Shown: piece after piece, positions 1 to 64,000 of the stretch
Position numbering within the stretch: position 1 is the stretch's first letter
How the letters are laid out: each line of letters opens with the position of its first letter
NCBI GenBank assembly: GCA_902802325.1
Contig: CADCLV010000003.1
Span: 68,026 to 132,025, forward strand
Direction of reading: 5' to 3'
From: Oscillospiraceae bacterium
Lineage (GTDB): Bacteria; Bacillota; Clostridia; Saccharofermentanales; Saccharofermentanaceae
DNA: 64,000 bases
Translations under genes and position numbers: made by a program
Notes under the pieces: generated by a model
Told to the model about the DNA's origin: nothing
The model's database searches: none
Seen by the model: the letters and a program-made list of their open reading frames with translations, nothing else

Positions 1-413
1 CGGAAGGTAATTACATATCCGATATAGGCCGAAGAGGAGAGGTATGTGGCCTCGATCGGATAGGCTTCAAAGTTATAGTTGCTGAGTATCGAGTTGGCAC
101 AGGAGATCGTGCTGTATTCCGAAATAGCTGAATCATCGATGTTCAGATATGTGGCGAACAGCTCGAATACTTCGTTTTGAATGGTAAAACGGATCGTAGA
201 ATGGTCGACATATTGATTGGGATCGCCAAGCTCCTCTCTGGCTGAATCACGCATCTTGGTGATATCCGGCTTGGTTACTGCAGATATTACTGTATCTTCA
301 TAGTATCGTTCGGTATCCGTTACCCGAAGAAAAAAGCGCGGGCCAAGAAAAGTGGTCAGAGCCATGCACAGCAAAAGGATCCAAACGGATATTTTCCTGG
401 AAACTTTAGTCAT
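1..413 (-). CDS. Membrane-anchored protein, N-terminal part only (gene runs off the window start). Probably the permease or accessory component of the upstream ABC-2-type transporter.
   Basis: My own translation of the minus strand from ATG at 413-411 gives MTKVSRKISVWILLLCMALTTFLGPRFF... and stays open to position 1. It has one N-terminal TM helix followed by a soluble loop. It lies 26 nt downstream of the ABC ATPase in the same orientation. Confidence 0.5.
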   Translation of the reverse strand, partial: MTKVSRKISVWILLLCMALTTFLGPRFFLRVTDTERYYEDTVISAVTKPDITKMRDSAREELGDPNQYVDHSTIRFTIQNEVFELFATYLNIDDSAISEYSTISCANSILSNYNFEAYPIEATYLSSSAYIGYVITF

Positions 414-438
414 TTCATTGATGTAGAGCGCCAGTACT

Positions 439-1380
439 TTATTCAACGTTGATCCCTCCTCCGGTAATCTCCAGGAAAGCTTCCTCCAGAGAAGATTCGA
501 TTTTCTGCACACCCAGAATATCCGAGCCTTTCTCTACAAGAAGACGGACACAGGCATTGATTTCTGATTCATCGACTTCCACATCCAGGGTGTCTGAGGA
601 AAGATTGCTGACAGGATATTTGCTGTTCTCGGAAAGAATATCCTGCGCTCTTTTCGGATCAGATGTCTTGATCCGGTAGGAGTTGGATTTCATGGCTTTC
701 TGCATCAGTTCTTCAGTCGTGCAGATCTGGAGAAGCTTTCCGTGATTGATGATGCCGATCCGGTCACACATCAGCTGCATTTCTCCGAGAAGGTGGGAAC
801 TGACCATGACAGCTACGCCTTCTTCATGTGCACATCGTTTCAGGATGTCTCGGAGAAGGTGGATCCCGGCGGGGTCAAGACCATTGGTCGGCTCGTCCAG
901 GATCAGAACTTTCGGGTGGTGCAGAAGGGCCTGGGCCAAGCCGATCCGCTGCTTCATGCCGAGAGAATACTTTTTTACGGCTTCGTCTGCACGCTCGCTC
1001 AGACCGACCAGTTCCAGCACTTCGTCGATCCGCTCTTTTGTCACGCCATCATGAAGACGGGCATACATCTTCAGATTCAATCTGGCAGAAAGATTATTGT
1101 ACATTTCCGGATTCTCAACGATACCGCCGATGGAAGCCATAGCTTTCTCGTAGTCGGTATGACGGTTATATCCGTTGATTATGATCGTACCTTCGTCCGG
1201 ACGGACAAAGCCCATGATCATCTTGATGATCGTAGTTTTACCGGCACCGTTCGGCCCCAAAAAACCGAATACTTCTCCCGGATAAAGATCAAAGGAGACG
1301 TGATCTACGGCTACTTTAGAGCCAAATGTCTTGGTTGTGCCGGTAATAGATAATGCCGGTTCAGATTTCGTATCTGACAT
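439..1380 (-). CDS. ABC transporter ATP-binding protein (ABC-2 / bacitracin-lantibiotic-export-like subfamily)
   Basis: Walker A GPNGAGKTT, ABC signature YSLGMKQR, Walker B LILDEPTNGLD, H-loop SSH. RBS AAAGGAGAA lies upstream of the ATG. Confidence 0.9.
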   Translation of the reverse strand: MSDTKSEPALSITGTTKTFGSKVAVDHVSFDLYPGEVFGFLGPNGAGKTTIIKMIMGFVRPDEGTIIINGYNRHTDYEKAMASIGGIVENPEMYNNLSARLNLKMYARLHDGVTKERIDEVLELVGLSERADEAVKKYSLGMKQRIGLAQALLHHPKVLILDEPTNGLDPAGIHLLRDILKRCAHEEGVAVMVSSHLLGEMQLMCDRIGIINHGKLLQICTTEELMQKAMKSNSYRIKTSDPKRAQDILSENSKYPVSNLSSDTLDVEVDESEINACVRLLVEKGSDILGVQKIESSLEEAFLEITGGGINVE

Positions 1381-1396
1381 AACACGTTCTCCTTTC

Positions 1397-1966
1397 TTAA
1401 ATATACTCGTTGAGACTGGAGATCACATTTACGATCTTCCAGCTTCCGTCAATGTACAAGAGCTGGATCACATCCTGCGTAGCGTAATTTTCGGCGGAAA
1501 TATTATTTTTCTTGTCTTTGTATTCAAATGTGGTCTGGGAATACACTCTTACCGTGGCCGTGTCCATATAACACTCTTCGATCTGTACCTCTTCGACTTC
1601 TCGGGTGCAGGTGATCGGACAGAGTTCTTCATTCAGTGCATTTCCGTAAAAAACCAGATTCTTCTTTACCAGTTCTTTGCGGATAGCATCATTATTCTCG
1701 ATATACTGGAAGACCGGGCTGGCGCTTTCGTAAAGGATATTCATCATTTCGTCGCTGTCCCCGTTCATGATCGAAATGAATTCTTCCGGTCTGGGAAAAA
1801 CATACATATAAGAGGACGAAGTTACATAATCCGAAGCCAGATCGTGCAAAGCGGCTTTCTTCTTTGACTGATTCGAAGAGTAGATAACGAGATAGATTGC
1901 GACGGCGATTATAAGAATGCCCAGTAAAACAATGCCACGATTGACATTGCGCAACCATTTTTTCAT
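1397..1966 (-). CDS. Hypothetical N-terminally membrane-anchored protein, first gene of the ABC operon
   Basis: 189-aa ORF with the TM helix GIVLLGILIIAVAIYLVIY. Its stop lies 17 nt before the ABC ATPase start. I recognise no family. Confidence 0.55.
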   Translation of the reverse strand: MKKWLRNVNRGIVLLGILIIAVAIYLVIYSSNQSKKKAALHDLASDYVTSSSYMYVFPRPEEFISIMNGDSDEMMNILYESASPVFQYIENNDAIRKELVKKNLVFYGNALNEELCPITCTREVEEVQIEECYMDTATVRVYSQTTFEYKDKKNNISAENYATQDVIQLLYIDGSWKIVNVISSLNEYI

Positions 1967-2265
1967 GCCGACTACCCCAATTCTTCGAATGTTAAATCTA
2001 TTTTATCAGAATAAGAGGAGGCATATGGTGACAATCTTGTAACAGTTACGTATTACAGATTTGTAAACAATTTTCACCCGGATTTTGACTTCGGGAGAAA
2101 AAACGGAAGGAAAAGGAAAAAGCGGGAGGGAATAGAAGATAGCCGGAAATGCCCGAATTTCAGCACTTTGAAACATCTTCGAAAAGTCCGTGTAACACAA
2201 GCGTAACGTTTTGTGTAATGTGCACAAACGGGTGCGCGCGTTCGCGAATTTTGTTTGTAAAAATG

Positions 2266-2293
2266 TTGACAAACTTCTTGACCGTGCTATACT
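2266..2293 (+). promoter_or_regulatory. Sigma-A-type promoter driving the large ncRNA candidate
   Basis: TTGACA (2266-2271), 16-nt spacer, extended -10 TGc-TATACT (2285-2293). Confidence 0.6.
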
Positions 2294-2298
2294 GAAAC

Positions 2299-2957
2299 TA
2301 GCTCCAGGGAATGCGGGTTCACACCAAGTCCTACACGGAGAGCCGCCACAAGTGGATACACGAGGCGAGGCTGAAAAAAACAGAAAGACCAGAAAGTGGT
2401 CCGGAAACGAAAATGGAGAGCGCCGGAGATCCGATCCCGTGAGGTTGGATGGAGCGAAGGAAGTTGGAGCCGTCAGAGCCATAGTTGAAGCAAGTGGAGA
2501 GCGGACAGCGATTGACGGTACGCGATGGCGGACACAAATCGCAGGTCAGGTTTAAGACCTTGATCCACATACATCCTGACAGGCTGATAAAACGCGGTCG
2601 GATGGGGATCACGAGAAATGACAGGAGACGGGCTGGAACTGAGTAGGTTTCATAAACTGATCCAGATAAGGAGTTCGGGCATAGGGCCGGGACCAGAGAC
2701 ATCGGGTCAGAAAGGTTACGGAAAAGACGCCTCGGAGACGACATCATTTCGGGAACGGGCTGGTTGGAAAGGCAAGCTGCTACGTCAGGTGCTGAGTAAT
2801 TCCACGGTGAGGGTCGATGGACAGGATTGGAGAAGGTCCGTAGATAATAAAGGGCGACCGGGGAATTGGATGGAAAGTTGGTTCGCTGGAGCTATTATTT
2901 GTCCTCATACATTTATAAAAAACGGAGACCTATGACACCTCGGGTCTCCTTTTTTTG
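2299..2957 (+). ncRNA. Large (about 650 nt) candidate structured noncoding RNA of unassigned class (OLE/ROOL/GOLLD size range)
   Basis: It is bracketed by a near-consensus promoter and an intrinsic terminator. There is no credible ORF. The flanking genes are divergent and convergent, so it is not a leader or a 3' UTR. TAGCTCCAG at 2299-2307 is perfectly complementary to CTGGAGCTA at 2886-2894. The + strand is purine-rich and carries recurring motifs. Confidence 0.55.
2924..2957. terminator. Bidirectional intrinsic terminator (ncRNA on +, hpt on -)
   Basis: GGAGACC (2924-2930) pairs with GGTCTCC (2943-2949) and is followed by T7. On the opposite strand an A-run gives a U-tract after hpt. Confidence 0.8.
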
Positions 2958-2977
2958 TACGACGAAATCCTATTTGG

Positions 2978-3508
2978 TCAGTGATGCTCGATCTCGGCAA
3001 TGAAGGGGAGGTTTCGTCCGATTTCTCCATTATCCATGCCGTAGCCGATCAGCCAGCTTCTGTCAACTTCGAAACCATAATACTTGACTGGAAGATCGAT
3101 CAGCTGCCTGTCCGGATTATAAAGAAGCGTGCATACCTCTAATGAAGCCGGTTTTCTCGTTTCCAATGTCTGGAGAAGATAGGCAGTGGTAAGGCCTGTG
3201 CGGATGATGTCTTCGACTACGATCACGTGCTTGCCTGTGATGTCGATATCCACATCTTTTGTGATCCTTACGATCCCGGTAGCGCGGGTAGTGTCAGGGA
3301 TGCTGCTGATGCCGATCATGTCGACCATTACGGGCATTTTTGTTGCACGGGCAAGATCTGTCAGAAAGAAAAGAGAACCTTTCAGTACCCCCAGAAGGAG
3401 AAGATCCTGACCTTCGTAATCACGGGCAAGGGTCTTCCCAAGTTCTTTTACCCGGTTTTGCAGCTGCTCCTCGGTAAAAAGTATCTTTTTATACGAAATC
3501 TCTTTCAT
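2978..3508 (-). CDS. hpt: Hypoxanthine phosphoribosyltransferase
   Basis: 176 aa with the PRPP-binding motif VIVVEDIIRTGLT and typical Hpt N- and C-terminal sequence. RBS GGAGG. Confidence 0.9.
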   Translation of the reverse strand: MKEISYKKILFTEEQLQNRVKELGKTLARDYEGQDLLLLGVLKGSLFFLTDLARATKMPVMVDMIGISSIPDTTRATGIVRITKDVDIDITGKHVIVVEDIIRTGLTTAYLLQTLETRKPASLEVCTLLYNPDRQLIDLPVKYYGFEVDRSWLIGYGMDNGEIGRNLPFIAEIEHH

Positions 3509-3520
3509 TTACGGCCTCCG

Positions 3521-4480
3521 TCATTTATCCGCGTTTTCCTCGTCGGCGGGAAATGCACTGCCGCGGAGCCGCTCGGCCAGTTCGAGGAAATCTTTCTTAT
3601 AAACGATCTTTATGTGAATGCCCGGATACAGTTCACGGACTTTCTTCAGCTTGCGGTTCTTTTTATTGACGTATTTCTGGTTCATGGTCGTCAGTTCCAG
3701 ATAGGTGTCAAAACGTGTCAGATAAAAATCCGGACTGAAGGCCAGCGTGACATTTCCTTCGCTGTCCCATTCCACAGGGAAAGTCTTCGGTTCGTATCTC
3801 CACTCGATCTGGTACATATCCAGGATCCGGGCAAATTCCGCCTCCGAAGGATTTTTAAAAACAGGAAGGGATTTCTGGTGGTCCTTGGAACCTTCTTTTT
3901 TCGTTTCGGAGGTGATCCGGGAACGAAGAGAATGCTCTTTTACCGTGGAAAGGATAGCAGCTACGCACTCATCCACAGAGAGAAGACCGGTATTCAGAAC
4001 CAGGTGATAAAGTTCTTCGCTTGAAGAATCTGCGCCGAAAACATGGGATACGAAACGCTTGTGTTTCCGGTCGCGGGAAGCTAAAAGCTCTCTTGCTGCT
4101 TCTTCGGCCAGGTGAAACTGTTTGCAGATCCTGGTAAGACGCACCGCGTCCGGGGCGATGATCCGGACATGAATGGCATTACTGTTATCGGAAAGAAGGA
4201 TCTGAGAGCCGAATCCCAGTAAAATGGCCGAGTCTTTTTCAGACAGCTTAAGGAGCGAGTCGGAAAGAACATCCTTAAAGCTTTTTCCGTCCTTATATTC
4301 TGAAAGATAAAACTTGGCGCTTTCGGCCAGGTGGGAGCGCTGCTCGGCATTGATCTCGGGAAAAAACCGGTCCATCAAAAGATCACGGGTCAAAAGCTCC
4401 CAGCCTAATTTACTGCTTAAGGCGGAGGCTACTTCTTCTCCGAGACTTCCCATCTGTCGGGAGATCGTGATGATCGGCAT
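3521..4480 (-). CDS. Cytidylate kinase-like family protein fused to a C-terminal PD-(D/E)xK-like domain
   Basis: The N-terminus ITISRQMGSLGEEVA is typical of the Cytidylate_kin2 family. The C-terminal roughly 120 aa contains SPDFYL-x8-YLELT. RBS AAGGGGGAAAG. Confidence 0.65.
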   Translation of the reverse strand: MPIITISRQMGSLGEEVASALSSKLGWELLTRDLLMDRFFPEINAEQRSHLAESAKFYLSEYKDGKSFKDVLSDSLLKLSEKDSAILLGFGSQILLSDNSNAIHVRIIAPDAVRLTRICKQFHLAEEAARELLASRDRKHKRFVSHVFGADSSSEELYHLVLNTGLLSVDECVAAILSTVKEHSLRSRITSETKKEGSKDHQKSLPVFKNPSEAEFARILDMYQIEWRYEPKTFPVEWDSEGNVTLAFSPDFYLTRFDTYLELTTMNQKYVNKKNRKLKKVRELYPGIHIKIVYKKDFLELAERLRGSAFPADEENADK

Positions 4481-4494
4481 GATCTTTCCCCCTT

Positions 4495-4878
4495 TCAGTT
4501 CTTCTTTCTCAGCGTCAGTTTTCCGAACTGATTGACCTCGTACTTGGCGGCAAAGGCAGGATTGATCGCGGCAATTTCCTGATACGTGGCTTTGCCGTCG
4601 TTGACGTAGTTATAGGCAACGATCGGGTCGGTATAGATCTTTTTCTGAAAGTCTTTTTTGGCGATTTTGGCACCGATTTTACTTCCCATAAAGAAATAGA
4701 AGAAGATGGCCAGGGCAATCAGACCCAGTCCCAAGAGAACGAAAAGCGGTCCCATTTTCAATGCCAGAAGAAGAACAACGATGCCGCCCAGTCCGCAACC
4801 GTAGGCCAGAAGATCCATCAGGATCGCAAAAAGGGTGGCCTTGTTGGAGTACTGAAAAGAAGTAAAGATAAAGAACAT
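4495..4878 (-). CDS. Small integral membrane protein (hypothetical)
   Basis: 127 aa with 2-3 hydrophobic helices. It sits immediately upstream of the 3521-4480 gene in the same orientation. Confidence 0.5.
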   Translation of the reverse strand: MFFIFTSFQYSNKATLFAILMDLLAYGCGLGGIVVLLLALKMGPLFVLLGLGLIALAIFFYFFMGSKIGAKIAKKDFQKKIYTDPIVAYNYVNDGKATYQEIAAINPAFAAKYEVNQFGKLTLRKKN

Positions 4879-5019
4879 GTTTCTTACCTCCGTCGGCTTA
4901 TTATCTACATTTTACCATAGTGGCGGGAAAGTGCGAAAAAGACATTGAATTACATTTTGTTCTGTGCGAAAATCATACTGCGTTTGTATGCGCATTAAAA
5001 TACTTTAAGGAGATGTGTT

Positions 5020-5457
5020 ATGGGTACGTTTTATTATGGTGTAGAGTCTTTTAAGAAAGTATATGGACCGAAAGGTGAACCAAAGGAGTGCCCTTTCTGC
5101 CATAAGGTATATCAGGAAACATATGTAAAGTTCAATAAGTGGGGTCATCTCGACTTCATTCCGCTGATCCCTCTCGGAGCGGATCTGTATCATTTCTGCC
5201 CGGTTTGCTTTACCGGTGATAAATTGGTCAAGGATGAAAAGAAAGCAGCAAAGAAACTGGTAAAGGATAAGACGGCTCCGACTACCAACCTGGTACCGAG
5301 AGGTGTCCATCACAAGGCAGAAAAGACATGGGATCTTTTTCTGGACGATAAGAATTCCGGTGAGACATTTACGATCCAGTCTGCCATGAAAAAAGGCGAG
5401 TACAAGAAACTGAAGAAAGACCGCTTCTATAAGAAGATTCAGGAAGTAGAACAGTAA
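5020..5457 (+). CDS. Zinc-ribbon hypothetical protein
   Basis: Two Cys pairs (CPFC and CPVC) and a Lys-rich C-terminus. RBS AAGGAG. Its TAA overlaps the ATG of the next gene (TAATG). Confidence 0.55.
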   Translation: MGTFYYGVESFKKVYGPKGEPKECPFCHKVYQETYVKFNKWGHLDFIPLIPLGADLYHFCPVCFTGDKLVKDEKKAAKKLVKDKTAPTTNLVPRGVHHKAEKTWDLFLDDKNSGETFTIQSAMKKGEYKKLKKDRFYKKIQEVEQ

Positions 5458-6728
5458 TGAAAGAAAACAGAGTAGAGCAAATGCATCGACTTCTGGCAGG
5501 GCTACTGGCATGCTCAGTAGCCTTTGCTTGCGCCTGCAGCAAGAATGAGGAGACGGAAAAGAGCAAGAAGGATAGAAAAGCGACACAGTCAGAAGAAAAG
5601 GAAGAACCGGAAACAGAAACAACGGCAAAGCCTACTTTCACACCGACTCCGAGTCCTTCTCCGTCGCCCAGTCCTTCTCCGTCGCCCACGCCGGTTCCCG
5701 GCACATTCGATGAGGCATCGGCGCAAAGTTATATGGACGGGATCACATTTGACGGTGTGGTGCTGGTGGCCGAAAACGATCAGATCAGCTGGACTTACGA
5801 AAGTGGCCTGGCAGACCGTGACAATAACGTTCCCAATACGATGGATACGGTGTTTGAGTTCGGCTCGATCACGAAGCAGTTCACGGCAGTGGCGATCATG
5901 CAGCTGGTGGAACAGGGGAAGATCTCTGTGGAAGATACGCTGGATAAGTATATTCCCGATTATCCCTATGCGGATAAGATCACGATCCATCAGCTTTTGA
6001 ACATGACATCCGGTGTGCCGGACTACCTTTCCTGCGGCGTGCTCGGATTCTCCTGGAGTGATTTTGAAAACTTGGATTTTTCCACGATCATGAATCTGGA
6101 ATCGCTTTTGGGCGAAGTGGCAACCACGCCTTTGAAAAAAGAAGAACTGGTTGAAAAGATCTCGAAGTATCCTCTGAATTTTGATCCCGGAACGCAGTAT
6201 GAATATTCCAACACGAACTATTATTTCCTGGGTATCATCATCGAGCAGCTCAGCGGCATGGCCTATGACGAATATATCCGGAAGAATATCCTGGAGCCGT
6301 TAGATCTGACGGAGCTTTTCCCGGATAACGATCATCTGACATCTAACGGACGGACAGATCTGAAACTGATCCACTTTGATTTTCCTCATCAGGATGTGAC
6401 TTTGAGTTATTCCGTGGGAGTTATGACCGGTACCGCAGAAGGACTTCTGGAATGGGAAAAATGTGTCCTTGATAGAAAGCTTCTTTCTTCTGAAAGCTGG
6501 GATAAGATCTTTGACGGCGGACAGTTCGGTTACGGATACGGCTGGACGATCGTCGGAGACGGTGTGGTCGAGCATTCCGGCATGACCCTTGGATATAACA
6601 CGAATGTCCGGATCAATCTGAAGGATAGAAAAGTGATTATCGTGCTTTCCAATATCCAGCCTTTAAGCGGAAGTAAAAGCCGTCCCTTGTCTTCTGAAAT
6701 CGGAGATAAACTCTGGGGAATGTTTTAA
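5457..6728 (+). CDS. Serine hydrolase / beta-lactamase-family lipoprotein
   Basis: Signal peptide with lipobox-like LLAC, a (PS/PT)n linker, an SxxK active-site motif (GSITKQFT) and class C beta-lactamase-like sequence. An alternative start is the Met at residue 9 of this ORF. Confidence 0.8.
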   Translation: MKENRVEQMHRLLAGLLACSVAFACACSKNEETEKSKKDRKATQSEEKEEPETETTAKPTFTPTPSPSPSPSPSPSPTPVPGTFDEASAQSYMDGITFDGVVLVAENDQISWTYESGLADRDNNVPNTMDTVFEFGSITKQFTAVAIMQLVEQGKISVEDTLDKYIPDYPYADKITIHQLLNMTSGVPDYLSCGVLGFSWSDFENLDFSTIMNLESLLGEVATTPLKKEELVEKISKYPLNFDPGTQYEYSNTNYYFLGIIIEQLSGMAYDEYIRKNILEPLDLTELFPDNDHLTSNGRTDLKLIHFDFPHQDVTLSYSVGVMTGTAEGLLEWEKCVLDRKLLSSESWDKIFDGGQFGYGYGWTIVGDGVVEHSGMTLGYNTNVRINLKDRKVIIVLSNIQPLSGSKSRPLSSEIGDKLWGMF

Positions 6729-6752
6729 TTCATAAAATCGAGGAAGAAATCA

Positions 6753-7241
6753 GTGAAGAAAGATACGAAGACCAATGCCATGCGCATTCTGGATAAAGAA
6801 AAGATCTCTTACACGCCTTTTTACTATGAGTGCGATGAATTTATTGATGGCGTGCACATTGCCGATATGCTGGGCCAGCCCTATGAAAGTTCTTTTAAGA
6901 CTCTGGTAATGCAGGGAAAATCGAAGAACTACTTCGTGTTCGTCCTTCCTATTGCGGAAGAAGTGGACATGAAAAAAGCGGCGCGGACCGTTGGTGAGAA
7001 ATCCCTGGAGATGGTGCACGTAAAGGATATCCAGCAGGTCACCGGATATATCCGTGGAGGAGTGACTTCCATTGGCATGAAGAAGAAATATCCGACTGTC
7101 ATAGATGAGAGCGCGACTCTTTTTGACACGATCATTGTCAGCGGCGGTATGCTGGGTACGCAGATCCACCTGTCTCCGGAGGATCTGCGGAAAGCAGTGG
7201 ACGGGCAGTTCGCGGATATTACGCTTACCCACGCAGAGTAA
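6753..7241 (+). CDS. ybaK: Cys-tRNA(Pro)/Cys-tRNA(Cys) deacylase YbaK
   Basis: 162 aa. TNAMRILDKEKISY...GGVTSIGMKKKYPTVIDES is typical of YbaK/EbsC. GTG start. Confidence 0.8.
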   Translation: MKKDTKTNAMRILDKEKISYTPFYYECDEFIDGVHIADMLGQPYESSFKTLVMQGKSKNYFVFVLPIAEEVDMKKAARTVGEKSLEMVHVKDIQQVTGYIRGGVTSIGMKKKYPTVIDESATLFDTIIVSGGMLGTQIHLSPEDLRKAVDGQFADITLTHAE

Positions 7242-7259
7242 GGAACATAGGAAAACACA

Positions 7260-9002
7260 TCAGGCTTCGGCCGTGTGATACAGGCGGGCATAGGTCCCGC
7301 CTTTTTTCAGCAGTTCCTCGTGCGTGCCTTCTTCTTCGATGCCTTTTTCCGACATGACCAGAATGCGTCTGGCGTTCTGAACTGTGGAAAGACGATGGGC
7401 GATGACCAGTGTGGTCCGGTCTTTTGCCAGAGACTCCAGCGCATCCTGAATTACTCTTTCGCTCTCGTTATCTAAAGCAGAGGTGGCTTCATCGAAAATC
7501 AGGATCGGAGGATTCTTGAGAAACACGCGGGCGATCGACAGACGCTGTTTCTGACCGCCGGAAAGCTTGACGCCGCGCTGGCCGATGTCGGTGTCGTATC
7601 CGTCGGGAAGTTCCATAATGAATTCGTGGGCATTGGCTTTTTTAGCGGCGGCGACCACTTCTTCCAGACTTGCTTCCGGCCGGCCGTAGCGGATGTTCTC
7701 CAGAACGGTGCCGGAGAAGAGATAGACATCCTGCTGTACGATTCCGATCTGCTGGCGAAGTGAACGCTGGGTGACGCTTCGGATATCCTGCCCGTCGATC
7801 CGGATCGTGCCTTCGGACGGCTCATAAAAGCGGGGGATCAGACTGCAGATCGTGGTCTTCCCAACACCGGAATGACCGACCAGCGCCACGTACTCGCCTG
7901 CATCGATATGCAGATTCAGGTGCGAAAGCACATTGGCTTCCTTGGTCGGATTTTCGCCATAGGAAAAAGTAACATCGGAAAAATCAATATCTCCACGGAC
8001 ATTTTCCATGATCCCGGCATCCGGTGCATCCTCAATGTCCGGTTCGATACAGATCATCTCGTAAAAACGCTCGAAGCCGGACATGCCGTTTTGGAACTGC
8101 TCGGTGAAGTTGACAAGTTTGCGTATCGGCTCTGTGAAATTGTTAATGTAAAGAAGGAAGGCGATCAGGTCCTGAAGCGTCAGTTGTTCCTGTCCGATCA
8201 TGTGGGCGCCGACCGCTACCACGCAGACAGTGATCAGTCCGGTAATGCACCAAAGGACGGCATGGTAGATCGCCATATAGCGGTAGTTGTCCCTTTTACT
8301 TTGAAGGAAAAGATCATTTCCTTCGGAAAACTTATGGATCTCCATATCTTCACCGGTAAAGGACTTGACGACACGGATGCCGGAAAGACTGTCCTCCATC
8401 CGGGTGTTGATCTCGGCAATGCGCTCCCGGTTCTTTTTGAAAGTGCGGCGCATTTTCCGGTTGAGTATGGATGCAAAAACGATCATGAAGGGGACGGGGA
8501 TCACGGCTACCAGAGCGAGCTTCACATTGATCACACACAAGATCACCAGAGAGCCAAAAAGCTTGATCGCCGAGATCATCAGGTCTTCCGGACCATGGTG
8601 ATAAAGTTCGGTGATCTCGAAAAGATCATTGGTCACGCGGGACATGAGTGAGCCGACTTTCTGGTTGTCATAAAAGCGGAAAGAAAGCTTCTGGTAATGG
8701 GTGAAAAGTTCATTTCGGAGATCCCGTTCCATACGGGCACCGACCATGTGTCCCACATATGCGATAAAGTAGTTGCAGCAGAATTCTACGGCCAGAAGTC
8801 CCAGCATCAGGAGAAACAGGAGAAATATCGTTTTCTCGGCTCCGGTAAATCCACTGGCGAGAACCGTTCCGGTGATATAGCGGATGATCAGGGGGATGGC
8901 AAGAGAAGTGGAAGCACCCAGAAGCGCCAGCGCCATATCCGCCAGAAATCCTTTCATATAAGGCCGGTAATAAGAGAGGAATTTACGCCATTTTGCACTC
9001 AT
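7260..9002 (-). CDS. ABC transporter permease/ATPase fusion (MsbA-like exporter)
   Basis: Six-TM domain plus an NBD with GHSGVGKTT, LSGGQKQR and ILIFDEATSALD. I place the start at MSAKW (9002) because GGGGAAAGGA precedes it; the ORF-track start at 9056 lacks an RBS. Confidence 0.9.
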   Translation of the reverse strand: MSAKWRKFLSYYRPYMKGFLADMALALLGASTSLAIPLIIRYITGTVLASGFTGAEKTIFLLFLLMLGLLAVEFCCNYFIAYVGHMVGARMERDLRNELFTHYQKLSFRFYDNQKVGSLMSRVTNDLFEITELYHHGPEDLMISAIKLFGSLVILCVINVKLALVAVIPVPFMIVFASILNRKMRRTFKKNRERIAEINTRMEDSLSGIRVVKSFTGEDMEIHKFSEGNDLFLQSKRDNYRYMAIYHAVLWCITGLITVCVVAVGAHMIGQEQLTLQDLIAFLLYINNFTEPIRKLVNFTEQFQNGMSGFERFYEMICIEPDIEDAPDAGIMENVRGDIDFSDVTFSYGENPTKEANVLSHLNLHIDAGEYVALVGHSGVGKTTICSLIPRFYEPSEGTIRIDGQDIRSVTQRSLRQQIGIVQQDVYLFSGTVLENIRYGRPEASLEEVVAAAKKANAHEFIMELPDGYDTDIGQRGVKLSGGQKQRLSIARVFLKNPPILIFDEATSALDNESERVIQDALESLAKDRTTLVIAHRLSTVQNARRILVMSEKGIEEEGTHEELLKKGGTYARLYHTAEA

Positions 9003-9154
9003 GATGATGATCCTTTCCCCAAGAAAAAAGGCTTTCCGGATGTCGTTCTTCTGCAAATGATATGAGGTATTCTAGCAGATTTGAGATTGACTTTCTATAC
9101 GCTCTGACGCAATAATATTAGCAGTATAAATCTGATGTTTGGAAGGTGAAGTGT

Positions 9155-10264
9155 ATGGCATCGCAGATAAAGACGTTTGATACAACCAAAGACGGAAAAA
9201 ACGTAGAAGAATTCGTGATCACAAGACCCAATGGAGAGAACTTTTCGATCCTGACCTACGGAGCGCTGATCCATACGCTGAACGTTTTCGATAAAGACGG
9301 AAACCTGGGTGATGTTATGCTCGGTTTTGACACCATCGAGGCATACATGGCATCCGGATCCGGTCACGGCTCTGTTATCGGCCGTACCGCAAACCGTATC
9401 AAGGACGGTGCATTTACCATCGATGGAGTAGATTACCAGATGCCGAAGAATGAAGGAGAAAATAATCTCCACGGCGGTCCCGGCAACTTCCAGAACAGCT
9501 TCTGGACCGGAAAGATCATCTCCAAAGAGGAAGCGTCGGATTTTATCGGCGATCTGAAGATCAAGAATAACTGGACCGTGGAAACAGAAGGCGTGCTCCT
9601 TTCGTTCATTCTGGCCGACGGCGTATGCGGTGTTCCCGGAAACATGCATATGCAGACTCTTTATACCTGGGCAACAGATGGAACCTTGATCATCTGCTAC
9701 CGGGCAGTATCGGACAAGAAGACCATCTTTGCGCCGACTAACCATTCCTATTTTAATATCGACGGACAGGCAGCCGGACGCATCGGAAAGCAGCTTCTGT
9801 GGATCGATGCAGAGAAGGTCACCGAAAAAGATATGGCGAACGTACCGAACGGTAAATATATTGATGTGGAAGGTACGGAATTTGATTTCCGCACACCTTG
9901 CGCGACGGAAAAAGTACTGGTCAAGACATCGGAAAACCCGCAGCTGAACTGCAGTAAGGGCGCCGATTCCAACTACGTGCTGAAGACTTCCCAGGATGCG
10001 GTTTCTCTGGTAGCTTCCGTGGAATCTCTTGAATCCGGAAGAAAAATGGAAGTGCTGACCAACTTCCCGGGCATGCAGCTCTACTGTGCCTGCAATCTTG
10101 ACGAAGACGGCAAGGGCGGCGTGCATTATTCTCCGTACGAAGCTATCTGCCTGGAGACACAGATGTTCCCGGATGCGATCCATCACCCGGAATTTGCCTC
10201 GGCGGTGATCGATAAGGGTGAAGTCAAGGGATTTTTGACAGGATACCGTTTTTCGGTAAAGTGA
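9155..10264 (+). CDS. galM: Aldose 1-epimerase (galactose mutarotase)
   Basis: NNLHGGPGNF, SNYVLK...LTNFPGMQLY and CLETQMFPDA are mutarotase-like motifs. I chose the ATG at 9155 because it follows GGAAGGTG. Confidence 0.8.
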   Translation: MASQIKTFDTTKDGKNVEEFVITRPNGENFSILTYGALIHTLNVFDKDGNLGDVMLGFDTIEAYMASGSGHGSVIGRTANRIKDGAFTIDGVDYQMPKNEGENNLHGGPGNFQNSFWTGKIISKEEASDFIGDLKIKNNWTVETEGVLLSFILADGVCGVPGNMHMQTLYTWATDGTLIICYRAVSDKKTIFAPTNHSYFNIDGQAAGRIGKQLLWIDAEKVTEKDMANVPNGKYIDVEGTEFDFRTPCATEKVLVKTSENPQLNCSKGADSNYVLKTSQDAVSLVASVESLESGRKMEVLTNFPGMQLYCACNLDEDGKGGVHYSPYEAICLETQMFPDAIHHPEFASAVIDKGEVKGFLTGYRFSVK

Positions 10265-10277
10265 GGCACGAGACTCT

Positions 10278-11021
10278 GTGACATCTAGAAAACTGTTTAT
10301 TCGGGGATTCCTGGACGGAATCCCTATCTGCCTGGGATACCTTTCGGTATCCTTTGCATTTGGAATTTTTGCTGTCGGATCCGGACTTTCCATCTGGCAG
10401 TCGATCCTGGTTTCTGTGGCAAATGTTACGTCGGCCGGTCAATTGGCGGGAGTTCCGATCATGGTCGGAAGACTGCCGCTGATCGAAATGGTGCTGACGC
10501 AGTTTGTCATTAATCTCCGGTATTCACTAATGTCGGTGTCTCTTTCCCAGAAACTGAGTCCGCGGGTTAAGATCCTTCAGCGTATGGTGGTGGCCTTTGG
10601 CGTGACCGATGAGATCTTTGCACTGGCCATCAGCCAGAAAGAAGAACTGGAAACGCCCTATCTTGTGGGCCTTATTACATCGCCGTTCTGGGGATGGACG
10701 ATTGGAACCGCGCTTGGCGCTTTGGCCGGTGACATCCTTCCGTCATTGATCGTATCGGCTTTGGGACTGGCGCTTTATGCCATGTTTGTGGCCATTATTA
10801 TTCCTCCGGCAAAGAAGAACCGGGCAGTGGCATTTTGCTGCCTTCTGGCCATGGCTTTATCTTCTGCATTCCGTTATGCTCCGGTCATGAATAAAGTCTC
10901 TTCCGGTATGGCGATCATCATCTGCGCCGTGGCATCCGGACTTCTGTTTGCGGCAGTTGCGCCGATCCCGGAGGATGAAAAGAAGAAAGATACTTCCATG
11001 GATAAGGCGGTGAAGACCTGA
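10278..11021 (+). CDS. azlC: AzlC family branched-chain amino acid exporter subunit
   Basis: Polytopic membrane protein with the GIPICLGYLSVSFAFG motif. GTG start. Translationally coupled to azlD (TGATG). Confidence 0.75.
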   Translation: MTSRKLFIRGFLDGIPICLGYLSVSFAFGIFAVGSGLSIWQSILVSVANVTSAGQLAGVPIMVGRLPLIEMVLTQFVINLRYSLMSVSLSQKLSPRVKILQRMVVAFGVTDEIFALAISQKEELETPYLVGLITSPFWGWTIGTALGALAGDILPSLIVSALGLALYAMFVAIIIPPAKKNRAVAFCCLLAMALSSAFRYAPVMNKVSSGMAIIICAVASGLLFAAVAPIPEDEKKKDTSMDKAVKT

Positions 11022-11338
11022 TGCAGACGGATGTGTTTTTTCTTTACCTTCTTGTCATGGCCGGAGTGACGTATCTGATCCGTATGCTTCCGCTTGTTTT
11101 ATGCCGGGAGAAGATCCAGAGCCGCTTCCTGAGATCTTTTTTATATTATGTTCCTTATGCGGTCCTTTCCGCCATGACCATTCCGGCTATCTTTTATTCC
11201 ACCGGATATCTTGTCTCGGCAATTGCCGGACTTGCTGTTGCCGTAGCGCTTTCCTTGTGGGAAAAGAAACTTCTGACGGTGGCCTGCGGGGCATGTGCGA
11301 CCGTTCTTATTGTGGAATCGATAATCAAGTTTATATAA
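11021..11338 (+). CDS. azlD: AzlD family branched-chain amino acid transport protein
   Basis: 105-aa hydrophobic protein directly coupled to azlC. Confidence 0.7.
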   Translation: MQTDVFFLYLLVMAGVTYLIRMLPLVLCREKIQSRFLRSFLYYVPYAVLSAMTIPAIFYSTGYLVSAIAGLAVAVALSLWEKKLLTVACGACATVLIVESIIKFI

Positions 11339-11354
11339 TTGCGAGGTGTATTTT

Positions 11355-11768
11355 ATGAGTGAAGTAAGAGATCTGGAATGGGCCAGAAAAACATTTGCTA
11401 ATGACCGCTTTGCCACTGAGGCGGCCGGGGTAGTGATCGAAGAGGCAGGAGATCAAGTCTGCCGATGCTCCATGAAAATCACTCCGGTGCATTTAAATGC
11501 AGCCGGCGGGGTAATGGGCGGCGCGATCTTTACGCTGGCTGACCTGACCTTTGCCGTAGCAGCAAACTTCGGCGGACGTATGACCGTTTCTATTTCAAGT
11601 AACATTTCTTTCATTGGTGTTTGCAAGGGAAAAGAACTGAGAAGTGAGGCCAGATGCATTAAGAGCGGAAGAAGCACTTGCTTTTATGAGATCCTTATTT
11701 GCGACGATCTGGGCAACCAGGTGGCGGTCGTGACGATCACCGGATTCGTGAAGGATCAGAGCTTCTGA
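11355..11768 (+). CDS. PaaI-family hotdog-fold thioesterase
   Basis: HLNAAGGVMGGAIFTLADLTFAVA is a typical PaaI/YigI motif. The ATG at 11355 follows GAGGTG. Confidence 0.7.
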   Translation: MSEVRDLEWARKTFANDRFATEAAGVVIEEAGDQVCRCSMKITPVHLNAAGGVMGGAIFTLADLTFAVAANFGGRMTVSISSNISFIGVCKGKELRSEARCIKSGRSTCFYEILICDDLGNQVAVVTITGFVKDQSF

Positions 11769-11798
11769 AAAAAATTTCGTGTTTTTTCAGAATTGTTG

Positions 11799-11829
11799 TT
11801 GACAACGATAGAATGTTTTGTGTATACTT
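11799..11829 (+). promoter_or_regulatory. Promoter of the tRNA operon
   Basis: TTGACA at 11799-11804 and TATACT at 11824-11829. The 19-nt spacer is somewhat long. Confidence 0.45.
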
Positions 11830-11869
11830 CTTCTTGCGCTTCGAGAGAAGCACTGGCAAACGATAGATG

Positions 11870-11945
11870 GAAGATTAGCTCAGCTGGGAGAGCATCTGCC
11901 TTACAAGCAGAGGGTCACAGGTTCGAGCCCTGTATCTTCCACCAT
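11870..11945 (+). tRNA. tRNA-Val (anticodon TAC), CCA encoded
   Basis: Cloverleaf read by eye: acceptor GGAAGAT/ATCTTCC, anticodon loop CTTACAA, T-loop GGTTCGAGCC. Confidence 0.9.
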
Positions 11946-11949
11946 CATG

Positions 11950-12025
11950 GCGCAGTAGTTCAGTTGGTTAGAATGCCAGCCTGTCACGCTGGAGGTCGAG
12001 GGTTCGAGCCCCTTCTGCGTCGCCA
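11950..12025 (+). tRNA. tRNA-Asp (anticodon GTC), CCA encoded
   Basis: Acceptor GGCGCAG/CTGCGTC, anticodon loop CTGTCAC, T-loop GGTTCGAGCC. Confidence 0.9.
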
Positions 12026-12026
12026 G

Positions 12027-12054
12027 GATAATCGGTCCGGAAGGACCGATTATC
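12027..12054 (+). other. Perfect 12-bp hairpin with a GGAA loop between tRNA-Asp and tRNA-Phe
   Basis: GATAATCGGTCC-GGAA-GGACCGATTATC. It is followed only by ATTT, so there is no real U-tract. Confidence 0.7.
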
Positions 12055-12058
12055 ATTT

Positions 12059-12134
12059 GCCCAGATAGCTCAGTCGGTAGAGCAGGGGACTGAAAATCCC
12101 CGTGTCGTTGGTTCGATTCCGACTCTGGGCACCA
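12059..12134 (+). tRNA. tRNA-Phe (anticodon GAA), CCA encoded
   Basis: Acceptor GCCCAGA/TCTGGGC, anticodon loop CTGAAAA, T-loop GGTTCGATTCC. Confidence 0.9.
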
Positions 12135-12136
12135 TA

Positions 12137-12175
12137 CAGGGACTGTTTCATTCGAGACAGTCCCTGTTTGTTTTT
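12137..12175 (+). terminator. Intrinsic terminator of the tRNA operon
   Basis: CAGGGACTGT (12137-12146) pairs with ACAGTCCCTG (12157-12166), followed by TTTGTTTTT. Confidence 0.85.
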
Positions 12176-12323
12176 GCGCAAAAGTGAGATAGAAGATGTA
12201 TTTTGCGATATTTGACGGAATATCTCATTCTTCTTTTCTATTTCTTTCTTTCATGTATTATGAAACTATGATATATTTTGTAGACGTGACGACCTTTTAT
12301 TATAGAGAGGAAGGGATTATAAA

Positions 12324-15065
12324 ATGAATCATCCATTTGCGATGAAGACAGAAAGTGTTATTGATGCACTAAGTACGGACGTGAAAGCGGGTCTGACCAA
12401 GGCCGAAGCGGATAAGCGTCTTGCACAGTATGGACCCAACTCATTGGGTGAAGAGAAGAAGGTTCCGCTTTGGAAGCGTTTCCTTGGGCAGTTTGCGGAT
12501 GCTATGGTACTGATCCTGATCGGTGCGGCTGTTCTTTCCGCAGTTATGGCCATTAAAGAGGGCGGTTTCAGCGGATGGATCGATGTCATTGTAATCCTTG
12601 CTATCGTTATCATTAACGCGGTCCTGGGTGTGTATCAGGAAGGTAAAGCGGATGAGGCAATTGCCGCTTTAAAGAAAATGAGTTCCCCGCAGGCGAAAGT
12701 CGTGCGTGACAATATCCAGCAGATGGTCGATTCCGATAAGCTGGTTCCTGGCGATGTCGTTGTACTGGATGCCGGTGACCTGGTTGCCGCAGATATCAGA
12801 CTTACCGAGGCCAGCTCCATGAAGGTGGAAGAAGCGTCTCTTACAGGCGAATCGGTTCCGGTAGATAAAGATGCAACTGTTGAGCTGGATGAGGACTGCG
12901 GTATCGGTGACCGTAAGAATATGCTTTATATGGGTACGGCAGTTACTTACGGACGTGGCCGTGGTGTGGTTGTGGAAACCGGTGCCAACACCGAGCTTGG
13001 TAAAATCGCCAGCCGTCTTTCTTCCATTGATGATGAAGAGACTCCTCTCCAGAAGAACCTGACAAAACTTGGTAAGATCCTGGGTATCGTCTGTATCGTT
13101 ATCTGCCTGATCGTATTTGTGGTAGATGTGTTTGTACAGAAAGAGCCTTGGGATGAAGCTCTGATGACTGCGGTCAGCCTGGCTGTAGCGGCGATTCCTG
13201 AGGGCCTTGCGGCTGTTGTAACGATCGTTCTGGCTCTGGGTATGACCAAGATGGCCGGAAAGCATGCGATCGTACGCCGCCTTCTGGCTGTAGAAACACT
13301 GGGTTGTGTAGACGTTATCTGTACTGATAAGACCGGTACCCTGACCCAGAATGAAATGACCGTCAGAAAGGTGTTTGACGGCCGCGAGTCTTACGATGTT
13401 ACCGGTATCGGTTATGCACCGGAAGGCCAGATCCAGACTGCCGACGGCACGAAGGTGGAGCCGGATGCCCGTATTACGAGACTCCTTCAGTCCTGCGTAC
13501 TTTGTAGTGATGCTGTTACTCCGAAGGGTGAGGATGGAAGATATTCCTGCATCGGTGACCCGACAGAAGCTGCTCTGATCGCACTGGGCGCCAAGTCCGG
13601 ATTTCCGAAGGATGAGACGAATAAGTCTTTCCCGCGTATTGCCGAGCTTCCTTTTGACTCGGACCGTAAGATGATGACTACTTACCATCCGAACATTGTG
13701 GAAGGCTCCATTGTTTCTTTCACAAAGGGTGCGCCGGATATCGTTCTGAGCCGCTGTATCGAGTATTTCGACGGCGAGAAGAATGTGCCGATGACAGAAG
13801 AACTGCAAAATAAGATCGCGGAAGTGAACCACGGCTACGCAACACAGGCGATCCGTGTGCTGGCTTTTGCTTACAGGATCCATGAAGGCAAGACCGAGAT
13901 CGAAGCTGACTTCGAGCATGAAAAGGATCTTTGCTTCCTGGGCCTGATCGGTATGATCGACCCGGCAAGACCGGAAGTACGTGATGCCATGGCGCTGTGC
14001 CGTGAGGCCGGTATCCGTGCCGTTATGATCACCGGTGACTATAAGGATACTGCTGTGGCCATCGCAAATGACCTCGGCATGATGGGTGAGGGCATCGGAA
14101 GTCTCTCCGGTGCGGAACTGGATAAGATTTCCGACAAGGAATTTGAGACTGTCTGCGAGACCACAAATGTCTATGCCCGTGTATCTCCGGATCACAAGGT
14201 CCGTATTGTAAATGCACTTCGTAAAAATGACCATATTGCGTCCATGACCGGTGACGGTGTAAACGATGCGATGGCGCTGAAATCTGCGGATATCGGTGTG
14301 GCAATGGGTATTACCGGTACTGATGTTGCCAAGAACTCTTCCGATATGATCCTGACAGATGATAACTTTGCGACGATCGTTTCGGCTGTGAAAGAAGGAC
14401 GTATCATTTACAGCAATATCCGTAAGTTCGTCGGCTTCCTGCTTTCCTGTAACGTAGGTGAGATCCTGGTTATCTTCCTGATCTCTCTGATCCCGGCTTC
14501 GCTGATCACCGGAATCGGAACTCCGCTTACCGCGATTCAGCTTCTGTGGCTGAACCTGGTAACAGACAGCTTCCCGGCACTGGCTCTTGGTAGAGAAAAG
14601 GGTGAACCGGATATCATGAAGCAGCCGCCGAGAAAGAAGTCGGAATCCATTATCAACGGCTCTATGAAGGTGAATATCCTGGTACAGAGTCTGTCGATCT
14701 TTGTGGCTGTCTTTACTTCTTTCGTACTTGGTCTGACTGTATTCTTCAAGGATGCCGAGGTGCCGATCGAGGGTGCACGTACTATGGCATTTGCCACATT
14801 GATCCTGGCCGAGCTTTTCCGTGCCTATGGCGCCCGTTCCGAGCGCACCAGCGTATTTAAGCTGGGCCTGTTCAGCAATAAGTTCATGAACATTTCGGTT
14901 GCCGGCTCCATCGGACTTCTCCTGGCAGTTATCTACATTCCGGGTGTCAACGGTATCTTCGATAACATTGCTCTCGGATTCCTGCCTTGGATCCCGATCC
15001 TGCTTCTGGCCCTGATTCCTTTCGCGGCAAGTGAAGTACATAAGCTGGTAAAGAATAAAAAATAA
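12324..15065 (+). CDS. Calcium-translocating P-type ATPase (P2A/P2B type)
   Basis: 913 aa with TGES, phosphorylation site DKTGTLT, KGAPD, MITGD and TGDGVNDAMAL, plus 10-TM topology. RBS GAGGAAGGG. Confidence 0.9.
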   Translation: MNHPFAMKTESVIDALSTDVKAGLTKAEADKRLAQYGPNSLGEEKKVPLWKRFLGQFADAMVLILIGAAVLSAVMAIKEGGFSGWIDVIVILAIVIINAVLGVYQEGKADEAIAALKKMSSPQAKVVRDNIQQMVDSDKLVPGDVVVLDAGDLVAADIRLTEASSMKVEEASLTGESVPVDKDATVELDEDCGIGDRKNMLYMGTAVTYGRGRGVVVETGANTELGKIASRLSSIDDEETPLQKNLTKLGKILGIVCIVICLIVFVVDVFVQKEPWDEALMTAVSLAVAAIPEGLAAVVTIVLALGMTKMAGKHAIVRRLLAVETLGCVDVICTDKTGTLTQNEMTVRKVFDGRESYDVTGIGYAPEGQIQTADGTKVEPDARITRLLQSCVLCSDAVTPKGEDGRYSCIGDPTEAALIALGAKSGFPKDETNKSFPRIAELPFDSDRKMMTTYHPNIVEGSIVSFTKGAPDIVLSRCIEYFDGEKNVPMTEELQNKIAEVNHGYATQAIRVLAFAYRIHEGKTEIEADFEHEKDLCFLGLIGMIDPARPEVRDAMALCREAGIRAVMITGDYKDTAVAIANDLGMMGEGIGSLSGAELDKISDKEFETVCETTNVYARVSPDHKVRIVNALRKNDHIASMTGDGVNDAMALKSADIGVAMGITGTDVAKNSSDMILTDDNFATIVSAVKEGRIIYSNIRKFVGFLLSCNVGEILVIFLISLIPASLITGIGTPLTAIQLLWLNLVTDSFPALALGREKGEPDIMKQPPRKKSESIINGSMKVNILVQSLSIFVAVFTSFVLGLTVFFKDAEVPIEGARTMAFATLILAELFRAYGARSERTSVFKLGLFSNKFMNISVAGSIGLLLAVIYIPGVNGIFDNIALGFLPWIPILLLALIPFAASEVHKLVKNKK

Positions 15066-15140
15066 TAGTTGCCTAAGAAAATATCTTGTGTTACTATTTA
15101 ACGGTTACTAGAATTGAGAACAGTCTCGGAGGCTGATATA

Positions 15141-15395
15141 ATGAACACATTGGCAGTTGTACTTACATGTATTGATATCGTCGTCTGCATCGCGATGATC
15201 ATTCTGGTTATGTCCCAGGAAGGTAATGACCAGGGTATGGGTGTTGTTGGCGGAAGCGGAAATAGCAACAACTTCTACGAGAAGTCGAAGGGCAGAACGA
15301 TGGATGAGAAGCTCAAGAAGATCACGCTGTTTACAGCAGTCCTCTTTGCGGTCCTGACCGTGACATTGTTCCTGGTGCTGGCCAGAGGCTTCTGA
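15141..15395 (+). CDS. secG: Preprotein translocase subunit SecG
   Basis: 84 aa with two TM helices and the SQEGNDQGMG motif. The ATG at 15141 follows GGAGG. Confidence 0.8.
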   Translation: MNTLAVVLTCIDIVVCIAMIILVMSQEGNDQGMGVVGGSGNSNNFYEKSKGRTMDEKLKKITLFTAVLFAVLTVTLFLVLARGF

Positions 15396-15421
15396 TCTAA
15401 AGACGAAACAAACAAGAGAGA

Positions 15422-15458
15422 ACTGCCGACCGGAAAAATCCGGACGGCAGTTTTTTTA
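15422..15458 (+). terminator. Intrinsic terminator after secG
   Basis: CTGCCG-A-CCGG / CCGG-A-CGGCAG stem followed by T7. Confidence 0.75.
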
Positions 15459-15491
15459 TTGAGAGACAGATCTCTCGGAAAGTGAGACAGT

Positions 15492-17369
15492 ATGGGTAGA
15501 AGTATGAAACGACATATCAAGATCCGTCCTTCCAGCAGAAAAGAAGTAGTAAAGGCGATGCTTCCTAAGGAGCGGGAAATGACGGTGGCCGATCTTGCGC
15601 CCCGCGGCCCGCTGGCACTGGAAAACCAGTGCGTTGGTATCCTTCGGGAGACGCAGGATGGGGGAGTGGTGATCCCTGATCCCGGGTATCCTTTTCCTTT
15701 TGGCCAGATCTTGATCGCCAAAAACCAGTTAAATGGCGCCCCCTTTGGCATGAAGGTGGTCTGTGAGATCAAGAATCCTTCTGCCAGCCGTGCCCGGTAT
15801 GAGGGCCGGATCATTGAAGTACTGGGTGATCCGGGAAATAACGATGTGGAAATGCTTTCGATCCTGCGGCAGTTCGGGCTGAGCCCGGTATTTCCTGCGG
15901 CCGTGGAAGAAGAAGTTTCCGGACTTCCTTTGTCTCCGACTGAAGAACAGATCGAGGAGTGCCTCCTTCATGGAAGAAAAGATCTTCGTTCACTTCCTAC
16001 GATCACTATCGACGGAGAAGAGGCAAAGGATCTGGACGATGCCATTTCCATACAGAAACTCGACAAAGGCGGCTACCGTCTCTGGGTACATATCGCGGAT
16101 GTTTCGGAATATGTGAAAGAAGGTACGGCTCTGGACCGGGAAGCATATTCCCGGGGTACTTCGGTATATCTGGTGGACCGGGTCATTCCGATGCTGCCAC
16201 CGAAGCTTTCCAATGGCCTTTGCAGCCTGAATCCGCATGTTCCGCGTCTGACTATGACCTGTGAGATGAAGATCGACGGCGCAGGTGAGATCGTGGATAG
16301 CGAGATCTATGAGAGCATTATTGAAAGCGATGCCCGTACTTCCTATAACGAGATCAACGGGATCCTTTTCGAAGAAAAAGATATCGAGGATTACCGCTCC
16401 TTATATCCGATGTTCCGCCTGATGCTGGAATTAAAGCGGGTACTGAAAACGAAGAGAAAGAACCGGGGAACCATTGACTTTGTTTTTCCGGAGACACATG
16501 TGGATCTGGATGATGAGGGAAAGCCGGTTTCGGTACATGCCTATCCGATCAATGAGATCCACGGGGTGATCGAAGAGTTCATGATCGCGGCCAATGAAGC
16601 GGTGGCAGAGCGTTTCGCGAAGATGGAATATCCTTTCGTGTACCGTGTCCATGAAGAACCGGATGAATTAAAGATCGGAGAGTTTCTCCATGTGGCCCGT
16701 CTTTTCGGAGAGAACAAGAGGCTTACGGGAAAAGTGACCCCGAAGTTCTTAAGTGATCTTCTGGATGATATCGAAGGAAAAGAATATGCTCCGGCATTAA
16801 ATCAGCTTCTGCTCCGCAGCATGGCGAAGGCGAGGTATTCGGAAAAAGAACTGGGCCATTTCGGTCTGGCGTCTTCGTATTATTGCCACTTTACTTCTCC
16901 GATACGCCGCTATCCGGACTTATATATCCACCGCATCATCAAGACCTATCTGCATCAGCAGCACAAGCGGCAGCATTTCCAGGGACTGGTCAGCGATGTG
17001 GCCTACCATAGTTCCGAGATGGAGAAGAACAGCGTCGATGCCGAACGGGCATCGGTGGATTTGAAATGCGCTGAATATATGCAGTCTCATGTGGGTGAGC
17101 ATTTCCCCGGTGTAGTTTCCGGTGCCTGCCCGGCGGGTATTTTCGTGAAACTGGAAAATACGATCGAGGGAATGGTGCCTTTCTCGTCGCTGGATGAATA
17201 CTTCGAATACGATGACCGGATGCTTCGGGCCAAGGGGTCCAGGGGGACGGTGTATTCGATCGGGCAGAAGGTGCAGGTCATGGTTTCTGCAGTAGATCCT
17301 CTGGTGCATCACATTGACTTTACCATCGTCAAAGATGGGGAGGAGAACTCTTCCGGGCGAAAGAAGTAA
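15492..17369 (+). CDS. rnr: Ribonuclease R
   Basis: OB/CSD region, RNB domain (ITIDGEEAKDLDDA, HFGLAS..YCHFTSPIRRYPD) and a C-terminal S1 domain. The start could be 15492 or 15504. Confidence 0.85.
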   Translation: MGRSMKRHIKIRPSSRKEVVKAMLPKEREMTVADLAPRGPLALENQCVGILRETQDGGVVIPDPGYPFPFGQILIAKNQLNGAPFGMKVVCEIKNPSASRARYEGRIIEVLGDPGNNDVEMLSILRQFGLSPVFPAAVEEEVSGLPLSPTEEQIEECLLHGRKDLRSLPTITIDGEEAKDLDDAISIQKLDKGGYRLWVHIADVSEYVKEGTALDREAYSRGTSVYLVDRVIPMLPPKLSNGLCSLNPHVPRLTMTCEMKIDGAGEIVDSEIYESIIESDARTSYNEINGILFEEKDIEDYRSLYPMFRLMLELKRVLKTKRKNRGTIDFVFPETHVDLDDEGKPVSVHAYPINEIHGVIEEFMIAANEAVAERFAKMEYPFVYRVHEEPDELKIGEFLHVARLFGENKRLTGKVTPKFLSDLLDDIEGKEYAPALNQLLLRSMAKARYSEKELGHFGLASSYYCHFTSPIRRYPDLYIHRIIKTYLHQQHKRQHFQGLVSDVAYHSSEMEKNSVDAERASVDLKCAEYMQSHVGEHFPGVVSGACPAGIFVKLENTIEGMVPFSSLDEYFEYDDRMLRAKGSRGTVYSIGQKVQVMVSAVDPLVHHIDFTIVKDGEENSSGRKK

Positions 17370-17383
17370 GGATAGAAAAAAAT

Positions 17384-17424
17384 AAGGGGTGCTTCCTAAT
17401 TATTGGAAGCACCCCTTTTCATTT
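17384..17424. terminator. Bidirectional terminator between rnr and the HPr-like gene
   Basis: AAGGGGTGCTTCC pairs with GGAAGCACCCCTT, flanked by A-rich sequence on one side and T-rich sequence on the other. Confidence 0.8.
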
Positions 17425-17440
17425 ACATATTTAACTTGCT

Positions 17441-17674
17441 TTACTCTTCCACACGGAAAGGAGAGAGGGCATCGACCAGATCGTCGCAGGTATTGCTGTG
17501 GATCTCCAGGTTGATCGCACTCTGAAGTTCGAGACTGAAGATACCCATGATGGACTTGGCATCAACCACATAACGTCCGGAGGAAAGGTCTACGTCGTAA
17601 GGAAAGGAATTGACGATCTGAACAAATTCCTTGACATCGGAAATAGATTGGAATCGAATCGGAAAACGGACCAT
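17441..17674 (-). CDS. HPr-family (phosphocarrier-like) small protein lacking the His15 region
   Basis: VDAKSIMGIFSLEL matches the HPr V.LKSIMGVMSLG motif, but there is no GIHARPA-like segment. The start at MVRF follows AGGAGGAT. Confidence 0.6.
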   Translation of the reverse strand: MVRFPIRFQSISDVKEFVQIVNSFPYDVDLSSGRYVVDAKSIMGIFSLELQSAINLEIHSNTCDDLVDALSPFRVEE

Positions 17675-17753
17675 ACGGTATCCTCCTGCACCTGTTTCTA
17701 ACATTTATGAAAATAGTTTATCACAGGTACAAACGATGTCAACGTGAAAATCA

Positions 17754-17781
17754 TTGAAAGAATACGGGGAATGGGTATAAT
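17754..17781 (+). promoter_or_regulatory. Promoter of mtaB
   Basis: TTGAAA (17754-17759), 16-nt spacer, TATAAT (17776-17781). Confidence 0.55.
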
Positions 17782-17810
17782 AAGTTCATCAATTTGACGA
17801 AAGGATACCT

Positions 17811-19115
17811 ATGGCTTACCAAGTTTTTTTTCATACTCTCGGATGCAAGGTCAATGCATATGAGACCGCGGCGATCAGTAAACTCCTTGCCGAAGAAGGC
17901 TTTACGGAGACGAAAGATCCGAAGGAAGCGGATGTGTATGTGATCAATACCTGCGCGGTCACGGCGGAAGCGGACAGAAAGTCCCGCCAGATGATCCATC
18001 GCGCGCGGAGAACGGCGCCGAAAGCAGTTGTTGTAGCCATGGGCTGTCATACGGAAATGAACCGGGATGAGGAGGGCGCCGATATTCTGGTGGGAACTGA
18101 AGACCGTCCGAAACTGGTTCCGCTTCTTCTGGAAAAACTGAAGCTTCGGAAGAAAACGGAGGAGAAAGAGGATCTGGATGCCGGGACCCGCTTTTTCGAG
18201 TACGGCAGTGTTCTTCTATCGGAAAATACCCGTGCTGTGGTAAAAATCGAGGACGGCTGCAATAATTTCTGCACCTACTGCATCATTCCGTATTCCAGAG
18301 GAAGGGTGCGAAGCCGAAACCGGGAAGCGATCCTTCAGGAGGTCTCCGATCTTGTGAAGAAGGGATATTCGGAATTTGTGATCACCGGTATCCATCTTTG
18401 CTCATATGAAAAAGAAAAGGGAGAAGATGAGACGGCACTGGGCTATCTCCTTTCCGATGTTGCCGGGATCGACGGTGTCAAACGTATCCGGCTGGGGTCT
18501 TTGGAGCCGTCCTGCATGACGCCCGAACTGATCTCGATCCTCAAAGAGAATCAAAAGCTTTGCCCTCACTTTCATCTGTCGCTTCAGAGCGGATCGGATA
18601 CGGTCCTGAAAAGAATGAACCGGAAATACGATACGGCACTGTTCCGGAAAGTGGTGGCGGATCTTCGGGAGGCCTTTCCCAATGCCAGCATGACAACAGA
18701 TATGATCTGCGGGTTCCCGGGAGAAACGGAAGAAGAACATAAGGAATCCTGTGCTTTTGCCGAAGAAATCGGGTTTACCCATATCCATGTTTTTCCTTTC
18801 TCGCCGAGAGAAGGTACGAAAGCGTACAGTATGCAAGGCCAGGTGGACGGCGGTACGAAAAGCCGGAGAACATCGCAGCTTAGAGAAATCTCGGACAGAA
18901 TGGAAGAAGCCAGAACGAAGGATTTTCAGGGGAAAACCGTGGAAGTGCTGGTGGAGGAAGTAGGATCTGACGGTTCGTTTGAAGGGTATTGCCGTGAATA
19001 TGTAAGAGTCCGGGGAAAAAGAGAGGGGGCCGTTTCCGGGCAGATCCTTCTGGGAACGGTAACCGGAAGCGACGGATTCATGCTTTTGGGCGAGAATTTT
19101 CATCCCGAATCTTAG
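17811..19115 (+). CDS. mtaB: tRNA threonylcarbamoyladenosine methylthiotransferase MtaB (radical SAM, MiaB family)
   Basis: N-terminal FHTLGCKVNAYE, radical-SAM CNNFCTYCIIP and a TRAM-like C-terminus. Confidence 0.75.
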   Translation: MAYQVFFHTLGCKVNAYETAAISKLLAEEGFTETKDPKEADVYVINTCAVTAEADRKSRQMIHRARRTAPKAVVVAMGCHTEMNRDEEGADILVGTEDRPKLVPLLLEKLKLRKKTEEKEDLDAGTRFFEYGSVLLSENTRAVVKIEDGCNNFCTYCIIPYSRGRVRSRNREAILQEVSDLVKKGYSEFVITGIHLCSYEKEKGEDETALGYLLSDVAGIDGVKRIRLGSLEPSCMTPELISILKENQKLCPHFHLSLQSGSDTVLKRMNRKYDTALFRKVVADLREAFPNASMTTDMICGFPGETEEEHKESCAFAEEIGFTHIHVFPFSPREGTKAYSMQGQVDGGTKSRRTSQLREISDRMEEARTKDFQGKTVEVLVEEVGSDGSFEGYCREYVRVRGKREGAVSGQILLGTVTGSDGFMLLGENFHPES

Positions 19116-19222
19116 AAAAAACTGATAATATTTACAAATATGTCAATTTTCTTATGAAATGTTGATTTTTTATGTGCTACAATAGTCACATGATACGCAT
19201 GATCGAAGGAGGTATGTCGAAT

Positions 19223-19483
19223 ATGCAGGATTCAGGAACAGCCCGTTTCTCGTTTAATACGGAGCGGTCCGAAGATGCAAAGGTATTGATGATGCAGGTT
19301 CTGGACGCTTTGCAGGAGAAGGGCTATAACCCGATCAACCAGCTGGTTGGATACTTTATGTCCGGTGATCCGACTTACATCACAAATTACAAGGGAGCCA
19401 GAGGCATCATCCGCCGTATGGAAAGAGATGAGCTTCTTGAGGTGATCGTCAGAGATTACTGTGAGCGTCTGGCTGATGAGTAA
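19223..19483 (+). CDS. ireB: IreB family regulatory phosphoprotein (UPF0297, YrzL-like)
   Basis: [38 protein letters not shown] matches the YrzL family. I chose the ATG at 19223 for its 10-nt spacing from GGAGG. Confidence 0.75.
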
Positions 19484-19504
19484 AGAAATGGAGAATGGCC
19501 TTTT

Positions 19505-19927
19505 ATGAGCCGTGTAATGGCCATTGATTTCGGCATGCGCCGCATCGGTGTGGCTTTGTCGGATCCGCTTCGTATGGTAGCTTCCGGTTATGAGACCGTA
19601 AACTGGAACGGAGTCGATCATGAATATGCACTGGAGCGGATTTCCCGGATCGTAAAAGAAAAAGAAGTGGCGGAGATCGTTATGGGTAAGCCGAGCCGTA
19701 CGGACGGGACCCAGAGTGAGACGGAAGAAAAAGCGATCCGTTTTTCTTCCATGATCGAGGAAAAGACAGGGATCAAGCCCGTTTTCCGGGATGAAAGGTT
19801 TACTACCGTCATTGCTTCCCAGTTTTTGAGACAGACCGGCGTTTCCGGAAAAAATAAGAAGAAAGTCGTAGACCAGGTTGCGGCGGAAATCATTTTGCAG
19901 GAATACCTGGACATGCATCGCACATAA
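19505..19927 (+). CDS. ruvX: Holliday junction resolvase-like RuvX (YqgF)
   Basis: MAIDFGMRRIGVALSD ... DERFTT ... AAEIILQEYLD, in the conserved position after ireB. Confidence 0.85.
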   Translation: MSRVMAIDFGMRRIGVALSDPLRMVASGYETVNWNGVDHEYALERISRIVKEKEVAEIVMGKPSRTDGTQSETEEKAIRFSSMIEEKTGIKPVFRDERFTTVIASQFLRQTGVSGKNKKKVVDQVAAEIILQEYLDMHRT

Positions 19928-19997
19928 GTGCCTTTCATGTTATAATTAATCATCAACTTGAAAACAGAAGATGGTAAGCCATTTGGAGGAGAATACT

Positions 19998-20363
19998 ATG
20001 TTAATGGAAGATTGCGGTCGCGAATGCGAGAATAAAGATTGTGAGAACTGTGAATTTGAAGCAGAAGGCTTCAGTGATGAAGAGACCATCATCACTATGG
20101 TTGATGCAGAAAGCGGAGAAGAATATCAGTTTGCTCTGGTAGATGATTTCGAATATAAAGATCAGTCCTACTGCGTACTGGTAACCACAGATGAGGAAGA
20201 ACCGGAGATGGTGATCACAAAGGTGGTCAAGACCGATGACGGTGAAGAAGGGCTGATGAGTCTGGATGAAGCAGAGGCAGACGAGGTGTATGCCGAGTAT
20301 GACCGCCTTTGCGAGGAGGCAGAGCTCGACGATGAAGAAGACTTCTCAGACGAAGAAGAATAA
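19998..20363 (+). CDS. DUF1292 domain protein (YrzB-like), acidic
   Basis: ITMVDAESGEEYQFALVDDFEYKDQSYCVLV core, in the conserved ireB-ruvX-DUF1292 synteny. The ATG at 19998 follows GGAGGAG. Confidence 0.7.
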   Translation: MLMEDCGRECENKDCENCEFEAEGFSDEETIITMVDAESGEEYQFALVDDFEYKDQSYCVLVTTDEEEPEMVITKVVKTDDGEEGLMSLDEAEADEVYAEYDRLCEEAELDDEEDFSDEEE

Positions 20364-20742
20364 GTCGAAATCCATAGGCAATTCGCTGTTTACGCATCAT
20401 TCTCCGAAGGAGGGTGATGCGCTTGCTGTTATACGCGATGCTTCTAACGGTAAAGAGTACTATCTTTCCATGATCGATTCTTTCATGATCGAGAAGATCG
20501 AGTATGCCGTGATGTATAACTATGAACCGGATGACGGCAATCATGCCGATCCGGAACTGGTCATCATGCGTACGGAATACGCCAGAAACGGTGACCAGTA
20601 TTTCTATTCCATCAAGGATGAAAGTGAACTGGAGGCTGCATTTACCGTATTTATGCGGCGTTATGCGGCGAATGTGAAAGAGAGACGGCAGAAGATGCGT
20701 CCGGGATATCGTGCGATGAATCCGAACGAGGGTAAGGTATGA
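20332..20742 (+). CDS. Second DUF1292-like protein (start uncertain)
   Basis: VIRDASNGKEYYLSMIDSFMIEKIEYAVMYNY resembles a DUF1292 core. The only in-frame ATG candidates lie inside the preceding gene, and 20332 gives a 32-nt overlap. Confidence 0.5.
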   Translation: MKKTSQTKKNKSKSIGNSLFTHHSPKEGDALAVIRDASNGKEYYLSMIDSFMIEKIEYAVMYNYEPDDGNHADPELVIMRTEYARNGDQYFYSIKDESELEAAFTVFMRRYAANVKERRQKMRPGYRAMNPNEGKV

Positions 20743-21596
20743 GTTACCGTAGTAAATGGCTGTACTATTTTCTGGTGGGACCGATCCTTTTTATGATCCT
20801 CTATTCGGTGATCATATCTATCGCAGTTGCTGCCGGATACAGCATGTATGCCGATAACTATAATTCCCATATGGGAGTGGTGACCGTGATCGAAGGTTTT
20901 GTCGGCATCGGTGTCATGACCGTGGTCCTTCTGATCAAGCGCTACATGATCTGGCCCCGTCCGAGATGGGCGGTGGGAAAGCCCTATGACTGGGCATTTG
21001 CCTTTCTTGGATCCATGGCTATGCTGGGTGTATCCATTGCGTATATGAATATGATGGATATGATCAAGCTGAAAGCCGTTCAGAAATCTCTGGAACAGTA
21101 CAGCGAGATGATCGAAGTCTCTTCGGTCTCCAAAACGGATATGTACATGCAGTTTTTTGCTATCGTGATCCTGATCCCGATCCTGGAGGAGATGATCTTC
21201 CGCGGAGTGATACTGGCAGGCATGATGGAGCTGAACCGTCCTTATCTTGCCGTTTTTGGCAGCGCAGTCTTTTTCGGCGCGATGCATGTTCAGCCGATCC
21301 AGGTCGGATATGCGATATTGAGCGGCGTGATACTGGGTCTGGTCTACTACTATACGCAGAACCTTTGTATGACGATCCTTTCGCATATGGTCTTTAATTT
21401 CTTCGGAAACGGAATGTTCCTGATCTTTGACATTCCGGAGCGGGCAGCCACTACACTTTCCTGGGTGCAGATGGGGCTGCTCCCATGTTTTTTCGTAGCT
21501 GCATACTTTATGGCTAAGAAACGGAGAGAGCGTTTTCCGGGCAAGGAGGCAGAAACCGGCGATTTTAACAGAGATCTTCCCGGGAGACATACATGA
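20739..21596 (+). CDS. CPBP family intramembrane glutamic endopeptidase (CAAX protease/Abi family)
   Basis: Polytopic protein with the EEMIFRGV, FFGAMH and HMVFNF motifs. Confidence 0.8.
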   Translation: MSYRSKWLYYFLVGPILFMILYSVIISIAVAAGYSMYADNYNSHMGVVTVIEGFVGIGVMTVVLLIKRYMIWPRPRWAVGKPYDWAFAFLGSMAMLGVSIAYMNMMDMIKLKAVQKSLEQYSEMIEVSSVSKTDMYMQFFAIVILIPILEEMIFRGVILAGMMELNRPYLAVFGSAVFFGAMHVQPIQVGYAILSGVILGLVYYYTQNLCMTILSHMVFNFFGNGMFLIFDIPERAATTLSWVQMGLLPCFFVAAYFMAKKRRERFPGKEAETGDFNRDLPGRHT

Positions 21597-24500
21597 TTTC
21601 TTGGCTTCGCAGAATTTTTAAAAGAGAAAGACGCGTACATAAAAGACCGATGGTAACGGCTATTACGGTCTTTGTTGTATTTCTTATCGCCGCTTCGATC
21701 CTTTTTCTGAATCTCGGGCTTTTGCGTATGTCTTCGGAATACCCTCAGGTGGCGGTGCAGATGACAGATACCGGCATGGCCTCATCGGGACTGGGGGTCA
21801 ATCTTTCCTACGTGCCGTCTACGAATCTGGTATGGGATCCGTCCTTTGAAAACCAGTATCGGGAAGAAGTATTCAGTGTGGCTGAAGCAAGCGGAAATGC
21901 CGTCTATCTTCACGGAGCTACTGCCGAGTCTTTCGGTGGAAACGAAAAAGCATACCGTGGAGCCAAGCTGCAGGTCATGTCCTTTGACGCGGACGGATTA
22001 ATGCGACAGGTAGTCGATGCCCGAATCGTTGAGTTCCAGACACGGCAGATGGGTATCTGGAAAAATGTGGATAATGATCTTGGTTTTGATACAAACAGCG
22101 GAATTCTCCGTTCGGACGGAAAGCAGGCACTGATGATCATGGACAGTGGAGAGATCCTTACGGATGTGACCTCTTCCGGTTCGGAAAGACTGGCACCGCC
22201 GGAGGGAAGCCGCTTCGTGGATGCGGTGATCGGATCCTCCTGCTCCTATGCGGTAACAGAAGACGGAATCTTCTTTTTCTCTCCAAACGGGAAATCCTGG
22301 AATGCGGTTGAGGCTCCTAAACTTGAGGAAGCTTCTATTGAAGCTGTGACGGTAATCGGCAAGAACGCTATCGCCTGTGGAAGGAATTCTACGATCCGTG
22401 TATGCGATATGAACAGGGTCATGGTCCCCACAGTCCTTCCGGATTGTGATTTCCATACAGCTGTATCGGACGGACGTCATGCTTTGCTCGCCGGCACATC
22501 GGGAAAGGTGTATTATACTTCGAATGGAACTTTTTTCCGTGCTTTGGAGCAATCGGAATTGCCATGTGAGCCGGCTGACGAGTGGATCCTTTCCTATTAT
22601 CAGGATGGGAAATATGTCCTGGTCGGCAATTTGGGCCAGGTCGCCATCGGCGCTTTTGACGAAGAAACGGACCGCTTTTCTTTTTCGCGATACCTGACCT
22701 CGATCCCGGATCTGAGAACTCCCAAACAGCTGACTATATCGGTGGATGGAGATATCTGGATCCTTACGGATAACGGATTCGTATATGCTTTTTCAGAAGT
22801 GGAGAACAAGTGGAAGCAGGTTTTTACCGATCGGGATAACCAGATCGAATCTATGGCACTGGCCACCTCGGAAGGTGTTCTGATCCTCCGAAACGGAAGG
22901 CTGTATACGACTTCCATGTACACAAAGGTGACTTTGGATCAGGATATCGGAGAGGTGGAGATCCAAAACGGAGATATGTGCCTTCTAAGTGTACCGGTTC
23001 CCTCGGTCTCCAAGCAGGAAGAGGGGATCTGGGAAGTATTCGGAGAGAATACCTCTGTACAGATCGTGTCCGATGCGCCGAAGAGTGCCGGTGAAAAATC
23101 ACTTGAACTGATCTCAGCGGATGCGGATCCGGATCATGCGCATTTTGTGTCTCAGCTCATTTCCCGTGACAATATCCAGCCGATGCAGGAAAAAGTGTTC
23201 TATCATGTTCGGTTGTGGCTGAAGCAGAGTCATATGGATAAAGGGCAGGTCCTGGTATGGCTGACAGGTCTTTCCGATCCTATCGGAACAACATTTACCG
23301 GGGTCAACGGAAACTGGAAAGAATACAGTTTTACATTTGCCTGGCCGGCACATAAAAATGAGGAAGAACCGATCCGGCTGAATATCGGTTTTTACGGAAA
23401 AGGAGAGGTCTTTGCGGATTCGGTAGTGCTGGAAAGAGAAGCCTATTCCGATCCGACAGTGGAGCCGAAACTTGTGAAGATGCTGGAAGAGACATCTGCG
23501 GAGTTCCTGCGGCTGGAAAATCTGGGCATGGGCAGACTGGGATATGAGATCTCTTCGTCTTTTCCTATGATCGGAAATGAAATGGTGTGCCTGAATGAGG
23601 ACGGGAAGAAAGTCAGTACCGGAGTCGTGTCGCTGGAATCGACGCTTCAGCTGGTGAAAAAGTGCAGCGCCAAGCCCTGGTTTGTGATCGATTCCGCATT
23701 TAGCGTAGAGGAACTGAATGCCTTCCTGGGATATATCGGCGGCGGTATTACCGATGAATACGGTAAGATCCGAGTGGATAACGGAACCGCGGTACCGTGG
23801 GGAAAGCAGTTCGAACGAGTGATCTTCGAATTTACGGATAATAACGGACTTTTTGAGACAGATATGCAAAGACGGGCCTATGTGGATTATATGATCCAGC
23901 TCATTCAGAATTCCAAGTATTATTCGGATCTGAAGGATAAAGTGTTCTTTGTGGATGGCATGCCGTATGAGGGCGGTACGATCACCTCGGCTGCTGACTG
24001 CCATTCATCCTCAATCACGATCAGTAATTCCGGTTCCGAAAAAATGGAGATCCCCGGAAGAGCGGATATCCGCGATCTGATCGAATCGGCTTATCGGGAT
24101 TATGGAGATGCGGCCCCGAGAAATCCTTCTTATACACAGGAGAATAATGGTGAATGGATCAATGATCTTTCTTTGGAGGTCGTCCGCCACCGCGTGTCGG
24201 AAAATGAGATCGTGGAAGATACCCAGTCTCTTTCTGCCGCTGAGATGATCGATTTTATTTTGTGGGATCTGGGAGGACAGACCTGCTTCGTCACTGTGGA
24301 TATTCCGGTGAACCGGCTGGATGGCGACGCAGATGACGAAGTGTTTTTCTCCAGGGAAGATTCGGTTCTTGCCAATAGGAAGATCCGTTCCAAGAATAAC
24401 GAGACCCTTCTTAGACTGATCGGTGTGCTTTCTTCGGTTTCCAGAGGAGACCGTGTTGAAACGAGCTGGGTCAAGCCTTTGTCCAAAACGAATGATAAGG

Positions 24501-24754
24501 ACTATACGATCGATCTTTGCTCCTATGCGTATTACCGGGACGGATATATCTACCTTCTGGTATTTAATCCGACCCAGGAGCAGCAGCAGTTCCTTCTGGA
24601 GACCTCGGCGAAGATCCGGGACGTGGATGTGCAGCGCTATTCCAGCGAAGGAAAGAAGATCGCTCTTGCATCTACAGGCAGTATCCTTCGTCTGAATGAG
24701 AAACGGTATACTCTCCAGGCCGGGCAGTTCTGCGTGGCTGTGATTCCGGTATAA
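21593..24754 (+). CDS. Large membrane-anchored extracytoplasmic protein of unknown function (beta-propeller-like, CBM-like and possibly TIM-barrel-like regions)
   Basis: 1053 aa with an N-terminal TM helix (VTAITVFVVFLIAASILFLNL). VWDPSFENQ and later jelly-roll-like segments resemble CBM4_9 starts. The ATGA overlap with the CPBP gene indicates translational coupling. Confidence 0.6.
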   Translation: MISWLRRIFKRERRVHKRPMVTAITVFVVFLIAASILFLNLGLLRMSSEYPQVAVQMTDTGMASSGLGVNLSYVPSTNLVWDPSFENQYREEVFSVAEASGNAVYLHGATAESFGGNEKAYRGAKLQVMSFDADGLMRQVVDARIVEFQTRQMGIWKNVDNDLGFDTNSGILRSDGKQALMIMDSGEILTDVTSSGSERLAPPEGSRFVDAVIGSSCSYAVTEDGIFFFSPNGKSWNAVEAPKLEEASIEAVTVIGKNAIACGRNSTIRVCDMNRVMVPTVLPDCDFHTAVSDGRHALLAGTSGKVYYTSNGTFFRALEQSELPCEPADEWILSYYQDGKYVLVGNLGQVAIGAFDEETDRFSFSRYLTSIPDLRTPKQLTISVDGDIWILTDNGFVYAFSEVENKWKQVFTDRDNQIESMALATSEGVLILRNGRLYTTSMYTKVTLDQDIGEVEIQNGDMCLLSVPVPSVSKQEEGIWEVFGENTSVQIVSDAPKSAGEKSLELISADADPDHAHFVSQLISRDNIQPMQEKVFYHVRLWLKQSHMDKGQVLVWLTGLSDPIGTTFTGVNGNWKEYSFTFAWPAHKNEEEPIRLNIGFYGKGEVFADSVVLEREAYSDPTVEPKLVKMLEETSAEFLRLENLGMGRLGYEISSSFPMIGNEMVCLNEDGKKVSTGVVSLESTLQLVKKCSAKPWFVIDSAFSVEELNAFLGYIGGGITDEYGKIRVDNGTAVPWGKQFERVIFEFTDNNGLFETDMQRRAYVDYMIQLIQNSKYYSDLKDKVFFVDGMPYEGGTITSAADCHSSSITISNSGSEKMEIPGRADIRDLIESAYRDYGDAAPRNPSYTQENNGEWINDLSLEVVRHRVSENEIVEDTQSLSAAEMIDFILWDLGGQTCFVTVDIPVNRLDGDADDEVFFSREDSVLANRKIRSKNNETLLRLIGVLSSVSRGDRVETSWVKPLSKTNDKDYTIDLCSYAYYRDGYIYLLVFNPTQEQQQFLLETSAKIRDVDVQRYSSEGKKIALASTGSILRLNEKRYTLQAGQFCVAVIPV

Positions 24755-24881
24755 AGATCTTCTGAGATAGAAAACTCTCTTGATAACTATGATATAATAG
24801 TATGGATCTTGTGAAGAGCGTTGTACGTCGCTTTCTAGAACAAGTTAAGAGTGATAGAAAAATTGTTGGAGGGTATGTATT

Positions 24882-25652
24882 ATGATTTGTCCGAATTGTC
24901 AGACGAATATTCCTGATGGCGCGAAGTTCTGTACTTCCTGTGGCGCAGTGATTCCGGATGCGGCATTGGAGGAAGCCGTTTCTAATGTAAATGAAGCAGC
25001 ATCTTCGGTTTCTGAAGCAGCGGAGGATATCCCGCAGGGGGCTCAGATCGTAGATGATGTACCGGATGCATCTTTTGATCCGGGTGCGCCGATCGCCGTT
25101 CCGAAGAAAAAGGAAGAGGAACCGGTCGTTCCGGAAATTGCTCCGGTTGAATCTGTTATGCCGGAATTCCCGCAGACTGAACCGGCTCCGGCTGCAGCTC
25201 CGGCCCCGATCCCGGCACCGATCCCGGCCCCGATTCCGGCTCCGATCAGCGAACCGGTTCCTTCTCCGGTCGCCACACCGTCTTTGACACCGGATACGGT
25301 TCCGGCTCCGATTGCAAATGAGAAATCTTTCAGCATCAGCGGCGAGGATCAACTGGATAAGAAGAGTGAGCAGAAGGTTATGTCCACCGGCACGGCTTTC
25401 TGGCTGATGCTTCTTTTCTCGATCCCGGTAGTAGGCCTGATCGCTTCCATTATTGCTTCTTGTGTTGGTAAGAAGTGTAAGAGCAGAAAGAATTTTGCCA
25501 AGGCGGCTCTGATCTGGCAGATCCTGGCGATCATCGTTGCGCTTTCTCTGGTTATCGTCTGCTACTTCTTGTTCAGAGAGGTATTCGATGCAGCTATGAG
25601 CGGCGATATGGCCGAGTTCTCCGATGCCCTCAATGAGGCACTGGGCCTGTAA
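24882..25652 (+). CDS. Zinc-ribbon membrane protein with a proline-rich linker
   Basis: N-terminal MICPNCQTNIPDGAKFCTSCG, a (PAPI)n linker and two C-terminal TM helices. RBS GGAGGG. Confidence 0.65.
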   Translation: MICPNCQTNIPDGAKFCTSCGAVIPDAALEEAVSNVNEAASSVSEAAEDIPQGAQIVDDVPDASFDPGAPIAVPKKKEEEPVVPEIAPVESVMPEFPQTEPAPAAAPAPIPAPIPAPIPAPISEPVPSPVATPSLTPDTVPAPIANEKSFSISGEDQLDKKSEQKVMSTGTAFWLMLLFSIPVVGLIASIIASCVGKKCKSRKNFAKAALIWQILAIIVALSLVIVCYFLFREVFDAAMSGDMAEFSDALNEALGL

Positions 25653-25746
25653 TCAGATAAACTTTGGCAGTGCATTTACCATAGCCGAAAAGGAACGTAA
25701 TTGCTACATGCCTGTTTAGAAGTTGTAACATTGGGTCTCTAAAATG

Positions 25747-25788
25747 ATAGCTGTGGATGTTTCTATGACATCCGCAGCTATTCTTTTG
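25747..25788 (+). terminator. Intrinsic terminator
   Basis: ATAGCTGTGGATGT pairs with ACATCCGCAGCTAT (one G-U pair), followed by TCTTTTG. Confidence 0.7.
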
Positions 25789-25802
25789 TGAGGTGAAACG
25801 CC

Positions 25803-26435
25803 ATGTTTGAGAATGAAGAATTGATTTCGAAGAAACAGCTTCTGCGTGTGGCTCGGATTTCTTACGGTACACTTTATCGCTGGAAGAGAATGAAATTGAT
25901 TCCGGAAAGCTGGTTTATCCATAAGGCGACCAAGACCGGACAAGAGACGTTTCTTCCCCGTGACCGGGTATTGGCACGTATTGAACGGATCCAGGATCTG
26001 AAGGGAGAACTCACTGTAGAACAGCTCCAGGAGATCTTCTCTCCGAACGTAAAGAGTTTCCTGATCCCGGTGGAGGATTTTATCAATCTGAATCTGGTAT
26101 CGAAGATCGCCATGACCGTCTTTACTTCCTGCTTCCCGGAAAAGAAGAAAATGAAGTTCGACGATGTATTCGGCGTATATGTGATCGACCATCTGATGCG
26201 TCTTTCCGGTATTTATCTTGAGGATGCCAAGCAGGTGCTTCGTATGCTGAGTAAATACCTGGCGAGCCAGCCGAGTAAGGAATACCAGCTGCTTCTTTTG
26301 AGGAAACTGGGTGTGCCGATGACGATGCTTGTAAAAGAAGATGAGGATATCCTCCTTGAGGACAACACCGAAGTGGTGGCTTGTGCCAATCTGTCTGATT
26401 TTGAAGAGGCATTGAAGGGACAGCTGATCGCGTAA
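25803..26435 (+). CDS. MerR-like HTH protein of the YhbD/DUF4004 type
   Basis: ISYGTLYRWKRMKLIPESWF..KTGQETFLPRD closely matches my recollection of the YhbD family N-terminus. Confidence 0.65.
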   Translation: MFENEELISKKQLLRVARISYGTLYRWKRMKLIPESWFIHKATKTGQETFLPRDRVLARIERIQDLKGELTVEQLQEIFSPNVKSFLIPVEDFINLNLVSKIAMTVFTSCFPEKKKMKFDDVFGVYVIDHLMRLSGIYLEDAKQVLRMLSKYLASQPSKEYQLLLLRKLGVPMTMLVKEDEDILLEDNTEVVACANLSDFEEALKGQLIA

Positions 26436-26450
26436 GGAAGGGGCCGACGT

Positions 26451-26807
26451 ATGGAAAACAGATCACTGCGGTTTGAATTGATCGGTGATTCTACCCGCAT
26501 GCAGATCCTGAAACTTCTGGGAGACAGCAGAAGTCTTCGTGCGAAGGATATTCTGGAACATCTTCCGATTTCCCAGCCGACCTTATCTCATCACATGCAT
26601 ATTCTGACAGACGAAGATCTGGTCGAGGTACGCAAGGTGGGAAGAGAGTGCTTCTATTCCATTCATGAAGCGCCTTTTCAGGAGATGATCGAAGAACTTT
26701 CCTCTTTGATTTCGGAAAAGAAAAAAGAGCCTTCTGAGAAGCCTTCCAAGGTGAAGAAGGAAAAGAAAGAAAAGAAAAAGAAGAAGAAAGAGAAAAAAGA
26801 AAAATAG
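26451..26807 (+). CDS. ArsR/SmtB family transcriptional regulator with a poly-Lys/Glu tail
   Basis: Winged HTH (ILKLLGD...ILEHLPISQPTLSHHMHIL...VRKVGRECFYS). The C-terminus is KVKKEKKEKKKKKKEKKEK. Confidence 0.8.
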   Translation: MENRSLRFELIGDSTRMQILKLLGDSRSLRAKDILEHLPISQPTLSHHMHILTDEDLVEVRKVGRECFYSIHEAPFQEMIEELSSLISEKKKEPSEKPSKVKKEKKEKKKKKKEKKEK

Positions 26808-26870
26808 TTCACAATTTATCCGATTTGGGATATAGTGAAATAAGAAAAAATACAATTGGAGGGCAAGATT

Positions 26871-27299
26871 ATGTGGAAGGATTTTAAAGCTTTTCTTATG
26901 CGTGGAAACGTGATCGATCTGGCTACTGCGGTAGTTATCGGTGCGGCTTTCGGAAAGATCGTTACCGCTTTGGTCGATAACATCATTATGCCTTGTATCG
27001 GCATGCTGACATCCGGCGTGGATTTCGCGAATATGAAGTATGTACTCAAAGAGGGTACATTGGATGCAGCTACCGGCGAGCTCACCGGCGAAGTGGCTAT
27101 CGGCTACGGTATTTTGATCAATGCGATCATCCAGTTCATCATTATCGCGTTCGTGATCTTCATCGTGATCCGTCTGATGAACAAGGCGAAAGAGAAGCTC
27201 GTAAAGAAAGAGGAAGAAGAGAAGAAGGAAGAAGAGACACCGAAGGATATCGCTCTTCTCACCGAGATCCGCGATCTTTTGAAGAAAGAGAACGCCTGA
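26871..27299 (+). CDS. mscL: Large-conductance mechanosensitive channel
   Basis: MWKDFKAFLMRGNVIDLATAVVIGAAFGKIV is canonical MscL. The ATG at 26871 follows GGAGGG. Confidence 0.9.
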   Translation: MWKDFKAFLMRGNVIDLATAVVIGAAFGKIVTALVDNIIMPCIGMLTSGVDFANMKYVLKEGTLDAATGELTGEVAIGYGILINAIIQFIIIAFVIFIVIRLMNKAKEKLVKKEEEEKKEEETPKDIALLTEIRDLLKKENA

Positions 27300-27330
27300 T
27301 CCTCTTTATACTCGCTTTTAAGAAGATCCA

Positions 27331-27385
27331 CTCCTGTGGCCAAAGGTTTTACTTAGAAGACCCGGCCACAGGAGTTTTCTTATTT
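27331..27385 (+). terminator. Intrinsic terminator after mscL
   Basis: CTCCTGTGGCC (27331-27341) pairs with GGCCACAGGAG (27364-27374), followed by TTTTCTTATTT. Confidence 0.65.
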
Positions 27386-27445
27386 CTCTCCGGGATAGCT
27401 TGCAGAATAAGCGGAAAGCGTTCATTTTCCTTGCCCTTTGCAAGG

Positions 27446-27474
27446 TTGATTTCTCTTAGGGGCAAGGCTATAAT
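27446..27474 (+). promoter_or_regulatory. Promoter of the 2-oxoacid:ferredoxin oxidoreductase operon
   Basis: TTGATT (27446-27451), 17-nt spacer, TATAAT (27469-27474). Confidence 0.55.
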
Positions 27475-27507
27475 GCATAATACGCAATAAAATATCAGGA
27501 GGAATAT

Positions 27508-27714
27508 ATGGCTAAAGTATCTTTTCAAGAAGATCTGTGTAAGGGCTGTGGCTTGTGTGTATATGCTTGCCCGAAGAAGATCCTCGTGCTCGATAAAGAG
27601 CGTCTGAACAGCAAAGGCTATCATCCTGCTTCCTGTACCGATCTGACCGCGTGCATCGGCTGCGCTTTCTGCGCAACACAGTGCCCGGATTCGGTTATCA
27701 CGGTAGAAAGGTAA
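27508..27714 (+). CDS. 2-oxoacid:ferredoxin oxidoreductase delta subunit (2x[4Fe-4S] ferredoxin)
   Basis: CKGCGLCVYACP and CIGCAFCATQCP cluster motifs. First gene of the four-gene operon. Confidence 0.85.
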   Translation: MAKVSFQEDLCKGCGLCVYACPKKILVLDKERLNSKGYHPASCTDLTACIGCAFCATQCPDSVITVER

Positions 27715-27724
27715 GGTGGGTTGT

Positions 27725-28795
27725 ATGGCAAAGAGAGTTTTAATGAAGGGAAATGAGGTTATCGCTGAAGCGGCGATCCGTGCCGGATGCCGTCATTATT
27801 TCGGTTACCCTATCACTCCTCAGACAGAAGTCATGCACTACATGGCTCGTGAAATGGTTAAGCACGGCGGTACATTTGTACAGGCCGAAAGTGAAGTTGC
27901 CGCGATTAACATGGTTTATGGTGCGGCAGCAACAGGTGAGAGAGTTCTTACCTCTTCTTCCTCTCCGGGAATCTCCCTGAAGCAGGAAGGTATTTCCTAT
28001 ATTGCCGGCGCTGAGCTTCCGGCAGTTGTCGTTAACATTATGCGTGGCGGTCCGGGTCTCGGTGGTATTCTCCCGTCTCAGGGTGACTATTTCCAGGCAA
28101 CCAAGGGCGGCGGACATGGTGACTACAGAAACCTGGTTATTGCACCTGCTTCTGTACAGGAACTTTATGAACTGACAGTTAAGTCTTTTGATCTTGCTGA
28201 TAAGTACAGAATGGTCTGCATGATCCTCGGTGACGGTACCATCGGTCAGATGATGGAGCCGGTTGCTTTCAAAGAGAAGGAAGAAACTCTTGAAGTAGCG
28301 AAGCCTTGGGCAACCACTGGTATGCACGGCCGTGAAAAGCACAACACGATCACATCGATCTATATCGATCCGGATGAACTTGAGGCAAAGAACAGAGAAC
28401 TGCAGGACAAGTATCGTGAGATCGAGGAGAAGGAAGTTATGTTTGAGTCTTCCAACCTCGATGATGCCGAGATCGTTATCGCGGCTTACGGTACATGCAG
28501 CCGTATCTGCAAGAACGTTATCCGTCAGGCTGCCGAGCTGGGTATCAAGGTCGGTATGGTCCGTCCGATCACCCTGTGGCCTTTCCCGAGCAAGGAATTC
28601 TCCCGTGTTGCGGATATGCCGAGCGTAAAGGGTTTCCTCGATGTCGAGCTTTCTTCCGGTCAGATGATCGAAGATGTTCGCCTTGCTGTTAACGGCAAGA
28701 AGCCGGTCTACTTCCATGGTCGTATGGGTGGTAACCTGCCGACTCAGAAAGAGATCCTGGATGAGATCGTAAAGATTCATAAGGGGGAGATGTAA
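27725..28795 (+). CDS. 2-oxoacid:ferredoxin oxidoreductase alpha subunit (KorA/VorA type)
   Basis: MKGNEVIAEAAIRAGCRHYFGYPITPQTE is typical of the family. Substrate specificity cannot be determined from sequence alone. Confidence 0.85.
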   Translation: MAKRVLMKGNEVIAEAAIRAGCRHYFGYPITPQTEVMHYMAREMVKHGGTFVQAESEVAAINMVYGAAATGERVLTSSSSPGISLKQEGISYIAGAELPAVVVNIMRGGPGLGGILPSQGDYFQATKGGGHGDYRNLVIAPASVQELYELTVKSFDLADKYRMVCMILGDGTIGQMMEPVAFKEKEETLEVAKPWATTGMHGREKHNTITSIYIDPDELEAKNRELQDKYREIEEKEVMFESSNLDDAEIVIAAYGTCSRICKNVIRQAAELGIKVGMVRPITLWPFPSKEFSRVADMPSVKGFLDVELSSGQMIEDVRLAVNGKKPVYFHGRMGGNLPTQKEILDEIVKIHKGEM

Positions 28796-28796
28796 G

Positions 28797-29543
28797 ATGG
28801 CAGTTGTATTTCAGAAAACAAAAGGTCTGACAGATAAGCCGTTCCATTACTGCCCAGGTTGCATGCACGGTATCATTCACCGCCTGATCGCGGAAGTAAT
28901 GGAAGAGATGGATATCATCGACAAGACCATTGGTGTCGCATCGGTAGGATGCACATACAATAACTACGATTATTTTTCCTGCGATATGGTTCAGGCAGCA
29001 CATGGTCGTGCTCCGGCCGTAGCTACAGGTATCAAGCGCTGTAAGCCGGAAGAAATGGTATTCACCTATCAGGGAGACGGTGACCTTGCATCCATCGGTA
29101 CCGCCGAGATCGTTCATGCCGCAGCCCGTGGCGAGAAGATCTGCACATTCTTCGTAAACAATGCCGTATACGGTATGACTTCCGGTCAGATGGCTCCGAC
29201 AACTCTCCTTGGTCAGGTTACAACGACCTCTCCTCTGGGACGTGATGCGGAGACCCGTGGTTATCCGATCAATGTCAGTGAGATGCTGGCAACCTTGACC
29301 GGTGCGGTTTACATCGAGCGTGTCGCACTCTTCGACTATAAGCACATTCAGGAAGCGAAGAAGGCAATTGCCAAGGCATTCCGCGTACAGCAGAAGGGTC
29401 TGGGTTTTGCTATGATTGAATTCCTTTCCACCTGCCCGACCAACTGGGGCAAAGAGCCGATCGAGGCTTTGGAATGGTGCAAAGAGAAGATGGTTCCGCA
29501 GTATCCGCTGGGCGTCTTCAAGGGACAGGATCTGGAGGTGTAA
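28797..29543 (+). CDS. 2-oxoacid:ferredoxin oxidoreductase beta subunit (TPP-binding)
   Basis: HYCPGCMHG..., GDGD TPP motif, NNAVYGMTSGQ. Confidence 0.85.
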   Translation: MAVVFQKTKGLTDKPFHYCPGCMHGIIHRLIAEVMEEMDIIDKTIGVASVGCTYNNYDYFSCDMVQAAHGRAPAVATGIKRCKPEEMVFTYQGDGDLASIGTAEIVHAAARGEKICTFFVNNAVYGMTSGQMAPTTLLGQVTTTSPLGRDAETRGYPINVSEMLATLTGAVYIERVALFDYKHIQEAKKAIAKAFRVQQKGLGFAMIEFLSTCPTNWGKEPIEALEWCKEKMVPQYPLGVFKGQDLEV

Positions 29544-29547
29544 TGAT

Positions 29548-30090
29548 ATGATCGATTTTTCTATTATTCTTGCCGGATTCGGTGGCCAGGGCGTTCTGTC
29601 CGCAGGTAAAATGGCTGCAGAGTCTGCCCTGATCGAAGGAAAAGAAGTATCCTGGTTTCCGTCCTACGGTCCGGAAATGCGTGGTGGTACGGCTAACTGC
29701 TCTGTTGTTATCTCCGATGAGCCGATCGGTTCTCCGGTCATCAATGAGCCGGATGTTCTGATCGCGCTGAACCAGCCGTCTCTGGAAAAGTTCGAAGATA
29801 CTCTGAAGCCGGGCGGAATCATCATCATCGACAGTTCGCTTGTCAAGGTAACACCGAAGCGTACGGATATCCGCTTTATCCCGATCAATTCTTCCGAGAT
29901 CGCATCTGAACTGGGTTCCATGGCCTATGCAACTATCGTACTTCTGGGTTGCGTATCTGCTGCGACCGGTGCATTTACAAGAGAATCTTTTGAAAAAGCA
30001 CTGTATGACGTTCTTCCGGAGAGAAGACATCACATGATCCCGAACAACCTGTCTGCCTTTGATAAGGGCGCAGAGTTCGCAAAGCAGTAA
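29548..30090 (+). CDS. 2-oxoacid:ferredoxin oxidoreductase gamma subunit
   Basis: MIDFSIILAGFGGQGVLSAGK...SYGPEMRGGTANC. The ATG at 29548 follows GGAGGTG. The upstream part of the track ORF overlaps the beta subunit. Confidence 0.85.
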   Translation: MIDFSIILAGFGGQGVLSAGKMAAESALIEGKEVSWFPSYGPEMRGGTANCSVVISDEPIGSPVINEPDVLIALNQPSLEKFEDTLKPGGIIIIDSSLVKVTPKRTDIRFIPINSSEIASELGSMAYATIVLLGCVSAATGAFTRESFEKALYDVLPERRHHMIPNNLSAFDKGAEFAKQ

Positions 30091-30176
30091 TGCCAGTGCT
30101 TTAGGAGTTCACAGAATCTTTACAAAAGCCGTGAATATTGATATTTGAAGCAATACTTTGTGACATAGTATAAAAG

Positions 30177-30202
30177 AGAGCCGAGAAATCGGCTCTTTTT
30201 TG
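30177..30202 (+). terminator. Intrinsic terminator after the oxidoreductase operon
   Basis: AGAGCCGA-GAAA-TCGGCTCT followed by T6. Confidence 0.85.
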
Positions 30203-30297
30203 TTAAAAGTGCTAGGAAGTTTTAAAACGTTGCGTTATAATAGTTAAATAAACAGGCTAAAGGGGGATTACTGCCTGCGGCAGTAAAGGAAAAGTAC

Positions 30298-32178
30298 ATG
30301 GATCAAGCGTATCTTTTCAACACGGGGAAGGACTTCAAGAGTTACAATTATCTGGGTTCACGGCCTTATACCCGTGAGAATAAGGAGAAGGGTTTCCTGT
30401 TCCGGGTCTGGGCGCCGCATGCCAAAGCTGTAAGCGTTGTCGGCGATTTTAATGATTGGGATAATCAAGCCAATTATATGTATAAAATCGGGGATTCCGG
30501 TATCTGGGAATGCTACATTAACGGCGCGAAGCAGTGGGACCGTTATAAGTATCATGTCTACGGGGCTGACGGAAGCGAAGTGAATAAGGTCGATCCTTAT
30601 GCCCGTCACTGTGAGACTCGTCCTGCGGATGCATCGATCCTTTATGATCCGGACGATTATACCTGGAAAGATGAGAAGTATGTAGCCGCAAGAAAGGATG
30701 CCTGTGCACCGCGTCCGATCTCTATTTATGAAGTACATCTCGGATCCTGGCGCCGTCATGAAGACGGAAACTTCATGACCTATAAGGAAATGGCGAAGGA
30801 CCTGGCTTCATACTGTAAGAAGATGGGCTATACACATGTGGAACTGATGCCGATCCTGGAGCATCCGCTGGATGATTCCTGGGGCTATCAGGTCATCTGC
30901 TATTATGCGGTAACCAGCCGCTTCGGAACTCCTGCTGATTTCAAGTATTTTGTCGACCATCTGCATAAGAACGGGATCGGCATTATTCTGGACTGGGTAC
31001 CGGCGCATTTCCCGAAGAATCAGGAAGGTCTGGTTCGTTTTGACGGAGATGCCTGCTACGAATACAAAGATCCGCGTATCGGCGAGCATAAAGAATGGGG
31101 AACTTTCGTCTTTGATTATTCCAAAGCGGAAGTCCAGTCTTTCCTTATCTCCAATGCGGTGTTCTGGGTGGAGGAATTCCATCTTGACGGTATCCGTATG
31201 GATGCGGTTTCCAGTATGCTGTACCGGGATTACGGACGTACTGAATATATTCCGAATATTTACGGGGGAACAGATAATCTCGAAGCCATCGACTTTATCC
31301 GTAACCTCAATACCATTATGCGTGAGAATTATCCGCACGTTATGATGATCGCCGAGGAATCGACGGCCTGGCCGAAGGTTTCCCATCCGGTCAGCGACGG
31401 CGGACTGGGCTTTACCCACAAATGGAATATGGGCTGGATGCACGATACACTGGATTATTTCCAGACTGATTCCTATGCACGTGAATGGCATCACGACCAG
31501 TTCTGTTTCTCCATGATGTATGCTTTCTCGGAGAATTTTATCCTCAGTCTTTCCCACGATGAAGTCGTCCACGGAAAGAAGAGCCTTATTGATAAGATGC
31601 CGGGAGATAACTGGAGAAAGTTTGCCAATCTGCGTCTGATGTTTCTTTACATGATGGCGCATCCGGGAGCCAAGCTCAACTTCATGGGATCGGAATTCGG
31701 GCAGTTTATCGAGTGGCGTTTCTATGAGCAGCTGGAGTGGTTCATGCTTCAGTATGAATCCCATAAACTCCTTCAGGATTTTGTCGCAGATCTCAATCAT
31801 TTCTATATCAAGAATCCGCAGATGTGGCAGGATGATCACTCCTGGGGCGGATTTGAATGGGTCGATGCCTCTGATGTGAAGAATAATGTATTTGTTTTCA
31901 AGCGTAAGGGGGTGGCCAATCAGGAAGATATCTATGTGGCACTAAACATGGTTCCTGTGCCGCTGGAGAATTATAACATCGGTGTGACAGAGAAAGGAAA
32001 GTATAAGATCCTTATGAATACCGATGATATGAAGTACGGTGGATCCGGTTATCCGGACGGTTCGGATGCCAAGGGCGTTTTCCGTACCAAGGACGAGGGA
32101 TGGAATGGAAAACCTTATCACATCTCCGTCAATCTGCCGCCACTGGGTGGAATTTATTTCAAGAGAATGAAGAAGTAG
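30298..32178 (+). CDS. glgB: 1,4-alpha-glucan branching enzyme
   Basis: 626 aa with GH13 motifs (DWVPAHF, GIRMDAV, MIAEEST, LSHDEV) and typical GlgB sequence. Confidence 0.9.
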   Translation: MDQAYLFNTGKDFKSYNYLGSRPYTRENKEKGFLFRVWAPHAKAVSVVGDFNDWDNQANYMYKIGDSGIWECYINGAKQWDRYKYHVYGADGSEVNKVDPYARHCETRPADASILYDPDDYTWKDEKYVAARKDACAPRPISIYEVHLGSWRRHEDGNFMTYKEMAKDLASYCKKMGYTHVELMPILEHPLDDSWGYQVICYYAVTSRFGTPADFKYFVDHLHKNGIGIILDWVPAHFPKNQEGLVRFDGDACYEYKDPRIGEHKEWGTFVFDYSKAEVQSFLISNAVFWVEEFHLDGIRMDAVSSMLYRDYGRTEYIPNIYGGTDNLEAIDFIRNLNTIMRENYPHVMMIAEESTAWPKVSHPVSDGGLGFTHKWNMGWMHDTLDYFQTDSYAREWHHDQFCFSMMYAFSENFILSLSHDEVVHGKKSLIDKMPGDNWRKFANLRLMFLYMMAHPGAKLNFMGSEFGQFIEWRFYEQLEWFMLQYESHKLLQDFVADLNHFYIKNPQMWQDDHSWGGFEWVDASDVKNNVFVFKRKGVANQEDIYVALNMVPVPLENYNIGVTEKGKYKILMNTDDMKYGGSGYPDGSDAKGVFRTKDEGWNGKPYHISVNLPPLGGIYFKRMKK

Positions 32179-32199
32179 AAATAAGGGAGGTTTAACATT

Positions 32200-33462
32200 A
32201 TGGCGAAAGCGCAAGTAGTCGCAATGATACTGGCAGGAGGACAAGGTTCCAGACTTGGCGTGCTGACCAAGAATATTGCCAAGCCGGCAGTGCCGTTCGG
32301 CAGCCGTTACCGGATCATCGATTTTCCTCTTTCCAATTGTGCGAATTCAGGGATTGAGACAGTAGGTGTACTGACACAGTATCAGCCGCTGGCATTGAAC
32401 ACATATATCGGTAACGGTCATCCTTGGGATCTGGACAGAAATAACGGCGGTGCCTTTATTCTTCCTCCGTTCCAGAAGACCGGCAAGAGTGACTGGTATA
32501 AGGGTACGGCCAATGCGATCTATCAGAACCGTGATTTTATCGATGACTGCGAGCCGAAATATGTGCTGATCCTTTCCGGTGACCATATCTATAAGATGAA
32601 TTACGCGGAAATGCTCCGTCAGCATATCGAAAATGAAGCGGATGCGACACTGGCAGTTCTGGAAGTGCCGTGGGAGGAAGCTTCCCGTTTCGGTATCCTC
32701 AATACAAAAGAGGACTCCGATGTCATTACCGAGTTCGTGGAAAAGCCTGCGAAGCCGGAGAGCAATCTTGCTTCCATGGGTGTATATATCTTCACCTGGG
32801 ATGTGCTTCGTAAAGCACTGGTGGAAGATGAAGCCGATCCGAAATCCAGTAATGACTTCGGTAAGAATATCGTTCCGCTGATGCTCAATCAGGGAAAGAA
32901 ACTCTGTGCCTACCGTTTCTCCGGTTACTGGAAAGATGTAGGAACCATTTCCTCTTTGTGGGAATCCAATATGGATATCCTCGACCGGCCGCATGAGATC
33001 AATCTCATTGACCGTTCTTGGAGAATCTACAGCCGAAACCCGGTAAAACCGTCCCAGTTCCTGGGTGACAGTGCAGAAGTTAGAGGATCTGCGCTGACCG
33101 ACGGCTGCCAGATCTTCGGATCGGTACTGCATTCCGTTCTTTCCAACTCCGTAACCGTTGAAAAGGGCGCGTATGTAAAAGACTGTGTTCTATTCCCGGG
33201 TGTTACCGTTAAGGCCGGTGCCCATCTGAACCGCTGCATCGTCGCTTCCGGCACGATCATTGGCGAGAACGTCAAAGCAGGTTCGGATGTCAAGGGCAAG
33301 AGCCCGTATCTTAATGAGAAGATCTGCCAGGAAGGGATCGTGGTCATCGAAGGTGGCCTGAAGATCAAGGACAACGCAGTGATCCCTGCCAATTGTCAGG
33401 TAGACAGAGATTTGAATGTGCCTGCGAAGGACAATGTCATTGAAGAAGTCTTTCGGGTATGA
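32200..33462 (+). CDS. glgC: Glucose-1-phosphate adenylyltransferase
   Basis: [47 protein letters not shown]. Confidence 0.9.
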
Positions 33463-33485
33463 CCGCAGTTGGGAGGAATGAGAAT

Positions 33486-34598
33486 ATGTTTATAGATGCA
33501 ATGGGTTTGATCCTTGGAGATAATAAAAAGATCACGCTGGGCGAGCTTTCCAAGCCCCGTGCTCTGTCTGCCATCCCTTTCGGCGGCAGATACCGTATCA
33601 TCGACTATATGCTGTCGAATATGGTGAATTCCGGAATCAAGAATATCGGTATTCATACATATACCAAATATAAGTCCCTTATGGACCATCTGGGTACAGG
33701 TTCTTCCTGGGATCTGGACAGAAAGAATTCCGGCGGACTTCATATCCTGCCGCCGTATGTTAATTCGGAAGCTACCTATGTTCAGGGTGATGAGGAGATG
33801 GCCGGACTTCTGGATTTCGTCCGTTCCAGCAAAGCTTCCTATGTGATCATGGCTGCAAGTAACGTGATCCTGAATACGACATTTACGGATTTTGTAGAGG
33901 ATTTCAAAGCTTGCGGCGCAGATATTTCCGTTATGTATAACCGTGACGGTACGAAGTTCGGCGGCCCGAATTATATTCTGGATATCGACAGAAGAGGCTG
34001 GGTCAAGGATCTTCTTTATAACCCGGAACGCAGCACGCTCACCCGCAGCAGCATGGGTATCATCGTACTGAGAAGAGAACTGCTGATCGATCTGATCGCG
34101 GAAATGATGGCTCGTGGTACAAACCATGTGGGTATCCACTCTTTCGTAAAGAAGTTCGACACACTGCGCGTACACGCATATGAATATAAGGGCCTGGTAC
34201 TTCGCATTAATAGTGTGCAGTCTTACTTCAATTCGTCCATGATGCTTCTGAATAATCAGATCCGTGCCGAATTGTTCTGGAACGGCATGCCGATCTACAC
34301 CAAGGTTAAGGATGAGGCACCGACACTGTATCTGGATGATTGTAAGGTCAACGATTCTATCGTGTCTGACGGCTGCCGTATCTATGGTCAGGTGAACGAG
34401 TCGATCCTGTTCCGCGGAGTTGCGGTTTCGAAAAACTGCGTTGTGAAAAACTGTGTCATCATGCAGGATGTGCATATTTCCGAGAACTGTTATCTGGAAA
34501 ATGTCATCCTGGATAAAAATTCTGTGGTCCGTCCGGGCATTAAACTTGTAGGTCACAAGGATTATCCGGTCGTGATCGGTAAAGGAGCAATCGTATGA
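33486..34598 (+). CDS. glgD: Glucose-1-phosphate adenylyltransferase regulatory subunit GlgD
   Basis: A GlgC paralog lacking the GGxGxRL motif, in the Firmicutes glgC-glgD arrangement. The ATG at 33486 follows GGGAGG. Confidence 0.8.
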   Translation: MFIDAMGLILGDNKKITLGELSKPRALSAIPFGGRYRIIDYMLSNMVNSGIKNIGIHTYTKYKSLMDHLGTGSSWDLDRKNSGGLHILPPYVNSEATYVQGDEEMAGLLDFVRSSKASYVIMAASNVILNTTFTDFVEDFKACGADISVMYNRDGTKFGGPNYILDIDRRGWVKDLLYNPERSTLTRSSMGIIVLRRELLIDLIAEMMARGTNHVGIHSFVKKFDTLRVHAYEYKGLVLRINSVQSYFNSSMMLLNNQIRAELFWNGMPIYTKVKDEAPTLYLDDCKVNDSIVSDGCRIYGQVNESILFRGVAVSKNCVVKNCVIMQDVHISENCYLENVILDKNSVVRPGIKLVGHKDYPVVIGKGAIV

Positions 34599-36310
34599 AT
34601 AAAGTGAAGGTATTGTTTGTATCCTCGGAAGTCTACCCCTTTGCAAAGGTCGGCGGACTGGCGGATGTAGTGGGCGCGTTGCCGATCGAACTTCAGAACC
34701 ACCACTGCGACGCCCGTGTGATCATGCCTCTGTATAAGAGCATTAAGCAGAAGCACGAGCACAACCTGGATTTCATCGGATGGAAGATGATCAAGATGGG
34801 CTGGCGTTCTCTGTATGCCGGTCTTCATACGCTGACCATGAACGGTGTCCAGTTCTATTTCGTGGATAATGAGTACTACTTTAACTTTGATCAGGTATAC
34901 GTCGAGTATGTATTTGATATCGAGCGTTTCTGTTTCTTCCAAAGAGCCGTTCTGGATTTCATGGGCGACTTTATGGGATTTGAACCGGATGTGCTGCATT
35001 GTAACGACTGGCAGTCCGGTATGATGCCGCTCCTTCTGGATGCGCATTATAAAAAGTACGGATACCACACGAATGTCAAGACTGTCTACACGATCCATAA
35101 CCTGAAGTATCAGGGTATTCACGGTATCGAAGTGATTCAGGATCTTTTGGATCTGCCGGGCGAATATCTGACAGATGAGCTTTCCATTAAGGATGGCGCG
35201 GTCAACTTCATGAAGGCCGGTATTGTTTACAGTAACTCGGTTACGACGGTTTCTCCGACCTATGCATATGAGATCATGACCGATTACTACGGTGAAGGTC
35301 TTAACCACACATTGCAGCGTTATGCCTATAAGGTATCTGGTATTCTCAACGGAATCAACGCAGAGGAATATAATCCGACCAAGGATAATTTGATCCCGGC
35401 GAAGTATTCCATCAAGAACTATAAAGAAGGAAAAGCAATCAATAAGAAGTCGATCCAGGAGCAGCTGGGTCTGGAAGTAAATCCGGGCGCGCCGCTTTGC
35501 ACTATGATCTCCCGTCTGGTAGACCAGAAGGGTCTGGATCTTCTCCTTCGTGTCGTGGAAGAGATGCTTTACGATGGCATGCAGATCGTGGTACTGGGTA
35601 CCGGTGATGCTTACTACGAGCGTTCTCTGGCAGATATTGCCGCCAGAAATCCGGGCAAGATGTGTGCCTGCATTTCGTTCGATAACGGATTGGCACATAC
35701 ACTTTATGCCGGTTCGGATATCTTCCTGATGCCGTCATTGTTTGAGCCCTGCGGTCTGTCGCAGCTGGTGGCCATGACTTATGGTACGATCCCGATCGTT
35801 CGTGAGACAGGCGGACTTCGCGATACAGTCATTCCATATAACGAATTCACCGGTGAAGGAAACGGTTTCTCCTTTGCCAATATCAATGCGCATGAGTTCC
35901 TGTTCGTCACAAAGTATGCCTGTGACCTTTACCGTCATAATAAGGATGTATGGAACAAACTCATTGAGGAAGGCATGAAGGCAGATTATTCCTGGAAGAA
36001 GTCGGCAGAAGAGTATGCCGGTCTGTATTCGTTCATTACCGGTATCTCCATTGCGGATGATGAACCGGAGAAGAAGAGCCTGACAGAAGAAATTCTTGAT
36101 CTTCCGGATAAGAAGCCGGCTAAAAAGTCTGTAAAGAAAGAAAAGAAGTCAGAAACTGCTTCTAAGACCGAGGCGAAGCCGGCTTCTAAAAAAGCACCTG
36201 CCAAGAAAGCTTCTTCTGAAAAACCGGCAGCAAAGAAGACGACTTCCAGGCCGGCCGCAAAGAAAGCGGAAAAACCTTCTGAACCGAAGACGGAGAAGAA
36301 GGAATCATGA
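34595..36310 (+). CDS. glgA: Glycogen synthase with an 85-aa Lys/Ala/Pro-rich C-terminal tail
   Basis: KVLFVSSEVYPFAKVGGLADV, HCNDWQSG, PSLFEPCGLSQL. The tail starts at about 36053. Confidence 0.9.
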   Translation: MNKVKVLFVSSEVYPFAKVGGLADVVGALPIELQNHHCDARVIMPLYKSIKQKHEHNLDFIGWKMIKMGWRSLYAGLHTLTMNGVQFYFVDNEYYFNFDQVYVEYVFDIERFCFFQRAVLDFMGDFMGFEPDVLHCNDWQSGMMPLLLDAHYKKYGYHTNVKTVYTIHNLKYQGIHGIEVIQDLLDLPGEYLTDELSIKDGAVNFMKAGIVYSNSVTTVSPTYAYEIMTDYYGEGLNHTLQRYAYKVSGILNGINAEEYNPTKDNLIPAKYSIKNYKEGKAINKKSIQEQLGLEVNPGAPLCTMISRLVDQKGLDLLLRVVEEMLYDGMQIVVLGTGDAYYERSLADIAARNPGKMCACISFDNGLAHTLYAGSDIFLMPSLFEPCGLSQLVAMTYGTIPIVRETGGLRDTVIPYNEFTGEGNGFSFANINAHEFLFVTKYACDLYRHNKDVWNKLIEEGMKADYSWKKSAEEYAGLYSFITGISIADDEPEKKSLTEEILDLPDKKPAKKSVKKEKKSETASKTEAKPASKKAPAKKASSEKPAAKKTTSRPAAKKAEKPSEPKTEKKES

Positions 36311-38436
36311 CATCGGAGATCTCGCCCTTAGGCCGTTGTGTTGTTCATTGCTCCCGGTTGCCTTTGTACCGGACACCTTTCGGTGCACAGCCGACGAGAG
36401 GGTATGTGGATCTTTCCATCGACGTTCATGTCAATGTGGATGAGATCGTCCTGTGTTATGCGTATGGTCTGTATTCACTGTCTTATAGTGAACTGCGCCT
36501 TCAAAAATCCGAATCGGTCCCGGACCGCTGGGTAGGCCGTCTGCGCCTTCCCGCGGAGCCGGGTCTGCTTTTTTACTGGTTTTGCCTTAGAAGTTCCCAT
36601 GAGGATATCGAAGCTATCGTGGATCCGAAGTATCACGAGCTTTTATATCGGAAATATGAGGAAAACCGGACTTATCTTTACTATGTGGCGTCATGGGACG
36701 GAAAGGACGGAGAAGGAAAGTTTGCCTTCAGCGCGCCGCGTGTGGGTGTAAATGAAGAGAAGTATCCTCACGCTTTCCAGATCACAGTGTATGAAGAGGG
36801 TTTTACCACTCCGGACTGGATGAAAGGTGCCACCATGTATCAGATCTTCCCGGACCGTTTCTTCCGTGGAAGCGACTATTCTTATGAGAAAATGACCGAG
36901 ACCGGTACATCTCGTCCGGAACGGATCTTTCACGAAGACTGGAATGAGGACGTGGATATCGAAGGAAAGCCGGAGACCGGCTATCTGGCCTGTGACTTTT
37001 ACGGCGGTACATTAAAGGGCATCGCGGAGAAGACGGACTATCTTCAGTCTCTGAATGTGGATGTGGTGTATTTAAATCCGATCTGTGAAGCCCGTTCCAA
37101 TCATCGATATGACACAGCGGACTATATGAATGTTGATCCCATCCTGGGCGGAAAAGACGGCTATAAATCTTTTTCAAAGACTATGCATGATTCCGGTATC
37201 CGATATATTGTGGATGGTGTCTTCAGCCATACCGGCGCAGACAGCCGTTACTTCAATAAGTACGGGCGATACGGGGAAAGCGGCGCATACAGTGCATTTG
37301 CCGACGGAGAAAACAGCCGGTTTGCTTCCTGGTACGCTTTCCACAGAGGGGAGAACGGTGCTGTGGAGTACGACTCCTGGTGGGGATTCCCTGAACTGCC
37401 GAACGTAAAAGAGGATGACCTTTCATACCGTGAATATATCCTTGGTGAAAACGGAGTCATTGCCAGATGGCTACGTGGCGGCGCCAGCGGCGTTCGTCTG
37501 GATGTGTCAGATGAGCTTCCGGATTCTTTCTTGAGGGAAATGAGAAAGACAGTCAAACAGGCCTCGGATAATCAGGGACTGGTGCTGGGAGAAGTCTGGG
37601 AAGAAGCCACAAGTAAGATCAGTTACGGAAATTACCGCGATTTTGCTTTCGGACGCACCCATGACAGCGTGATGGGATATCCTTTCCGGGAAACGCTTCT
37701 TTCTTTCCTGAAAGGGGAGATCGATGCCCGTGTATGGAGCCTGACCATGGAACGCTACAGGGAGAACTTCCCGGATCAGATCTATTACTGCATGATGAAT
37801 CTGGTCTCCAGCCACGATGTGCCTCGGGCGATCACGATGCTGGCCGGCGCTCCTGACCCGGGAGATCGGGCCCTTCAAAAGGATCTGCATCTGGATAAAA
37901 AGGTTCTTGGAAAAGCGTCGGCCCTGATGAAGCTGGCCTTTGCGGTTCAGATCATGTACCCCGGCTGTCCGTGTATCTACTACGGTGACGAGATCGGTAT
38001 GGATGGATATCGGGATCCGTTTAACCGGAGAACCTATCCGTGGGGAAAAGAAGAGGCCTGGCAGAAGGAACTTCTTTCGGATTATCAGAAACTGAGCGGA
38101 CTACGAAAGAATTATCCGGTATTAAAAGGCGGAGATATACGCATTCTTTATGCAAAGGGCGATGCATTGGTGTTTGAGCGCTTTGCTGATGAATCCGGTA
38201 TGGATCATTTTGGAAGACCAATCGAAGGCGCGAAAAAGGTTTTGTGTATATTAAATCGAAGTGATAAAATAAAAATGCAGGTCCGTAGGGACAAGGACAG
38301 GGAGATACAAGTTTCGCTTGAACCGGAGGATTTTTCCGGTGCCGGACAGATAGATATTTCCGAGTTTTCAGACGGCGCCGCATTTTCGGAACAGACGGTG
38401 GGACCGCTTTCCGTGAGTATTATAATTTCCCGGTGA
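36307..38436 (+). CDS. GH13 alpha-glucosidase/amylase family enzyme (neopullulanase/maltogenic-amylase-like)
   Basis: Conserved GH13 regions DVVYLNPI, GVRLDVSDELP, GEVWEE and VSSHDVPR. ATGA overlap with glgA. Confidence 0.8.
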   Translation: MTSEISPLGRCVVHCSRLPLYRTPFGAQPTRGYVDLSIDVHVNVDEIVLCYAYGLYSLSYSELRLQKSESVPDRWVGRLRLPAEPGLLFYWFCLRSSHEDIEAIVDPKYHELLYRKYEENRTYLYYVASWDGKDGEGKFAFSAPRVGVNEEKYPHAFQITVYEEGFTTPDWMKGATMYQIFPDRFFRGSDYSYEKMTETGTSRPERIFHEDWNEDVDIEGKPETGYLACDFYGGTLKGIAEKTDYLQSLNVDVVYLNPICEARSNHRYDTADYMNVDPILGGKDGYKSFSKTMHDSGIRYIVDGVFSHTGADSRYFNKYGRYGESGAYSAFADGENSRFASWYAFHRGENGAVEYDSWWGFPELPNVKEDDLSYREYILGENGVIARWLRGGASGVRLDVSDELPDSFLREMRKTVKQASDNQGLVLGEVWEEATSKISYGNYRDFAFGRTHDSVMGYPFRETLLSFLKGEIDARVWSLTMERYRENFPDQIYYCMMNLVSSHDVPRAITMLAGAPDPGDRALQKDLHLDKKVLGKASALMKLAFAVQIMYPGCPCIYYGDEIGMDGYRDPFNRRTYPWGKEEAWQKELLSDYQKLSGLRKNYPVLKGGDIRILYAKGDALVFERFADESGMDHFGRPIEGAKKVLCILNRSDKIKMQVRRDKDREIQVSLEPEDFSGAGQIDISEFSDGAAFSEQTVGPLSVSIIISR

Positions 38437-38459
38437 GGAACGGGGAGCAGGAGGTATAT

Positions 38460-39563
38460 ATGTCCGATTTTGATGGAAATCAAGAACAGCAGATCATGGC
38501 TGAAATTACCGAGGACGTGACTAATAAAAAGTGCCCGAACTGTGGTGCGACTGTAGTCTTTGATCCGGAATCCGGTGGAATGCTTTGTGAGTTCTGCGGC
38601 TATAAGACAGAACTTCCGAAACCGGATGCAGGAAGTTCGATTTGTGAATTGGATTTTGAATCTGCGACACAGACTGCCAGCTTTGAGTGGGGTGCTCAGA
38701 AGAAGGCTGTAGTTTGTAAGCAGTGCGGTGCGGAAACGATTTATGATGCATTGGAGACTGCTGCGGTTTGTCCGTTCTGCGGATCCACCAGCGTTATGCC
38801 TGCGGCGAGCAATGATTCTATGGCTCCGGGTGCGGTTGTTCCGTTTGCCATATCTAAAGAAAAGGCCGGAGAGAAGTTCACATCCTGGATCAAAGGCAAG
38901 CTCTTCACTCCGTCTAAGGCGAAGAAGAGCGCAAGACCGGAATCTTTCCAGGGCGTATATCTTCCGTACTGGACCTATGATGCCCAGACCACATCTTCTT
39001 TCTCTGCCCGTGCCGGTTACGAAAAGCGCGTAAAGAGAGGCGACCAGTATGTAACGGAGGTTACCTGGCGTCCGGTAAGCGGTGTATATCAGGAATTCAT
39101 CGATGATGAGACCGTTATGGCTTCCAAGAAATCCGAGAACTCCATCGTGAAGAAGTGTGAGCCTTTCGATCTTACTAAGCTGGTTCCGTATTCTCCGCAA
39201 GTTGTGGCAGGCTTCATTGCCGAGCGTTACTCGGTAGGTCTGAAGGAAGGCTGGGATATGGCTCAGGTTTCGATCAAGAAGAAACTGCAGAGCAACATTA
39301 ATCAGTACATCCGCAGAAATTGGAGATGTGACCGTGTTGATTCTCTGAGATTCTCTACCTTATATAGTAATATTACATATAAATACTTACTTGTTCCGGT
39401 ATGGATCTCGTCTTTCAAGTTCAACGATAAGGTCTACCAGTTTGTTGTTAACGGACAGACCGGTAAGGTGGGAGGAAGTGCACCGATTTCCATTCTTCGT
39501 GTACTGGCAGCTATCGGTATTGGTATTCTGGTAATCGCACTGCTGTACAATTTGACTCACTAA
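38460..39563 (+). CDS. Double zinc-ribbon protein with a C-terminal TM anchor (hypothetical)
   Basis: CPNCG...CEFCG and CKQCG...CPFCG ribbons. C-terminal helix ILRVLAAIGIGILVIALLY. The ATG at 38460 follows GGAGCAGGAGG. Confidence 0.65.
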   Translation: MSDFDGNQEQQIMAEITEDVTNKKCPNCGATVVFDPESGGMLCEFCGYKTELPKPDAGSSICELDFESATQTASFEWGAQKKAVVCKQCGAETIYDALETAAVCPFCGSTSVMPAASNDSMAPGAVVPFAISKEKAGEKFTSWIKGKLFTPSKAKKSARPESFQGVYLPYWTYDAQTTSSFSARAGYEKRVKRGDQYVTEVTWRPVSGVYQEFIDDETVMASKKSENSIVKKCEPFDLTKLVPYSPQVVAGFIAERYSVGLKEGWDMAQVSIKKKLQSNINQYIRRNWRCDRVDSLRFSTLYSNITYKYLLVPVWISSFKFNDKVYQFVVNGQTGKVGGSAPISILRVLAAIGIGILVIALLYNLTH

Positions 39564-39612
39564 TTGCCTCAAGGAAAAATTAGAGTACAACAAAATAATG
39601 AAAGATTATAGC

Positions 39613-39647
39613 AAAAGACCGTAATTTATATTACGGTCTTTTGTTTT
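39613..39647 (+). terminator. Intrinsic terminator ending the glg operon
   Basis: AAAAGACCGTAA pairs with TTACGGTCTTTT, followed by GTTTT. Confidence 0.85.
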
Positions 39648-39788
39648 AATTGTGTCGGAATTGTGAAGTTTGTGCATTTTGCACATACGAAAACGGTTGA
39701 GCAAATAGATTTGATATAATATCATGTTATTGGTTGGGACTAGGTATGCCCTAGTTTATTTTGGTTTGATGACATACGGAGGGTTGAC

Positions 39789-42700
39789 ATGACAGACGAG
39801 AAGACACAGCTTCAGGCTACCGGTGGCCGTCGTTTTGGCCGCTGGGTTCGGACATTATCTTGCACACTCGTTATTGCTTTCCTTGGCGCACAAGGTATCG
39901 CCGCACTTCCTAATGGAGTATTTGAACAGCACTTGTCTCGTGACGCAGGTTCCGGATTAAATCCGCAGAACCCGTTTAACTATGTGCTTTTCACATCAGG
40001 CGATCTGGAGATCGGTGGCGGTGAAGGCCATCACTCTACTGGCGCTATGGCAGTTGGTGGTAATGCTACATTTGGCAGTTATTCATTTGTTTCAGATAAC
40101 GCTGCACCGGGTGAGAGAGGATTATCTCAGCTGGTCGTAGGCGGAGAATTGAACTTTGGTAACCTCGATGGACTTCGTGGTAACCTGGAAGTTTCCTCTG
40201 CTTCTAATATCCATGGTGAGCAATATTCCTTCACCGATGAGAAATATCATCTGGTGGAAGGTGTTACCGTCAACTTCTCAGGCGTTATGGATAACATGAT
40301 TGCCAAAGCGGATAATGCTAACAGCCGTGCACAGTCTTCCTCCAACGCGATCCTGAACACTCAGGGCGGTGGAGACTGGCTCGAAGTGGAAGCAAAGACT
40401 CCGGATGGATTTAATAAAGATGAAGATACTCTTATCTTCAACCTGCCGGCCGGTACCGATAAGCTTTTTGTACCGGAAGGCGTAAACGTGATCATTAACG
40501 TTCGCGGCGATTCCATCAACGAGATCCCGCAGCTGATGTATGGTTCTTTCTCCAGCTCCAGCCGTCCGAACGATGCCGGTGACGAACGTGATGCTCACAT
40601 TGTATGGAACTGTGCAGAAGCATACAGCGTTTACATGCAGGACAACCTGGCTCTGCATGGTGCTCTTCTTGCTCCGCATGCTTATGTAAAGAAACTGGGT
40701 GGTAACTCCAACGGTGCCATCATCTGTGCTTCGATCTACTGCACATCTGAGTTCCATCGTGTACAGAATGTAGTTAAGTTCACGACTCCGACGCCGAAGC
40801 CGACTGACACACCGACACCGACTCCGACTAACACACCTACTCCGACAAATACACCTACACCTACTCCGACGAATACACCTACTCCGACACCGACGAATAC
40901 GCCGACTCCGACGGAGACCCCGACGCCGACTCCGACCAACACTCCGACTCCGACGCCGACAAACACACCTACACCTACAAATACACCTACACCTACAAAT
41001 ACACCTACTCCGACGCCGACCAATACTCCGACGCCTACACCTACAAATACACCAACTCCGAAGCCGACTGCTACTCCGGTACCTACCAATACACCGGTTC
41101 CGACAGCGACTCCGATCCCGACCGTGACAGCGACTCCGGTTCCGACTAATACACCTACTCCGACACCGACTCCTCTTGCAAAGGTAACAGTCAGCAAGCA
41201 GGACATCAATGGTACCGGTGAACTTGAAGGCGCTGTTCTGAAGATCAGCCGTGATTCTGCCGGTAAGCAGATCGTAAAAGATGCTGTAACAGGTAAGGAA
41301 CTGACTTGGACATCCGGTAAGACAGCTAAGCAGGTAAGCCTCCTGGATGGCGTGTACTATCTGACTGAGATTACCGCTCCGAATGGCTACGAAGTATCTG
41401 AAGTGGTTTCTTTCAAGATCACTGACGGTAAAGTATCCAAGGTTGGTAATGCCGGTGATGTAAACGGCAACACCGTTATTATGTATGATGCTCCGAATCC
41501 GACTGTAAAGATCTCTAAGGTAGATCTCGGTTCCGGAAATGAAATCGCAGGTGCGAAAATCGTTCTCAGCGACGTAAACGGTAAGACAGTAGAGTCCTGG
41601 ACATCTTCCACATCTGCTCATGAAGTGAAGATTCCTTCCGGTACATATTTCCTGAAGGAGACTGCTGCTCCGGATGGATATCAGAAGGTTGAGTCTACAT
41701 TTAAGTTTACTGTAGACAAGAATGGAAAGGTTACATTGGATCGTGCGACAACCAATGGTGACTGCGAGTATGTAAATGGCAAAATCGTGATCAAGAACGC
41801 TCTGCTGCCTACACCTACTCCGACAAATACACCTACACCGACACCGACCAATACACCTACACCTACACCTACAAACACACCTACACCGACACCGACGAAT
41901 ACGCCGACTCCGGTTCCGACGAATACGCCGACTCCGACAAGCACACCTACACCGACGCCGACAAGTACGCCGACACCGACTCCGAAGCCGACTGCTACTC
42001 CGATCCCGACAGCAACTCCGGTTCCGACAGTAACTCCGTTGCCGACAAATACACCGACTCCGGTTCCGACGAATACTCCTACACCGACGCCTCTGACGAA
42101 AGTGACGGTCAGCAAGCAGGATATCAATGGTACGGGCGAACTCGAGGGGGCTGTACTGAAGGTAAGCAGCGATGCTGACGGAAGAAATATCGTTTTGGAT
42201 GCGGTAACAGGTGAGAAGCTCACTTGGACATCTGGTAAGACTGCTAAGCAGGTTAGCCTCCTCAATGGTGTCTACTACCTGACCGAGACCACAGCTCCGG
42301 ACGGCTACGAAGTTTCTGAAGTAGTTTCCTTCCGTGTAGTTGACGGTAAGGTCGTAAAGGTTGGAAATGCCGGCGATGTAAACGGAAACACCGTAGTTAT
42401 GTTTGATGCACCGAACCCGACCGTGAAGATCGCAAAAGTTGATCTTGGTAACGGAAATGAGATTCCGGGCGCTTCGATCGAACTGAAGGATGCCAAGGGT
42501 ACAGTTATTGATAGCTGGGTATCTACTGATGAAGCTCACGAAGTGAAGATTCCTGCCGGTACTTATACTCTGAAGGAAGTTGTTGCTCCGAAGGGTTATG
42601 TAAAGGTTGATTCTGAATTCACGTTTACTGTAGATGTAAACGGCGATGTTGTTCTCGACAGTGCTGTATCTACAGGTGAGTGCGAGTATGTAAACGGTCA

Positions 42701-43466
42701 GATCGTGATCAAGAATGCAGCAAACCCGTTCGTTAAGATCTCCAAGGTTGACCTTGGTAACGGTAACGAGATCCCGGGTGCTACGATCGAACTGAGTGAT
42801 GCAAATGGCAATACGATCGAGACGTGGGTATCTGCTGATACCGCTCATGAGGTGATCCTGCCTGCCGGTACATATACTCTGAAAGAGCAGGCTGCACCGA
42901 ATGGTTACCAGAAGGTTGATTCCGAGTTCACATTTACAGTAGATGCTGATGGTAAGGTTGTTCTTGACAGTGCTGTATCTACCGGTGAGTGTGAGTATGT
43001 AGACGGTAAGATCGTCATTAAGAATGCTCCGATCTTCACACCTACACCGTCGCCGATCCCGACAGCTACTCCGACACCTATGCCGACAGCTACTCCGATC
43101 CCGACAGCAACACCGGTTCCGACCGCGACACCTGTTCCGGATGACGTAATCGGAAGACGTAAGGGTCAGATGGATTCCATCACTTCTACACCGACTCCGA
43201 TCCCGACAGCAACACCGGTTCCGACCGAGACTCCGGTTCCGGCAGATCCGACAGCAACACCGGTTCCGACTGAAGTTCCGGTTGAGCCGACAGCAACACC
43301 TGTTCCGCCGGTAGAAGAAGCTGTACTGGGTGAGTCCCGTATCCCGAAGACTGGTGATACCGGTTCTTCCGTGAAACTTCTGGCTGGTCTGTTCTTCTTG
43401 GCAGCATCTGCAGCGACAATCACTGTAGTTGTTTCCCGTAAGAAAGAAGAAGAAGAGAATCTGTAA
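39789..43466 (+). CDS. Sortase-anchored cell-surface protein: choice-of-anchor-A-like N-domain, P/T-rich linkers and five SpaA/Cna-B-type (prealbumin-fold) domains
   Basis: Signal peptide. [32 protein letters not shown] resembles choice-of-anchor A. Repeated [25 protein letters not shown] and [15 protein letters not shown] domains. C-terminal IPKTG followed by a hydrophobic helix and RKKEEE tail. Confidence 0.85.
40783..41175 (+). repeat. Coding tandem repeat, (T-P-T-P-T-N/P)n linker 1
   Basis: Degenerate ACnCCnAC(n) periodicity that translates to [12 protein letters not shown]... Confidence 0.9.
41176..43036 (+). repeat. Segmental duplication inside the surface-protein gene: domain pair A-B (41176-41806), linker 2 (41807-42092), then A-B-B (42093-43036)
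   Basis: The translated copies align almost residue for residue, for example [20 protein letters not shown] and [29 protein letters not shown]. Confidence 0.85.
43037..43310 (+). repeat. Coding P/T/A/V-rich linker 3
   Basis: Reiterations of [14 protein letters not shown]. Confidence 0.8.
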
Positions 43467-43486
43467 TAACTAGGATTAAAGCAGGA

Positions 43487-43520
43487 AGGCCGCTTTCGTA
43501 AGAAGGCGGCCTTTTTGTTA
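43487..43520 (+). terminator. Intrinsic terminator after the surface-protein gene
   Basis: AAGGCCGC (43487-43494) pairs with GCGGCCTT (43507-43514), followed by TTTTG. Confidence 0.8.
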
Positions 43521-43581
43521 TTTGGTGAAAAATGCGATAGAATAAAAAAGAATATGCTGAGTCAGAAGGGGTACGACCAAC

Positions 43582-46500
43582 ATGATCGATTATTATAACG
43601 CGTTTATTTCATATAAGCATGCGCCTGTGGATAATCAGGTTGCTGCTCATATTCAGGCCGCTTTAGAGCATTTCCATATTCCCGGAAAGATCAGGAAAAA
43701 GACCGGAAAGAAGCAGATCCAGCGTGTGTTCCGTGACAAGGACGAATTGCCGATCACAAGCGACCTTAGTGATACGATTTCCCAGGCACTGGAAAACTCC
43801 GACTATCTGATCGTTATCTGTTCAACAAGTACATGTAAGTCTGAGTGGGTAAAAAGGGAGATCCAGTATTTTCTTCGAAACCATACTCATGACCAGATCC
43901 TTACTGTCCTTGCCGAGGGAGAACCGGAAGAGGTGATCCCGGAAGAACTTCGTACAGAAGAAAGACTTCTTCCAAATTCAGATGGATCTGCATCGTATGT
44001 ACGAGTTCCGATTGAACCGCTCTCCTGCGATTACCGTATGCCTTTCCGAAAGGCGGATAAAGAGGAACTGCCTCGTCTTGCTGCGGCTTTGATCGGATGT
44101 TCATACGACGAACTGATGAACCGCAGAAGACAATATCAGATGCGGCGTATCGGAATACTGGCGTTGATCCTTACTGTTTTGGCACTGGGATTTAGTTTCT
44201 ATACGATAAATACAGCCAGAAAAATCGACAAGAATTACCAGGCTTCATTGCGAAATCAATCGCTTTATCTGGCCAATGAATCTCAAAAACTACTTCAAGA
44301 TGAGCGCCGGATCGAGGCGATCCAGGTAGCACTGGAAGCCTTGCCGAACAATCGGATGGACAGACCGGTAACTGCTGAAGCAATCAAAGCTTTAACAGAT
44401 GCGACACTGGCATATCAACCTGTATCTGGTAACAGTATCTTTGCGGTATGGAATTATCGCATGTCATCTACTATCCGGAAGATGCAGGTTTCGCCCGAGG
44501 GAGATTGTTTTGCTTGTATAGATGATACCGGGAGTTTGAGTGTCTGGGAGACAGAAACTCATGGATTACTTTTCGAATATCATCTTTCAGATTATAAAAT
44601 TCTCGGATTTGCATTCATCGATGAGAATACTCTTGTTCTTTGGGGAGGACGGGAGTTTTATTGCTTTGAACTAGATACGAATGAGAGAATCTGGAGTCTG
44701 AAACTTGATTCCAAGATCATAAATGACAGCTATGCACTTTCAGAAGACAGGAAAAGTCTGTATTTACCGACGAATACGGGTAAATTATTAAAAATATCTA
44801 CTGATGAAGGTAAAGTGATCAATGAGTGGGAGATTTCACAATATTATGATTACAATGTCATATTATACAATAAAGTAACGTTATCTCCGGATGAGAAGAA
44901 TCTTCTTTTAGCTTATGAAACATTGGATTGTGCATATGTGGCTATTTTCGAACTAGAGTCCGGACTATTTCGTGATAACCTGTTATCGAATCCGAGGCTG
45001 ATAGATGTGACCTGGACAGATCCGGAGCATTTTCTGGTTGCTTCCTATGATGATTCAGATTCTATGGCGTATGAAGTAGGTTCAGCCAGGATCGTTAAGG
45101 ACAATTTTATTCAGATCGACTGTTTGTCACAAGCTGATTTCAGTACTGTATGGAGCAATCAGGCACAGTATAATGATATTCGTATTCGATCCGGATTCCT
45201 TGATCTTCCGGGATTTGATCAGACTGCGTTTTTTTGCTCGAATCGTATAATGAAATTCAAAAATTCCGATGGACAAATAGCGTGTTCTTATAATCTTACT
45301 ACCAGTCTGATCGATATTTCTGATCGTGATCAAGATGGATTACCAATCGGTATATCTACTGATGGAGATATTATTACGCTTACCCCGAATGTAGGAGAGA
45401 CAGCGTTTGCATACACCCCGACATTCACGGACTTACTGGATATGGCCTTAGTATATGAAGGTGTGTATGTTCATAGAGCCGGTAGTAACGAAGTAATCTT
45501 CTATGAAGCTTATGTAGGTGATGAGGATTGGGAGAAAATTGAAGAGATTCCGTCTGTTCCGACGTCAAACACTTGTATTAGTGATGACTATATGGTGGTA
45601 GAGGTGGGAAATTCTCAAGCTATAGAATTGTTTGCTTACGATGTCAATTCGAATGAACCGATTTGGAATGAAGAAATTAAAGACATGAAGAATACCTGTT
45701 GTTTGCTTGGCATATATGACGATGTGCTGTATCTTGTTTCCAAAGATATGGACAGTAATACGAATCTTTTGGGAATCAATATGGAAGATGGGAGCATAGA
45801 AGTAAAAGAAAACTTTACGGGGCAAAGGTCATATGAGTATCATGTTGCTTCATTGACGGATGAGAAATTGGCCTATTTATATTCTTCTTCAACAAAGAAC
45901 GATGGATGTCTGAAACTACGGGATCTGGATACAGGTAAAACGAAGAAGTTTGATTTGCTTTTAGATTCTTATCGTCCAAACTTAGCACCGGTTTATTTCT
46001 CCCAGGCTGATGCCATCTATTATTCTGATGAAATAGAAGGAGACTACATTATCGATGTGGAAGAAAATGAATTTCATCATATAGAGTTTCCTGCTTCGTG
46101 GTCGGAGACGGCGTTCGTAAATATGGATCCGAGCGGGGAGTTCTTCCTGGTCGGAAATAGTAACTCTGTGCTGGTATTGGATCGGGAGGGTGAGACTGTA
46201 TTTGAAGTGGGGCATATGGAAATGCGGCCTATTGGTTCTGATGTGTATTCAACAGGAAAGATTAAGGATGAACTTTTAGTTGTTTATTCAGATGGGGCAT
46301 TGTGCCGGTATGATTTAAAAACAGGAGCCCTTCTTGGAAAAATGCAAACATCAGCATCAATGGACGAATCAAATGATTTTTTTACGGTATCTTTTCAGTT
46401 CGATACGGAACGATCAACACTGTTTTTGCAACTGATGAGTGAAACATATGTGATCGATCTGAATAGCTGGGTGGAAGTGGCGACTGTCGGAAACAGTATC

Positions 46501-46671
46501 GGTTATTGTCCGGTCAACGACGAATTCTTCAGTTATTCAATTGCATCTTCAAAAGAAATCAGTATGGGATATTTCCGCCACTATACGCTTGAGGAGCTGA
46601 TTGAGAAGGGAAAGAAGATCACTCAGAATACAGAACTAACGCCGGAGCAGAGATCTGAATACGGAATCTGA
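43582..46671 (+). CDS. TIR domain - single TM helix - large beta-propeller-like extracytoplasmic domain protein
   Basis: N-terminal YNAFISYKH...DYLIVICSTSTCKSEWVKREIQYF (TIR_2-like, with Glu93 in the S.W...E motif). RRRQYQMRR followed by the helix IGILALILTVLALGFSFYTI (aa 189-209). About 820 aa follow with WD40/PQQ-like repeat character (ERIWSL, EPIWNE). Confidence 0.8.
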   Translation: MIDYYNAFISYKHAPVDNQVAAHIQAALEHFHIPGKIRKKTGKKQIQRVFRDKDELPITSDLSDTISQALENSDYLIVICSTSTCKSEWVKREIQYFLRNHTHDQILTVLAEGEPEEVIPEELRTEERLLPNSDGSASYVRVPIEPLSCDYRMPFRKADKEELPRLAAALIGCSYDELMNRRRQYQMRRIGILALILTVLALGFSFYTINTARKIDKNYQASLRNQSLYLANESQKLLQDERRIEAIQVALEALPNNRMDRPVTAEAIKALTDATLAYQPVSGNSIFAVWNYRMSSTIRKMQVSPEGDCFACIDDTGSLSVWETETHGLLFEYHLSDYKILGFAFIDENTLVLWGGREFYCFELDTNERIWSLKLDSKIINDSYALSEDRKSLYLPTNTGKLLKISTDEGKVINEWEISQYYDYNVILYNKVTLSPDEKNLLLAYETLDCAYVAIFELESGLFRDNLLSNPRLIDVTWTDPEHFLVASYDDSDSMAYEVGSARIVKDNFIQIDCLSQADFSTVWSNQAQYNDIRIRSGFLDLPGFDQTAFFCSNRIMKFKNSDGQIACSYNLTTSLIDISDRDQDGLPIGISTDGDIITLTPNVGETAFAYTPTFTDLLDMALVYEGVYVHRAGSNEVIFYEAYVGDEDWEKIEEIPSVPTSNTCISDDYMVVEVGNSQAIELFAYDVNSNEPIWNEEIKDMKNTCCLLGIYDDVLYLVSKDMDSNTNLLGINMEDGSIEVKENFTGQRSYEYHVASLTDEKLAYLYSSSTKNDGCLKLRDLDTGKTKKFDLLLDSYRPNLAPVYFSQADAIYYSDEIEGDYIIDVEENEFHHIEFPASWSETAFVNMDPSGEFFLVGNSNSVLVLDREGETVFEVGHMEMRPIGSDVYSTGKIKDELLVVYSDGALCRYDLKTGALLGKMQTSASMDESNDFFTVSFQFDTERSTLFLQLMSETYVIDLNSWVEVATVGNSIGYCPVNDEFFSYSIASSKEISMGYFRHYTLEELIEKGKKITQNTELTPEQRSEYGI

Positions 46672-46688
46672 TTTGTTTAAAGAATGTT

Positions 46689-48173
46689 TTACTTGGCTTC
46701 TTCGTAAAGCTGATCGAAAAGACCACCCTTAATGATGTAGATATCATGGGGGTCTCCTTCACGTACGGCAATATAGTCGCCCGGACGGCCTAAGTAATAC
46801 TTTTCTTCATCCCAAACAGTGAAGAGCTTGATGTGGTTTTCAAGCGGACGGGCATAAATGCGTCCGCCGCCATTACTGATCACGGCTTTCGCGAATTCCA
46901 TTACGTTCTTTTTTGATCCATTGGACAGATCCGTGACACTCGGAGCATATTCGAATGTACGGTCGAAAGGCTTGTTGAGCTCTTTATAACTATCCAGAAG
47001 CTTTTTACGGTTGATGGGATATACTTCGCCTTCGATACCGATCATGAGATAACTGTCTTCTTCTACAATGGTGTTGATATCTCCTTCCAGAGTACGGACT
47101 TCGACTCTCGTTCCCGGATCGAACAGATCGGTCATATGGACAGCACCCACTTCCTGCGGAAGTTTCTGGTAGAGTTTCATGTTGGAAGTATCCAGCACGG
47201 TTTCTTTCGAGTAGAGGATCGTAAACATGTCAAAATACTCTTCCATACGCTTCTGGAAGATCGTAGCGGGATCGGCGTCAAGTTTTTCCGGACGCAGAGA
47301 ACCGCCTGCTTTAAAGATATGTCCGCCGCCTCCGCCATAGCCTTCAGCCAAAAAGGCTGCCAGTTCATTGGCATGTACCTCTTTGACACAGCTTCTGACA
47401 GAAAACTTTACTTCAAGGTTACTGACATAGTAAGCAAGGCAAACATCGACACTGTCTGTTTCCAGAGAAAAGTCAGAGATCACGCCCAGAATGTTCGGAT
47501 CGCAGGGCTCCGCCTGAAGGATCAGATAGTGATGGGAATCATAGTACTGATAATCCAGTATCGCTTTTCCGGAGATCTTCAGTTCTCCAAGGGAAATATT
47601 TGCATTACACATACGGGTGATCAATGTGCGCTGCACGGAAGTCAGGTTATCCAGCATATCCCGGTCAAGCGGGTGGGAAACTTCGGAAAGACGGTTTGTA
47701 TCTGTGTAAAGGCCATAATAGAGGATCGTAGAAAGATCTTTATCATCATTCGGATTGAGTCCTTCCTGACGGATCAGATTCCAGACAACAGTGGCACAGC
47801 TTCCGAGATTTCCTCGGACTTCAGATAACTCCGGAAGAGGAGAAGTGACCTGATGATGGTCGATCACGGCGATGGTATCCGCTTGGGTTTCGGTTACATT
47901 ACGCTGTCCGTACTGGCAATCCACATTGATCAGAAGACCGTTCACTTTCTGAAGATCCGGTGCATATTCGATCGGGATATGAAGTTCATTTACCATGATC
48001 TTCAGATTGCTTTTGGTGATCTCATTATGTCCGCGGTAAATGAACCTGGCTTTCTTTCCCATCTTCTGGAAATACCACATCAAAGCGGCGCCGGAGGCTA
48101 AAGCGTCGGCATCCGGATTGTCGTGACACTGAATAACGATTTCTGGATAGGAAAGAAGTTCTGAAAGTTTCAT
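46689..48173 (-). CDS. DHH/DHHA1 family phosphoesterase (NrnA-like) with a roughly 170-aa C-terminal extension
   Basis: HDNPDADALAS, the DHH motif (VIDHHQ) and DHHA1 GGGGH. I place the start at MKLSELL (48173) because it follows AAGGAGAA. Confidence 0.8.
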   Translation of the reverse strand: MKLSELLSYPEIVIQCHDNPDADALASGAALMWYFQKMGKKARFIYRGHNEITKSNLKIMVNELHIPIEYAPDLQKVNGLLINVDCQYGQRNVTETQADTIAVIDHHQVTSPLPELSEVRGNLGSCATVVWNLIRQEGLNPNDDKDLSTILYYGLYTDTNRLSEVSHPLDRDMLDNLTSVQRTLITRMCNANISLGELKISGKAILDYQYYDSHHYLILQAEPCDPNILGVISDFSLETDSVDVCLAYYVSNLEVKFSVRSCVKEVHANELAAFLAEGYGGGGGHIFKAGGSLRPEKLDADPATIFQKRMEEYFDMFTILYSKETVLDTSNMKLYQKLPQEVGAVHMTDLFDPGTRVEVRTLEGDINTIVEEDSYLMIGIEGEVYPINRKKLLDSYKELNKPFDRTFEYAPSVTDLSNGSKKNVMEFAKAVISNGGGRIYARPLENHIKLFTVWDEEKYYLGRPGDYIAVREGDPHDIYIIKGGLFDQLYEEAK

Positions 48174-48272
48174 GCATGATTCTCCTTGCATTTCGTTCCA
48201 ATTCATTGTACCATTCTTTTCCGCACTTAACAAAAAAGTATGATGTATTCCGTACCAAGTCAAAAATCACTA

Positions 48273-48301
48273 TTGACACGTCAAGTTTCAATCAGTATAA
48301 T
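48273..48301 (+). promoter_or_regulatory. Consensus sigma-A promoter of tRNA-Leu
   Basis: TTGACA (48273-48278), 17-nt spacer, TATAAT (48296-48301). Confidence 0.75.
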
Positions 48302-48324
48302 GATTCATGCTTTTAAGGCGCCAT

Positions 48325-48407
48325 GCGGCGGTGGCGGAATTGGCAGACGCGCACGTTTGAGGGGCGTGTGGGCGACCATACGGGTTCAAGTCCCGTTCGC
48401 CGCACCA
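48325..48407 (+). tRNA. tRNA-Leu (anticodon GAG), type II with long variable arm, CCA encoded
   Basis: Acceptor GCGGCGG/TCGCCGC, D-arm GTGGCGGAATTGGCAGAC, anticodon stem CACGT/GCGTG with loop TTGAGGG, T-loop GGTTCAAGTCC. Confidence 0.85.
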
Positions 48408-48408
48408 G

Positions 48409-48452
48409 AAAGACTATCGATGGATCATTTCCTGAGATAGTCTTTTCTTTTG
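48409..48452 (+). terminator. Intrinsic terminator after tRNA-Leu
   Basis: AAAGACTATC pairs with GATAGTCTTT, followed by TCTTTTGCTTTCTTTT. Confidence 0.7.
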
Positions 48453-48469
48453 CTTTCTTTTCCTTTCGA

Positions 48470-48498
48470 TTGAAGATTAAGTGAAAATAGCGTATAAT
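48470..48498 (+). promoter_or_regulatory. Promoter of the lipoprotein gene
   Basis: TTGAAG (48470-48475), 17-nt spacer, TATAAT (48493-48498). Confidence 0.55.
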
Positions 48499-48551
48499 TC
48501 CTATTCGTGGTAAGCATGGAGTGTTTTTACTGCATTTAAGGAGGAAGAAAA

Positions 48552-49706
48552 ATGAAGAAAAATGTTTCGAAAGTGGCATGTCTGGTTTTGTCTCTTTCTA
48601 TGGTCGCTTCTATGGCGGCTTGTAAGAAAAGTGAGAAGAAGTCGTCCGGATGTGTCGAGGCGGCAGAGAATGTTCTCAGCTCGATCATCCCGCTGAATGA
48701 AAAGAAGATCAAGAAGCTGGCTAAGGGTTCTGATTTTGATGAGGAAATCATCGATAAGCTTAAAGTCCATGGACAGAGTGAGATGGTTGAGGCGGTCATG
48801 GAAAAGGCCACCTTTGAGGTCGATTCGGATAGTGTAGAGGAAAAGAAGAAGAAGGCTTCCTGTTCGGCAACGGTTACAATGCCGGATTATGAGGATGCTA
48901 TGGATGAGTCGGACGGCGATCCGGATGATTTCATCGATGCGATCGAAGGACAGAAGGAGAAGAATTATATCTCCGTAGATCTGGAACTGGAATTTGAAGT
49001 GGATGACGATGAATATGTCCTGACAAATGGCGATGAGGTTTTTGATACCCTCTTTGATCCGCTTTTTGAAGCAATCGGTTCCTATCAGGTAGATAATCCG
49101 GATCCGACAGATGATACGGTTGCGGATACCACACCGGCAGACACAACTCCTGCGGATACAACACCGGCAAATACGACACCAGCGGACACGACACCGGCAA
49201 ATACGACACCAGCGGACACGACACCGGCGGATACTACCCCGGCAGATACCACTCCGGCAACATCCTCTCAGCAGGCATTGCCTTTGCCGTTCAAGTCTTT
49301 TAAGAAAGCTGATCTTAATGAGAGCATTTTCGACAATGCAATCAAGGCTGTAGATCCGAATGCTTCGGTCGATGATTATCCGCTTGACGAAATTGCGGAT
49401 TATAAGGCTACGAAGTATAAGATCGCTACCAGCCCCAACAACTGGAACGTCATGTATACCTATTATGAGTTTGAATCTGCGGATGGTGCCCATAAGTACT
49501 TTGAGGATACATGCGCTCTCCTGCAGTCGATTTCTTCCGGCTACGGTCTTGAAGCGGATTACGGTTATCTGATTTATGAAAGTGAGTCTATGGATATTAT
49601 CTACTACTTCTCCGGCAATGCCATGACAGTAGTCGTAACTTTCGCTCTGGATCAGACTGCGTTTGATCAGATCACTACCTTTGTAAATGCACTGGGTATT
49701 GCCTGA
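48552..49706 (+). CDS. Lipoprotein of unknown function with a (TTPAD/N)n repeat
   Basis: Signal peptide with the lipobox MAAC, an acidic body and nine pentapeptide repeats. RBS AAGGAGG. Confidence 0.7.
   Translation: MKKNVSKVACLVLSLSMVASMAACKKSEKKSSGCVEAAENVLSSIIPLNEKKIKKLAKGSDFDEEIIDKLKVHGQSEMVEAVMEKATFEVDSDSVEEKKKKASCSATVTMPDYEDAMDESDGDPDDFIDAIEGQKEKNYISVDLELEFEVDDDEYVLTNGDEVFDTLFDPLFEAIGSYQVDNPDPTDDTVADTTPADTTPADTTPANTTPADTTPANTTPADTTPADTTPADTTPATSSQQALPLPFKSFKKADLNESIFDNAIKAVDPNASVDDYPLDEIADYKATKYKIATSPNNWNVMYTYYEFESADGAHKYFEDTCALLQSISSGYGLEADYGYLIYESESMDIIYYFSGNAMTVVVTFALDQTAFDQITTFVNALGIA
49122..49259 (+). repeat. 15-nt coding tandem repeat (A-D-T-T-P), about 9 units including an exact 30-nt duplication
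   Basis: GCGGATACCACACCG-type units. CAAATACGACACCAGCGGACACGACACCGG occurs twice in tandem. Confidence 0.9.
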
Positions 49707-49730
49707 TCCGTTTATTCCGATTATATTGAA

Positions 49731-49772
49731 AGAGGGTGCTTTCCGAAGAACCAGAAAGCGCCCTCTTTTTTC
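49731..49772 (+). terminator. Intrinsic terminator
   Basis: 13-bp stem AGAGGGTGCTTTC / GAAAGCGCCCTCT (one G-U pair) followed by T6. Confidence 0.8.
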
Positions 49773-49796
49773 TTACGATGAAAAGGAGAGTTACGC

Positions 49797-50579
49797 ATGA
49801 AGGTTACCGTTCTTTCGGAAAATACCAGTCACAGTGGATTTGCTTCTGAACATGGATTGTGCTTGTTTATCGAGACGCAAAAACATAAGATCCTCTTCGA
49901 TTTCGGCGCCTCTTCCTTGTTCGTCAAAAATGCTGAGAGGCTGGGCGTAGATCTGGGAGAAGTGGATGTGGCATTTCTGTCCCACGGTCATTATGATCAC
50001 GGAGGCGGACTGGAAGCTTTTCTGGAGATCAATAAAATTGCCAACATCTATATGCAGGAACAGGTTTTTGAACCACATTATAATGCCAGAAACGAATATA
50101 TCGGTCTGGATGTGACGCTGGACGGACATCCGCGATTCATCAAGGTCAGAGAAGATACGGTGATCGATGGAGAACTTTCTTTTGTCACGATGAAGAAAGG
50201 GAAGAAGCCGGTGGAGACCCAGGGCCTTAAGGTCAAGAGGGGAAAGTTTATGGAGAAAGAGGATTTCGTTCATGAGATGTATCTTCAGATCCATGAGGGG
50301 TACAAGAATTATCTGATCAGCGGCTGCTCCCATAAGGGGCTGATCAATCTGATCTACCAGTTCCGTTTTGATGCCTTTGTCGGCGGTTTTCACTTCATGA
50401 AGTATGATGTGCTTTGGGATGAAGACCGGTTAATAGAAGCGGCAGAGGCAATCAAAAATGCACGGGCGGAGTTTTATACCTGCCATTGTACCGGATCCGA
50501 GCAACTGCAGTTTCTGAAAGACGAAGTGGGAGATAAACTTCACGGAATCTCCTGCGGGGATTCTGTATATATCGAATAA
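49797..50579 (+). CDS. MBL-fold metallo-hydrolase
   Basis: HxHxDH motif (SHGHYDHGGG) and a later CSHKG. RBS AAAGGAG. Confidence 0.8.
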   Translation: MKVTVLSENTSHSGFASEHGLCLFIETQKHKILFDFGASSLFVKNAERLGVDLGEVDVAFLSHGHYDHGGGLEAFLEINKIANIYMQEQVFEPHYNARNEYIGLDVTLDGHPRFIKVREDTVIDGELSFVTMKKGKKPVETQGLKVKRGKFMEKEDFVHEMYLQIHEGYKNYLISGCSHKGLINLIYQFRFDAFVGGFHFMKYDVLWDEDRLIEAAEAIKNARAEFYTCHCTGSEQLQFLKDEVGDKLHGISCGDSVYIE

Positions 50580-50603
50580 TCGGGAGAAATCAGTAAATTC
50601 CGC

Positions 50604-50631
50604 TTGCATCTTTTTCTATCTCTGATATCAT
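50604..50631 (+). promoter_or_regulatory. Promoter of the symporter-ior cluster
   Basis: TTGCAT (50604-50609), 16-nt spacer, extended -10 TGa-TATCAT (50623-50631). Confidence 0.45.
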
Positions 50632-50718
50632 GGGAATGTAGTTTTTGCGCCTTTTTGGAGGGGTGTGAAAGAAAATTGTAGGGCTGCATTTCCATTGGCA
50701 GCAGAAGGATGGTAGAAT

Positions 50719-52332
50719 ATGGATTCTCTCGACTTTTTGTACGGGATAGTCATTGTCGTATTCTTCGCAATGATTATCGGTGTAGGTTTGTACTCAAGAA
50801 AGAACACCAAGGACGTGTCTTCTTTTGTACTCGGTGGCAGACGGGTAGGCCCGTGGCTGACGGCATTCTCATTTGGTGCCACTTATTTTTCCGCTGTTAT
50901 CTTTATCGGTTACGCAGGTAAATTCGGCTGGGATTTCGGTGTCTCGGCTTTATGGATCGGCCTTGGTAACGCATTTATCGGCTCTCTTGCCGCCTGGGTC
51001 ATTCTCGGTAAACGCTGCCGTATCATGACCAAAACATTAAACACGAACACCATGCCGGACTTTTTCGGCAAGCGTTATGATTCCAAGGCATTGCGCATCA
51101 CTGCTGCCTTGATCATTTTTATCTTCATGATCCCGTATTCCGCATCGGTATTTAACGGTCTTTCTTATCTGTTTACTTCGGCCCTTCGTCTGGACCGTAT
51201 CTCCAACGGATATGAGATCTGCATCGTTGTTATGAGTGTTCTTGCCGCCACCTATGTTATCCTCGGCGGGTATATGTCCACTGCGATCAATGACTTTATC
51301 CAGGGCATGATCATGATCGTCGGTATCTGCATGACGATCGTATGTGTACTGAATCACCATGGCGGTCTGATGTCTTCCATGACAGAGCTTTCCAAAGTTC
51401 CGGCTGCCAACGGTTCTTCCTTCCAGGGCGTGTATTCCTCGCTCTTCGGACCTGAACCGCTGAACCTTCTGGGCGTTGTGATCCTGACCTCTCTTGGTAC
51501 ATGGGGACTTCCGCAGATGGTACAGAAGTTCTATTCCATCAAGGACGATAAGTCCGTACACACAGCTACTGTAATTTCTACGATCTTTGCCGTGATCATC
51601 GCCGGCGGTTCTTACTTCATGGGCGGTTTCGGCCGTATCTTCGTAAAGCCGGAGGATATTGCTACTGCATCCGGTTCTCTGAACATGGATAAGATCATGC
51701 CGAAGGTACTGGAGATCGCAGTACCGGAGATCCTGGTTGCGATCCTGGTAGTACTTGTTCTTTCTGCTTCCATGTCTACACTGACTTCACTGGTACTGAC
51801 TTCCAGTTCCACTATCACACTGGACGTACTGGCAGATAACGTGATCAAGAAGATGGATGAGAAGAGGAAGGTAAGCATCATTCGTCTCCTCCTGGCATTC
51901 TTCGTACTGGTATCGATGGCACTGGCGATCTATTCCTACAGAAGCAACGATATGTACATCACAAAACTGATGTCGATCTCCTGGGGCGCGATGGCCGGAT
52001 CTTTCCTGGCTCCGTTCTTCTATGGTCTTTTCTGGAAGGGCGTCACGAAGGCTGCCGTATGGGCTTCCTTTATCAGTGGTGTCGGCATTACCGTATCCCA
52101 CCTGATCCTCAGTAACGGTCCGCTGTTCGGTCATAGCTTTAAGTTCCCGACAGGCCTTCCGATCAACCTGGCATCCCCGATCAACGCAGGTGCTTTTGCC
52201 ATGTTATTCGGACTCATCATTGTGCCGATAGTATCCTGGATCTCTCCGAAACTGGATAAAAAAGTCATCGATGCGGCTTTCAAAGATATGCCGGATGATA
52301 TTCCTGCCAGAATTGATGATATTAAAGCGTAA
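50719..52332 (+). CDS. Sodium:solute symporter family (SSF) transporter
   Basis: 537 aa with about 13 TM helices. The N-terminus FVLGGRRVGPWLTAFSFGATYFSA is typical of the PanF/PutP-like SSF family. Confidence 0.8.
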   Translation: MDSLDFLYGIVIVVFFAMIIGVGLYSRKNTKDVSSFVLGGRRVGPWLTAFSFGATYFSAVIFIGYAGKFGWDFGVSALWIGLGNAFIGSLAAWVILGKRCRIMTKTLNTNTMPDFFGKRYDSKALRITAALIIFIFMIPYSASVFNGLSYLFTSALRLDRISNGYEICIVVMSVLAATYVILGGYMSTAINDFIQGMIMIVGICMTIVCVLNHHGGLMSSMTELSKVPAANGSSFQGVYSSLFGPEPLNLLGVVILTSLGTWGLPQMVQKFYSIKDDKSVHTATVISTIFAVIIAGGSYFMGGFGRIFVKPEDIATASGSLNMDKIMPKVLEIAVPEILVAILVVLVLSASMSTLTSLVLTSSSTITLDVLADNVIKKMDEKRKVSIIRLLLAFFVLVSMALAIYSYRSNDMYITKLMSISWGAMAGSFLAPFFYGLFWKGVTKAAVWASFISGVGITVSHLILSNGPLFGHSFKFPTGLPINLASPINAGAFAMLFGLIIVPIVSWISPKLDKKVIDAAFKDMPDDIPARIDDIKA

Positions 52333-52398
52333 AACATGATACAATAGACGGGTGCTTATTTTAGTCATTACTAAAGAAATATAAGTGAGGTACGCAAA

Positions 52399-54168
52399 GT
52401 GAAACAGATCATGTTAGGTAATGAAGCTGTGGCACGTGGCGCTTATGAAGCAGGAGTGAAAGTTGTTTCTTCCTACCCGGGCACCCCGAGCACAGAAATC
52501 ACAGAAACCATTGCCACCTACGACCGCATTTACTGCGAGTGGGCGACAAATGAGAAGGTAGCAGCAGAGGTGGCGATCGGCGCGTCGATCCGTGGCGCAC
52601 GTGCCATGACATGCATGAAGCATGTTGGTATGAATGTGGCCGCAGACCCGATGTTTACCGCCGCTTATGAGGGAGTGAACGGCGGACTGGTATTCGTTGT
52701 CGCTGACGACCCGGGTATGCACAGCTCGCAGGACGAGCAGGATAGCAGAAACTACGGCCGTGCTGCAAAACTTATGGTACTGGAGCCGTCTGACAGTCAG
52801 GAGAGTAAGGATTTCGCCAAACTTGCCTTCTCTCTTTCCGAGCGGTTCGACACACCGGTGATCCTTCGTATGCACACCCGTGTATCTCATTCCCGTTCTA
52901 TTGTGGAACTTAGTGATCCGGAAGAGATCGTTGTCCGTCCTTACGAGAAGAACGTGAATAAGTATGTCATGATGCCGGCTATGGCCATTAAGCGCCATGT
53001 GGTGGTGGAGCAGAGAACGCTGGACATCGCCAAGGCTTCCAACGAAGAGTTCCTGGGCCTCGGCATTCATAAGCTGGAAATGAACGATACAAAACTTGGT
53101 ATTATTACTTCCGGTGCTTCCTACCAGTATGTGAAGGAAGCGGTTCCTTCCGCATCTGTTCTGAAGCTGGGCTGTGTATGGCCGCTTCCGATGGATCTGA
53201 TCGCTGACTTTGCTTCCAAGGTCGACCGTCTCGTTGTGGTCGAGGAACTCGATCCGTTTATGGAAACCGAGATCAAGGCAGCCGGAATCGCCTGTGAAGG
53301 AAAAAATCTCTTTACTCTTCAGGGTGAGTACAACGCCAGAATGATCCGTGCGGCTCTTACTTCGGATGCGCTTCCGGAAAAAGCACTGGATCTTGATAAG
53401 CTTCCGAAAGCCCCGGGCCGTCCGCCGCTTCTTTGCGCCGGCTGTCCGCATAAGGGCATGTTCCTTGCCCTGAACCGCGCGAAAGTACAGGTAATGGGCG
53501 ATATCGGATGCTATACCTTGGGTACACTGCCGCCGACATCTGCAATGGATGTATCTGTCTGCATGGGTGCTTCGGTAGGTATGGCTCACGGCTTTGATAA
53601 GGCTTCTGACGGAGAAGACAGCAAGAAGACCGTTGCCGTGATCGGTGACTCCACCTTCCTGCATTCCGGTATCACGAATCTGATCAATGCGGTATATAAT
53701 CAGAGCGCCATTACGGTCATGATCCTGGATAACTCCATTACCGGTATGACCGGTCACCAGCAGAATCCGGCTTCCGGTAAGAACATCCGTCTGCAGCCGG
53801 CTCCGGCCATCGACCTGGAGACACTTTGCAGAAGCGTGGGTGTCACTTCGGTCCGTACCGTTGATCCGGTGGATACCTATGAGGTGGAAAAGATCGTTAA
53901 AGAAGAGATCGCAAAAGATTGTGTTTCGGTCATCATCGTCCGTCGTCCTTGTGCTTTGATCCCTACCGGCAAGAAACCGAAGGGCGTCAGCATCGAACTG
54001 AATGAGGAGGCCTGCAAGAAGTGCGGCGCCTGCTCCCGTATCATGTGTCCGGCACTGGTAGCCGGTCCGGATAAGAAGCCGGTCATTGATCCGGAGGCTT
54101 GCAACGCCTGCGGTCTTTGCATCAACATGTGCAAGTTCAATGCCCTCAGCAAGAAGGAGGAAGCGTAA
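52399..54168 (+). CDS. iorA: Indolepyruvate:ferredoxin oxidoreductase alpha subunit
   Basis: LGNEAVARGAYEAGVKVVSSYPGTPSTEI, a TPP motif and C-terminal 2x CxxCxxC(x)nCP. GTG start after GTGAGG. Confidence 0.85.
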   Translation: MKQIMLGNEAVARGAYEAGVKVVSSYPGTPSTEITETIATYDRIYCEWATNEKVAAEVAIGASIRGARAMTCMKHVGMNVAADPMFTAAYEGVNGGLVFVVADDPGMHSSQDEQDSRNYGRAAKLMVLEPSDSQESKDFAKLAFSLSERFDTPVILRMHTRVSHSRSIVELSDPEEIVVRPYEKNVNKYVMMPAMAIKRHVVVEQRTLDIAKASNEEFLGLGIHKLEMNDTKLGIITSGASYQYVKEAVPSASVLKLGCVWPLPMDLIADFASKVDRLVVVEELDPFMETEIKAAGIACEGKNLFTLQGEYNARMIRAALTSDALPEKALDLDKLPKAPGRPPLLCAGCPHKGMFLALNRAKVQVMGDIGCYTLGTLPPTSAMDVSVCMGASVGMAHGFDKASDGEDSKKTVAVIGDSTFLHSGITNLINAVYNQSAITVMILDNSITGMTGHQQNPASGKNIRLQPAPAIDLETLCRSVGVTSVRTVDPVDTYEVEKIVKEEIAKDCVSVIIVRRPCALIPTGKKPKGVSIELNEEACKKCGACSRIMCPALVAGPDKKPVIDPEACNACGLCINMCKFNALSKKEEA

Positions 54169-54169
54169 T

Positions 54170-54766
54170 ATGGCAAAGGATATTTCAATCGTACTCGCCG
54201 GTGTCGGCGGACAGGGAACCTTGATTGCCGGTAAGCTTCTTGGCATTCTGGCTATGAAGCAGGGCCTGGATATTAAAGTATCCGAGGTTCACGGCATGAG
54301 CCAGCGCGGCGGTTCCGTTATCACGTATGTAAGAATGGGACAGAAGGTCTATTCTCCGATCATCGAAGAAGGTATGGCAGATTATGTGCTGGCTTTTGAA
54401 GAAGTGGAAGCAGTCCGCTGGGCAAACCTTCTGAAAAAAGACGGTGTTCTTCTGGTCAATTCCCAGAAGATCAAGAGCCTTCCGGTACTTCTCGGAAATG
54501 CGGAATATCCGGAGAATATTAAGGATTCGCTTCTTGGCGCTTCTTCCGGAAATACGAAGATCGTGGAATTTGATGCTCTTTCTGCCGCTCTTTCCTGCGG
54601 AAGCAGTAAGGCCGTAAATATGGTTATGGTCGGCGCTCTTTCCGCCGGTATGGATTTTCCAAAGGAACTGTGGGAAGAAGCTATTAATGAGGCATTTGCA
54701 AGTAAAGCCAAACTCATTCCCATGAACCTGAAAGCATTCCAGATGGGACGGGATTTTTTCGCCTGA
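54170..54766 (+). CDS. iorB: Indolepyruvate:ferredoxin oxidoreductase beta subunit
   Basis: ISIVLAGVGGQGTLIAGKLL...VHGMSQRGGSV. The ATG lies 1 nt after the iorA stop. Confidence 0.85.
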   Translation: MAKDISIVLAGVGGQGTLIAGKLLGILAMKQGLDIKVSEVHGMSQRGGSVITYVRMGQKVYSPIIEEGMADYVLAFEEVEAVRWANLLKKDGVLLVNSQKIKSLPVLLGNAEYPENIKDSLLGASSGNTKIVEFDALSAALSCGSSKAVNMVMVGALSAGMDFPKELWEEAINEAFASKAKLIPMNLKAFQMGRDFFA

Positions 54767-54820
54767 TATCGCGGCTTTTGTTGTATAATGGAATTACCAA
54801 GTAATAAGGAGGATCTTCCT

Positions 54821-55252
54821 ATGTTAGTGAAACAGATCAGTGTCTTCCTCGAGAATTCTTTCGGCCGTCTTGCCGAAGTAACTAAGACGTTGGGAAAAGC
54901 CAATATCGACATCCGGGCTTTATTTGTGGCGGATTCATCTGATTACGGTGTTCTCCGTATGATCCTCGATAAGCCGGAAGAGGCCGTCAAGGTTCTTACT
55001 GAAGCCGGATTTACCGTCAGCACGACCCAGGTCCTGGCCATTGCGATCCCGGATACACCGGGTACATTGGATCAGACTTTAACAAAGTTTTCAGAGACCG
55101 GTGAATCGATGGATTATATCTACGGTTTTGTCGGACGGAAATCTTCGGAAGCAGTCATGGTAATTCGTGTACAGAATTATGATCCGGTGATCAAAGCATT
55201 TGAGGAGGCCGGAATCAGGATCTTAAAACCTGAGGAGGTTTATGGTATCTAA
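54821..55252 (+). CDS. ACT domain-containing protein
   Basis: Two ACT-like halves (QISVFLENSFGRLAEV; AIAIPDTPGTLDQ). The ATG at 54821 follows AAGGAGGA. Confidence 0.7.
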   Translation: MLVKQISVFLENSFGRLAEVTKTLGKANIDIRALFVADSSDYGVLRMILDKPEEAVKVLTEAGFTVSTTQVLAIAIPDTPGTLDQTLTKFSETGESMDYIYGFVGRKSSEAVMVIRVQNYDPVIKAFEEAGIRILKPEEVYGI

Positions 55253-56532
55253 TGAGTGATAATCCGTTTTTGAAATACGGAATCAGTGATGCGGTGGTTG
55301 AAATGGCTTCTGAAGCGATGACCACCGCTTCCTCTGTTTTTCGGGATATTGAAAAAGTACGGGAGATCAACCAGCTTCGTGTGCTGGATGCTTTCCGTAA
55401 CGCCCACTTTGCCGAAGCGCATTTAGGGGCTACGACCGGCTATGGTTATGACGACATGGGCCGTGAAAAGATCGAAGAGATGTATGCCGAGCTTTTCGGA
55501 GCGGAAGCGGCCTATGTCCGGATCCAGGTGACCTGTGGTACACAGATACTGGTTGCCTGCCTTTTCGGTATCTTAAAGCCGGGTGAAGAGATGCTGGCTG
55601 TTACGGGCCGGCCGTATGATACTCTGGCGTCTGCGCTGGGTGTGGAAAAGAAAGATGATACATTTACAGGCTCTCTTCTGGATTACGGAATGAAGTATAA
55701 CGAAGTCCAGCTGAAGCCGGACGGATCTCCGGATCTTGAAGCGATCCGTGCTGCCATCAAGCCGGAAACGAAAGTGATTTTCCTGCAGAAGTCAAAGGGC
55801 TATACATCCAGAAGATGTCTTCGAGCCGACGACATCAAGGCCGTGGTGGATCTGGTAAAGGGGATCCGGGAGGATCTGATCGTTTTTGTGGACAACTGCT
55901 ACGGTGAATTTGTGGAAACGAAAGAACCATGTGCTGTGGGCGCAGATCTTTGTGCCGGTTCACTTATCAAGAATGCCGGCGGCGGACTTTGCCCGTCTGG
56001 CGCATATGTCTGCGGCAAAAAGGATCTGGTGGAACGGGTTGCCGAGCGTGTTACCGCGCCGGGACTGGGAAGCCATGTGGGTCCCAGCCTGGGATTCAAC
56101 CGGCAGATCGCCCAGGGACTTTTCATGGCGCCGCATGTGGTGGCGGAAGCCTTAAAGGGTGCCGTGTTTGCCGCCAGGATGCTGGAAATGGCCGGATGCA
56201 CCTGTGCGCCGGCATTTGATGAGAAGCGTGGCGACATCGTACAAAGTGTGGCTTTCCCAAATGCGGAACAAATGGTAAACTTTTGTAGAAACGTACAAAG
56301 CTGCTCGCCGGTGGACTCGTTTGTCGCGCCGGAACCGTGGGCTATGCCCGGCTATGATGCAGAAGTCGTCATGGCGGCAGGTGCTTTTGTACAGGGCGCA
56401 TCCATCGAATTTTCGGCGGATGGTCCGGTAAAACCGCCTTATCTGGTATACATGCAGGGCGGATTAGTATTTGAACAGGTGAAACTGGCTGTCATGATGG
56501 CCGTTTCGAAAATGAGGGAGACGAAGAACTAA
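55252..56532 (+). CDS. Methionine gamma-lyase family (YnbB / aluminium-resistance-protein-like) PLP enzyme
   Basis: The N-terminal region VLDAFRNAHFAEAHLGATTGYGYDDMGREKIE is typical of this family. TAATG coupling to the ACT gene. Confidence 0.65.
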   Translation: MSDNPFLKYGISDAVVEMASEAMTTASSVFRDIEKVREINQLRVLDAFRNAHFAEAHLGATTGYGYDDMGREKIEEMYAELFGAEAAYVRIQVTCGTQILVACLFGILKPGEEMLAVTGRPYDTLASALGVEKKDDTFTGSLLDYGMKYNEVQLKPDGSPDLEAIRAAIKPETKVIFLQKSKGYTSRRCLRADDIKAVVDLVKGIREDLIVFVDNCYGEFVETKEPCAVGADLCAGSLIKNAGGGLCPSGAYVCGKKDLVERVAERVTAPGLGSHVGPSLGFNRQIAQGLFMAPHVVAEALKGAVFAARMLEMAGCTCAPAFDEKRGDIVQSVAFPNAEQMVNFCRNVQSCSPVDSFVAPEPWAMPGYDAEVVMAAGAFVQGASIEFSADGPVKPPYLVYMQGGLVFEQVKLAVMMAVSKMRETKN

Positions 56533-56536
56533 GTTT

Positions 56537-58384
56537 ATGGCACAGGGGAAACGGCCGAATAACGGAAAAGCGCAGAATCCGCGCCCGAATGGGAATCGGG
56601 GTGGACAAATGCCGGGTAACCGGAACCACTCTTCCGGTACGACCGGTGGTGCTCCTATGCGCGCCAGATCTTCAGAAAACCAAAGACCGGAAGGAATGAA
56701 AAAGACAAGACCGGAAAATACTCCGGCACAGCGTCCTTCTCCGGCCCGCCCGGCAGGCAATAATGCCGGAGCGAAAATGGTATCCCGTTCTCCCGTGAAT
56801 CCTTCCACGCAGCAGAATAGAGTGCAGTCTTCTGCACCGAAACAGGTGCGGGAAGACAGACCTCTTTTTGGTGATGAGACTTATGCCACAGCCAAACCTT
56901 CGGATGTGGTGACTCCGGAAATGCAGGCGGCAAGAGAAAAGGGCAAGAATACTTCCTGGTGGCAAAGAAAACGACTGGTCAGAAAGGCTGAAAAAGCGAG
57001 AAAGAAAGCAGAAGAGGCCCAGGCTGCCCAGAAGGCTTCGCAGGAAGTGCCGGAGGTGCTTGAAGAGACCCGTCCGGAAGTGGGCGAAGAGCGGCAGAGA
57101 CACATGTCGAAGTCCAGAAAACGCGAAGCACTGGCGATGTCCTTTAATGCGTTTATTTCTATTCTGATCCTGACTGCCGTCATGGTGATCTCCGTACTCT
57201 ATGTTGTCGATTATGTGGCTGCCAAGCCGACATATGCTTTTGCCACACAGGGAACTATCGAGCATACTATCGGCGCGACTGCGATCGTAGTTCGAAATGA
57301 GAAAGTCATGACTTCGAATTTTTCCGGTGCGCTTTTATCTCAGGCTACGGAAGGAAGCCGTGTTGCGAAAGATCAGCTTCTTGCCATGGTCATTCCGGAG
57401 GGAATGGAAGAGACACTGGCTGACCTGCATAATGTGGAACAGCAGATCGTGGACCGGGAAAGACAGCTGATGGCCCAGGGAAAAGGTTCCGGCGCAAAAG
57501 CGATCTTTGCCGAGACGAATGAACAGATCCAGCCGATCGTCACCATGATCCGCCAGGACGCGCTGCAAATGACTTTGAATAATATGAACAGCTATTCTTC
57601 TTCAATCCGTGTTCTGATGGAAAAGCGGGATGCGGATCTGAATGCGATCGACTTTGAAGATGAACAGCTTTCTTCACTTCGTTCCAGCGAACAGGCGCTG
57701 AAGAATCAGCTGGAGACGAGAGCCAGCTCCATCTATGCGTCCGAACCGGGTATTGTTTCTTATAAGCTGGACGGGCATGAAGAGGATATTCCGCTGACAC
57801 TTCTTCTGGATATGGTCGATACCAAGTGTGAGGAGCTGATCCGTTCCTGTAACGGAGTCATAACCAGTGATCTGAATGTTAAGCAGAATGAACCGGTACT
57901 GCGTATCGTGCAAAACGATGTCCAGTATTTCGCCTGTGAGATCAAGGGGGCTTCCATCAGTCAGTTTGGTCTGAACTCGCTTCATACGATCCGCATTCCA
58001 TCCGAAGGTGTGACGATCTCCGAATGCAAAGTCATCAGAAGTTCCGTTACCCGTGCCGGTATGCTGATCGTGTTTGAAACCAGTAATCAGGTTGAACGTC
58101 TTCTGGATCGCCGTACGGTGAATATCGAGATCGTGCAGACACAGGAAAGCGGAATTAAGATTCCTGTTTCCGCGCTGGTCGATGCGGATTATGACATGGG
58201 CGTGGCTACGATCTTCGTTAACGAAAGCGGCTATGCCAAGGGATATCCGGTACGGATCAAAGACTATGACCGTGAATATGCGATCGTAGCCCCGCTGGAA
58301 GAGAACGGAACGGTTCCGAGTATCAGTACGATCGTGATCACGAATCCGAAAACGGTCAAAGAAGGGGATAAGGTCGAGAAATAA
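56537..58384 (+). CDS. HlyD-family-like membrane protein with a roughly 190-aa disordered basic N-terminus
   Basis: Low-complexity N/P/R/G/Q-rich N-terminus, a TM helix (FISILILTAVMVISVLYVV), then coiled-coil and barrel-sandwich-like sequence. The family assignment is tentative. Confidence 0.55.
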   Translation: MAQGKRPNNGKAQNPRPNGNRGGQMPGNRNHSSGTTGGAPMRARSSENQRPEGMKKTRPENTPAQRPSPARPAGNNAGAKMVSRSPVNPSTQQNRVQSSAPKQVREDRPLFGDETYATAKPSDVVTPEMQAAREKGKNTSWWQRKRLVRKAEKARKKAEEAQAAQKASQEVPEVLEETRPEVGEERQRHMSKSRKREALAMSFNAFISILILTAVMVISVLYVVDYVAAKPTYAFATQGTIEHTIGATAIVVRNEKVMTSNFSGALLSQATEGSRVAKDQLLAMVIPEGMEETLADLHNVEQQIVDRERQLMAQGKGSGAKAIFAETNEQIQPIVTMIRQDALQMTLNNMNSYSSSIRVLMEKRDADLNAIDFEDEQLSSLRSSEQALKNQLETRASSIYASEPGIVSYKLDGHEEDIPLTLLLDMVDTKCEELIRSCNGVITSDLNVKQNEPVLRIVQNDVQYFACEIKGASISQFGLNSLHTIRIPSEGVTISECKVIRSSVTRAGMLIVFETSNQVERLLDRRTVNIEIVQTQESGIKIPVSALVDADYDMGVATIFVNESGYAKGYPVRIKDYDREYAIVAPLEENGTVPSISTIVITNPKTVKEGDKVEK

Positions 58385-59112
58385 TGCAGATGTACGATAA
58401 AAAACAAATGCTGGAAAATATAGAGAAGGTGAAGTCTTCGATCGAGGATGCGGCACGCGCCTGCGGAAGAGATCCGAAGGAAATCACCTTGATCGGTGTT
58501 TCAAAGTTTTTTCCTGCGGAATATGCCCGGCAGGCATTTGAATTAGGCCTTCATGACCTGGGCGAAAACCGTCCGGAAGAAATGCATGAGAAGAAAGGGA
58601 TCCTTGATGAGCAGGGGATCTCTCCCAGATGGCATCTGATCGGCACGATTCAAAGCAGAAAAGTCCGCCTGATCGTAGGTGAACCTTATCTGATCCATTC
58701 TGTGGACAGTCTTTCTCTGGCCAAAGAAATCTCGAAAAGATCAATTTCCAAAGAAGTTGTTTCCGATATTCTCTTTGAAGTAAATGTTTCCGGTGAAGAA
58801 AGCAAACATGGTTTTTCGAAAGAAGAACTGCTGACTTCTCTTCCTGAACTTCTCACGCTTCCGAATCTGCATCTTTGCGGCCTTATGACGATGGCTCCGA
58901 TCCAGCATAAGGAAGGAGAAGCAGAGGCTGTATTTGAAAAAGCGAGAGTGCTTTTCGAGGAGTGTAAAAAGGAAGGCGTGGATACAGATTTCTGGAAATC
59001 TCTTTCCATGGGAATGAGTGGAGACTATAAGGAAGCGATCCGTCAGGGTTCCACTCATGTACGTATTGGTACGGCGATTTTCGGAAAAAGAGATTACCCG
59101 GATCCGGTCTGA
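58384..59112 (+). CDS. yggS: YggS/YlmE family pyridoxal-phosphate homeostasis protein
   Basis: LIGVSKFFP, GENRPEE, WHLIGTIQSRK, LSMGMSGDY, VRIGTAIFG. Confidence 0.85.
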   Translation: MQMYDKKQMLENIEKVKSSIEDAARACGRDPKEITLIGVSKFFPAEYARQAFELGLHDLGENRPEEMHEKKGILDEQGISPRWHLIGTIQSRKVRLIVGEPYLIHSVDSLSLAKEISKRSISKEVVSDILFEVNVSGEESKHGFSKEELLTSLPELLTLPNLHLCGLMTMAPIQHKEGEAEAVFEKARVLFEECKKEGVDTDFWKSLSMGMSGDYKEAIRQGSTHVRIGTAIFGKRDYPDPV

Positions 59113-59301
59113 TTTTTCTCGCGCGAAACTGTCAGATTACACGAAATATTTCGAAAAAATTACACGGCGATATATCAAAGTTACATGTTATTTACTGATG
59201 CTCCAATTCTATTGCCAGTCGAAATCCAAAAATTTATACTGACCTCATAGTGAAATTCGCAAGTGCTTTTGAGCACTGTAGCAGTAAATTTGGAGGTAGT
59301 T

Positions 59302-59826
59302 ATGGCAGGTTTTTGGAATAATCTCGTAAACAAGATCGCAGGTGTTGACAGCAACGATTATTATGACGAGAATGATGAGGGAATGTACGAGGCTGAGGAT
59401 TACGGCTATGACAACGTAGACCAGATCCATGTTGATGACCAGAATTATTTCTCTCAGGAGCAGGAGGAGATTCCGGAAATGAATACACGTATTGTTCCGA
59501 TTAAGAGCGTTCAGGCTACAGATACTCAGGTTGTTATTCTTCAGCCGGACAGCATCCGTTCTTCTCAGCAGGTTTGTGATCATATCCGTGCAGGTCACAC
59601 TGTTATCTGCAACATCGAGAATGTTGAGCGCAACGTAGCTCAGCGTGTTATCGACTATATTTCCGGTGCTGCTTATTCTATCGACGGTAACGTTAAGCCG
59701 ATCGACCAGAACAGAAAGACTTTCGTAGTTGCACCGAGAACTGTTTCCCTGATGGACCGCGAAATGCTGGCTAAGCAGGAAGAGGCTCAGGCTCAGGCTA
59801 ACAACGGCTATCGTCAGGTACTCTGA
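59302..59826 (+). CDS. sepF: Cell division protein SepF
   Basis: MAGFWNNL..., and a C-terminal core VVILQPDSIRSSQQVCDHIRAGHTVICNIENV..AQRVIDYISGAAYSIDG. The ATG at 59302 follows GGAGG. Confidence 0.85.
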   Translation: MAGFWNNLVNKIAGVDSNDYYDENDEGMYEAEDYGYDNVDQIHVDDQNYFSQEQEEIPEMNTRIVPIKSVQATDTQVVILQPDSIRSSQQVCDHIRAGHTVICNIENVERNVAQRVIDYISGAAYSIDGNVKPIDQNRKTFVVAPRTVSLMDREMLAKQEEAQAQANNGYRQVL

Positions 59827-59840
59827 TTTATTCAATTCAA

Positions 59841-59885
59841 ATAGAAAAGGGCGGTTAAGTTCATCTTAACCGTCCTTTCTATTTA
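59841..59885 (+). terminator. Intrinsic terminator after sepF
   Basis: Long stem ATAGAAAAGGGCGGTTAAG / CTTAACCGTCCTTTCTAT followed by T-rich sequence. Confidence 0.75.
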
Positions 59886-59912
59886 TCGGAATCAGGAAGA
59901 ACATATAAAAAG

Positions 59913-59950
59913 AAGGACTGTTTCCTATTTTGGGAAGCAGTCCTTTTTTG
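59913..59950. terminator. Second, bidirectional hairpin terminator (serves glnS on the minus strand)
   Basis: AAGGACTGTTTCC pairs with GGAAGCAGTCCTT, with T6 on + and CTTTTT on -. Confidence 0.75.
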
Positions 59951-59974
59951 TTCGTTTGGAAAAAGAACTCAGGA

Positions 59975-61642
59975 TCAGTTGCCGGAAGGCTTATAACTGT
60001 CCTTCAAAGATACACTTCTGTTGAAGACGAGCTTACCATCCACAGAATCCTTCGTATCCATACAGAAGTAACCGATACGCAGGAACTGGAAGCGGTCGGC
60101 CGGCTTGGCCTCCTTCAGAGAGGCTTCGACTTTGGCGCCCTCCACAACGGTCAGGGAATCCGGATTAATGAAGTCCAGATAATTACAGTCAGCCAGATCC
60201 GGCGCTTCTACGGTAAAGAGACGGTCATAGAGACGTACGGTAGCATCCAGAGCGGTCTTGGTATCGACCCAGTGGATCGTAGCCTTAATTCGTCTTCCGT
60301 CGGCCGGATTTCCGCCACGGCTGGATTCTTCATATTCAGCATGGACTGCAGTGACATTGCCGTTCTCGTCCTTGTCACAGCCTGTGCATTTAATCACGTA
60401 AGCGGACTTCAGACGGACTTCGTTTCCGGGGAAGAGACGGAAATATTTCTTTTCCGGAATTTCCATAAAGTCATCTGCTTCGATCCAGAGTTCTCTGGAG
60501 AAGGAAACCTCGCGGGTACCATCTTCCGGACGCTCCGGATTGTTCTCGACGGTAAATGTTTCCGTTTTGTTTTCCGGATAATTATCGATGATGAGCTTGA
60601 CCGGATGAACGACACCCATGACACGCTTAGCGGTGGCATTCAGATCCTCTCTCAGACAGTATTCCAGGAAGGCGAAATCGACAACGGAATTCACTTTGGA
60701 GATACCGTTTCTTTCATGGAAATTATGGATCGCAGAAGGAGTATAGCCACGGCGGCGAAGTCCGCAGAGAGTAGGCATACGCGGATCGTCCCAGCCGTCT
60801 ACCACACCGGTCTCGACCATGTTGCGGAGCTTTCTCTTGGAAAGTACCGTATGCGTGATACCCAGACGGGAGAACTCGATCTGACGCGGTTTACAGGGCA
60901 CGGAACAGTTCTCGATGACCCAGTCATAAAGCGGTCTATGTGCTTCGAATTCCAGTGAGCAGAGGGAATGGGTGATACCTTCCAGTGCATCCTCGATCGG
61001 ATGGGCAAAGTCGTACATCGGGTAGATGCACCACTTGTCGCCGGTGTTATGGTGACGCATGTGATTGATTCTGTAGATCGCCGGGTCACGCATATTAAAG
61101 TTACCGGAAGCCAGATCGATCTTGGCACGAAGTGTCATCGCGCCATCCGGAAATTCACCAGCCTTCATACGGGCGAAAAGATCCAGACTCTCTTCGATCG
61201 GTCTGTCACGATAAGGGCTTGTGGCCGGATGAGTCAGGTCACCTCTGTGTTCCTTCATTTCTTCCGGAGTCAGCTGGCAGACATATGCCAGACCTTTCTT
61301 GATCAGCTCAACCGCGTAGTCATACATTTTGTCGAAATAAGATGAGGCGTAGAAGAAACGGTCGCCCCAGTCATGACCGAGCCACTTGATATCTTCCTTG
61401 ATCGCCTCGACGAATTCCTCGTCTTCCTTCGTCGGGTTGGTATCATCCATACGAAGATTGCAAAGACCGCCGTACTGCTCGGCCATACCGAAATCGATCT
61501 CCAGTGCTTTTGCATGACCGATATGCAGATAACCGTTCGGCTCCGGTGGGAAACGGGTATGGACTTTCGCGCCTTCCACACGTCCGCCCGGTCCGATATC
61601 TTTCTCAATGGCCTCATGAATAAAACTCTTATATTCGCTCAT
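59975..61642 (-). CDS. glnS: Glutamine--tRNA ligase
   Basis: RFPPEPNGYLHIGHAKA (HIGH motif), VLSKR (KMSKS motif) and a GlnRS-type C-terminal anticodon-binding domain. Confidence 0.9.
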   Translation of the reverse strand: MSEYKSFIHEAIEKDIGPGGRVEGAKVHTRFPPEPNGYLHIGHAKALEIDFGMAEQYGGLCNLRMDDTNPTKEDEEFVEAIKEDIKWLGHDWGDRFFYASSYFDKMYDYAVELIKKGLAYVCQLTPEEMKEHRGDLTHPATSPYRDRPIEESLDLFARMKAGEFPDGAMTLRAKIDLASGNFNMRDPAIYRINHMRHHNTGDKWCIYPMYDFAHPIEDALEGITHSLCSLEFEAHRPLYDWVIENCSVPCKPRQIEFSRLGITHTVLSKRKLRNMVETGVVDGWDDPRMPTLCGLRRRGYTPSAIHNFHERNGISKVNSVVDFAFLEYCLREDLNATAKRVMGVVHPVKLIIDNYPENKTETFTVENNPERPEDGTREVSFSRELWIEADDFMEIPEKKYFRLFPGNEVRLKSAYVIKCTGCDKDENGNVTAVHAEYEESSRGGNPADGRRIKATIHWVDTKTALDATVRLYDRLFTVEAPDLADCNYLDFINPDSLTVVEGAKVEASLKEAKPADRFQFLRIGYFCMDTKDSVDGKLVFNRSVSLKDSYKPSGN

Positions 61643-61720
61643 ATTGTTACTCTCACTTTCTTTACACGTCTTTGTGTATTACTTTTTCTTTGGGAAATGC
61701 ACTTGAGGCATTTCATTTGT

Positions 61721-63193
61721 TCAGGATAAAGCAGCTGAGAGTCGCTGTCGTCCGGATTCGATACGCTTCAAGGCTTCCTCTTTTCCGAGAAGGAGAAGGA
61801 CCTCGACAGCACCACCCGGGGTGACGGCCGTGCCGGAAGCGGCAATACGTACCGGCCACATGACCAGAGCGTTCTTCACGCCTAAGCCCTCGGCAAATCC
61901 GGTGAGGCATTCGGAAATGGATTCCTTATTCCACTCGATCGTTTCCAGGATCGGAAGGACTGCATTGAGCATTTCCAGAGAACTTTCCTTGGTCGTCTTG
62001 CTCTTCTTATGAACATAAAGCTCAAGGTCGTAATCAACCAGCTCCAAAAGGAAACCAAGCTTTTCGGAGATCTGCGGAAGTCTCGTGATACGGGGCTGCA
62101 TGATCTCGGTGAAAAGCGGATACAGATCAGGCGTGATCATAGGGAACTTGGCAAGCTCCGGTTTACTGAACTCAATAAACTCCTCCTGGCTCATCTTGCG
62201 GATGTATTCTCCGTTAAACCACTCCAGTTTGTCGTAATCGAAAACAGAAGGGGACTTACTGATGCCGCTGATATCAAATGCCTGGCACAGCTCCGGAAGA
62301 GAGAAGACTTCCTGATTGTCTTTCGGGCACCAGCCCAGAAGAGCAATGTAGTTGATGATCGCTTCGGGCAGGAATCCCGAAGCTACAAGATCCTCAAAAC
62401 CGGTGGAACCATGACGCTTAGAGAGCTTGCTTACCGTGCCGTCCGGGTTCTTTCCCTGGATCAGGGGAAGATGAACATATGTCGGGATCTCCCATCCGAA
62501 TGCCTCGTAGCAGAGGTTGTATTTCGGGGTAGAAGAAAGATACTCGGAACCACGGACTACATGAGAGATCTTCATGAGATGGTCATCAATGATGTTGGCG
62601 AAGTTGTAGGTCGGATACCCATCTGCCTTGAGAAGGATCTGGTCTTCCAGTTCCTTATTCTGCACAGTGATATCGCCATATACACAGTCATGGAAAGTGG
62701 TCTCGCCGGTAAGCGGCATTTTCTGACGGATTACGTACGGAATGCCGGCATCCAGGTTCTTCTTGATCTCTTCCTCGGAAAGATCACGGCAGTGACGGTC
62801 ATAACCGCCTTCCACGCCGCCTTCTTCGTGAAGAGAAGCCAGGCGCTCCTTACTGCAGAAGCAGTAGTAGGCATGACCTTTCTTGACCAGTTCCTCTGCG
62901 TAGGGCTTATAAAGATCCATACGCTCACTTTGTACGTAAGGACCGAATTCGCCTCCGATATCCGGGCCTTCGTCATGAACGAGGCCGGCTGTTTTCAGTG
63001 TCTTATAAATGATATCCACGGCGCCTTCCACATACCGTTCCTGGTCCGTGTCTTCGATGCGCAGTACGAATGTGCCGCCAAGAGATTTGGCGATCAGATA
63101 CTCGTAAAGAGCGGTACGAAGGTTCCCGACGTGCATAAAGCCCGTGGGACTCGGTGCGAAACGTGTGCGGATAGCCGGATTGGTAATAGGCAT
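61721..63193 (-). CDS. gltX: Glutamate--tRNA ligase
   Basis: RTRFAPSPTGFMHVGNLRTALY, KLSKRHG. Confidence 0.9.
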   Translation of the reverse strand: MPITNPAIRTRFAPSPTGFMHVGNLRTALYEYLIAKSLGGTFVLRIEDTDQERYVEGAVDIIYKTLKTAGLVHDEGPDIGGEFGPYVQSERMDLYKPYAEELVKKGHAYYCFCSKERLASLHEEGGVEGGYDRHCRDLSEEEIKKNLDAGIPYVIRQKMPLTGETTFHDCVYGDITVQNKELEDQILLKADGYPTYNFANIIDDHLMKISHVVRGSEYLSSTPKYNLCYEAFGWEIPTYVHLPLIQGKNPDGTVSKLSKRHGSTGFEDLVASGFLPEAIINYIALLGWCPKDNQEVFSLPELCQAFDISGISKSPSVFDYDKLEWFNGEYIRKMSQEEFIEFSKPELAKFPMITPDLYPLFTEIMQPRITRLPQISEKLGFLLELVDYDLELYVHKKSKTTKESSLEMLNAVLPILETIEWNKESISECLTGFAEGLGVKNALVMWPVRIAASGTAVTPGGAVEVLLLLGKEEALKRIESGRQRLSAALS

Positions 63194-63347
63194 AATGTTT
63201 ACCTCTTCCTCTAATTATTAACAACCTATTTTATCACATAATGAGTCGGGAAAAGCACTGCTTCGCAGTTTTTTATACAAAGTTACGGGTAAAAGTGTTA
63301 TCATATCAGAAGTAAAGAAGGATTCCGATGAAAGGAGACGACGGAAA

Positions 63348-64000
63348 ATGAGCACATTAAAGCGCGTCGAGAGCCGCTGTCCGTACCCGATCGAGTGTGG
63401 CCGGTCCATGGCTCATACGTCTCTTTTGGAGCTTTTGAAAACTCTTTCCCGGGAACACCCTGTGAAGGTGGCTATCGTGACAGATAAAGAAGTCTATGGC
63501 CTGCACCACATGAGTTTTATTTCGGAACTTGAAGCCAGGGGAATCCGGCCCACGGTCATTCAGATCGACGGAAGACAGTCTTCGAAGAATTTTGATGTGG
63601 TCACGGCTGTATTTGAAAGACTGATGGATATTTCCTTTTCACAGGATGATCTTCTGGTCGGCTGGGGCGGCGGAAGTATCCTGGATGTGACTGCTTTTGT
63701 GGCCAGTACTTTTTTAGGCGGACTGACGTATTGCCTGATCCCTACGACACTTCTGGGAATGCTTGAGTCATCCGAGGCGGATACCGCGTATCTTAACTAT
63801 ATGAGTCACAAAGACTGTGTCAGTGTCAGCTGTGCGCCGGTCTGCGTGATCATGGATGTGGAGTTCCTGTCGACGGTGCCGGAACAGTATATGAAAAACG
63901 GATATGCCCGTATTATTCTTTATGGCATGCTGGATCAGATCACGCTTTTGAACCGGCTTGTGTATAAATCGGATATGTTTATTACCATTGACGAGTGTTT
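63348..64000 (+). CDS. 3-dehydroquinate synthase family (AroB-like) protein, 5' part only (runs off the window end)
   Basis: My own translation from the ATG at 63348 (after AAGGAG) stays open to 64000. LLVGWGGGSILDVTAFVAS resembles the GGG..D nucleotide-binding loop of the DHQS/Fe-ADH superfamily. Confidence 0.5.
   Translation, partial: MSTLKRVESRCPYPIECGRSMAHTSLLELLKTLSREHPVKVAIVTDKEVYGLHHMSFISELEARGIRPTVIQIDGRQSSKNFDVVTAVFERLMDISFSQDDLLVGWGGGSILDVTAFVASTFLGGLTYCLIPTTLLGMLESSEADTAYLNYMSHKDCVSVSCAPVCVIMDVEFLSTVPEQYMKNGYARIILYGMLDQITLLNRLVYKSDMFITIDEC

Follow-up and report, generated by a model that had tools for sequence, protein, structure and literature searches.

What does the interval between a divergently oriented gene and hpt encode in this Oscillospiraceae genome? 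The stretch analysed, here called the window, comprises 64,000 nucleotides of contig CADCLV010000003.1. An earlier note, made from its letters, had placed here an orphan, ornate non-coding RNA with its own promoter and terminator and with paired ends. Our comparative data make it very probable that positions ~2299-2957 (+ strand) are a stand-alone gene of a highly structured non-coding RNA, which is an expanded member of a family beyond Rfam 15. For the locus as a whole, the best explanation in our view, with a probability of roughly 0.4, is that such an RNA gene is combined with a ribonucleoprotein (RNP) that the RNA would form with a fusion protein encoded nearby.

Ends and flanks of the RNA gene

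The features of the gene outside its fold and the two genes downstream are the following:

2203..2232, no strand assigned: conserved upstream boxes, CGTAACGTTTTGT then TGCACAAA, conserved in 18 rumen-clade genomes
2266..2293, +: sigma-70-type promoter with extended -10; hexamers invariant and spacer variable in 19 sequences
2299..2893, +: structured RNA body of ~594 nt from the predicted start, supported by conservation, fold energy and covariation
2894..2910, +: U-rich conserved 3' tail after helix P1, AUUAUUUGUCCUCAUAC, of which UUUGUCCUCA is kept in the clade
2916..2957, +: intrinsic terminator with A run, stem 2924-2930/2943-2949 and T7 at 2950-2956, seen in the sequence and as MFE hairpins on both strands
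2978..3508, -: hpt, hypoxanthine phosphoribosyltransferase (TIGR01203, 165 bits against a cut-off of 150)
3521..4480, -: 319-aa protein, N-terminal domain cytidylate-kinase-like (PF13189) and C-terminal domain PD-(D/E)xK-like, from Pfam, structure models and fold matches

The promoter had been read as TTGACA (2266-2271), a 16-nt spacer ending in TGc, and TATACT (2288-2293). This reading holds (11/12 with an extended -10), and an equivalent promoter was found upstream of the RNA in every family member. The terminator claimed for 2924-2957 is present as well: GGAGACC (2924-2930) pairs with GGTCTCC (2943-2949) around a 12-nt loop and is followed by the T run. It is located 20 nt beyond the hpt stop codon and is probably bidirectional. 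In the terminator stems of the homologs the sequence has changed while complementarity was kept. We predict with high confidence a transcript of ~600 nt, made from a strong promoter of the constitutive type, with its 5' and 3' ends paired in P1 and with a terminator common to the convergent hpt. The conserved boxes lie ~35-95 nt 5' of the -35 hexamer and may be a regulator binding site; AACGTT and TGCACAAAAAT-type boxes are also found 5' of the RNA promoter in the homologous loci L087, L095, L096, L101 and L103.

The flanks were found as described before, with a divergent gene upstream and hpt convergent downstream. The same layout in the homologs, together with the gene's own promoter and terminator, led us to reject a riboswitch, a leader or a 3' UTR element. 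A free-standing transcript, as had been proposed, is supported by the conserved promoter and terminator, by the lack of a same-strand gene downstream, by covariation and by the missing coding signal. The RNA could nevertheless act in cis, controlling hpt by convergent transcription as an antisense or terminator-associated RNA, since the two are convergent in nearly all loci and have the bidirectional terminator in common. We consider this highly improbable: the RNA stops before hpt without overlapping it, the L018 copy is transcribed in the same direction as hpt from a promoter of its own, and in L021 a distance of 1.7 kb, with other ORFs in between, separates RNA and hpt. Moreover, transcriptional interference needs no covarying fold of 260-600 nt.

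Coding potential, fold and covariation

Searches with nhmmer profiles showed that the entire stretch 2200-2960 is kept in 18 species-level genomes (E 1e-57 to 1e-110). Together with 10 metagenome contigs, these bring the full-length homologs to at least 28 sequences of related rumen Clostridia, in which the promoter, the closing helix and the terminator are all conserved.

The window contains long stop-free stretches of up to 186 codons in this region, as might be seen in a protein gene, intact or decayed. However, these stretches vary in length and frame between homologs, and the ATG of a 43-aa ORF at 2311 is missing in several of them. Variable columns are spread evenly over the codon phases (162/157/147), without any 3-periodicity of substitutions, and the frame is broken by 273 of 305 indels, their lengths not being divisible by three. 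The overlapping ORFs gave no Pfam match, in line with the previous statement that they resemble no protein family. The compensatory changes and G-U alternations described below are strand-specific, which argues against a DNA-level element too, as does the absence of repeats; no tandem repeat was found in the RNA region. Coding and DNA-level explanations can thus be given practically no weight.

The folding energy gave an MFE z of -2.68 on the + strand, compared to -0.76 on the - strand. The purine skew reported for the + strand was also recovered, at 64% in the RNA region compared to 52% in the whole window. Pairing was assessed in an alignment of 27 sequences by RNAalifold and by counting pairs, and 97% of the cells were paired. 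Double changes were observed in 30 of the 106 pairs, compared to 17.3±2.0 in shuffled alignments (0 of 500 shuffles reach 30) and 6-11 in slid controls. The G-U alternations are compatible with the + strand only. The signal was also seen among 11 compact sequences, in which 15 of 23 pairs have double changes (6.0±1.6 when shuffled). A brute-force search for stacked complementary columns was discarded, the many G/U wobble options of the sequence making it too noisy. The elements of the fold in the window copy, all on the + strand, are:

2300..2312, +: P1 5' strand, AGCUCCAG-G-GAAU, paired with 2881-2893 and without variation in the rumen clade
2881..2893, +: P1 3' strand, GUUC-G-CUGGAGCU, pairs with 2300-2312
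2337..2344, +: 5' strand (GG..GCC) of an interrupted helix continuing P1, pairs with 2853-2859
2346..2497, +: P3 stem CCAC/GUGG (2346-2349 with 2494-2497), bearing expansion domain 1 (2350-2493)
2501..2506, +: P4 5' strand, GCGGAC, pairs with 2836-2841; all cells pair in the clade
2508..2542, +: P5 hairpin, GCGAUUGACGGUACGCGAUGGCGGACACAAAUCGC, nearly invariant in the large forms
2544..2828, +: P6 arm, in which 2544-2547 pairs with 2825-2828, followed by inner pairs
2565..2751, +: expansion domain 2 (optional), made of a long variable hairpin and a branched sub-domain
2757..2804, +: conserved module of GGUUGGAAAGG, a hairpin and CUGAGUAAUUCC, with invariant blocks and a covarying hairpin (helices 21-23)

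The complementarity of TAGCTCCAG (2299-2307) to CTGGAGCTA (2886-2894), on which the proposed closing helix was based, closes the MFE fold and covaries across the wider family, with 7 of the 14 P1 pairs covarying among the 11 compact homologs. It was the only one of the four proposed long-range pairings that stood. The other three (2361-2367/2728-2734, 2343-2348/2526-2531 and 2433-2438/2605-2610) are present as complements, but the comparative data give these segments other partners, and one partner of the first pairing is within a domain missing from three homologs. The recurrences pointed out in the same region did not hold either. GGAGAGC is found three times, but a 7-mer occurring three times was seen in 46% of dinucleotide shuffles and the finding is within chance; ACGGGCTGG and TTGGATGGA are not kept as repeats in the alignment.

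Inside P1, the interrupted helix is formed by the pairs 2337-2338/2858-2859 and 2342-2344/2853-2855, with changes from GC to AU both within the clade and across the family. P3 is a plain hairpin in the compact homologs (CCACAU-loop-AUGUGG), and P4 reads GCGAAA/UUUCGC across the family with GC, AU, CG and UA variants. P5 has only two variable columns among the 27 sequences; in the compact forms its tip is a short stem with mostly a GAAA or GAGA loop, and all three tip pairs covary. Both the optional domain and the GGUUGGAAAGG/GAGUAAUUCC module are situated in the P6 arm. We are less sure of the P6 helix, in place of which a local GGUU/GACC hairpin (2549-2559) could form. The module at 2757-2804 is also found in L095, L087 and L103.

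In the rumen clade P3 has almost certainly grown to a multi-helix domain of 145 nt, and P6 carries an optional domain of 187 nt. Double changes were found in 10 of 25 predicted pairs of expansion domain 1 and in 17 of 35 predicted pairs of expansion domain 2. The latter, whose branched sub-domain is closed by GAAAUG/CAUUUC (2615-2620 with 2745-2750), is missing from L001, L011 and L089, which have a clean gap of 187 nt in its place.

A family of RNAs beside hpt and its relation to known classes

The label orphan has to be dropped, as the RNA belongs to a family that is spread over several Clostridia lineages and whose usual size is ~260-280 nt. Next to hpt, homologs of compact (250-280 nt) or intermediate (~430 nt) size occur in Christensenellales, Oscillospiraceae, Clostridiaceae and other lineages; those with the same ends are in L018, L019, L021, L087 and L095-L106. 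The family thus ranges ~2.4-fold in size, from ~250 to ~600 nt, and the RNA has hpt as its neighbour at every locus of the family. We are confident that the family core of ~260-280 nt consists of P1, the interrupted 5'/3' helix, hairpin P3, P4, hairpin P5 and arm P6. The family's closing helix, RGCUCCAGGGAAU with GGUUCGCUGGAGCY, is kept by compensatory changes and is also found in the window copy. P3 is supported as well, and covariation across the family was seen for P4 and the GCC/GGC helix. All core blocks (ACGGARAGCCGCC, P3, GGARAGCGRA and UUCGCA..AAAGGGCRRCCG) occur in the window copy and can be aligned to the compact forms. The window copy also has its own promoter and lies beside hpt and the gene of the PF13189/PD-(D/E)xK-like protein. 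In the compact homologs a U run follows directly 3' of P1. A 22-nt word match in L086 was tried as a further homolog; it showed no additional similarity and was treated as chance.

Few bacterial RNAs are as large and as conserved; those known are rRNA, RNase P RNA, tmRNA, group I and II introns, OLE, ROOL and GOLLD. They are either central machines or long-standing puzzles. We searched with the Rfam 15 covariance models at gathering thresholds in the 64-kb window, L018, L019, L021, L087 and L095-L106. We also searched at E<=10, with permissive filters for the window, in positions 2000-3100 and in the RNA regions of L018 and L019. Only tRNAs and noise were obtained from the window and the homolog loci, so that no match to OLE, ROOL, GOLLD, HEARO, raiA or another Rfam 15 family was found, answering a question that the earlier note had left to such a search.

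OLE RNA (RF01071) gave no match at the gathering threshold on the 64-kb window, nor at E<=10 on 2000-3100, and the ROOL and GOLLD models gave no match in the window. HEARO/IscB omega RNA was rejected, with no model match and no IscB or HNH nuclease ORF adjacent, and the raiA motif model matched neither the window nor the compact homologs. The best hit to RNase P RNA was to class B, with 12 bits over model positions 172-222 compared to a gathering score of 97. ARAGORN finds no tRNA or tmRNA in 2000-3100. A literature search by topic, gene name, Pfam family and conserved RNA words returned no description of the RNA. What is new is therefore the RNA class, which is without an Rfam 15 homolog and for which no describing paper was found; it is not a demonstrated new mechanism.

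These searches also bear on a role as a trans-acting regulator or sponge, which would bind and withhold a global protein as 6S or CsrB does, with GGA/GGAG motifs as decoys, or would pair with mRNAs. The strong conserved promoter suggests an abundant RNA, GGA/GGAG motifs are numerous, and the pyrimidine tail UUUGUCCUCA is conserved after P1. However, no 6S or CsrB-type model matched even at E<=10, and the consensus fold, 250-600 nt long, has branches and side hairpins and is neither the ~150-200-nt rod with a central bubble of 6S RNA nor a string of GGA hairpins. The threefold GGAGAGC is within chance, as mentioned, and base-pairing to the adjacent operon, tested in its 5' region at 8 loci, did not exceed that of shuffles (z from -1.3 to +1.5). 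Such a regulator is in our opinion an improbable reading.

Among the large RNAs, OLE is similar in that the hpt-linked RNA shares with it a length of ~600 nt, an occurrence in anaerobic Bacillota, near-invariant nucleotides between covarying helices and stand-alone function. In contrast to OLE, it has different conserved sequences, its own promoter and terminator and a 2.4-fold size variation within the family, and its neighbours of recognised family include hpt and the kinase/nuclease-like gene rather than oap genes. According to PMC9723947 and PMC12265935, OLE acts as an RNP with nearby-encoded proteins (OapA/B/C).

ROOL, first noticed in rumen metagenomes, and GOLLD are also large and ornate RNAs of bacteria. 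Both are often tied to phage or tRNA regions, whereas the RNA of the window is chromosomal, single-copy and syntenic with hpt. A search of the RNA against 50,697 phage records gave no match. One phage contig (L092) seems to be fused to the interior of the RNA gene at position 4619; compared to viral contigs, its phage part matched that contig only, and the junction may be an assembly artefact. Genes of tRNAs and tmRNA are known integration sites.

The raiA motif RNA (PMC10861870, PMC12968392) is likewise a stand-alone structured non-coding RNA of Bacillota with a 5'/3' closing helix and a fixed gene neighbourhood, but the hpt-linked RNA has another neighbourhood, a larger core and lineage-specific domains. 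In its structural evolution the family resembles RNase P RNA and group I introns, where a constant core is combined with peripheral domains that were inserted into hairpins and gained or lost by lineage; there is no homology to either. The arrangement of an end-paired stable RNA beside the gene of its protein partner is known from tmRNA-SmpB and Y RNA-Ro60, the partner being a candidate in our case, and the hpt-linked RNA has no tRNA-like or tmRNA features.

A candidate protein partner and possible roles

The neighbours of the RNA locus are an ABC ATPase, hpt, the PF13189 protein and two small membrane proteins without Pfam match. The gene order protein-hpt-RNA was found in 12 of 12 loci that were fetched by the protein (homologs with 54-65% identity), a sample (L095-L106) that is biased towards presence of the protein because of the way it was collected. 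RNA and fusion protein also occur together in L018, L019 and L021, and the RNA was not detected in 58 hpt loci without the fusion protein. All carriers are related Clostridia, so that the co-occurrence could stem from shared ancestry; what links RNA and protein is gene neighbourhood only.

The most conserved part of the fusion protein is its C-terminal domain, with 50-68% identity across phyla. In other phyla this domain is also a stand-alone protein beside hpt and no RNA was detected there (L035), indicating that the protein does not need the RNA everywhere. When the C-terminal domain was modelled alone, the best fold matches were all to PD-(D/E)xK nucleases, weak and non-significant (E 0.05-0.5), while Foldseek with the full protein model returned kinase matches only and a sequence-profile search of the PDB matched the N-terminal domain only. 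As read from the sequence, the N-terminal domain is without the usual P-loop lysine. The length of the protein does not follow the expansion of the RNA. The PF13189/PD-(D/E)xK-like protein and hpt gave no match to the anti-phage defence models of PADLOC, in which the transporter subunit shows generic ABC-ATPase similarity only.

From this neighbourhood we tentatively propose, with low confidence, that the RNA acts in trans, stably folded, as the RNA component of an RNP with the NMP-kinase-like/PD-(D/E)xK-like fusion protein, which is encoded two genes away. The conserved core would then be a binding or active surface, and the lineage-specific domains would stabilise it from the periphery, as is the case for RNase P and group I introns. 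A role tied to purine-nucleotide handling is suggested by the constant link to hpt. Taken further, a new class of bacterial RNP might be represented in the window by its ornate form, with a structured RNA of 260-600 nt as the obligate partner of the fusion protein (guide, scaffold, substrate or allosteric subunit) and with the two acting together in a housekeeping process tied to purine salvage through hpt. As a variant, the RNA itself might be a new ribozyme or self-assembling. This extension is doubtful.

The RNA could also be a machine in its own right, a ribozyme or an architectural RNA, maybe multimeric, with the hpt and protein neighbourhood as inherited synteny. Near-invariant junction and loop nucleotides flank freely covarying stems, and peripheral domains are gained and lost around a constant core, both of which would suit such a molecule, and the purine content of 64% would allow many A-minor contacts. 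Large bacterial RNAs that assemble into homo-oligomers have been described (PMC12286853), and self-assembly to multimers is reported for ROOL, GOLLD and OLE. On the other hand, an unsystematic look identified no self-complementary conserved loops, the genomic context points to no chemistry or substrate, and it would be left unexplained why one protein gene accompanies the RNA so strictly in different orders. We therefore regard an RNA acting without a protein as rather unlikely and keep the RNP with the fusion protein as the preferred reading.

For this RNP, a specific and testable candidate partner is encoded at the same locus across several Clostridia orders. Since the nuclease-like domain is highly conserved, uncharacterised and also hpt-linked, RNA and protein could illuminate each other. 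The size series from ~255 to ~600 nt separates the indispensable core from add-on domains and therefore provides ready-made minimal constructs for biochemistry and cryo-EM.

A conserved and structured RNA gene

The RNA predicted on the + strand beside hpt (the window RNA) lies among the following features.

1397-1966, gene divergent from the RNA
2203-2232, two conserved boxes upstream of the promoter
2266-2293, +, promoter: TTGACA (2266-2271), a 16-nt spacer ending in TGc, and TATACT (2288-2293)
2299-2893, +, window RNA, start predicted
2916-2957, terminator region
2978-3508, -, hpt
3521-4480, -, gene of a 319-aa protein, upstream of hpt

The gene anatomy proposed in the earlier note was recovered throughout. 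The promoter scored 11/12 in a promoter scan and has an extended -10, and the upstream gene is indeed divergent. For the 5'/3' closing helix P1 (2300-2312 with 2881-2893), TAGCTCCAG (2299-2307) is exactly complementary to CTGGAGCTA (2886-2894). In the terminator, GGAGACC (2924-2930) pairs with GGTCTCC (2943-2949) and is followed by seven T; it was absent from the scan output solely because its loop is 12 nt long. The terminator region, with its hairpin set between runs of A and T, lies 20 nt beyond the stop codon of the convergent hpt. Since the hairpin forms in folds of both strands, 2916-2957 is probably a bidirectional terminator common to the RNA gene and hpt. The purine skew was also confirmed (64% on the + strand of 2299-2893 versus 52% for the window). 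The + strand folds better than its own shuffles (z = -2.68), while the fold of the - strand is no better than shuffles (z = -0.76).

Using hpt as a guide, one scan of species-representative genomes yielded 18 rumen 'Clostridiales' MAGs (hpt 75-79% identity), and all 18 harbour the entire 2200-2960 stretch with place and orientation unchanged (nhmmer E 1e-57 to 1e-110). A single metagenome scan, for which a 21-base word of the most conserved block served as query, gave ten further full-length copies. In the alignment of this rumen clade (the window RNA and its close full-length relatives) neither the -35 nor the -10 hexamer varies and the spacer is variable; the terminator stems differ in sequence among homologs, with complementarity kept. 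The RNAalifold consensus of 27 distinct sequences has 106 pairs, with standard pairs in 97% of the cells. Both sides had changed in 30 of the 106 pairs, compared to 17.3±2.0 in column shuffles (0/500 reach 30) and 6-11 when partners were slid by 1-3 columns. GC/GU and AU/GU alternations, which are compatible with the + strand only, are frequent.

ORFs do overlap the region, but they have no Pfam match, in line with the earlier claim that they resemble no protein family. Variable columns are spread evenly over the codon phases (162/157/147), 273/305 pairwise indels have lengths not divisible by three, and homologs do not conserve the stop-free stretches. The chance that the stretch is a coding or DNA element is negligible. 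Neither tRNA or tmRNA features nor tandem repeats were found at the RNA region. The finding is real and the interpretation of the region as an RNA gene is supported; the RNA is free-standing, strongly promoted and highly structured.

When all 4,227 Rfam 15 models were run with cmscan at gathering thresholds, only four tRNAs were matched in the window. These are ordinary + strand genes, three clustered at 11869-12131 and one at 48325-48404. Within 2000-3100 there was no relevant Rfam 15 match at E<=10, the best 'large RNA' match being RNase P class B with 12 bits versus a gathering score of 97. The OLE, ROOL, GOLLD, HEARO and raiA models, which the earlier note had named as candidates, gave no match; the RNA therefore belongs neither to these families nor to 6S, SRP or RNase P as modelled in Rfam 15. 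Its homologous loci likewise had no Rfam 15 match, and no description of it emerged from the literature, which was searched by topic, by gene, by Pfam family and by conserved words of the RNA. The most fitting description of the window RNA, which is outside every Rfam 15 family, is a new hpt-linked RNA family in its expanded, 'ornate' form. The class of RNA is what we rate as new; the mechanism is hypothetical.

Upstream of the promoter, the two boxes read GTAACGTTTTGT, whose AACGTT core is palindromic, and TGCACAAA(AA). Boxes of this type were also seen upstream of the RNA promoter in five homologous loci (L095, L096, L103, L087 and L101). They may form a site at which a regulator of the RNA gene or of the divergent gene binds.

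Size classes and core of the family

The RNA had been taken for an orphan, which did not hold: relatives occur in several Clostridia, many of them much shorter. The shorter ones surfaced on inspecting the hpt loci of more distant Clostridia, such as a 255-nt AT-rich RNA on a Christensenellaceae chromosome (L019, GCUCCAAGGAAU...GGUUCGUUGGAGC) and a 250-nt RNA in an Oscillospiraceae locus (L018, GGCUCUAGGGAAU...GGUUCGCUAGAGCC). The metagenome scan described above also yielded L087, a version of 428 nt that has a promoter and a terminator of its own and is again convergent with hpt.

Size classes of the RNA
250-280 nt (compact), 11 sequences
~430 nt, L087, L096, L103 and L105
~610 nt, L095
585-600 nt, the window clade; plus three 400-nt deletion variants

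The 23 pairs retained in the RNAalifold consensus of the 11 compact members make up P1, the P3 hairpin and the tip of the P5 hairpin. Double changes occur in 15 of these, compared to 6.0±1.6 in shuffles (0/500), and in P1 7/14 pairs covary. Projection of the window helices onto 14 non-rumen sequences confirmed P1, the base of the P6 arm and the following helices.

2337-2344 with 2853-2859, P1 continuation, GCC/GGC and GG/CC pairs
2346-2349 with 2494-2497, P3 stem
2501-2506 with 2836-2841, P4, GCGAAA/UUUCGC in most members, with GC/AU/CG/UA variants

The P5 hairpin (2508-2542) is near-invariant across all large forms. The proposed helices 2318-2331 with 2863-2875 are restricted to the rumen clade, and compact forms have local hairpins there. 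In the comparative data, the segments of the earlier note's three other long-range complements pair elsewhere. GGAGAGC occurs three times; a 7-mer that frequent is expected in 46% of shuffles, and the copy at 2415 lacks conservation.

The window RNA departs from this core at P3 and the P6 arm. In compact forms P3 is a plain hairpin, but in the window RNA it bears a multi-helix domain of 145 nt (2350-2493) with double changes in 10/25 predicted pairs. A second domain, of 187 nt (2565-2751), sits on the P6 arm; it comprises a long, hypervariable hairpin plus a branched unit that GAAAUG/CAUUUC closes, with double changes in 17/35 pairs, and three loci (L001, L011 and L089) cleanly lack it. The family has a conserved core, to which peripheral domains are added in particular lineages. 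As a rival reading, somewhat less likely than the ribonucleoprotein considered below, the RNA may be an RNA-only ribozyme or an architectural RNA.

GGAGAGC (GGAAAGC in most family members) lies on both sides of the P3 stem, at 2337-2343 and 2496-2502, and with ACGGAGAGCC before the stem and GUGGAGAGCG after it the junction looks pseudo-symmetric. In compact homologs (e.g. L098 ~4491-4505 and L097 ~4531-4545, minus strand) a U run directly follows the P1 3' strand and a separate terminator hairpin is absent; P1 itself may serve as the terminator stem. The 22-nt word TGACGGTACGCGAAGGCGGACA recurs in a metagenome contig that is unrelated (L086 1437-1458), where it precedes an ORF for a membrane protein; the contig has no other similarity to the RNA, so that this match is probably chance.

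Prophage junctions occur inside tRNA and tmRNA genes. A 4.7-kb phage contig with a major head protein, phrog_11589 (L092, the same as L094; IMG/VR UViG_3300020072_000089), ends in 121 nt (4619-4739) that match the middle part of the L087 RNA exactly (L087 1533-1653) and start 6 nt after a phage ORF stop codon. This is either a prophage joined inside the RNA gene or a chimeric assembly.

Linkage to hpt and a kinase/nuclease-like gene

Twelve contigs were fetched via homologs (54-65% identity) of the 319-aa protein. In 12/12 the order was protein, hpt and a gene-free gap of 300-1000 nt, and in 12/12 the gap held the RNA, which has a TTGACA/TATAAT promoter, a U run and the 5' and 3' ends seen in the other members. 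The family HMM found it in 0/58 hpt loci that lack the protein. Shared ancestry and the way the loci were fetched confound this co-occurrence. Across several Clostridia orders, the RNA is strictly co-located with hpt and the kinase/nuclease-like gene.

A cis effect on hpt is very improbable, given that the two do not overlap, that the L018 RNA is co-directional with hpt and that in L021 the family HMM places the RNA 1.7 kb past hpt. We infer that the RNA would act in trans as a folded molecule. A role as sponge or regulator is unlikely, since the fold is branched, no 6S/CsrB-type model matched and the RNA lacks complementarity to the adjacent operon. The co-occurrence would be explained most economically, with a probability that we put at about one in three, by a ribonucleoprotein of the RNA and the neighbouring kinase/nuclease-like protein.

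The hpt gene encodes a bona fide HGPRTase (TIGR01203, 165 bits). The 319-aa protein has two domains, of which the N-terminal one is PF13189 cytidylate-kinase-like, confidently modelled and matching 3hdt/3fdi and NMP kinases. Neither protein matches a known defence system. The C-terminal domain (~110 aa) is the best-conserved portion. For a model of this domain by itself (pLDDT 85), every one of the best PDB matches is a PD-(D/E)xK nuclease, though the matches are weak (E 0.05-0.5): PvuRts1I, Vsr, T7 endonuclease I, I-Bth0305I and VRR-NUC. The domain is also widespread as a highly conserved stand-alone protein of 105-200 aa (P0121-P0240; 50-68% identity) in Actinomycetota, Chloroflexota and Acidobacteriota, labelled a PDDEXK nuclease by one source. 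In L035 this form (3566-3955, +) lies immediately upstream of hpt, with no RNA detected beside the two genes. The stand-alone protein and hpt look like an uncharacterised gene pair that reaches beyond Clostridia.

Follow-up and report, generated by a model that had tools for sequence, protein, structure and literature searches.

A predicted membrane-spanning TIR protein with a double-propeller ectodomain and its conserved DHH/DHHA1 partner gene in rumen Clostridia

The window under analysis is a 64,000-nucleotide stretch of an Oscillospiraceae bacterium contig. It carries, at positions 43582-46671 of the forward strand, the open reading frame that an earlier sequence-only reading had described as a receptor-like TIR protein: 1029 aa with an ATG start. 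The frame is preceded by a GAAGGGG ribosome-binding site read from the sequence (43566-43572, +) and by a weak promoter-like site (TTGTTA-17-TAGAAT, 43515-43543, +; 9/12 in a consensus scan). The terminator claimed upstream is present at 43480-43519 (+), where it ends the adhesin gene and separates it from the TIR gene: an 18-bp hairpin with a GUAA loop runs into a U-run, UUUUUGUUAUUU, with a folding energy of -29.6 kcal/mol and a z-score of -7.2 against shuffles. The upstream neighbor is the expected sortase-anchored adhesin; its sorting signal is IPKTG, and it has five SpaA domains. Its adjacency is incidental, as it does not occupy that position in relatives. A functional link between the TIR protein and the adhesin was considered and rejected: two small genes take its place in the related locus L005, and it is absent elsewhere. 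Downstream, the gene of a 494-aa DHH/DHHA1 phosphoesterase (46689-48173, -), assigned by Pfam, motifs and an AlphaFold model, is convergent with the TIR gene, their stop codons lying 17 nt apart. It has a weak promoter-like site of its own (TTGTTA-17-TACAAT with a TG before it, 48205-48233, -; 9/12 in the consensus scan) and, since the two genes converge in the window, they are not co-transcribed. The TIR gene had been called monocistronic, but it does not stand alone: its conserved partner is the convergent DHH/DHHA1 gene, which the earlier reading had passed over.

The TIR frame is a real gene, far beyond chance: other contigs encode an identical protein, and the homologue search scored over 1400 sequences (lengths 1012-1041 aa), the best 120 at E <= 5e-191. 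This large uncharacterized family of about 1000-aa proteins is found in rumen Clostridia, is abundant in rumen Lachnospiraceae and their relatives and has a member in Fusobacterium; paralogues occur within genomes. NCBIfam holds no dedicated model for the protein, which gives only sub-threshold matches to FxsC_Nterm, BamB and a retron TIR, and a full-text literature search returned no paper on the TIR-propeller family or on its linkage to DHH genes. The chain begins with the TIR_2 domain. After it come one hydrophobic helix (aa 189-209), a conserved helical stalk and a region of beta-strands about 720 aa long. The AlphaFold model of all 1029 aa has a pLDDT of 89.5 and a pTM of 0.76.

The TIR domain, predicted to be cytoplasmic (aa 4-120; 43591-43941, +), was rightly recognized as TIR_2: Pfam TIR_2 (PF13676) scores 45.7 bits over aa 8-120, above its gathering score of 28. 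ThsB_TIR (PF08937) matches with 38.4 bits (cut-off 21.2), and a family profile searched against the PDB finds plant, bacterial and SARM1 TIR domains with E-values down to 6.6e-7. The mean column conservation of the domain is 0.81. In the TIR domains of SARM1, plants and bacteria, a glutamate of the alpha-C helix (W-x-x-x-E) is needed for catalysis. The residue singled out earlier for this role, Glu93, is encoded by GAG at 43858-43860 (+) and lies, as the putative catalytic residue, in S87-x-W89-x-x-x-E93. Ser87, Trp89 and Glu93 are invariant across 117 homologues, and Glu93 is kept in 17 of 17 sequences of an alignment (A6) that includes eight distant DHH-linked relatives, the divergent type of locus L129 among them. 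It aligns with the W-x-x-x-E glutamate of AtTIR, L6 and 7UXR, and is the counterpart of the glutamate in W-C-L-x-E-L and W-T-E-Y-E-L of solved TIR domains. The TIR domains of Toll-like receptors (TLRs), which are non-enzymatic, carry a conserved glutamate in the alignment too. The cytoplasmic segment that follows (aa 121-188; 43942-44145, +; column conservation 0.71) has a beta-hairpin, EPLSCDYR, ELPRLAxALIGCSYDELMNRRRQY and a basic juxtamembrane stretch, and its motifs recur in distant DHH-linked homologues.

A single transmembrane helix is predicted at aa 189-209 (44146-44208, +). On the Kyte-Doolittle scale the 19-mer maximum lies at aa 190-209 with 2.19, the sole segment above 1.6, and the next reaches 1.11; the basic stretch RRRQYQMRR noted earlier sits immediately N-terminal of it. 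Among homologues the hydrophobicity of the helix is kept and its sequence is not. Over 117 sequences the N-terminal flank averages 5.0 Lys plus Arg against 3.0 for the C-terminal flank, and the positive-inside bias appears in 90% of them. The protein has no N-terminal signal sequence, and in the AlphaFold model the membrane segment is part of a continuous helix (aa 175-239). From the one helix, the charge bias and this modeled continuity we infer a bitopic layout, with the TIR domain inside and the propellers outside, and to that extent the topology first proposed is borne out as a prediction. The segment after the helix is predicted to be an extracytoplasmic helical stalk (aa 210-280; 44209-44421, +), with modeled helices at 175-239, 243-252 and 265-274, the motif RNQSxYLANES...RIxAxQLALxALP...RPVTxEA..ALTDATLAY and a pairwise identity of 62%.

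The ectodomain (aa 281-1000; 44422-46581, +) is identified as a double beta-propeller by the model, Foldseek and Pfam PQQ_2. The PQQ_2 match (aa 299-419, 44.6 bits vs 27.6) agrees with the WD40/PQQ-like character deduced from the peptides ERIWSL, EPIWNE and GKLLKISTDEGKVINEW, all of which are found in the protein. AlphaFold builds 64 beta-strands, the number needed for 16 four-stranded blades, and the ectodomain is read as two eight-bladed propellers. The best Foldseek matches are tandem WD40 proteins, aligned over 700-850 columns. Over the whole model the TM-scores stay at a low 0.2-0.36, which reflects matches that span the propellers only and a differing inter-domain geometry. A DxDxDG-type loop, SDRDQDG (aa 581-586), is near-invariant and speaks for the predicted topology, and the ectodomain-coding part has a GC content of 40% vs 46-53%. 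The protein ends in a helical tail (aa 1001-1029; 46582-46668, +; modeled helices 1003-1014 and 1021-1026) with the motif GYFRHYTxxELIxKxxxIL.G.ELTxExxSxYGI, which is present in distant family members, in an 820-aa paralogue and in the Fusobacterium member. Profiles, conservation, hydropathy, charge bias and the AlphaFold model thus all back the architecture inferred at the outset: TIR inside, one helix, propellers outside.

The two sides of the predicted membrane helix evolve at different rates. Homologues share 70% pairwise identity over the cytoplasmic part and 31% over the ectodomain; dN/dS is 0-0.09 for the cytoplasmic TIR part and 0.12-0.35 for the ectodomain, with dS being similar. The cytoplasmic part is under strong purifying selection and the ectodomain is faster-evolving, a contrast that looks receptor-like. 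The family appears to be vertically inherited and is length-conserved across hundreds of species; in relatives its loci are flanked by glycogen synthesis genes, tRNA synthetases, gyrB, ftsH and metH. Phage-borne homologues were searched for and none were found. The plasmid database yielded a shorter paralogue on a Butyrivibrio megaplasmid and the Fusobacterium family member, as well as matches confined to TIR and membrane helix in rhizobia and a few other genera.

The convergent neighbor scores 48.7 bits for Pfam DHH and 30.5 bits for DHHA1. All 58 sequences compared keep the motifs HDNPDAD, D86, DHH (106-108, alignment A2), D159 and GGGGGH (281-286) without change. The AlphaFold model (pLDDT 90.1) retrieves GdpP, TmPDE, DhhP, NrnA and Rv2837c as best Foldseek matches, at E about 1e-16 and with TM-scores of up to 0.71 on the target; its modeled fold is closest to phosphodiesterases acting on c-di-AMP, pApA and nanoRNA. 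With NrnA/Pde2, DhhP, TmPDE, Rv2837c and the catalytic domain of GdpP the protein shares the fold and the invariant catalytic motifs. Unlike these stand-alone enzymes it is remote in sequence (best E = 2e-6 against PDB sequences; no NCBIfam equivalog model comes anywhere near its cut-off), carries an extra beta domain of about 178 aa and is genetically linked, in some proteins fused, to TIR domains. This C-terminal all-beta domain (46692-47225, -) has no Pfam match even at E <= 10 and no PDB match; its mean column identity is 70%, and the same domain is fused to GGDEF in Ruminococcus proteins. PGDYG (PF14083) was rejected as its identity, the likeness being limited to a G-x-GDY/W motif.

The DHH gene is a conserved partner of the TIR gene: of 77 species-level loci that could be evaluated, 66 have the two side by side, 43 of these convergent and 23 in the order DHH>TIR, where the genes are -1 to 73 nt apart. 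Looked up from the DHH side, a TIR gene was adjacent in five of five cases, with different outer flanks every time. Around distant DHH relatives (35-52% identity), 24 of 38 fully evaluable loci have a diverged TIR gene with a membrane helix within 5 kb, nearly always directly adjacent and with a WD40, PQQ or FN3-like ectodomain. At the other 14 no TIR gene lies within 5 kb, and a family-specific TIR HMM uncovered no hidden TIR in TIR-less DHH loci, L129 excepted, where a different TIR type was spotted by eye and confirmed by Pfam. From these 14 loci it follows that the DHH enzyme also works alone, and it may be a housekeeping nanoRNase. Conversely, some TIR paralogues and the Fusobacterium member lack an adjacent DHH gene. 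The metagenome scan was queried with a six-sequence alignment. A single-chain TIR_2-DHH-DHHA1 fusion exists in eight full-length copies from separate assemblies; its GGGH motif is degenerate, which is more in keeping with binding than with hydrolysis.

How does this pair compare with known TIR systems? To our knowledge, characterized bacterial TIR domains are either soluble cytoplasmic anti-phage components or secreted virulence factors. Bacterial TIR NADases convert NAD+ into ADPR or cADPR isomers, and this is the chemistry to be expected here. Thoeris ThsB, AbTir, TcpB/BtpA and BtTir have in common with our protein a TIR_2/ThsB_TIR-type domain and the W-x-x-x-E glutamate; they are, however, soluble and built of one or two domains, whereas here the domain is predicted to be membrane-tethered and joined to an ectodomain region of about 820 aa. 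The contrast with soluble ThsB drawn by the sequence-only reading holds: the protein is five times the length of ThsB and is predicted to be membrane-bound, and PADLOC ThsB models match it weakly (E = 2.6e-5 to 0.017). ThsB works with ThsA (SIR2/SLOG or Macro/TM), while the conserved partner here is a DHH/DHHA1 phosphoesterase; no ThsA effector lies nearby, the neighbors being the adhesin and the DHH gene, and housekeeping genes in relatives. Run on the TIR and DHH proteins and three neighbors, PADLOC returned weak ThsB-like, PDC or LmuA matches and no system.

Metazoan Toll-like and IL-1 receptors are single-pass proteins with a repeat-built outer sensor and a cytoplasmic TIR domain, a layout predicted here as well, with the polarity reversed as had been remarked. 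TLRs are type I proteins with a C-terminal TIR; in our protein the TIR is N-terminal, ahead of the membrane helix, and the predicted topology is type II. Their ectodomains are LRR or Ig, as opposed to a PQQ/WD40-like double propeller. There is no sign that the two architectures as a whole share an ancestor. We consider the TIR domain here most likely an enzyme rather than an adaptor scaffold. Bacterial receptor kinases with extracellular propellers, such as M. tuberculosis PknD, have the layout predicted here: an N-terminal cytoplasmic catalytic domain, one membrane helix and an extracytoplasmic propeller. Activation of such receptor kinases is thought to be ligand-driven dimerization; PknD differs in its Ser/Thr kinase output and its single six-bladed NHL propeller. 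SARM1 and dSarm are TIR NADases governed by appended regulatory domains and oligomerization, as we propose here, with control residing in cytoplasmic ARM and SAM domains in SARM1 as against the ectodomain here. dSarm is reported to act jointly with Raw, a distinct enzyme that hydrolyzes cADPR (PMC13455253), in a producer-plus-hydrolase logic like that of the proposed TIR-DHH pair. Raw is described there as a TIR-fold hydrolase; the partner here is a DHH enzyme.

Taken together, envelope sensing coupled to NAD-derived signaling or NAD depletion, as first suggested, is plausible. Our preferred reading, held tentatively at somewhat less than even chances, is a two-gene signaling module in which a receptor enzyme senses the outside and cleaves NAD+, and the DHH protein turns the product over. 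The 1029-aa protein would be inserted with its N-terminus inside, the TIR domain and juxtamembrane segment in the cytoplasm and one helix through the membrane; the stalk and two eight-bladed propellers would project into the cell-wall region of the bacterium, a Gram-positive from the rumen. An extracytoplasmic ligand on the fast-evolving propellers would alter the oligomeric state or helix packing, bringing the TIR domains together. TIR NADases need TIR-TIR assembly to form their active site. Glu93 would then cleave NAD+ into nicotinamide and an ADP-ribose-type or cyclic ADP-ribose-type nucleotide, which the cytoplasmic DHH/DHHA1 enzyme would hydrolyze, ending the signal and sparing the cell basal TIR activity. 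Dedicated phosphodiesterases are similarly paired with cyclic-dinucleotide synthases, and DHH/DHHA1 enzymes of the NrnA/GdpP/DhhP type cut phosphodiester bonds in dinucleotides; we know of no documented activity of such enzymes on ADP-ribose derivatives. Points counted against the receptor-enzyme model are the glutamate in non-enzymatic TLR domains, the TIR-less DHH loci, the DHH-less TIR paralogues, the convergent genes, the dinucleotide substrates of known DHH enzymes and the degenerate GGGH of the fusion. A broader version, a transmembrane second-messenger pathway of anaerobic gut and rumen bacteria in which Toll-like receptor enzymes make an NAD-derived nucleotide that the DHH protein reads or erases, is possible but doubtful. 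Candidate cues for such a pathway are wall, polysaccharide, neighbor-cell or phage signals.

The same architecture could serve a DHH protein that receives the signal rather than terminating it. The TIR product would bind its C-terminal beta domain or DHHA1 site and switch the phosphoesterase on or off, changing the pools of nanoRNA, pApA, c-di-AMP or pAp. The high conservation of the beta domain (70% mean column identity), its recurrence on a GGDEF output domain in Ruminococcus, as sensor domains do, and the degenerate GGGH of the fusion all suit an effector, as do the fold nearest to c-di-AMP, pApA and nanoRNA enzymes and the TIR-less members, which suggest an autonomous activity that TIR could modulate. 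However, the C-terminal domain matches no ligand-binding fold in Pfam or the PDB, and the catalytic motifs, all invariant in the TIR-linked clade, are compatible with either role. The evidence suits substrate and regulator alike, and we regard the effector role as unlikely. We give an equally low probability to an anti-phage or abortive-infection sensor, in which the propellers would respond to phage adsorption or injection or to damage of the envelope, and NAD+ depletion by the TIR domain would halt growth, in a Thoeris-like logic without ThsA and with the DHH enzyme as safety antidote. Such a sensor would account for the ThsB_TIR score of 38.4 bits and the weak PADLOC ThsB matches, the fast ectodomain (dN/dS up to 0.35, identity 31%) with its lower coding GC (40% vs 46-53%) and the paralogues within genomes; a toxic enzyme tightly linked to a neutralizing one also resembles toxin-immunity pairs. 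However, neither protein matches a PADLOC system model at a meaningful score, the surroundings contain no effector gene, whether SIR2/SLOG, Macro or another, and consist of housekeeping genes rather than defence islands, phage-borne copies were not found, and the family looks vertical and length-conserved over hundreds of species. For a vertically conserved family in housekeeping contexts, physiological signaling fits at least as well as phage defence.

Least probable, and in our view very unlikely, is a non-enzymatic envelope protein whose TIR domain serves assembly only, as in TLR adaptors, with structural or scaffolding propellers of the BamB or YxaL type and a DHH neighbor kept by co-regulation or history. 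TLR domains do carry the same glutamate without NADase activity, PQQ_2/BamB-like propellers act as scaffolds in other bacteria, and the genes converge in the window under separate promoter-like sites. Adjacency nevertheless persists over several gene orders, unrelated flanks and DHH identities of 35-52%, the covalent TIR-DHH fusion is recurrent, and S-x-W-x-x-x-E is strictly invariant in a TIR part with a dN/dS of 0-0.09.

For the preferred two-gene module, the linkage and fusion predict a producer-hydrolase pair for an NAD-derived nucleotide, and give a testable role to a large uncharacterized DHH subfamily and its beta domain. The pair points to an undescribed route by which outside signals may become NAD-derived messages. 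If this is true, the family, which would join a catalytically intact TIR domain to an extracytoplasmic sensor, would give bacteria their first case of a TIR output governed directly from outside; animal TLRs already have the outside-sensor/TIR layout, and here the output would be enzymatic. It would also bring TIR chemistry into routine physiological signaling, beyond abortive-infection immunity. The family occurs in cultured strains, among them Eubacterium ruminantium ATCC 17233 and a number of Butyrivibrio isolates, so experiments are feasible, and these would bear on rumen microbial ecology.

The gene at 43582-46671 (+), which had been read from the sequence alone as encoding a receptor-like TIR protein, is a genuine open reading frame of 1029 aa, and the factual statements made about it all proved correct on checking. 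The codon of Glu93 (43858-43860) is GAG, the basic stretch RRRQYQMRR directly precedes the hydrophobic segment, and the adhesin gene upstream ends with a strong hairpin (43480-43519, -29.6 kcal/mol, z = -7.2), the claimed terminator; after this hairpin come a site that weakly resembles a promoter and the ribosome-binding sequence GAAGGGG. The Pfam model TIR_2 matches aa 8-120 with 45.7 bits (gathering score 28) and ThsB_TIR matches the protein with 38.4 bits. Outside the TIR domain, PQQ_2 matches aa 299-419 with 44.6 bits (gathering score 27.6), and WD40-type propeller models produce many further matches, all of them sub-threshold.

To model the structure we supplied AlphaFold2 with an alignment of 117 homologues. 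The resulting model is confident (mean pLDDT 89.5, pTM 0.76): a TIR-like beta/alpha alternation extends to about aa 120, followed as far as aa 171 by a beta-hairpin and helices, then by an unbroken single helix that holds the hydrophobic segment (aa 175-239) and two short helices. The 64 beta-strands that come next (aa 286-999) make up 16 four-stranded blades, sufficient for two eight-bladed propellers, and two helices close the chain. The top Foldseek matches in the PDB are the tandem-propeller proteins Utp21, Pwp2, EML-type and Apaf-1, aligned over 700-850 columns with E ~1e-19 to 1e-21; the match is confined to the propellers, which keeps the TM-scores low.

The single transmembrane (TM) helix claimed earlier holds up as a lone Kyte-Doolittle maximum at aa 190-209 (2.19), the next one reaching at most 1.11. 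Across the 117 sequences its hydrophobicity is kept (mean 2.04) despite variable sequence, and lysine plus arginine average 5.0 on the N-terminal flank versus 3.0 on the C-terminal flank, the N-terminal flank being the richer in 90%. Taken together, the hydrophobic helix, the charge bias of its flanks and the lack of a signal peptide on the TIR domain predict a cytoplasmic position for this domain and an extracytoplasmic one for about 820 aa. A loop of the form DxDxDG, SDRDxDGxP, is near-invariant in the same alignment (D581, D583, G586); calcium sites of extracellular propellers typically have this form.

The sequence suggests that the TIR domain is catalytic. None of the 117 homologues departs from S87, W89 or E93, and a profile of the TIR region built with distant relatives included (17 sequences) matches the solved TIR domains of AtTIR (E = 6.6e-7), L6, the bacterial 7UXR protein, TcpB and ROQ1, as well as SARM1, TIR-1, Cat1 and AbTIR. 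E93 aligns on the Glu of the W-C-L-x-E-L or W-T-E-Y-E-L motif, the catalytic residue of NAD+-cleaving TIRs. TLR2 likewise retains the aligned Glu, and the residue is therefore necessary, not sufficient, for activity.

The protein is no orphan, being a member of a large family. A protein search returned more than 1400 matches, named in the databases just 'TIR domain-containing protein'; nearly all of the best 120 are full-length (1012-1041 aa), with 75-78% identity in two close relatives and 33-43% in the others. In a one-genome-per-species collection, about 500 stretches code for relatives. The sources of the best 80 are metagenome-assembled genomes from the rumen of buffalo, yak, sheep, goat and roe deer, along with cultured strains, among them Eubacterium ruminantium ATCC 17233, Butyrivibrio spp. 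such as INlla18, Ruminococcaceae bacterium YRB3002 and the Lachnospiraceae bacteria C6A11, AC2031 and P6B14. A search of phage genomes found no copies of the family. Fusobacterium vincentii encodes a member of 1018 aa with the same N- and C-terminal motifs (locus L175, 5962-9018 (+)); as this organism is a diderm, the ectodomain would there be periplasmic. Shorter paralogues of 814-820 aa are also found. One of them, an 820-aa TIR-TM protein (locus L058, 7235-9697 (-)), has the same stalk and C-terminal motifs with a shorter ectodomain, and a similar 814-aa protein is carried by the Butyrivibrio fibrisolvens plasmid pNP243 (locus L174, 5980-8424).

Pairwise identity within the family is very uneven by region: 70% in the cytoplasmic part, 62% in the stalk and 31% in the propellers. 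Ten pairs of moderately close loci give a dN/dS of 0-0.09 in the cytoplasmic part versus 0.12-0.35 in the ectodomain; between the window and locus L009, dS is about 0.5 in both parts alike. A constrained output domain joined to a diversifying sensor is the pattern expected of a receptor. The ectodomain-coding DNA (44209-46671) has a GC content of 40.1% and a GC3 of 37.5%, the TIR-coding DNA 46.1% GC and the neighbouring genes 46-53%. For one close pair of loci (L020/L021), dS differs threefold between the cytoplasmic and ectodomain parts, a hint that the sensor region may have recombined or been exchanged as a cassette. The TIR-family reading frame is interrupted in L009 (855 aa) and split in L068 and L088. 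Either pseudogenes or errors of metagenome assembly may account for this.

Left out of the sequence-only reading was a partner gene at 46689-48173 (-), which converges on the TIR gene, encodes a 494-aa DHH/DHHA1 protein and is conserved beside the TIR family. The two stop codons are 17 nt apart with no terminator between them (46669-46691), and the transcripts necessarily overlap at their 3' ends, with possible coupling of the genes by antisense or transcriptional interference; in relatives the convergent gap is often 1-30 nt, and at two loci (L005, L089) the genes overlap. In the first four divergent homologues examined the outer flanks all differ and the DHH gene is adjacent in every case. 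We then surveyed the best 80 of the ~500 species-level loci: the DHH gene is convergent downstream in 43 (gaps 1-477 nt) and directly upstream on the same strand, as an operon, in 23 (gaps -1 to 73 nt), while 14 are without it, three of which are too short for judgement, giving adjacency in 66 of the 77 evaluable loci. On the tree of TIR proteins, loci with the same-strand order fall into one large clade and into separate branches besides, and the adjacency has therefore survived rearrangements. Some TIR paralogues have no adjacent DHH gene; the 820-aa paralogue of L058 lies two genes from a 1041-aa family member without one, and in F. vincentii a 608-aa membrane protein follows the TIR-family gene in its place.

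Viewed from the DHH side, the TIR gene is adjacent in five of five loci, with coding regions overlapping by 1-4 nt in two, and the family reaches as far as clusters of 30-49% identity, whose members retain the full architecture. In a sample of 80 metagenomic loci with distant DHH homologues (35-52% identity to the window protein, nine closer at 57-72%), a TIR gene lies within 5 kb in 44, a count that includes two cut-off matches and locus L129; of the 38 that extend 3.3 kb or more to each side, 24 carry a TIR gene and 14 have none within 5 kb. DHH followed by TIR is the usual order here (gaps 6-250 nt), the reverse or a convergent order being found in some. These distant TIR partners have in common with the window protein only the TIR domain, TM helix, stalk and C-terminal tail, and for ectodomains they have diverged propellers of the WD40 or PQQ type. 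At L129 the product of the gene directly upstream of the DHH homologue (1601-3832 (+)) is another type of TIR_2 protein, 743 aa long, whose TM helix lies near aa 251 and which includes an FN3-like region. On the DHH tree, TIR-linked and TIR-less members interleave in the distant branches, and the clade at 56% identity or more is TIR-linked throughout. Finally, a cluster of 14 proteins includes eight full-length copies (674-699 aa) from separate assemblies that carry TIR_2 (aa 3-117) N-terminal to DHH, DHHA1 and the C-terminal domain in a single chain; the soluble fusions P0304 and P0401 contain a TIR of the L129 type. Several gene orders, deep divergence and covalent fusion are strong evidence that TIR and DHH share a function.

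In the DHH protein itself, the DHH motifs and the DHHA1 GGGGGH are all invariant across 58 homologues. The structures nearest to its AlphaFold model (pLDDT 90.1) are the GdpP catalytic domain, T. maritima PDE, Borrelia DhhP, S. aureus NrnA/Pde2 and Rv2837c, phosphodiesterases to which its sequence relationship is remote and whose substrates are pApA, c-di-AMP, nanoRNA or pAp. The C-terminal ~178 aa (aa 317-494) make up an all-beta domain for which Pfam and the PDB offer no relative; it recurs in Ruminococcus proteins, followed by GGDEF (P0367/P0405, in which the DHH-like region is degenerate). Two members of the DHH family, P0251 and P0257, have an extra PGDYG (PF14083) or HAD phosphatase domain. 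PADLOC has no model for the DHH protein.

To explain the observed architecture, conservation, linkage and fusion we chose a receptor-enzyme model, all four steps of which we infer: an extracytoplasmic ligand would act on the propellers, a change of oligomeric state would be relayed along the unbroken TM helix and by the conserved segments next to the membrane, the TIR domains would come together and cleave NAD+ via E93, and the nucleotide product would be cleared by the DHH enzyme. In a close variant the DHH protein would instead be an effector under regulation, sensing through its C-terminal domain, a reading favoured by the GGDEF fusion of that domain and by a degenerate GGGH motif in the TIR-DHH fusion. 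The invariance of the catalytic motif and the existence of the fusion are hard to reconcile with a purely structural role of the TIR protein.

As for what the receptor-enzyme pair may be for, the flanking housekeeping genes, an apparently vertical inheritance and the lack of any known defence partner speak for physiological signalling. The rapid evolution and low GC content of the ectodomain, together with the paralogues, make the sensing of phages or competitors a live alternative.

The system is no member of Thoeris, since a ThsA-like gene is absent here and the TIR protein is membrane-bound. Nor is the architecture homologous to that of Toll-like receptors, which have the opposite polarity and an LRR ectodomain. 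The layout is that of PknD-type propeller-bearing receptor kinases, with TIR where the kinase stands. Second-messenger systems include producer-hydrolase pairs, for example dSarm with the cADPR hydrolase Raw according to the abstract of PMC13455253; we propose the same logic, with the DHH enzyme as the hydrolase. A search of the available literature library found no paper on the TIR-protein family or the TIR-DHH link. Relative to known TIR NADase signalling, the receptor-like architecture and the DHH partner would be new.

The cell-wall adhesin upstream (39789-43466 (+), 1225 aa) combines a pAdhesive_15 head with five SpaA (prealbumin-like) domains, carries the sorting signal IPKTG and has long linkers rich in Thr and Pro, with TPTPTN repeats; we rejected it as a functional neighbour and consider it unrelated because its adjacency is not conserved in relatives. 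Further upstream, a 376-aa protein (38433-39563 (+)), which has a pair of TFIIB-type zinc ribbons and a TM helix at its C-terminus, is encoded 3' of the glycogen operon both in the window and in L005 (4524-5624; TIR identity 41%), and gives a weak PADLOC PDC-S64 match (E = 8.5e-5). Beyond the DHH gene lie two genes, neither conserved beside the TIR-DHH pair: one encodes a 384-aa lipoprotein-like protein with an (A/P)DTTP tandem repeat (48552-49706 (+)), for which a family search gave no match, and the other a 260-aa metallo-beta-lactamase-fold protein (49797-50579 (+)) that weakly resembles Apyc1 and LmuA-type models.
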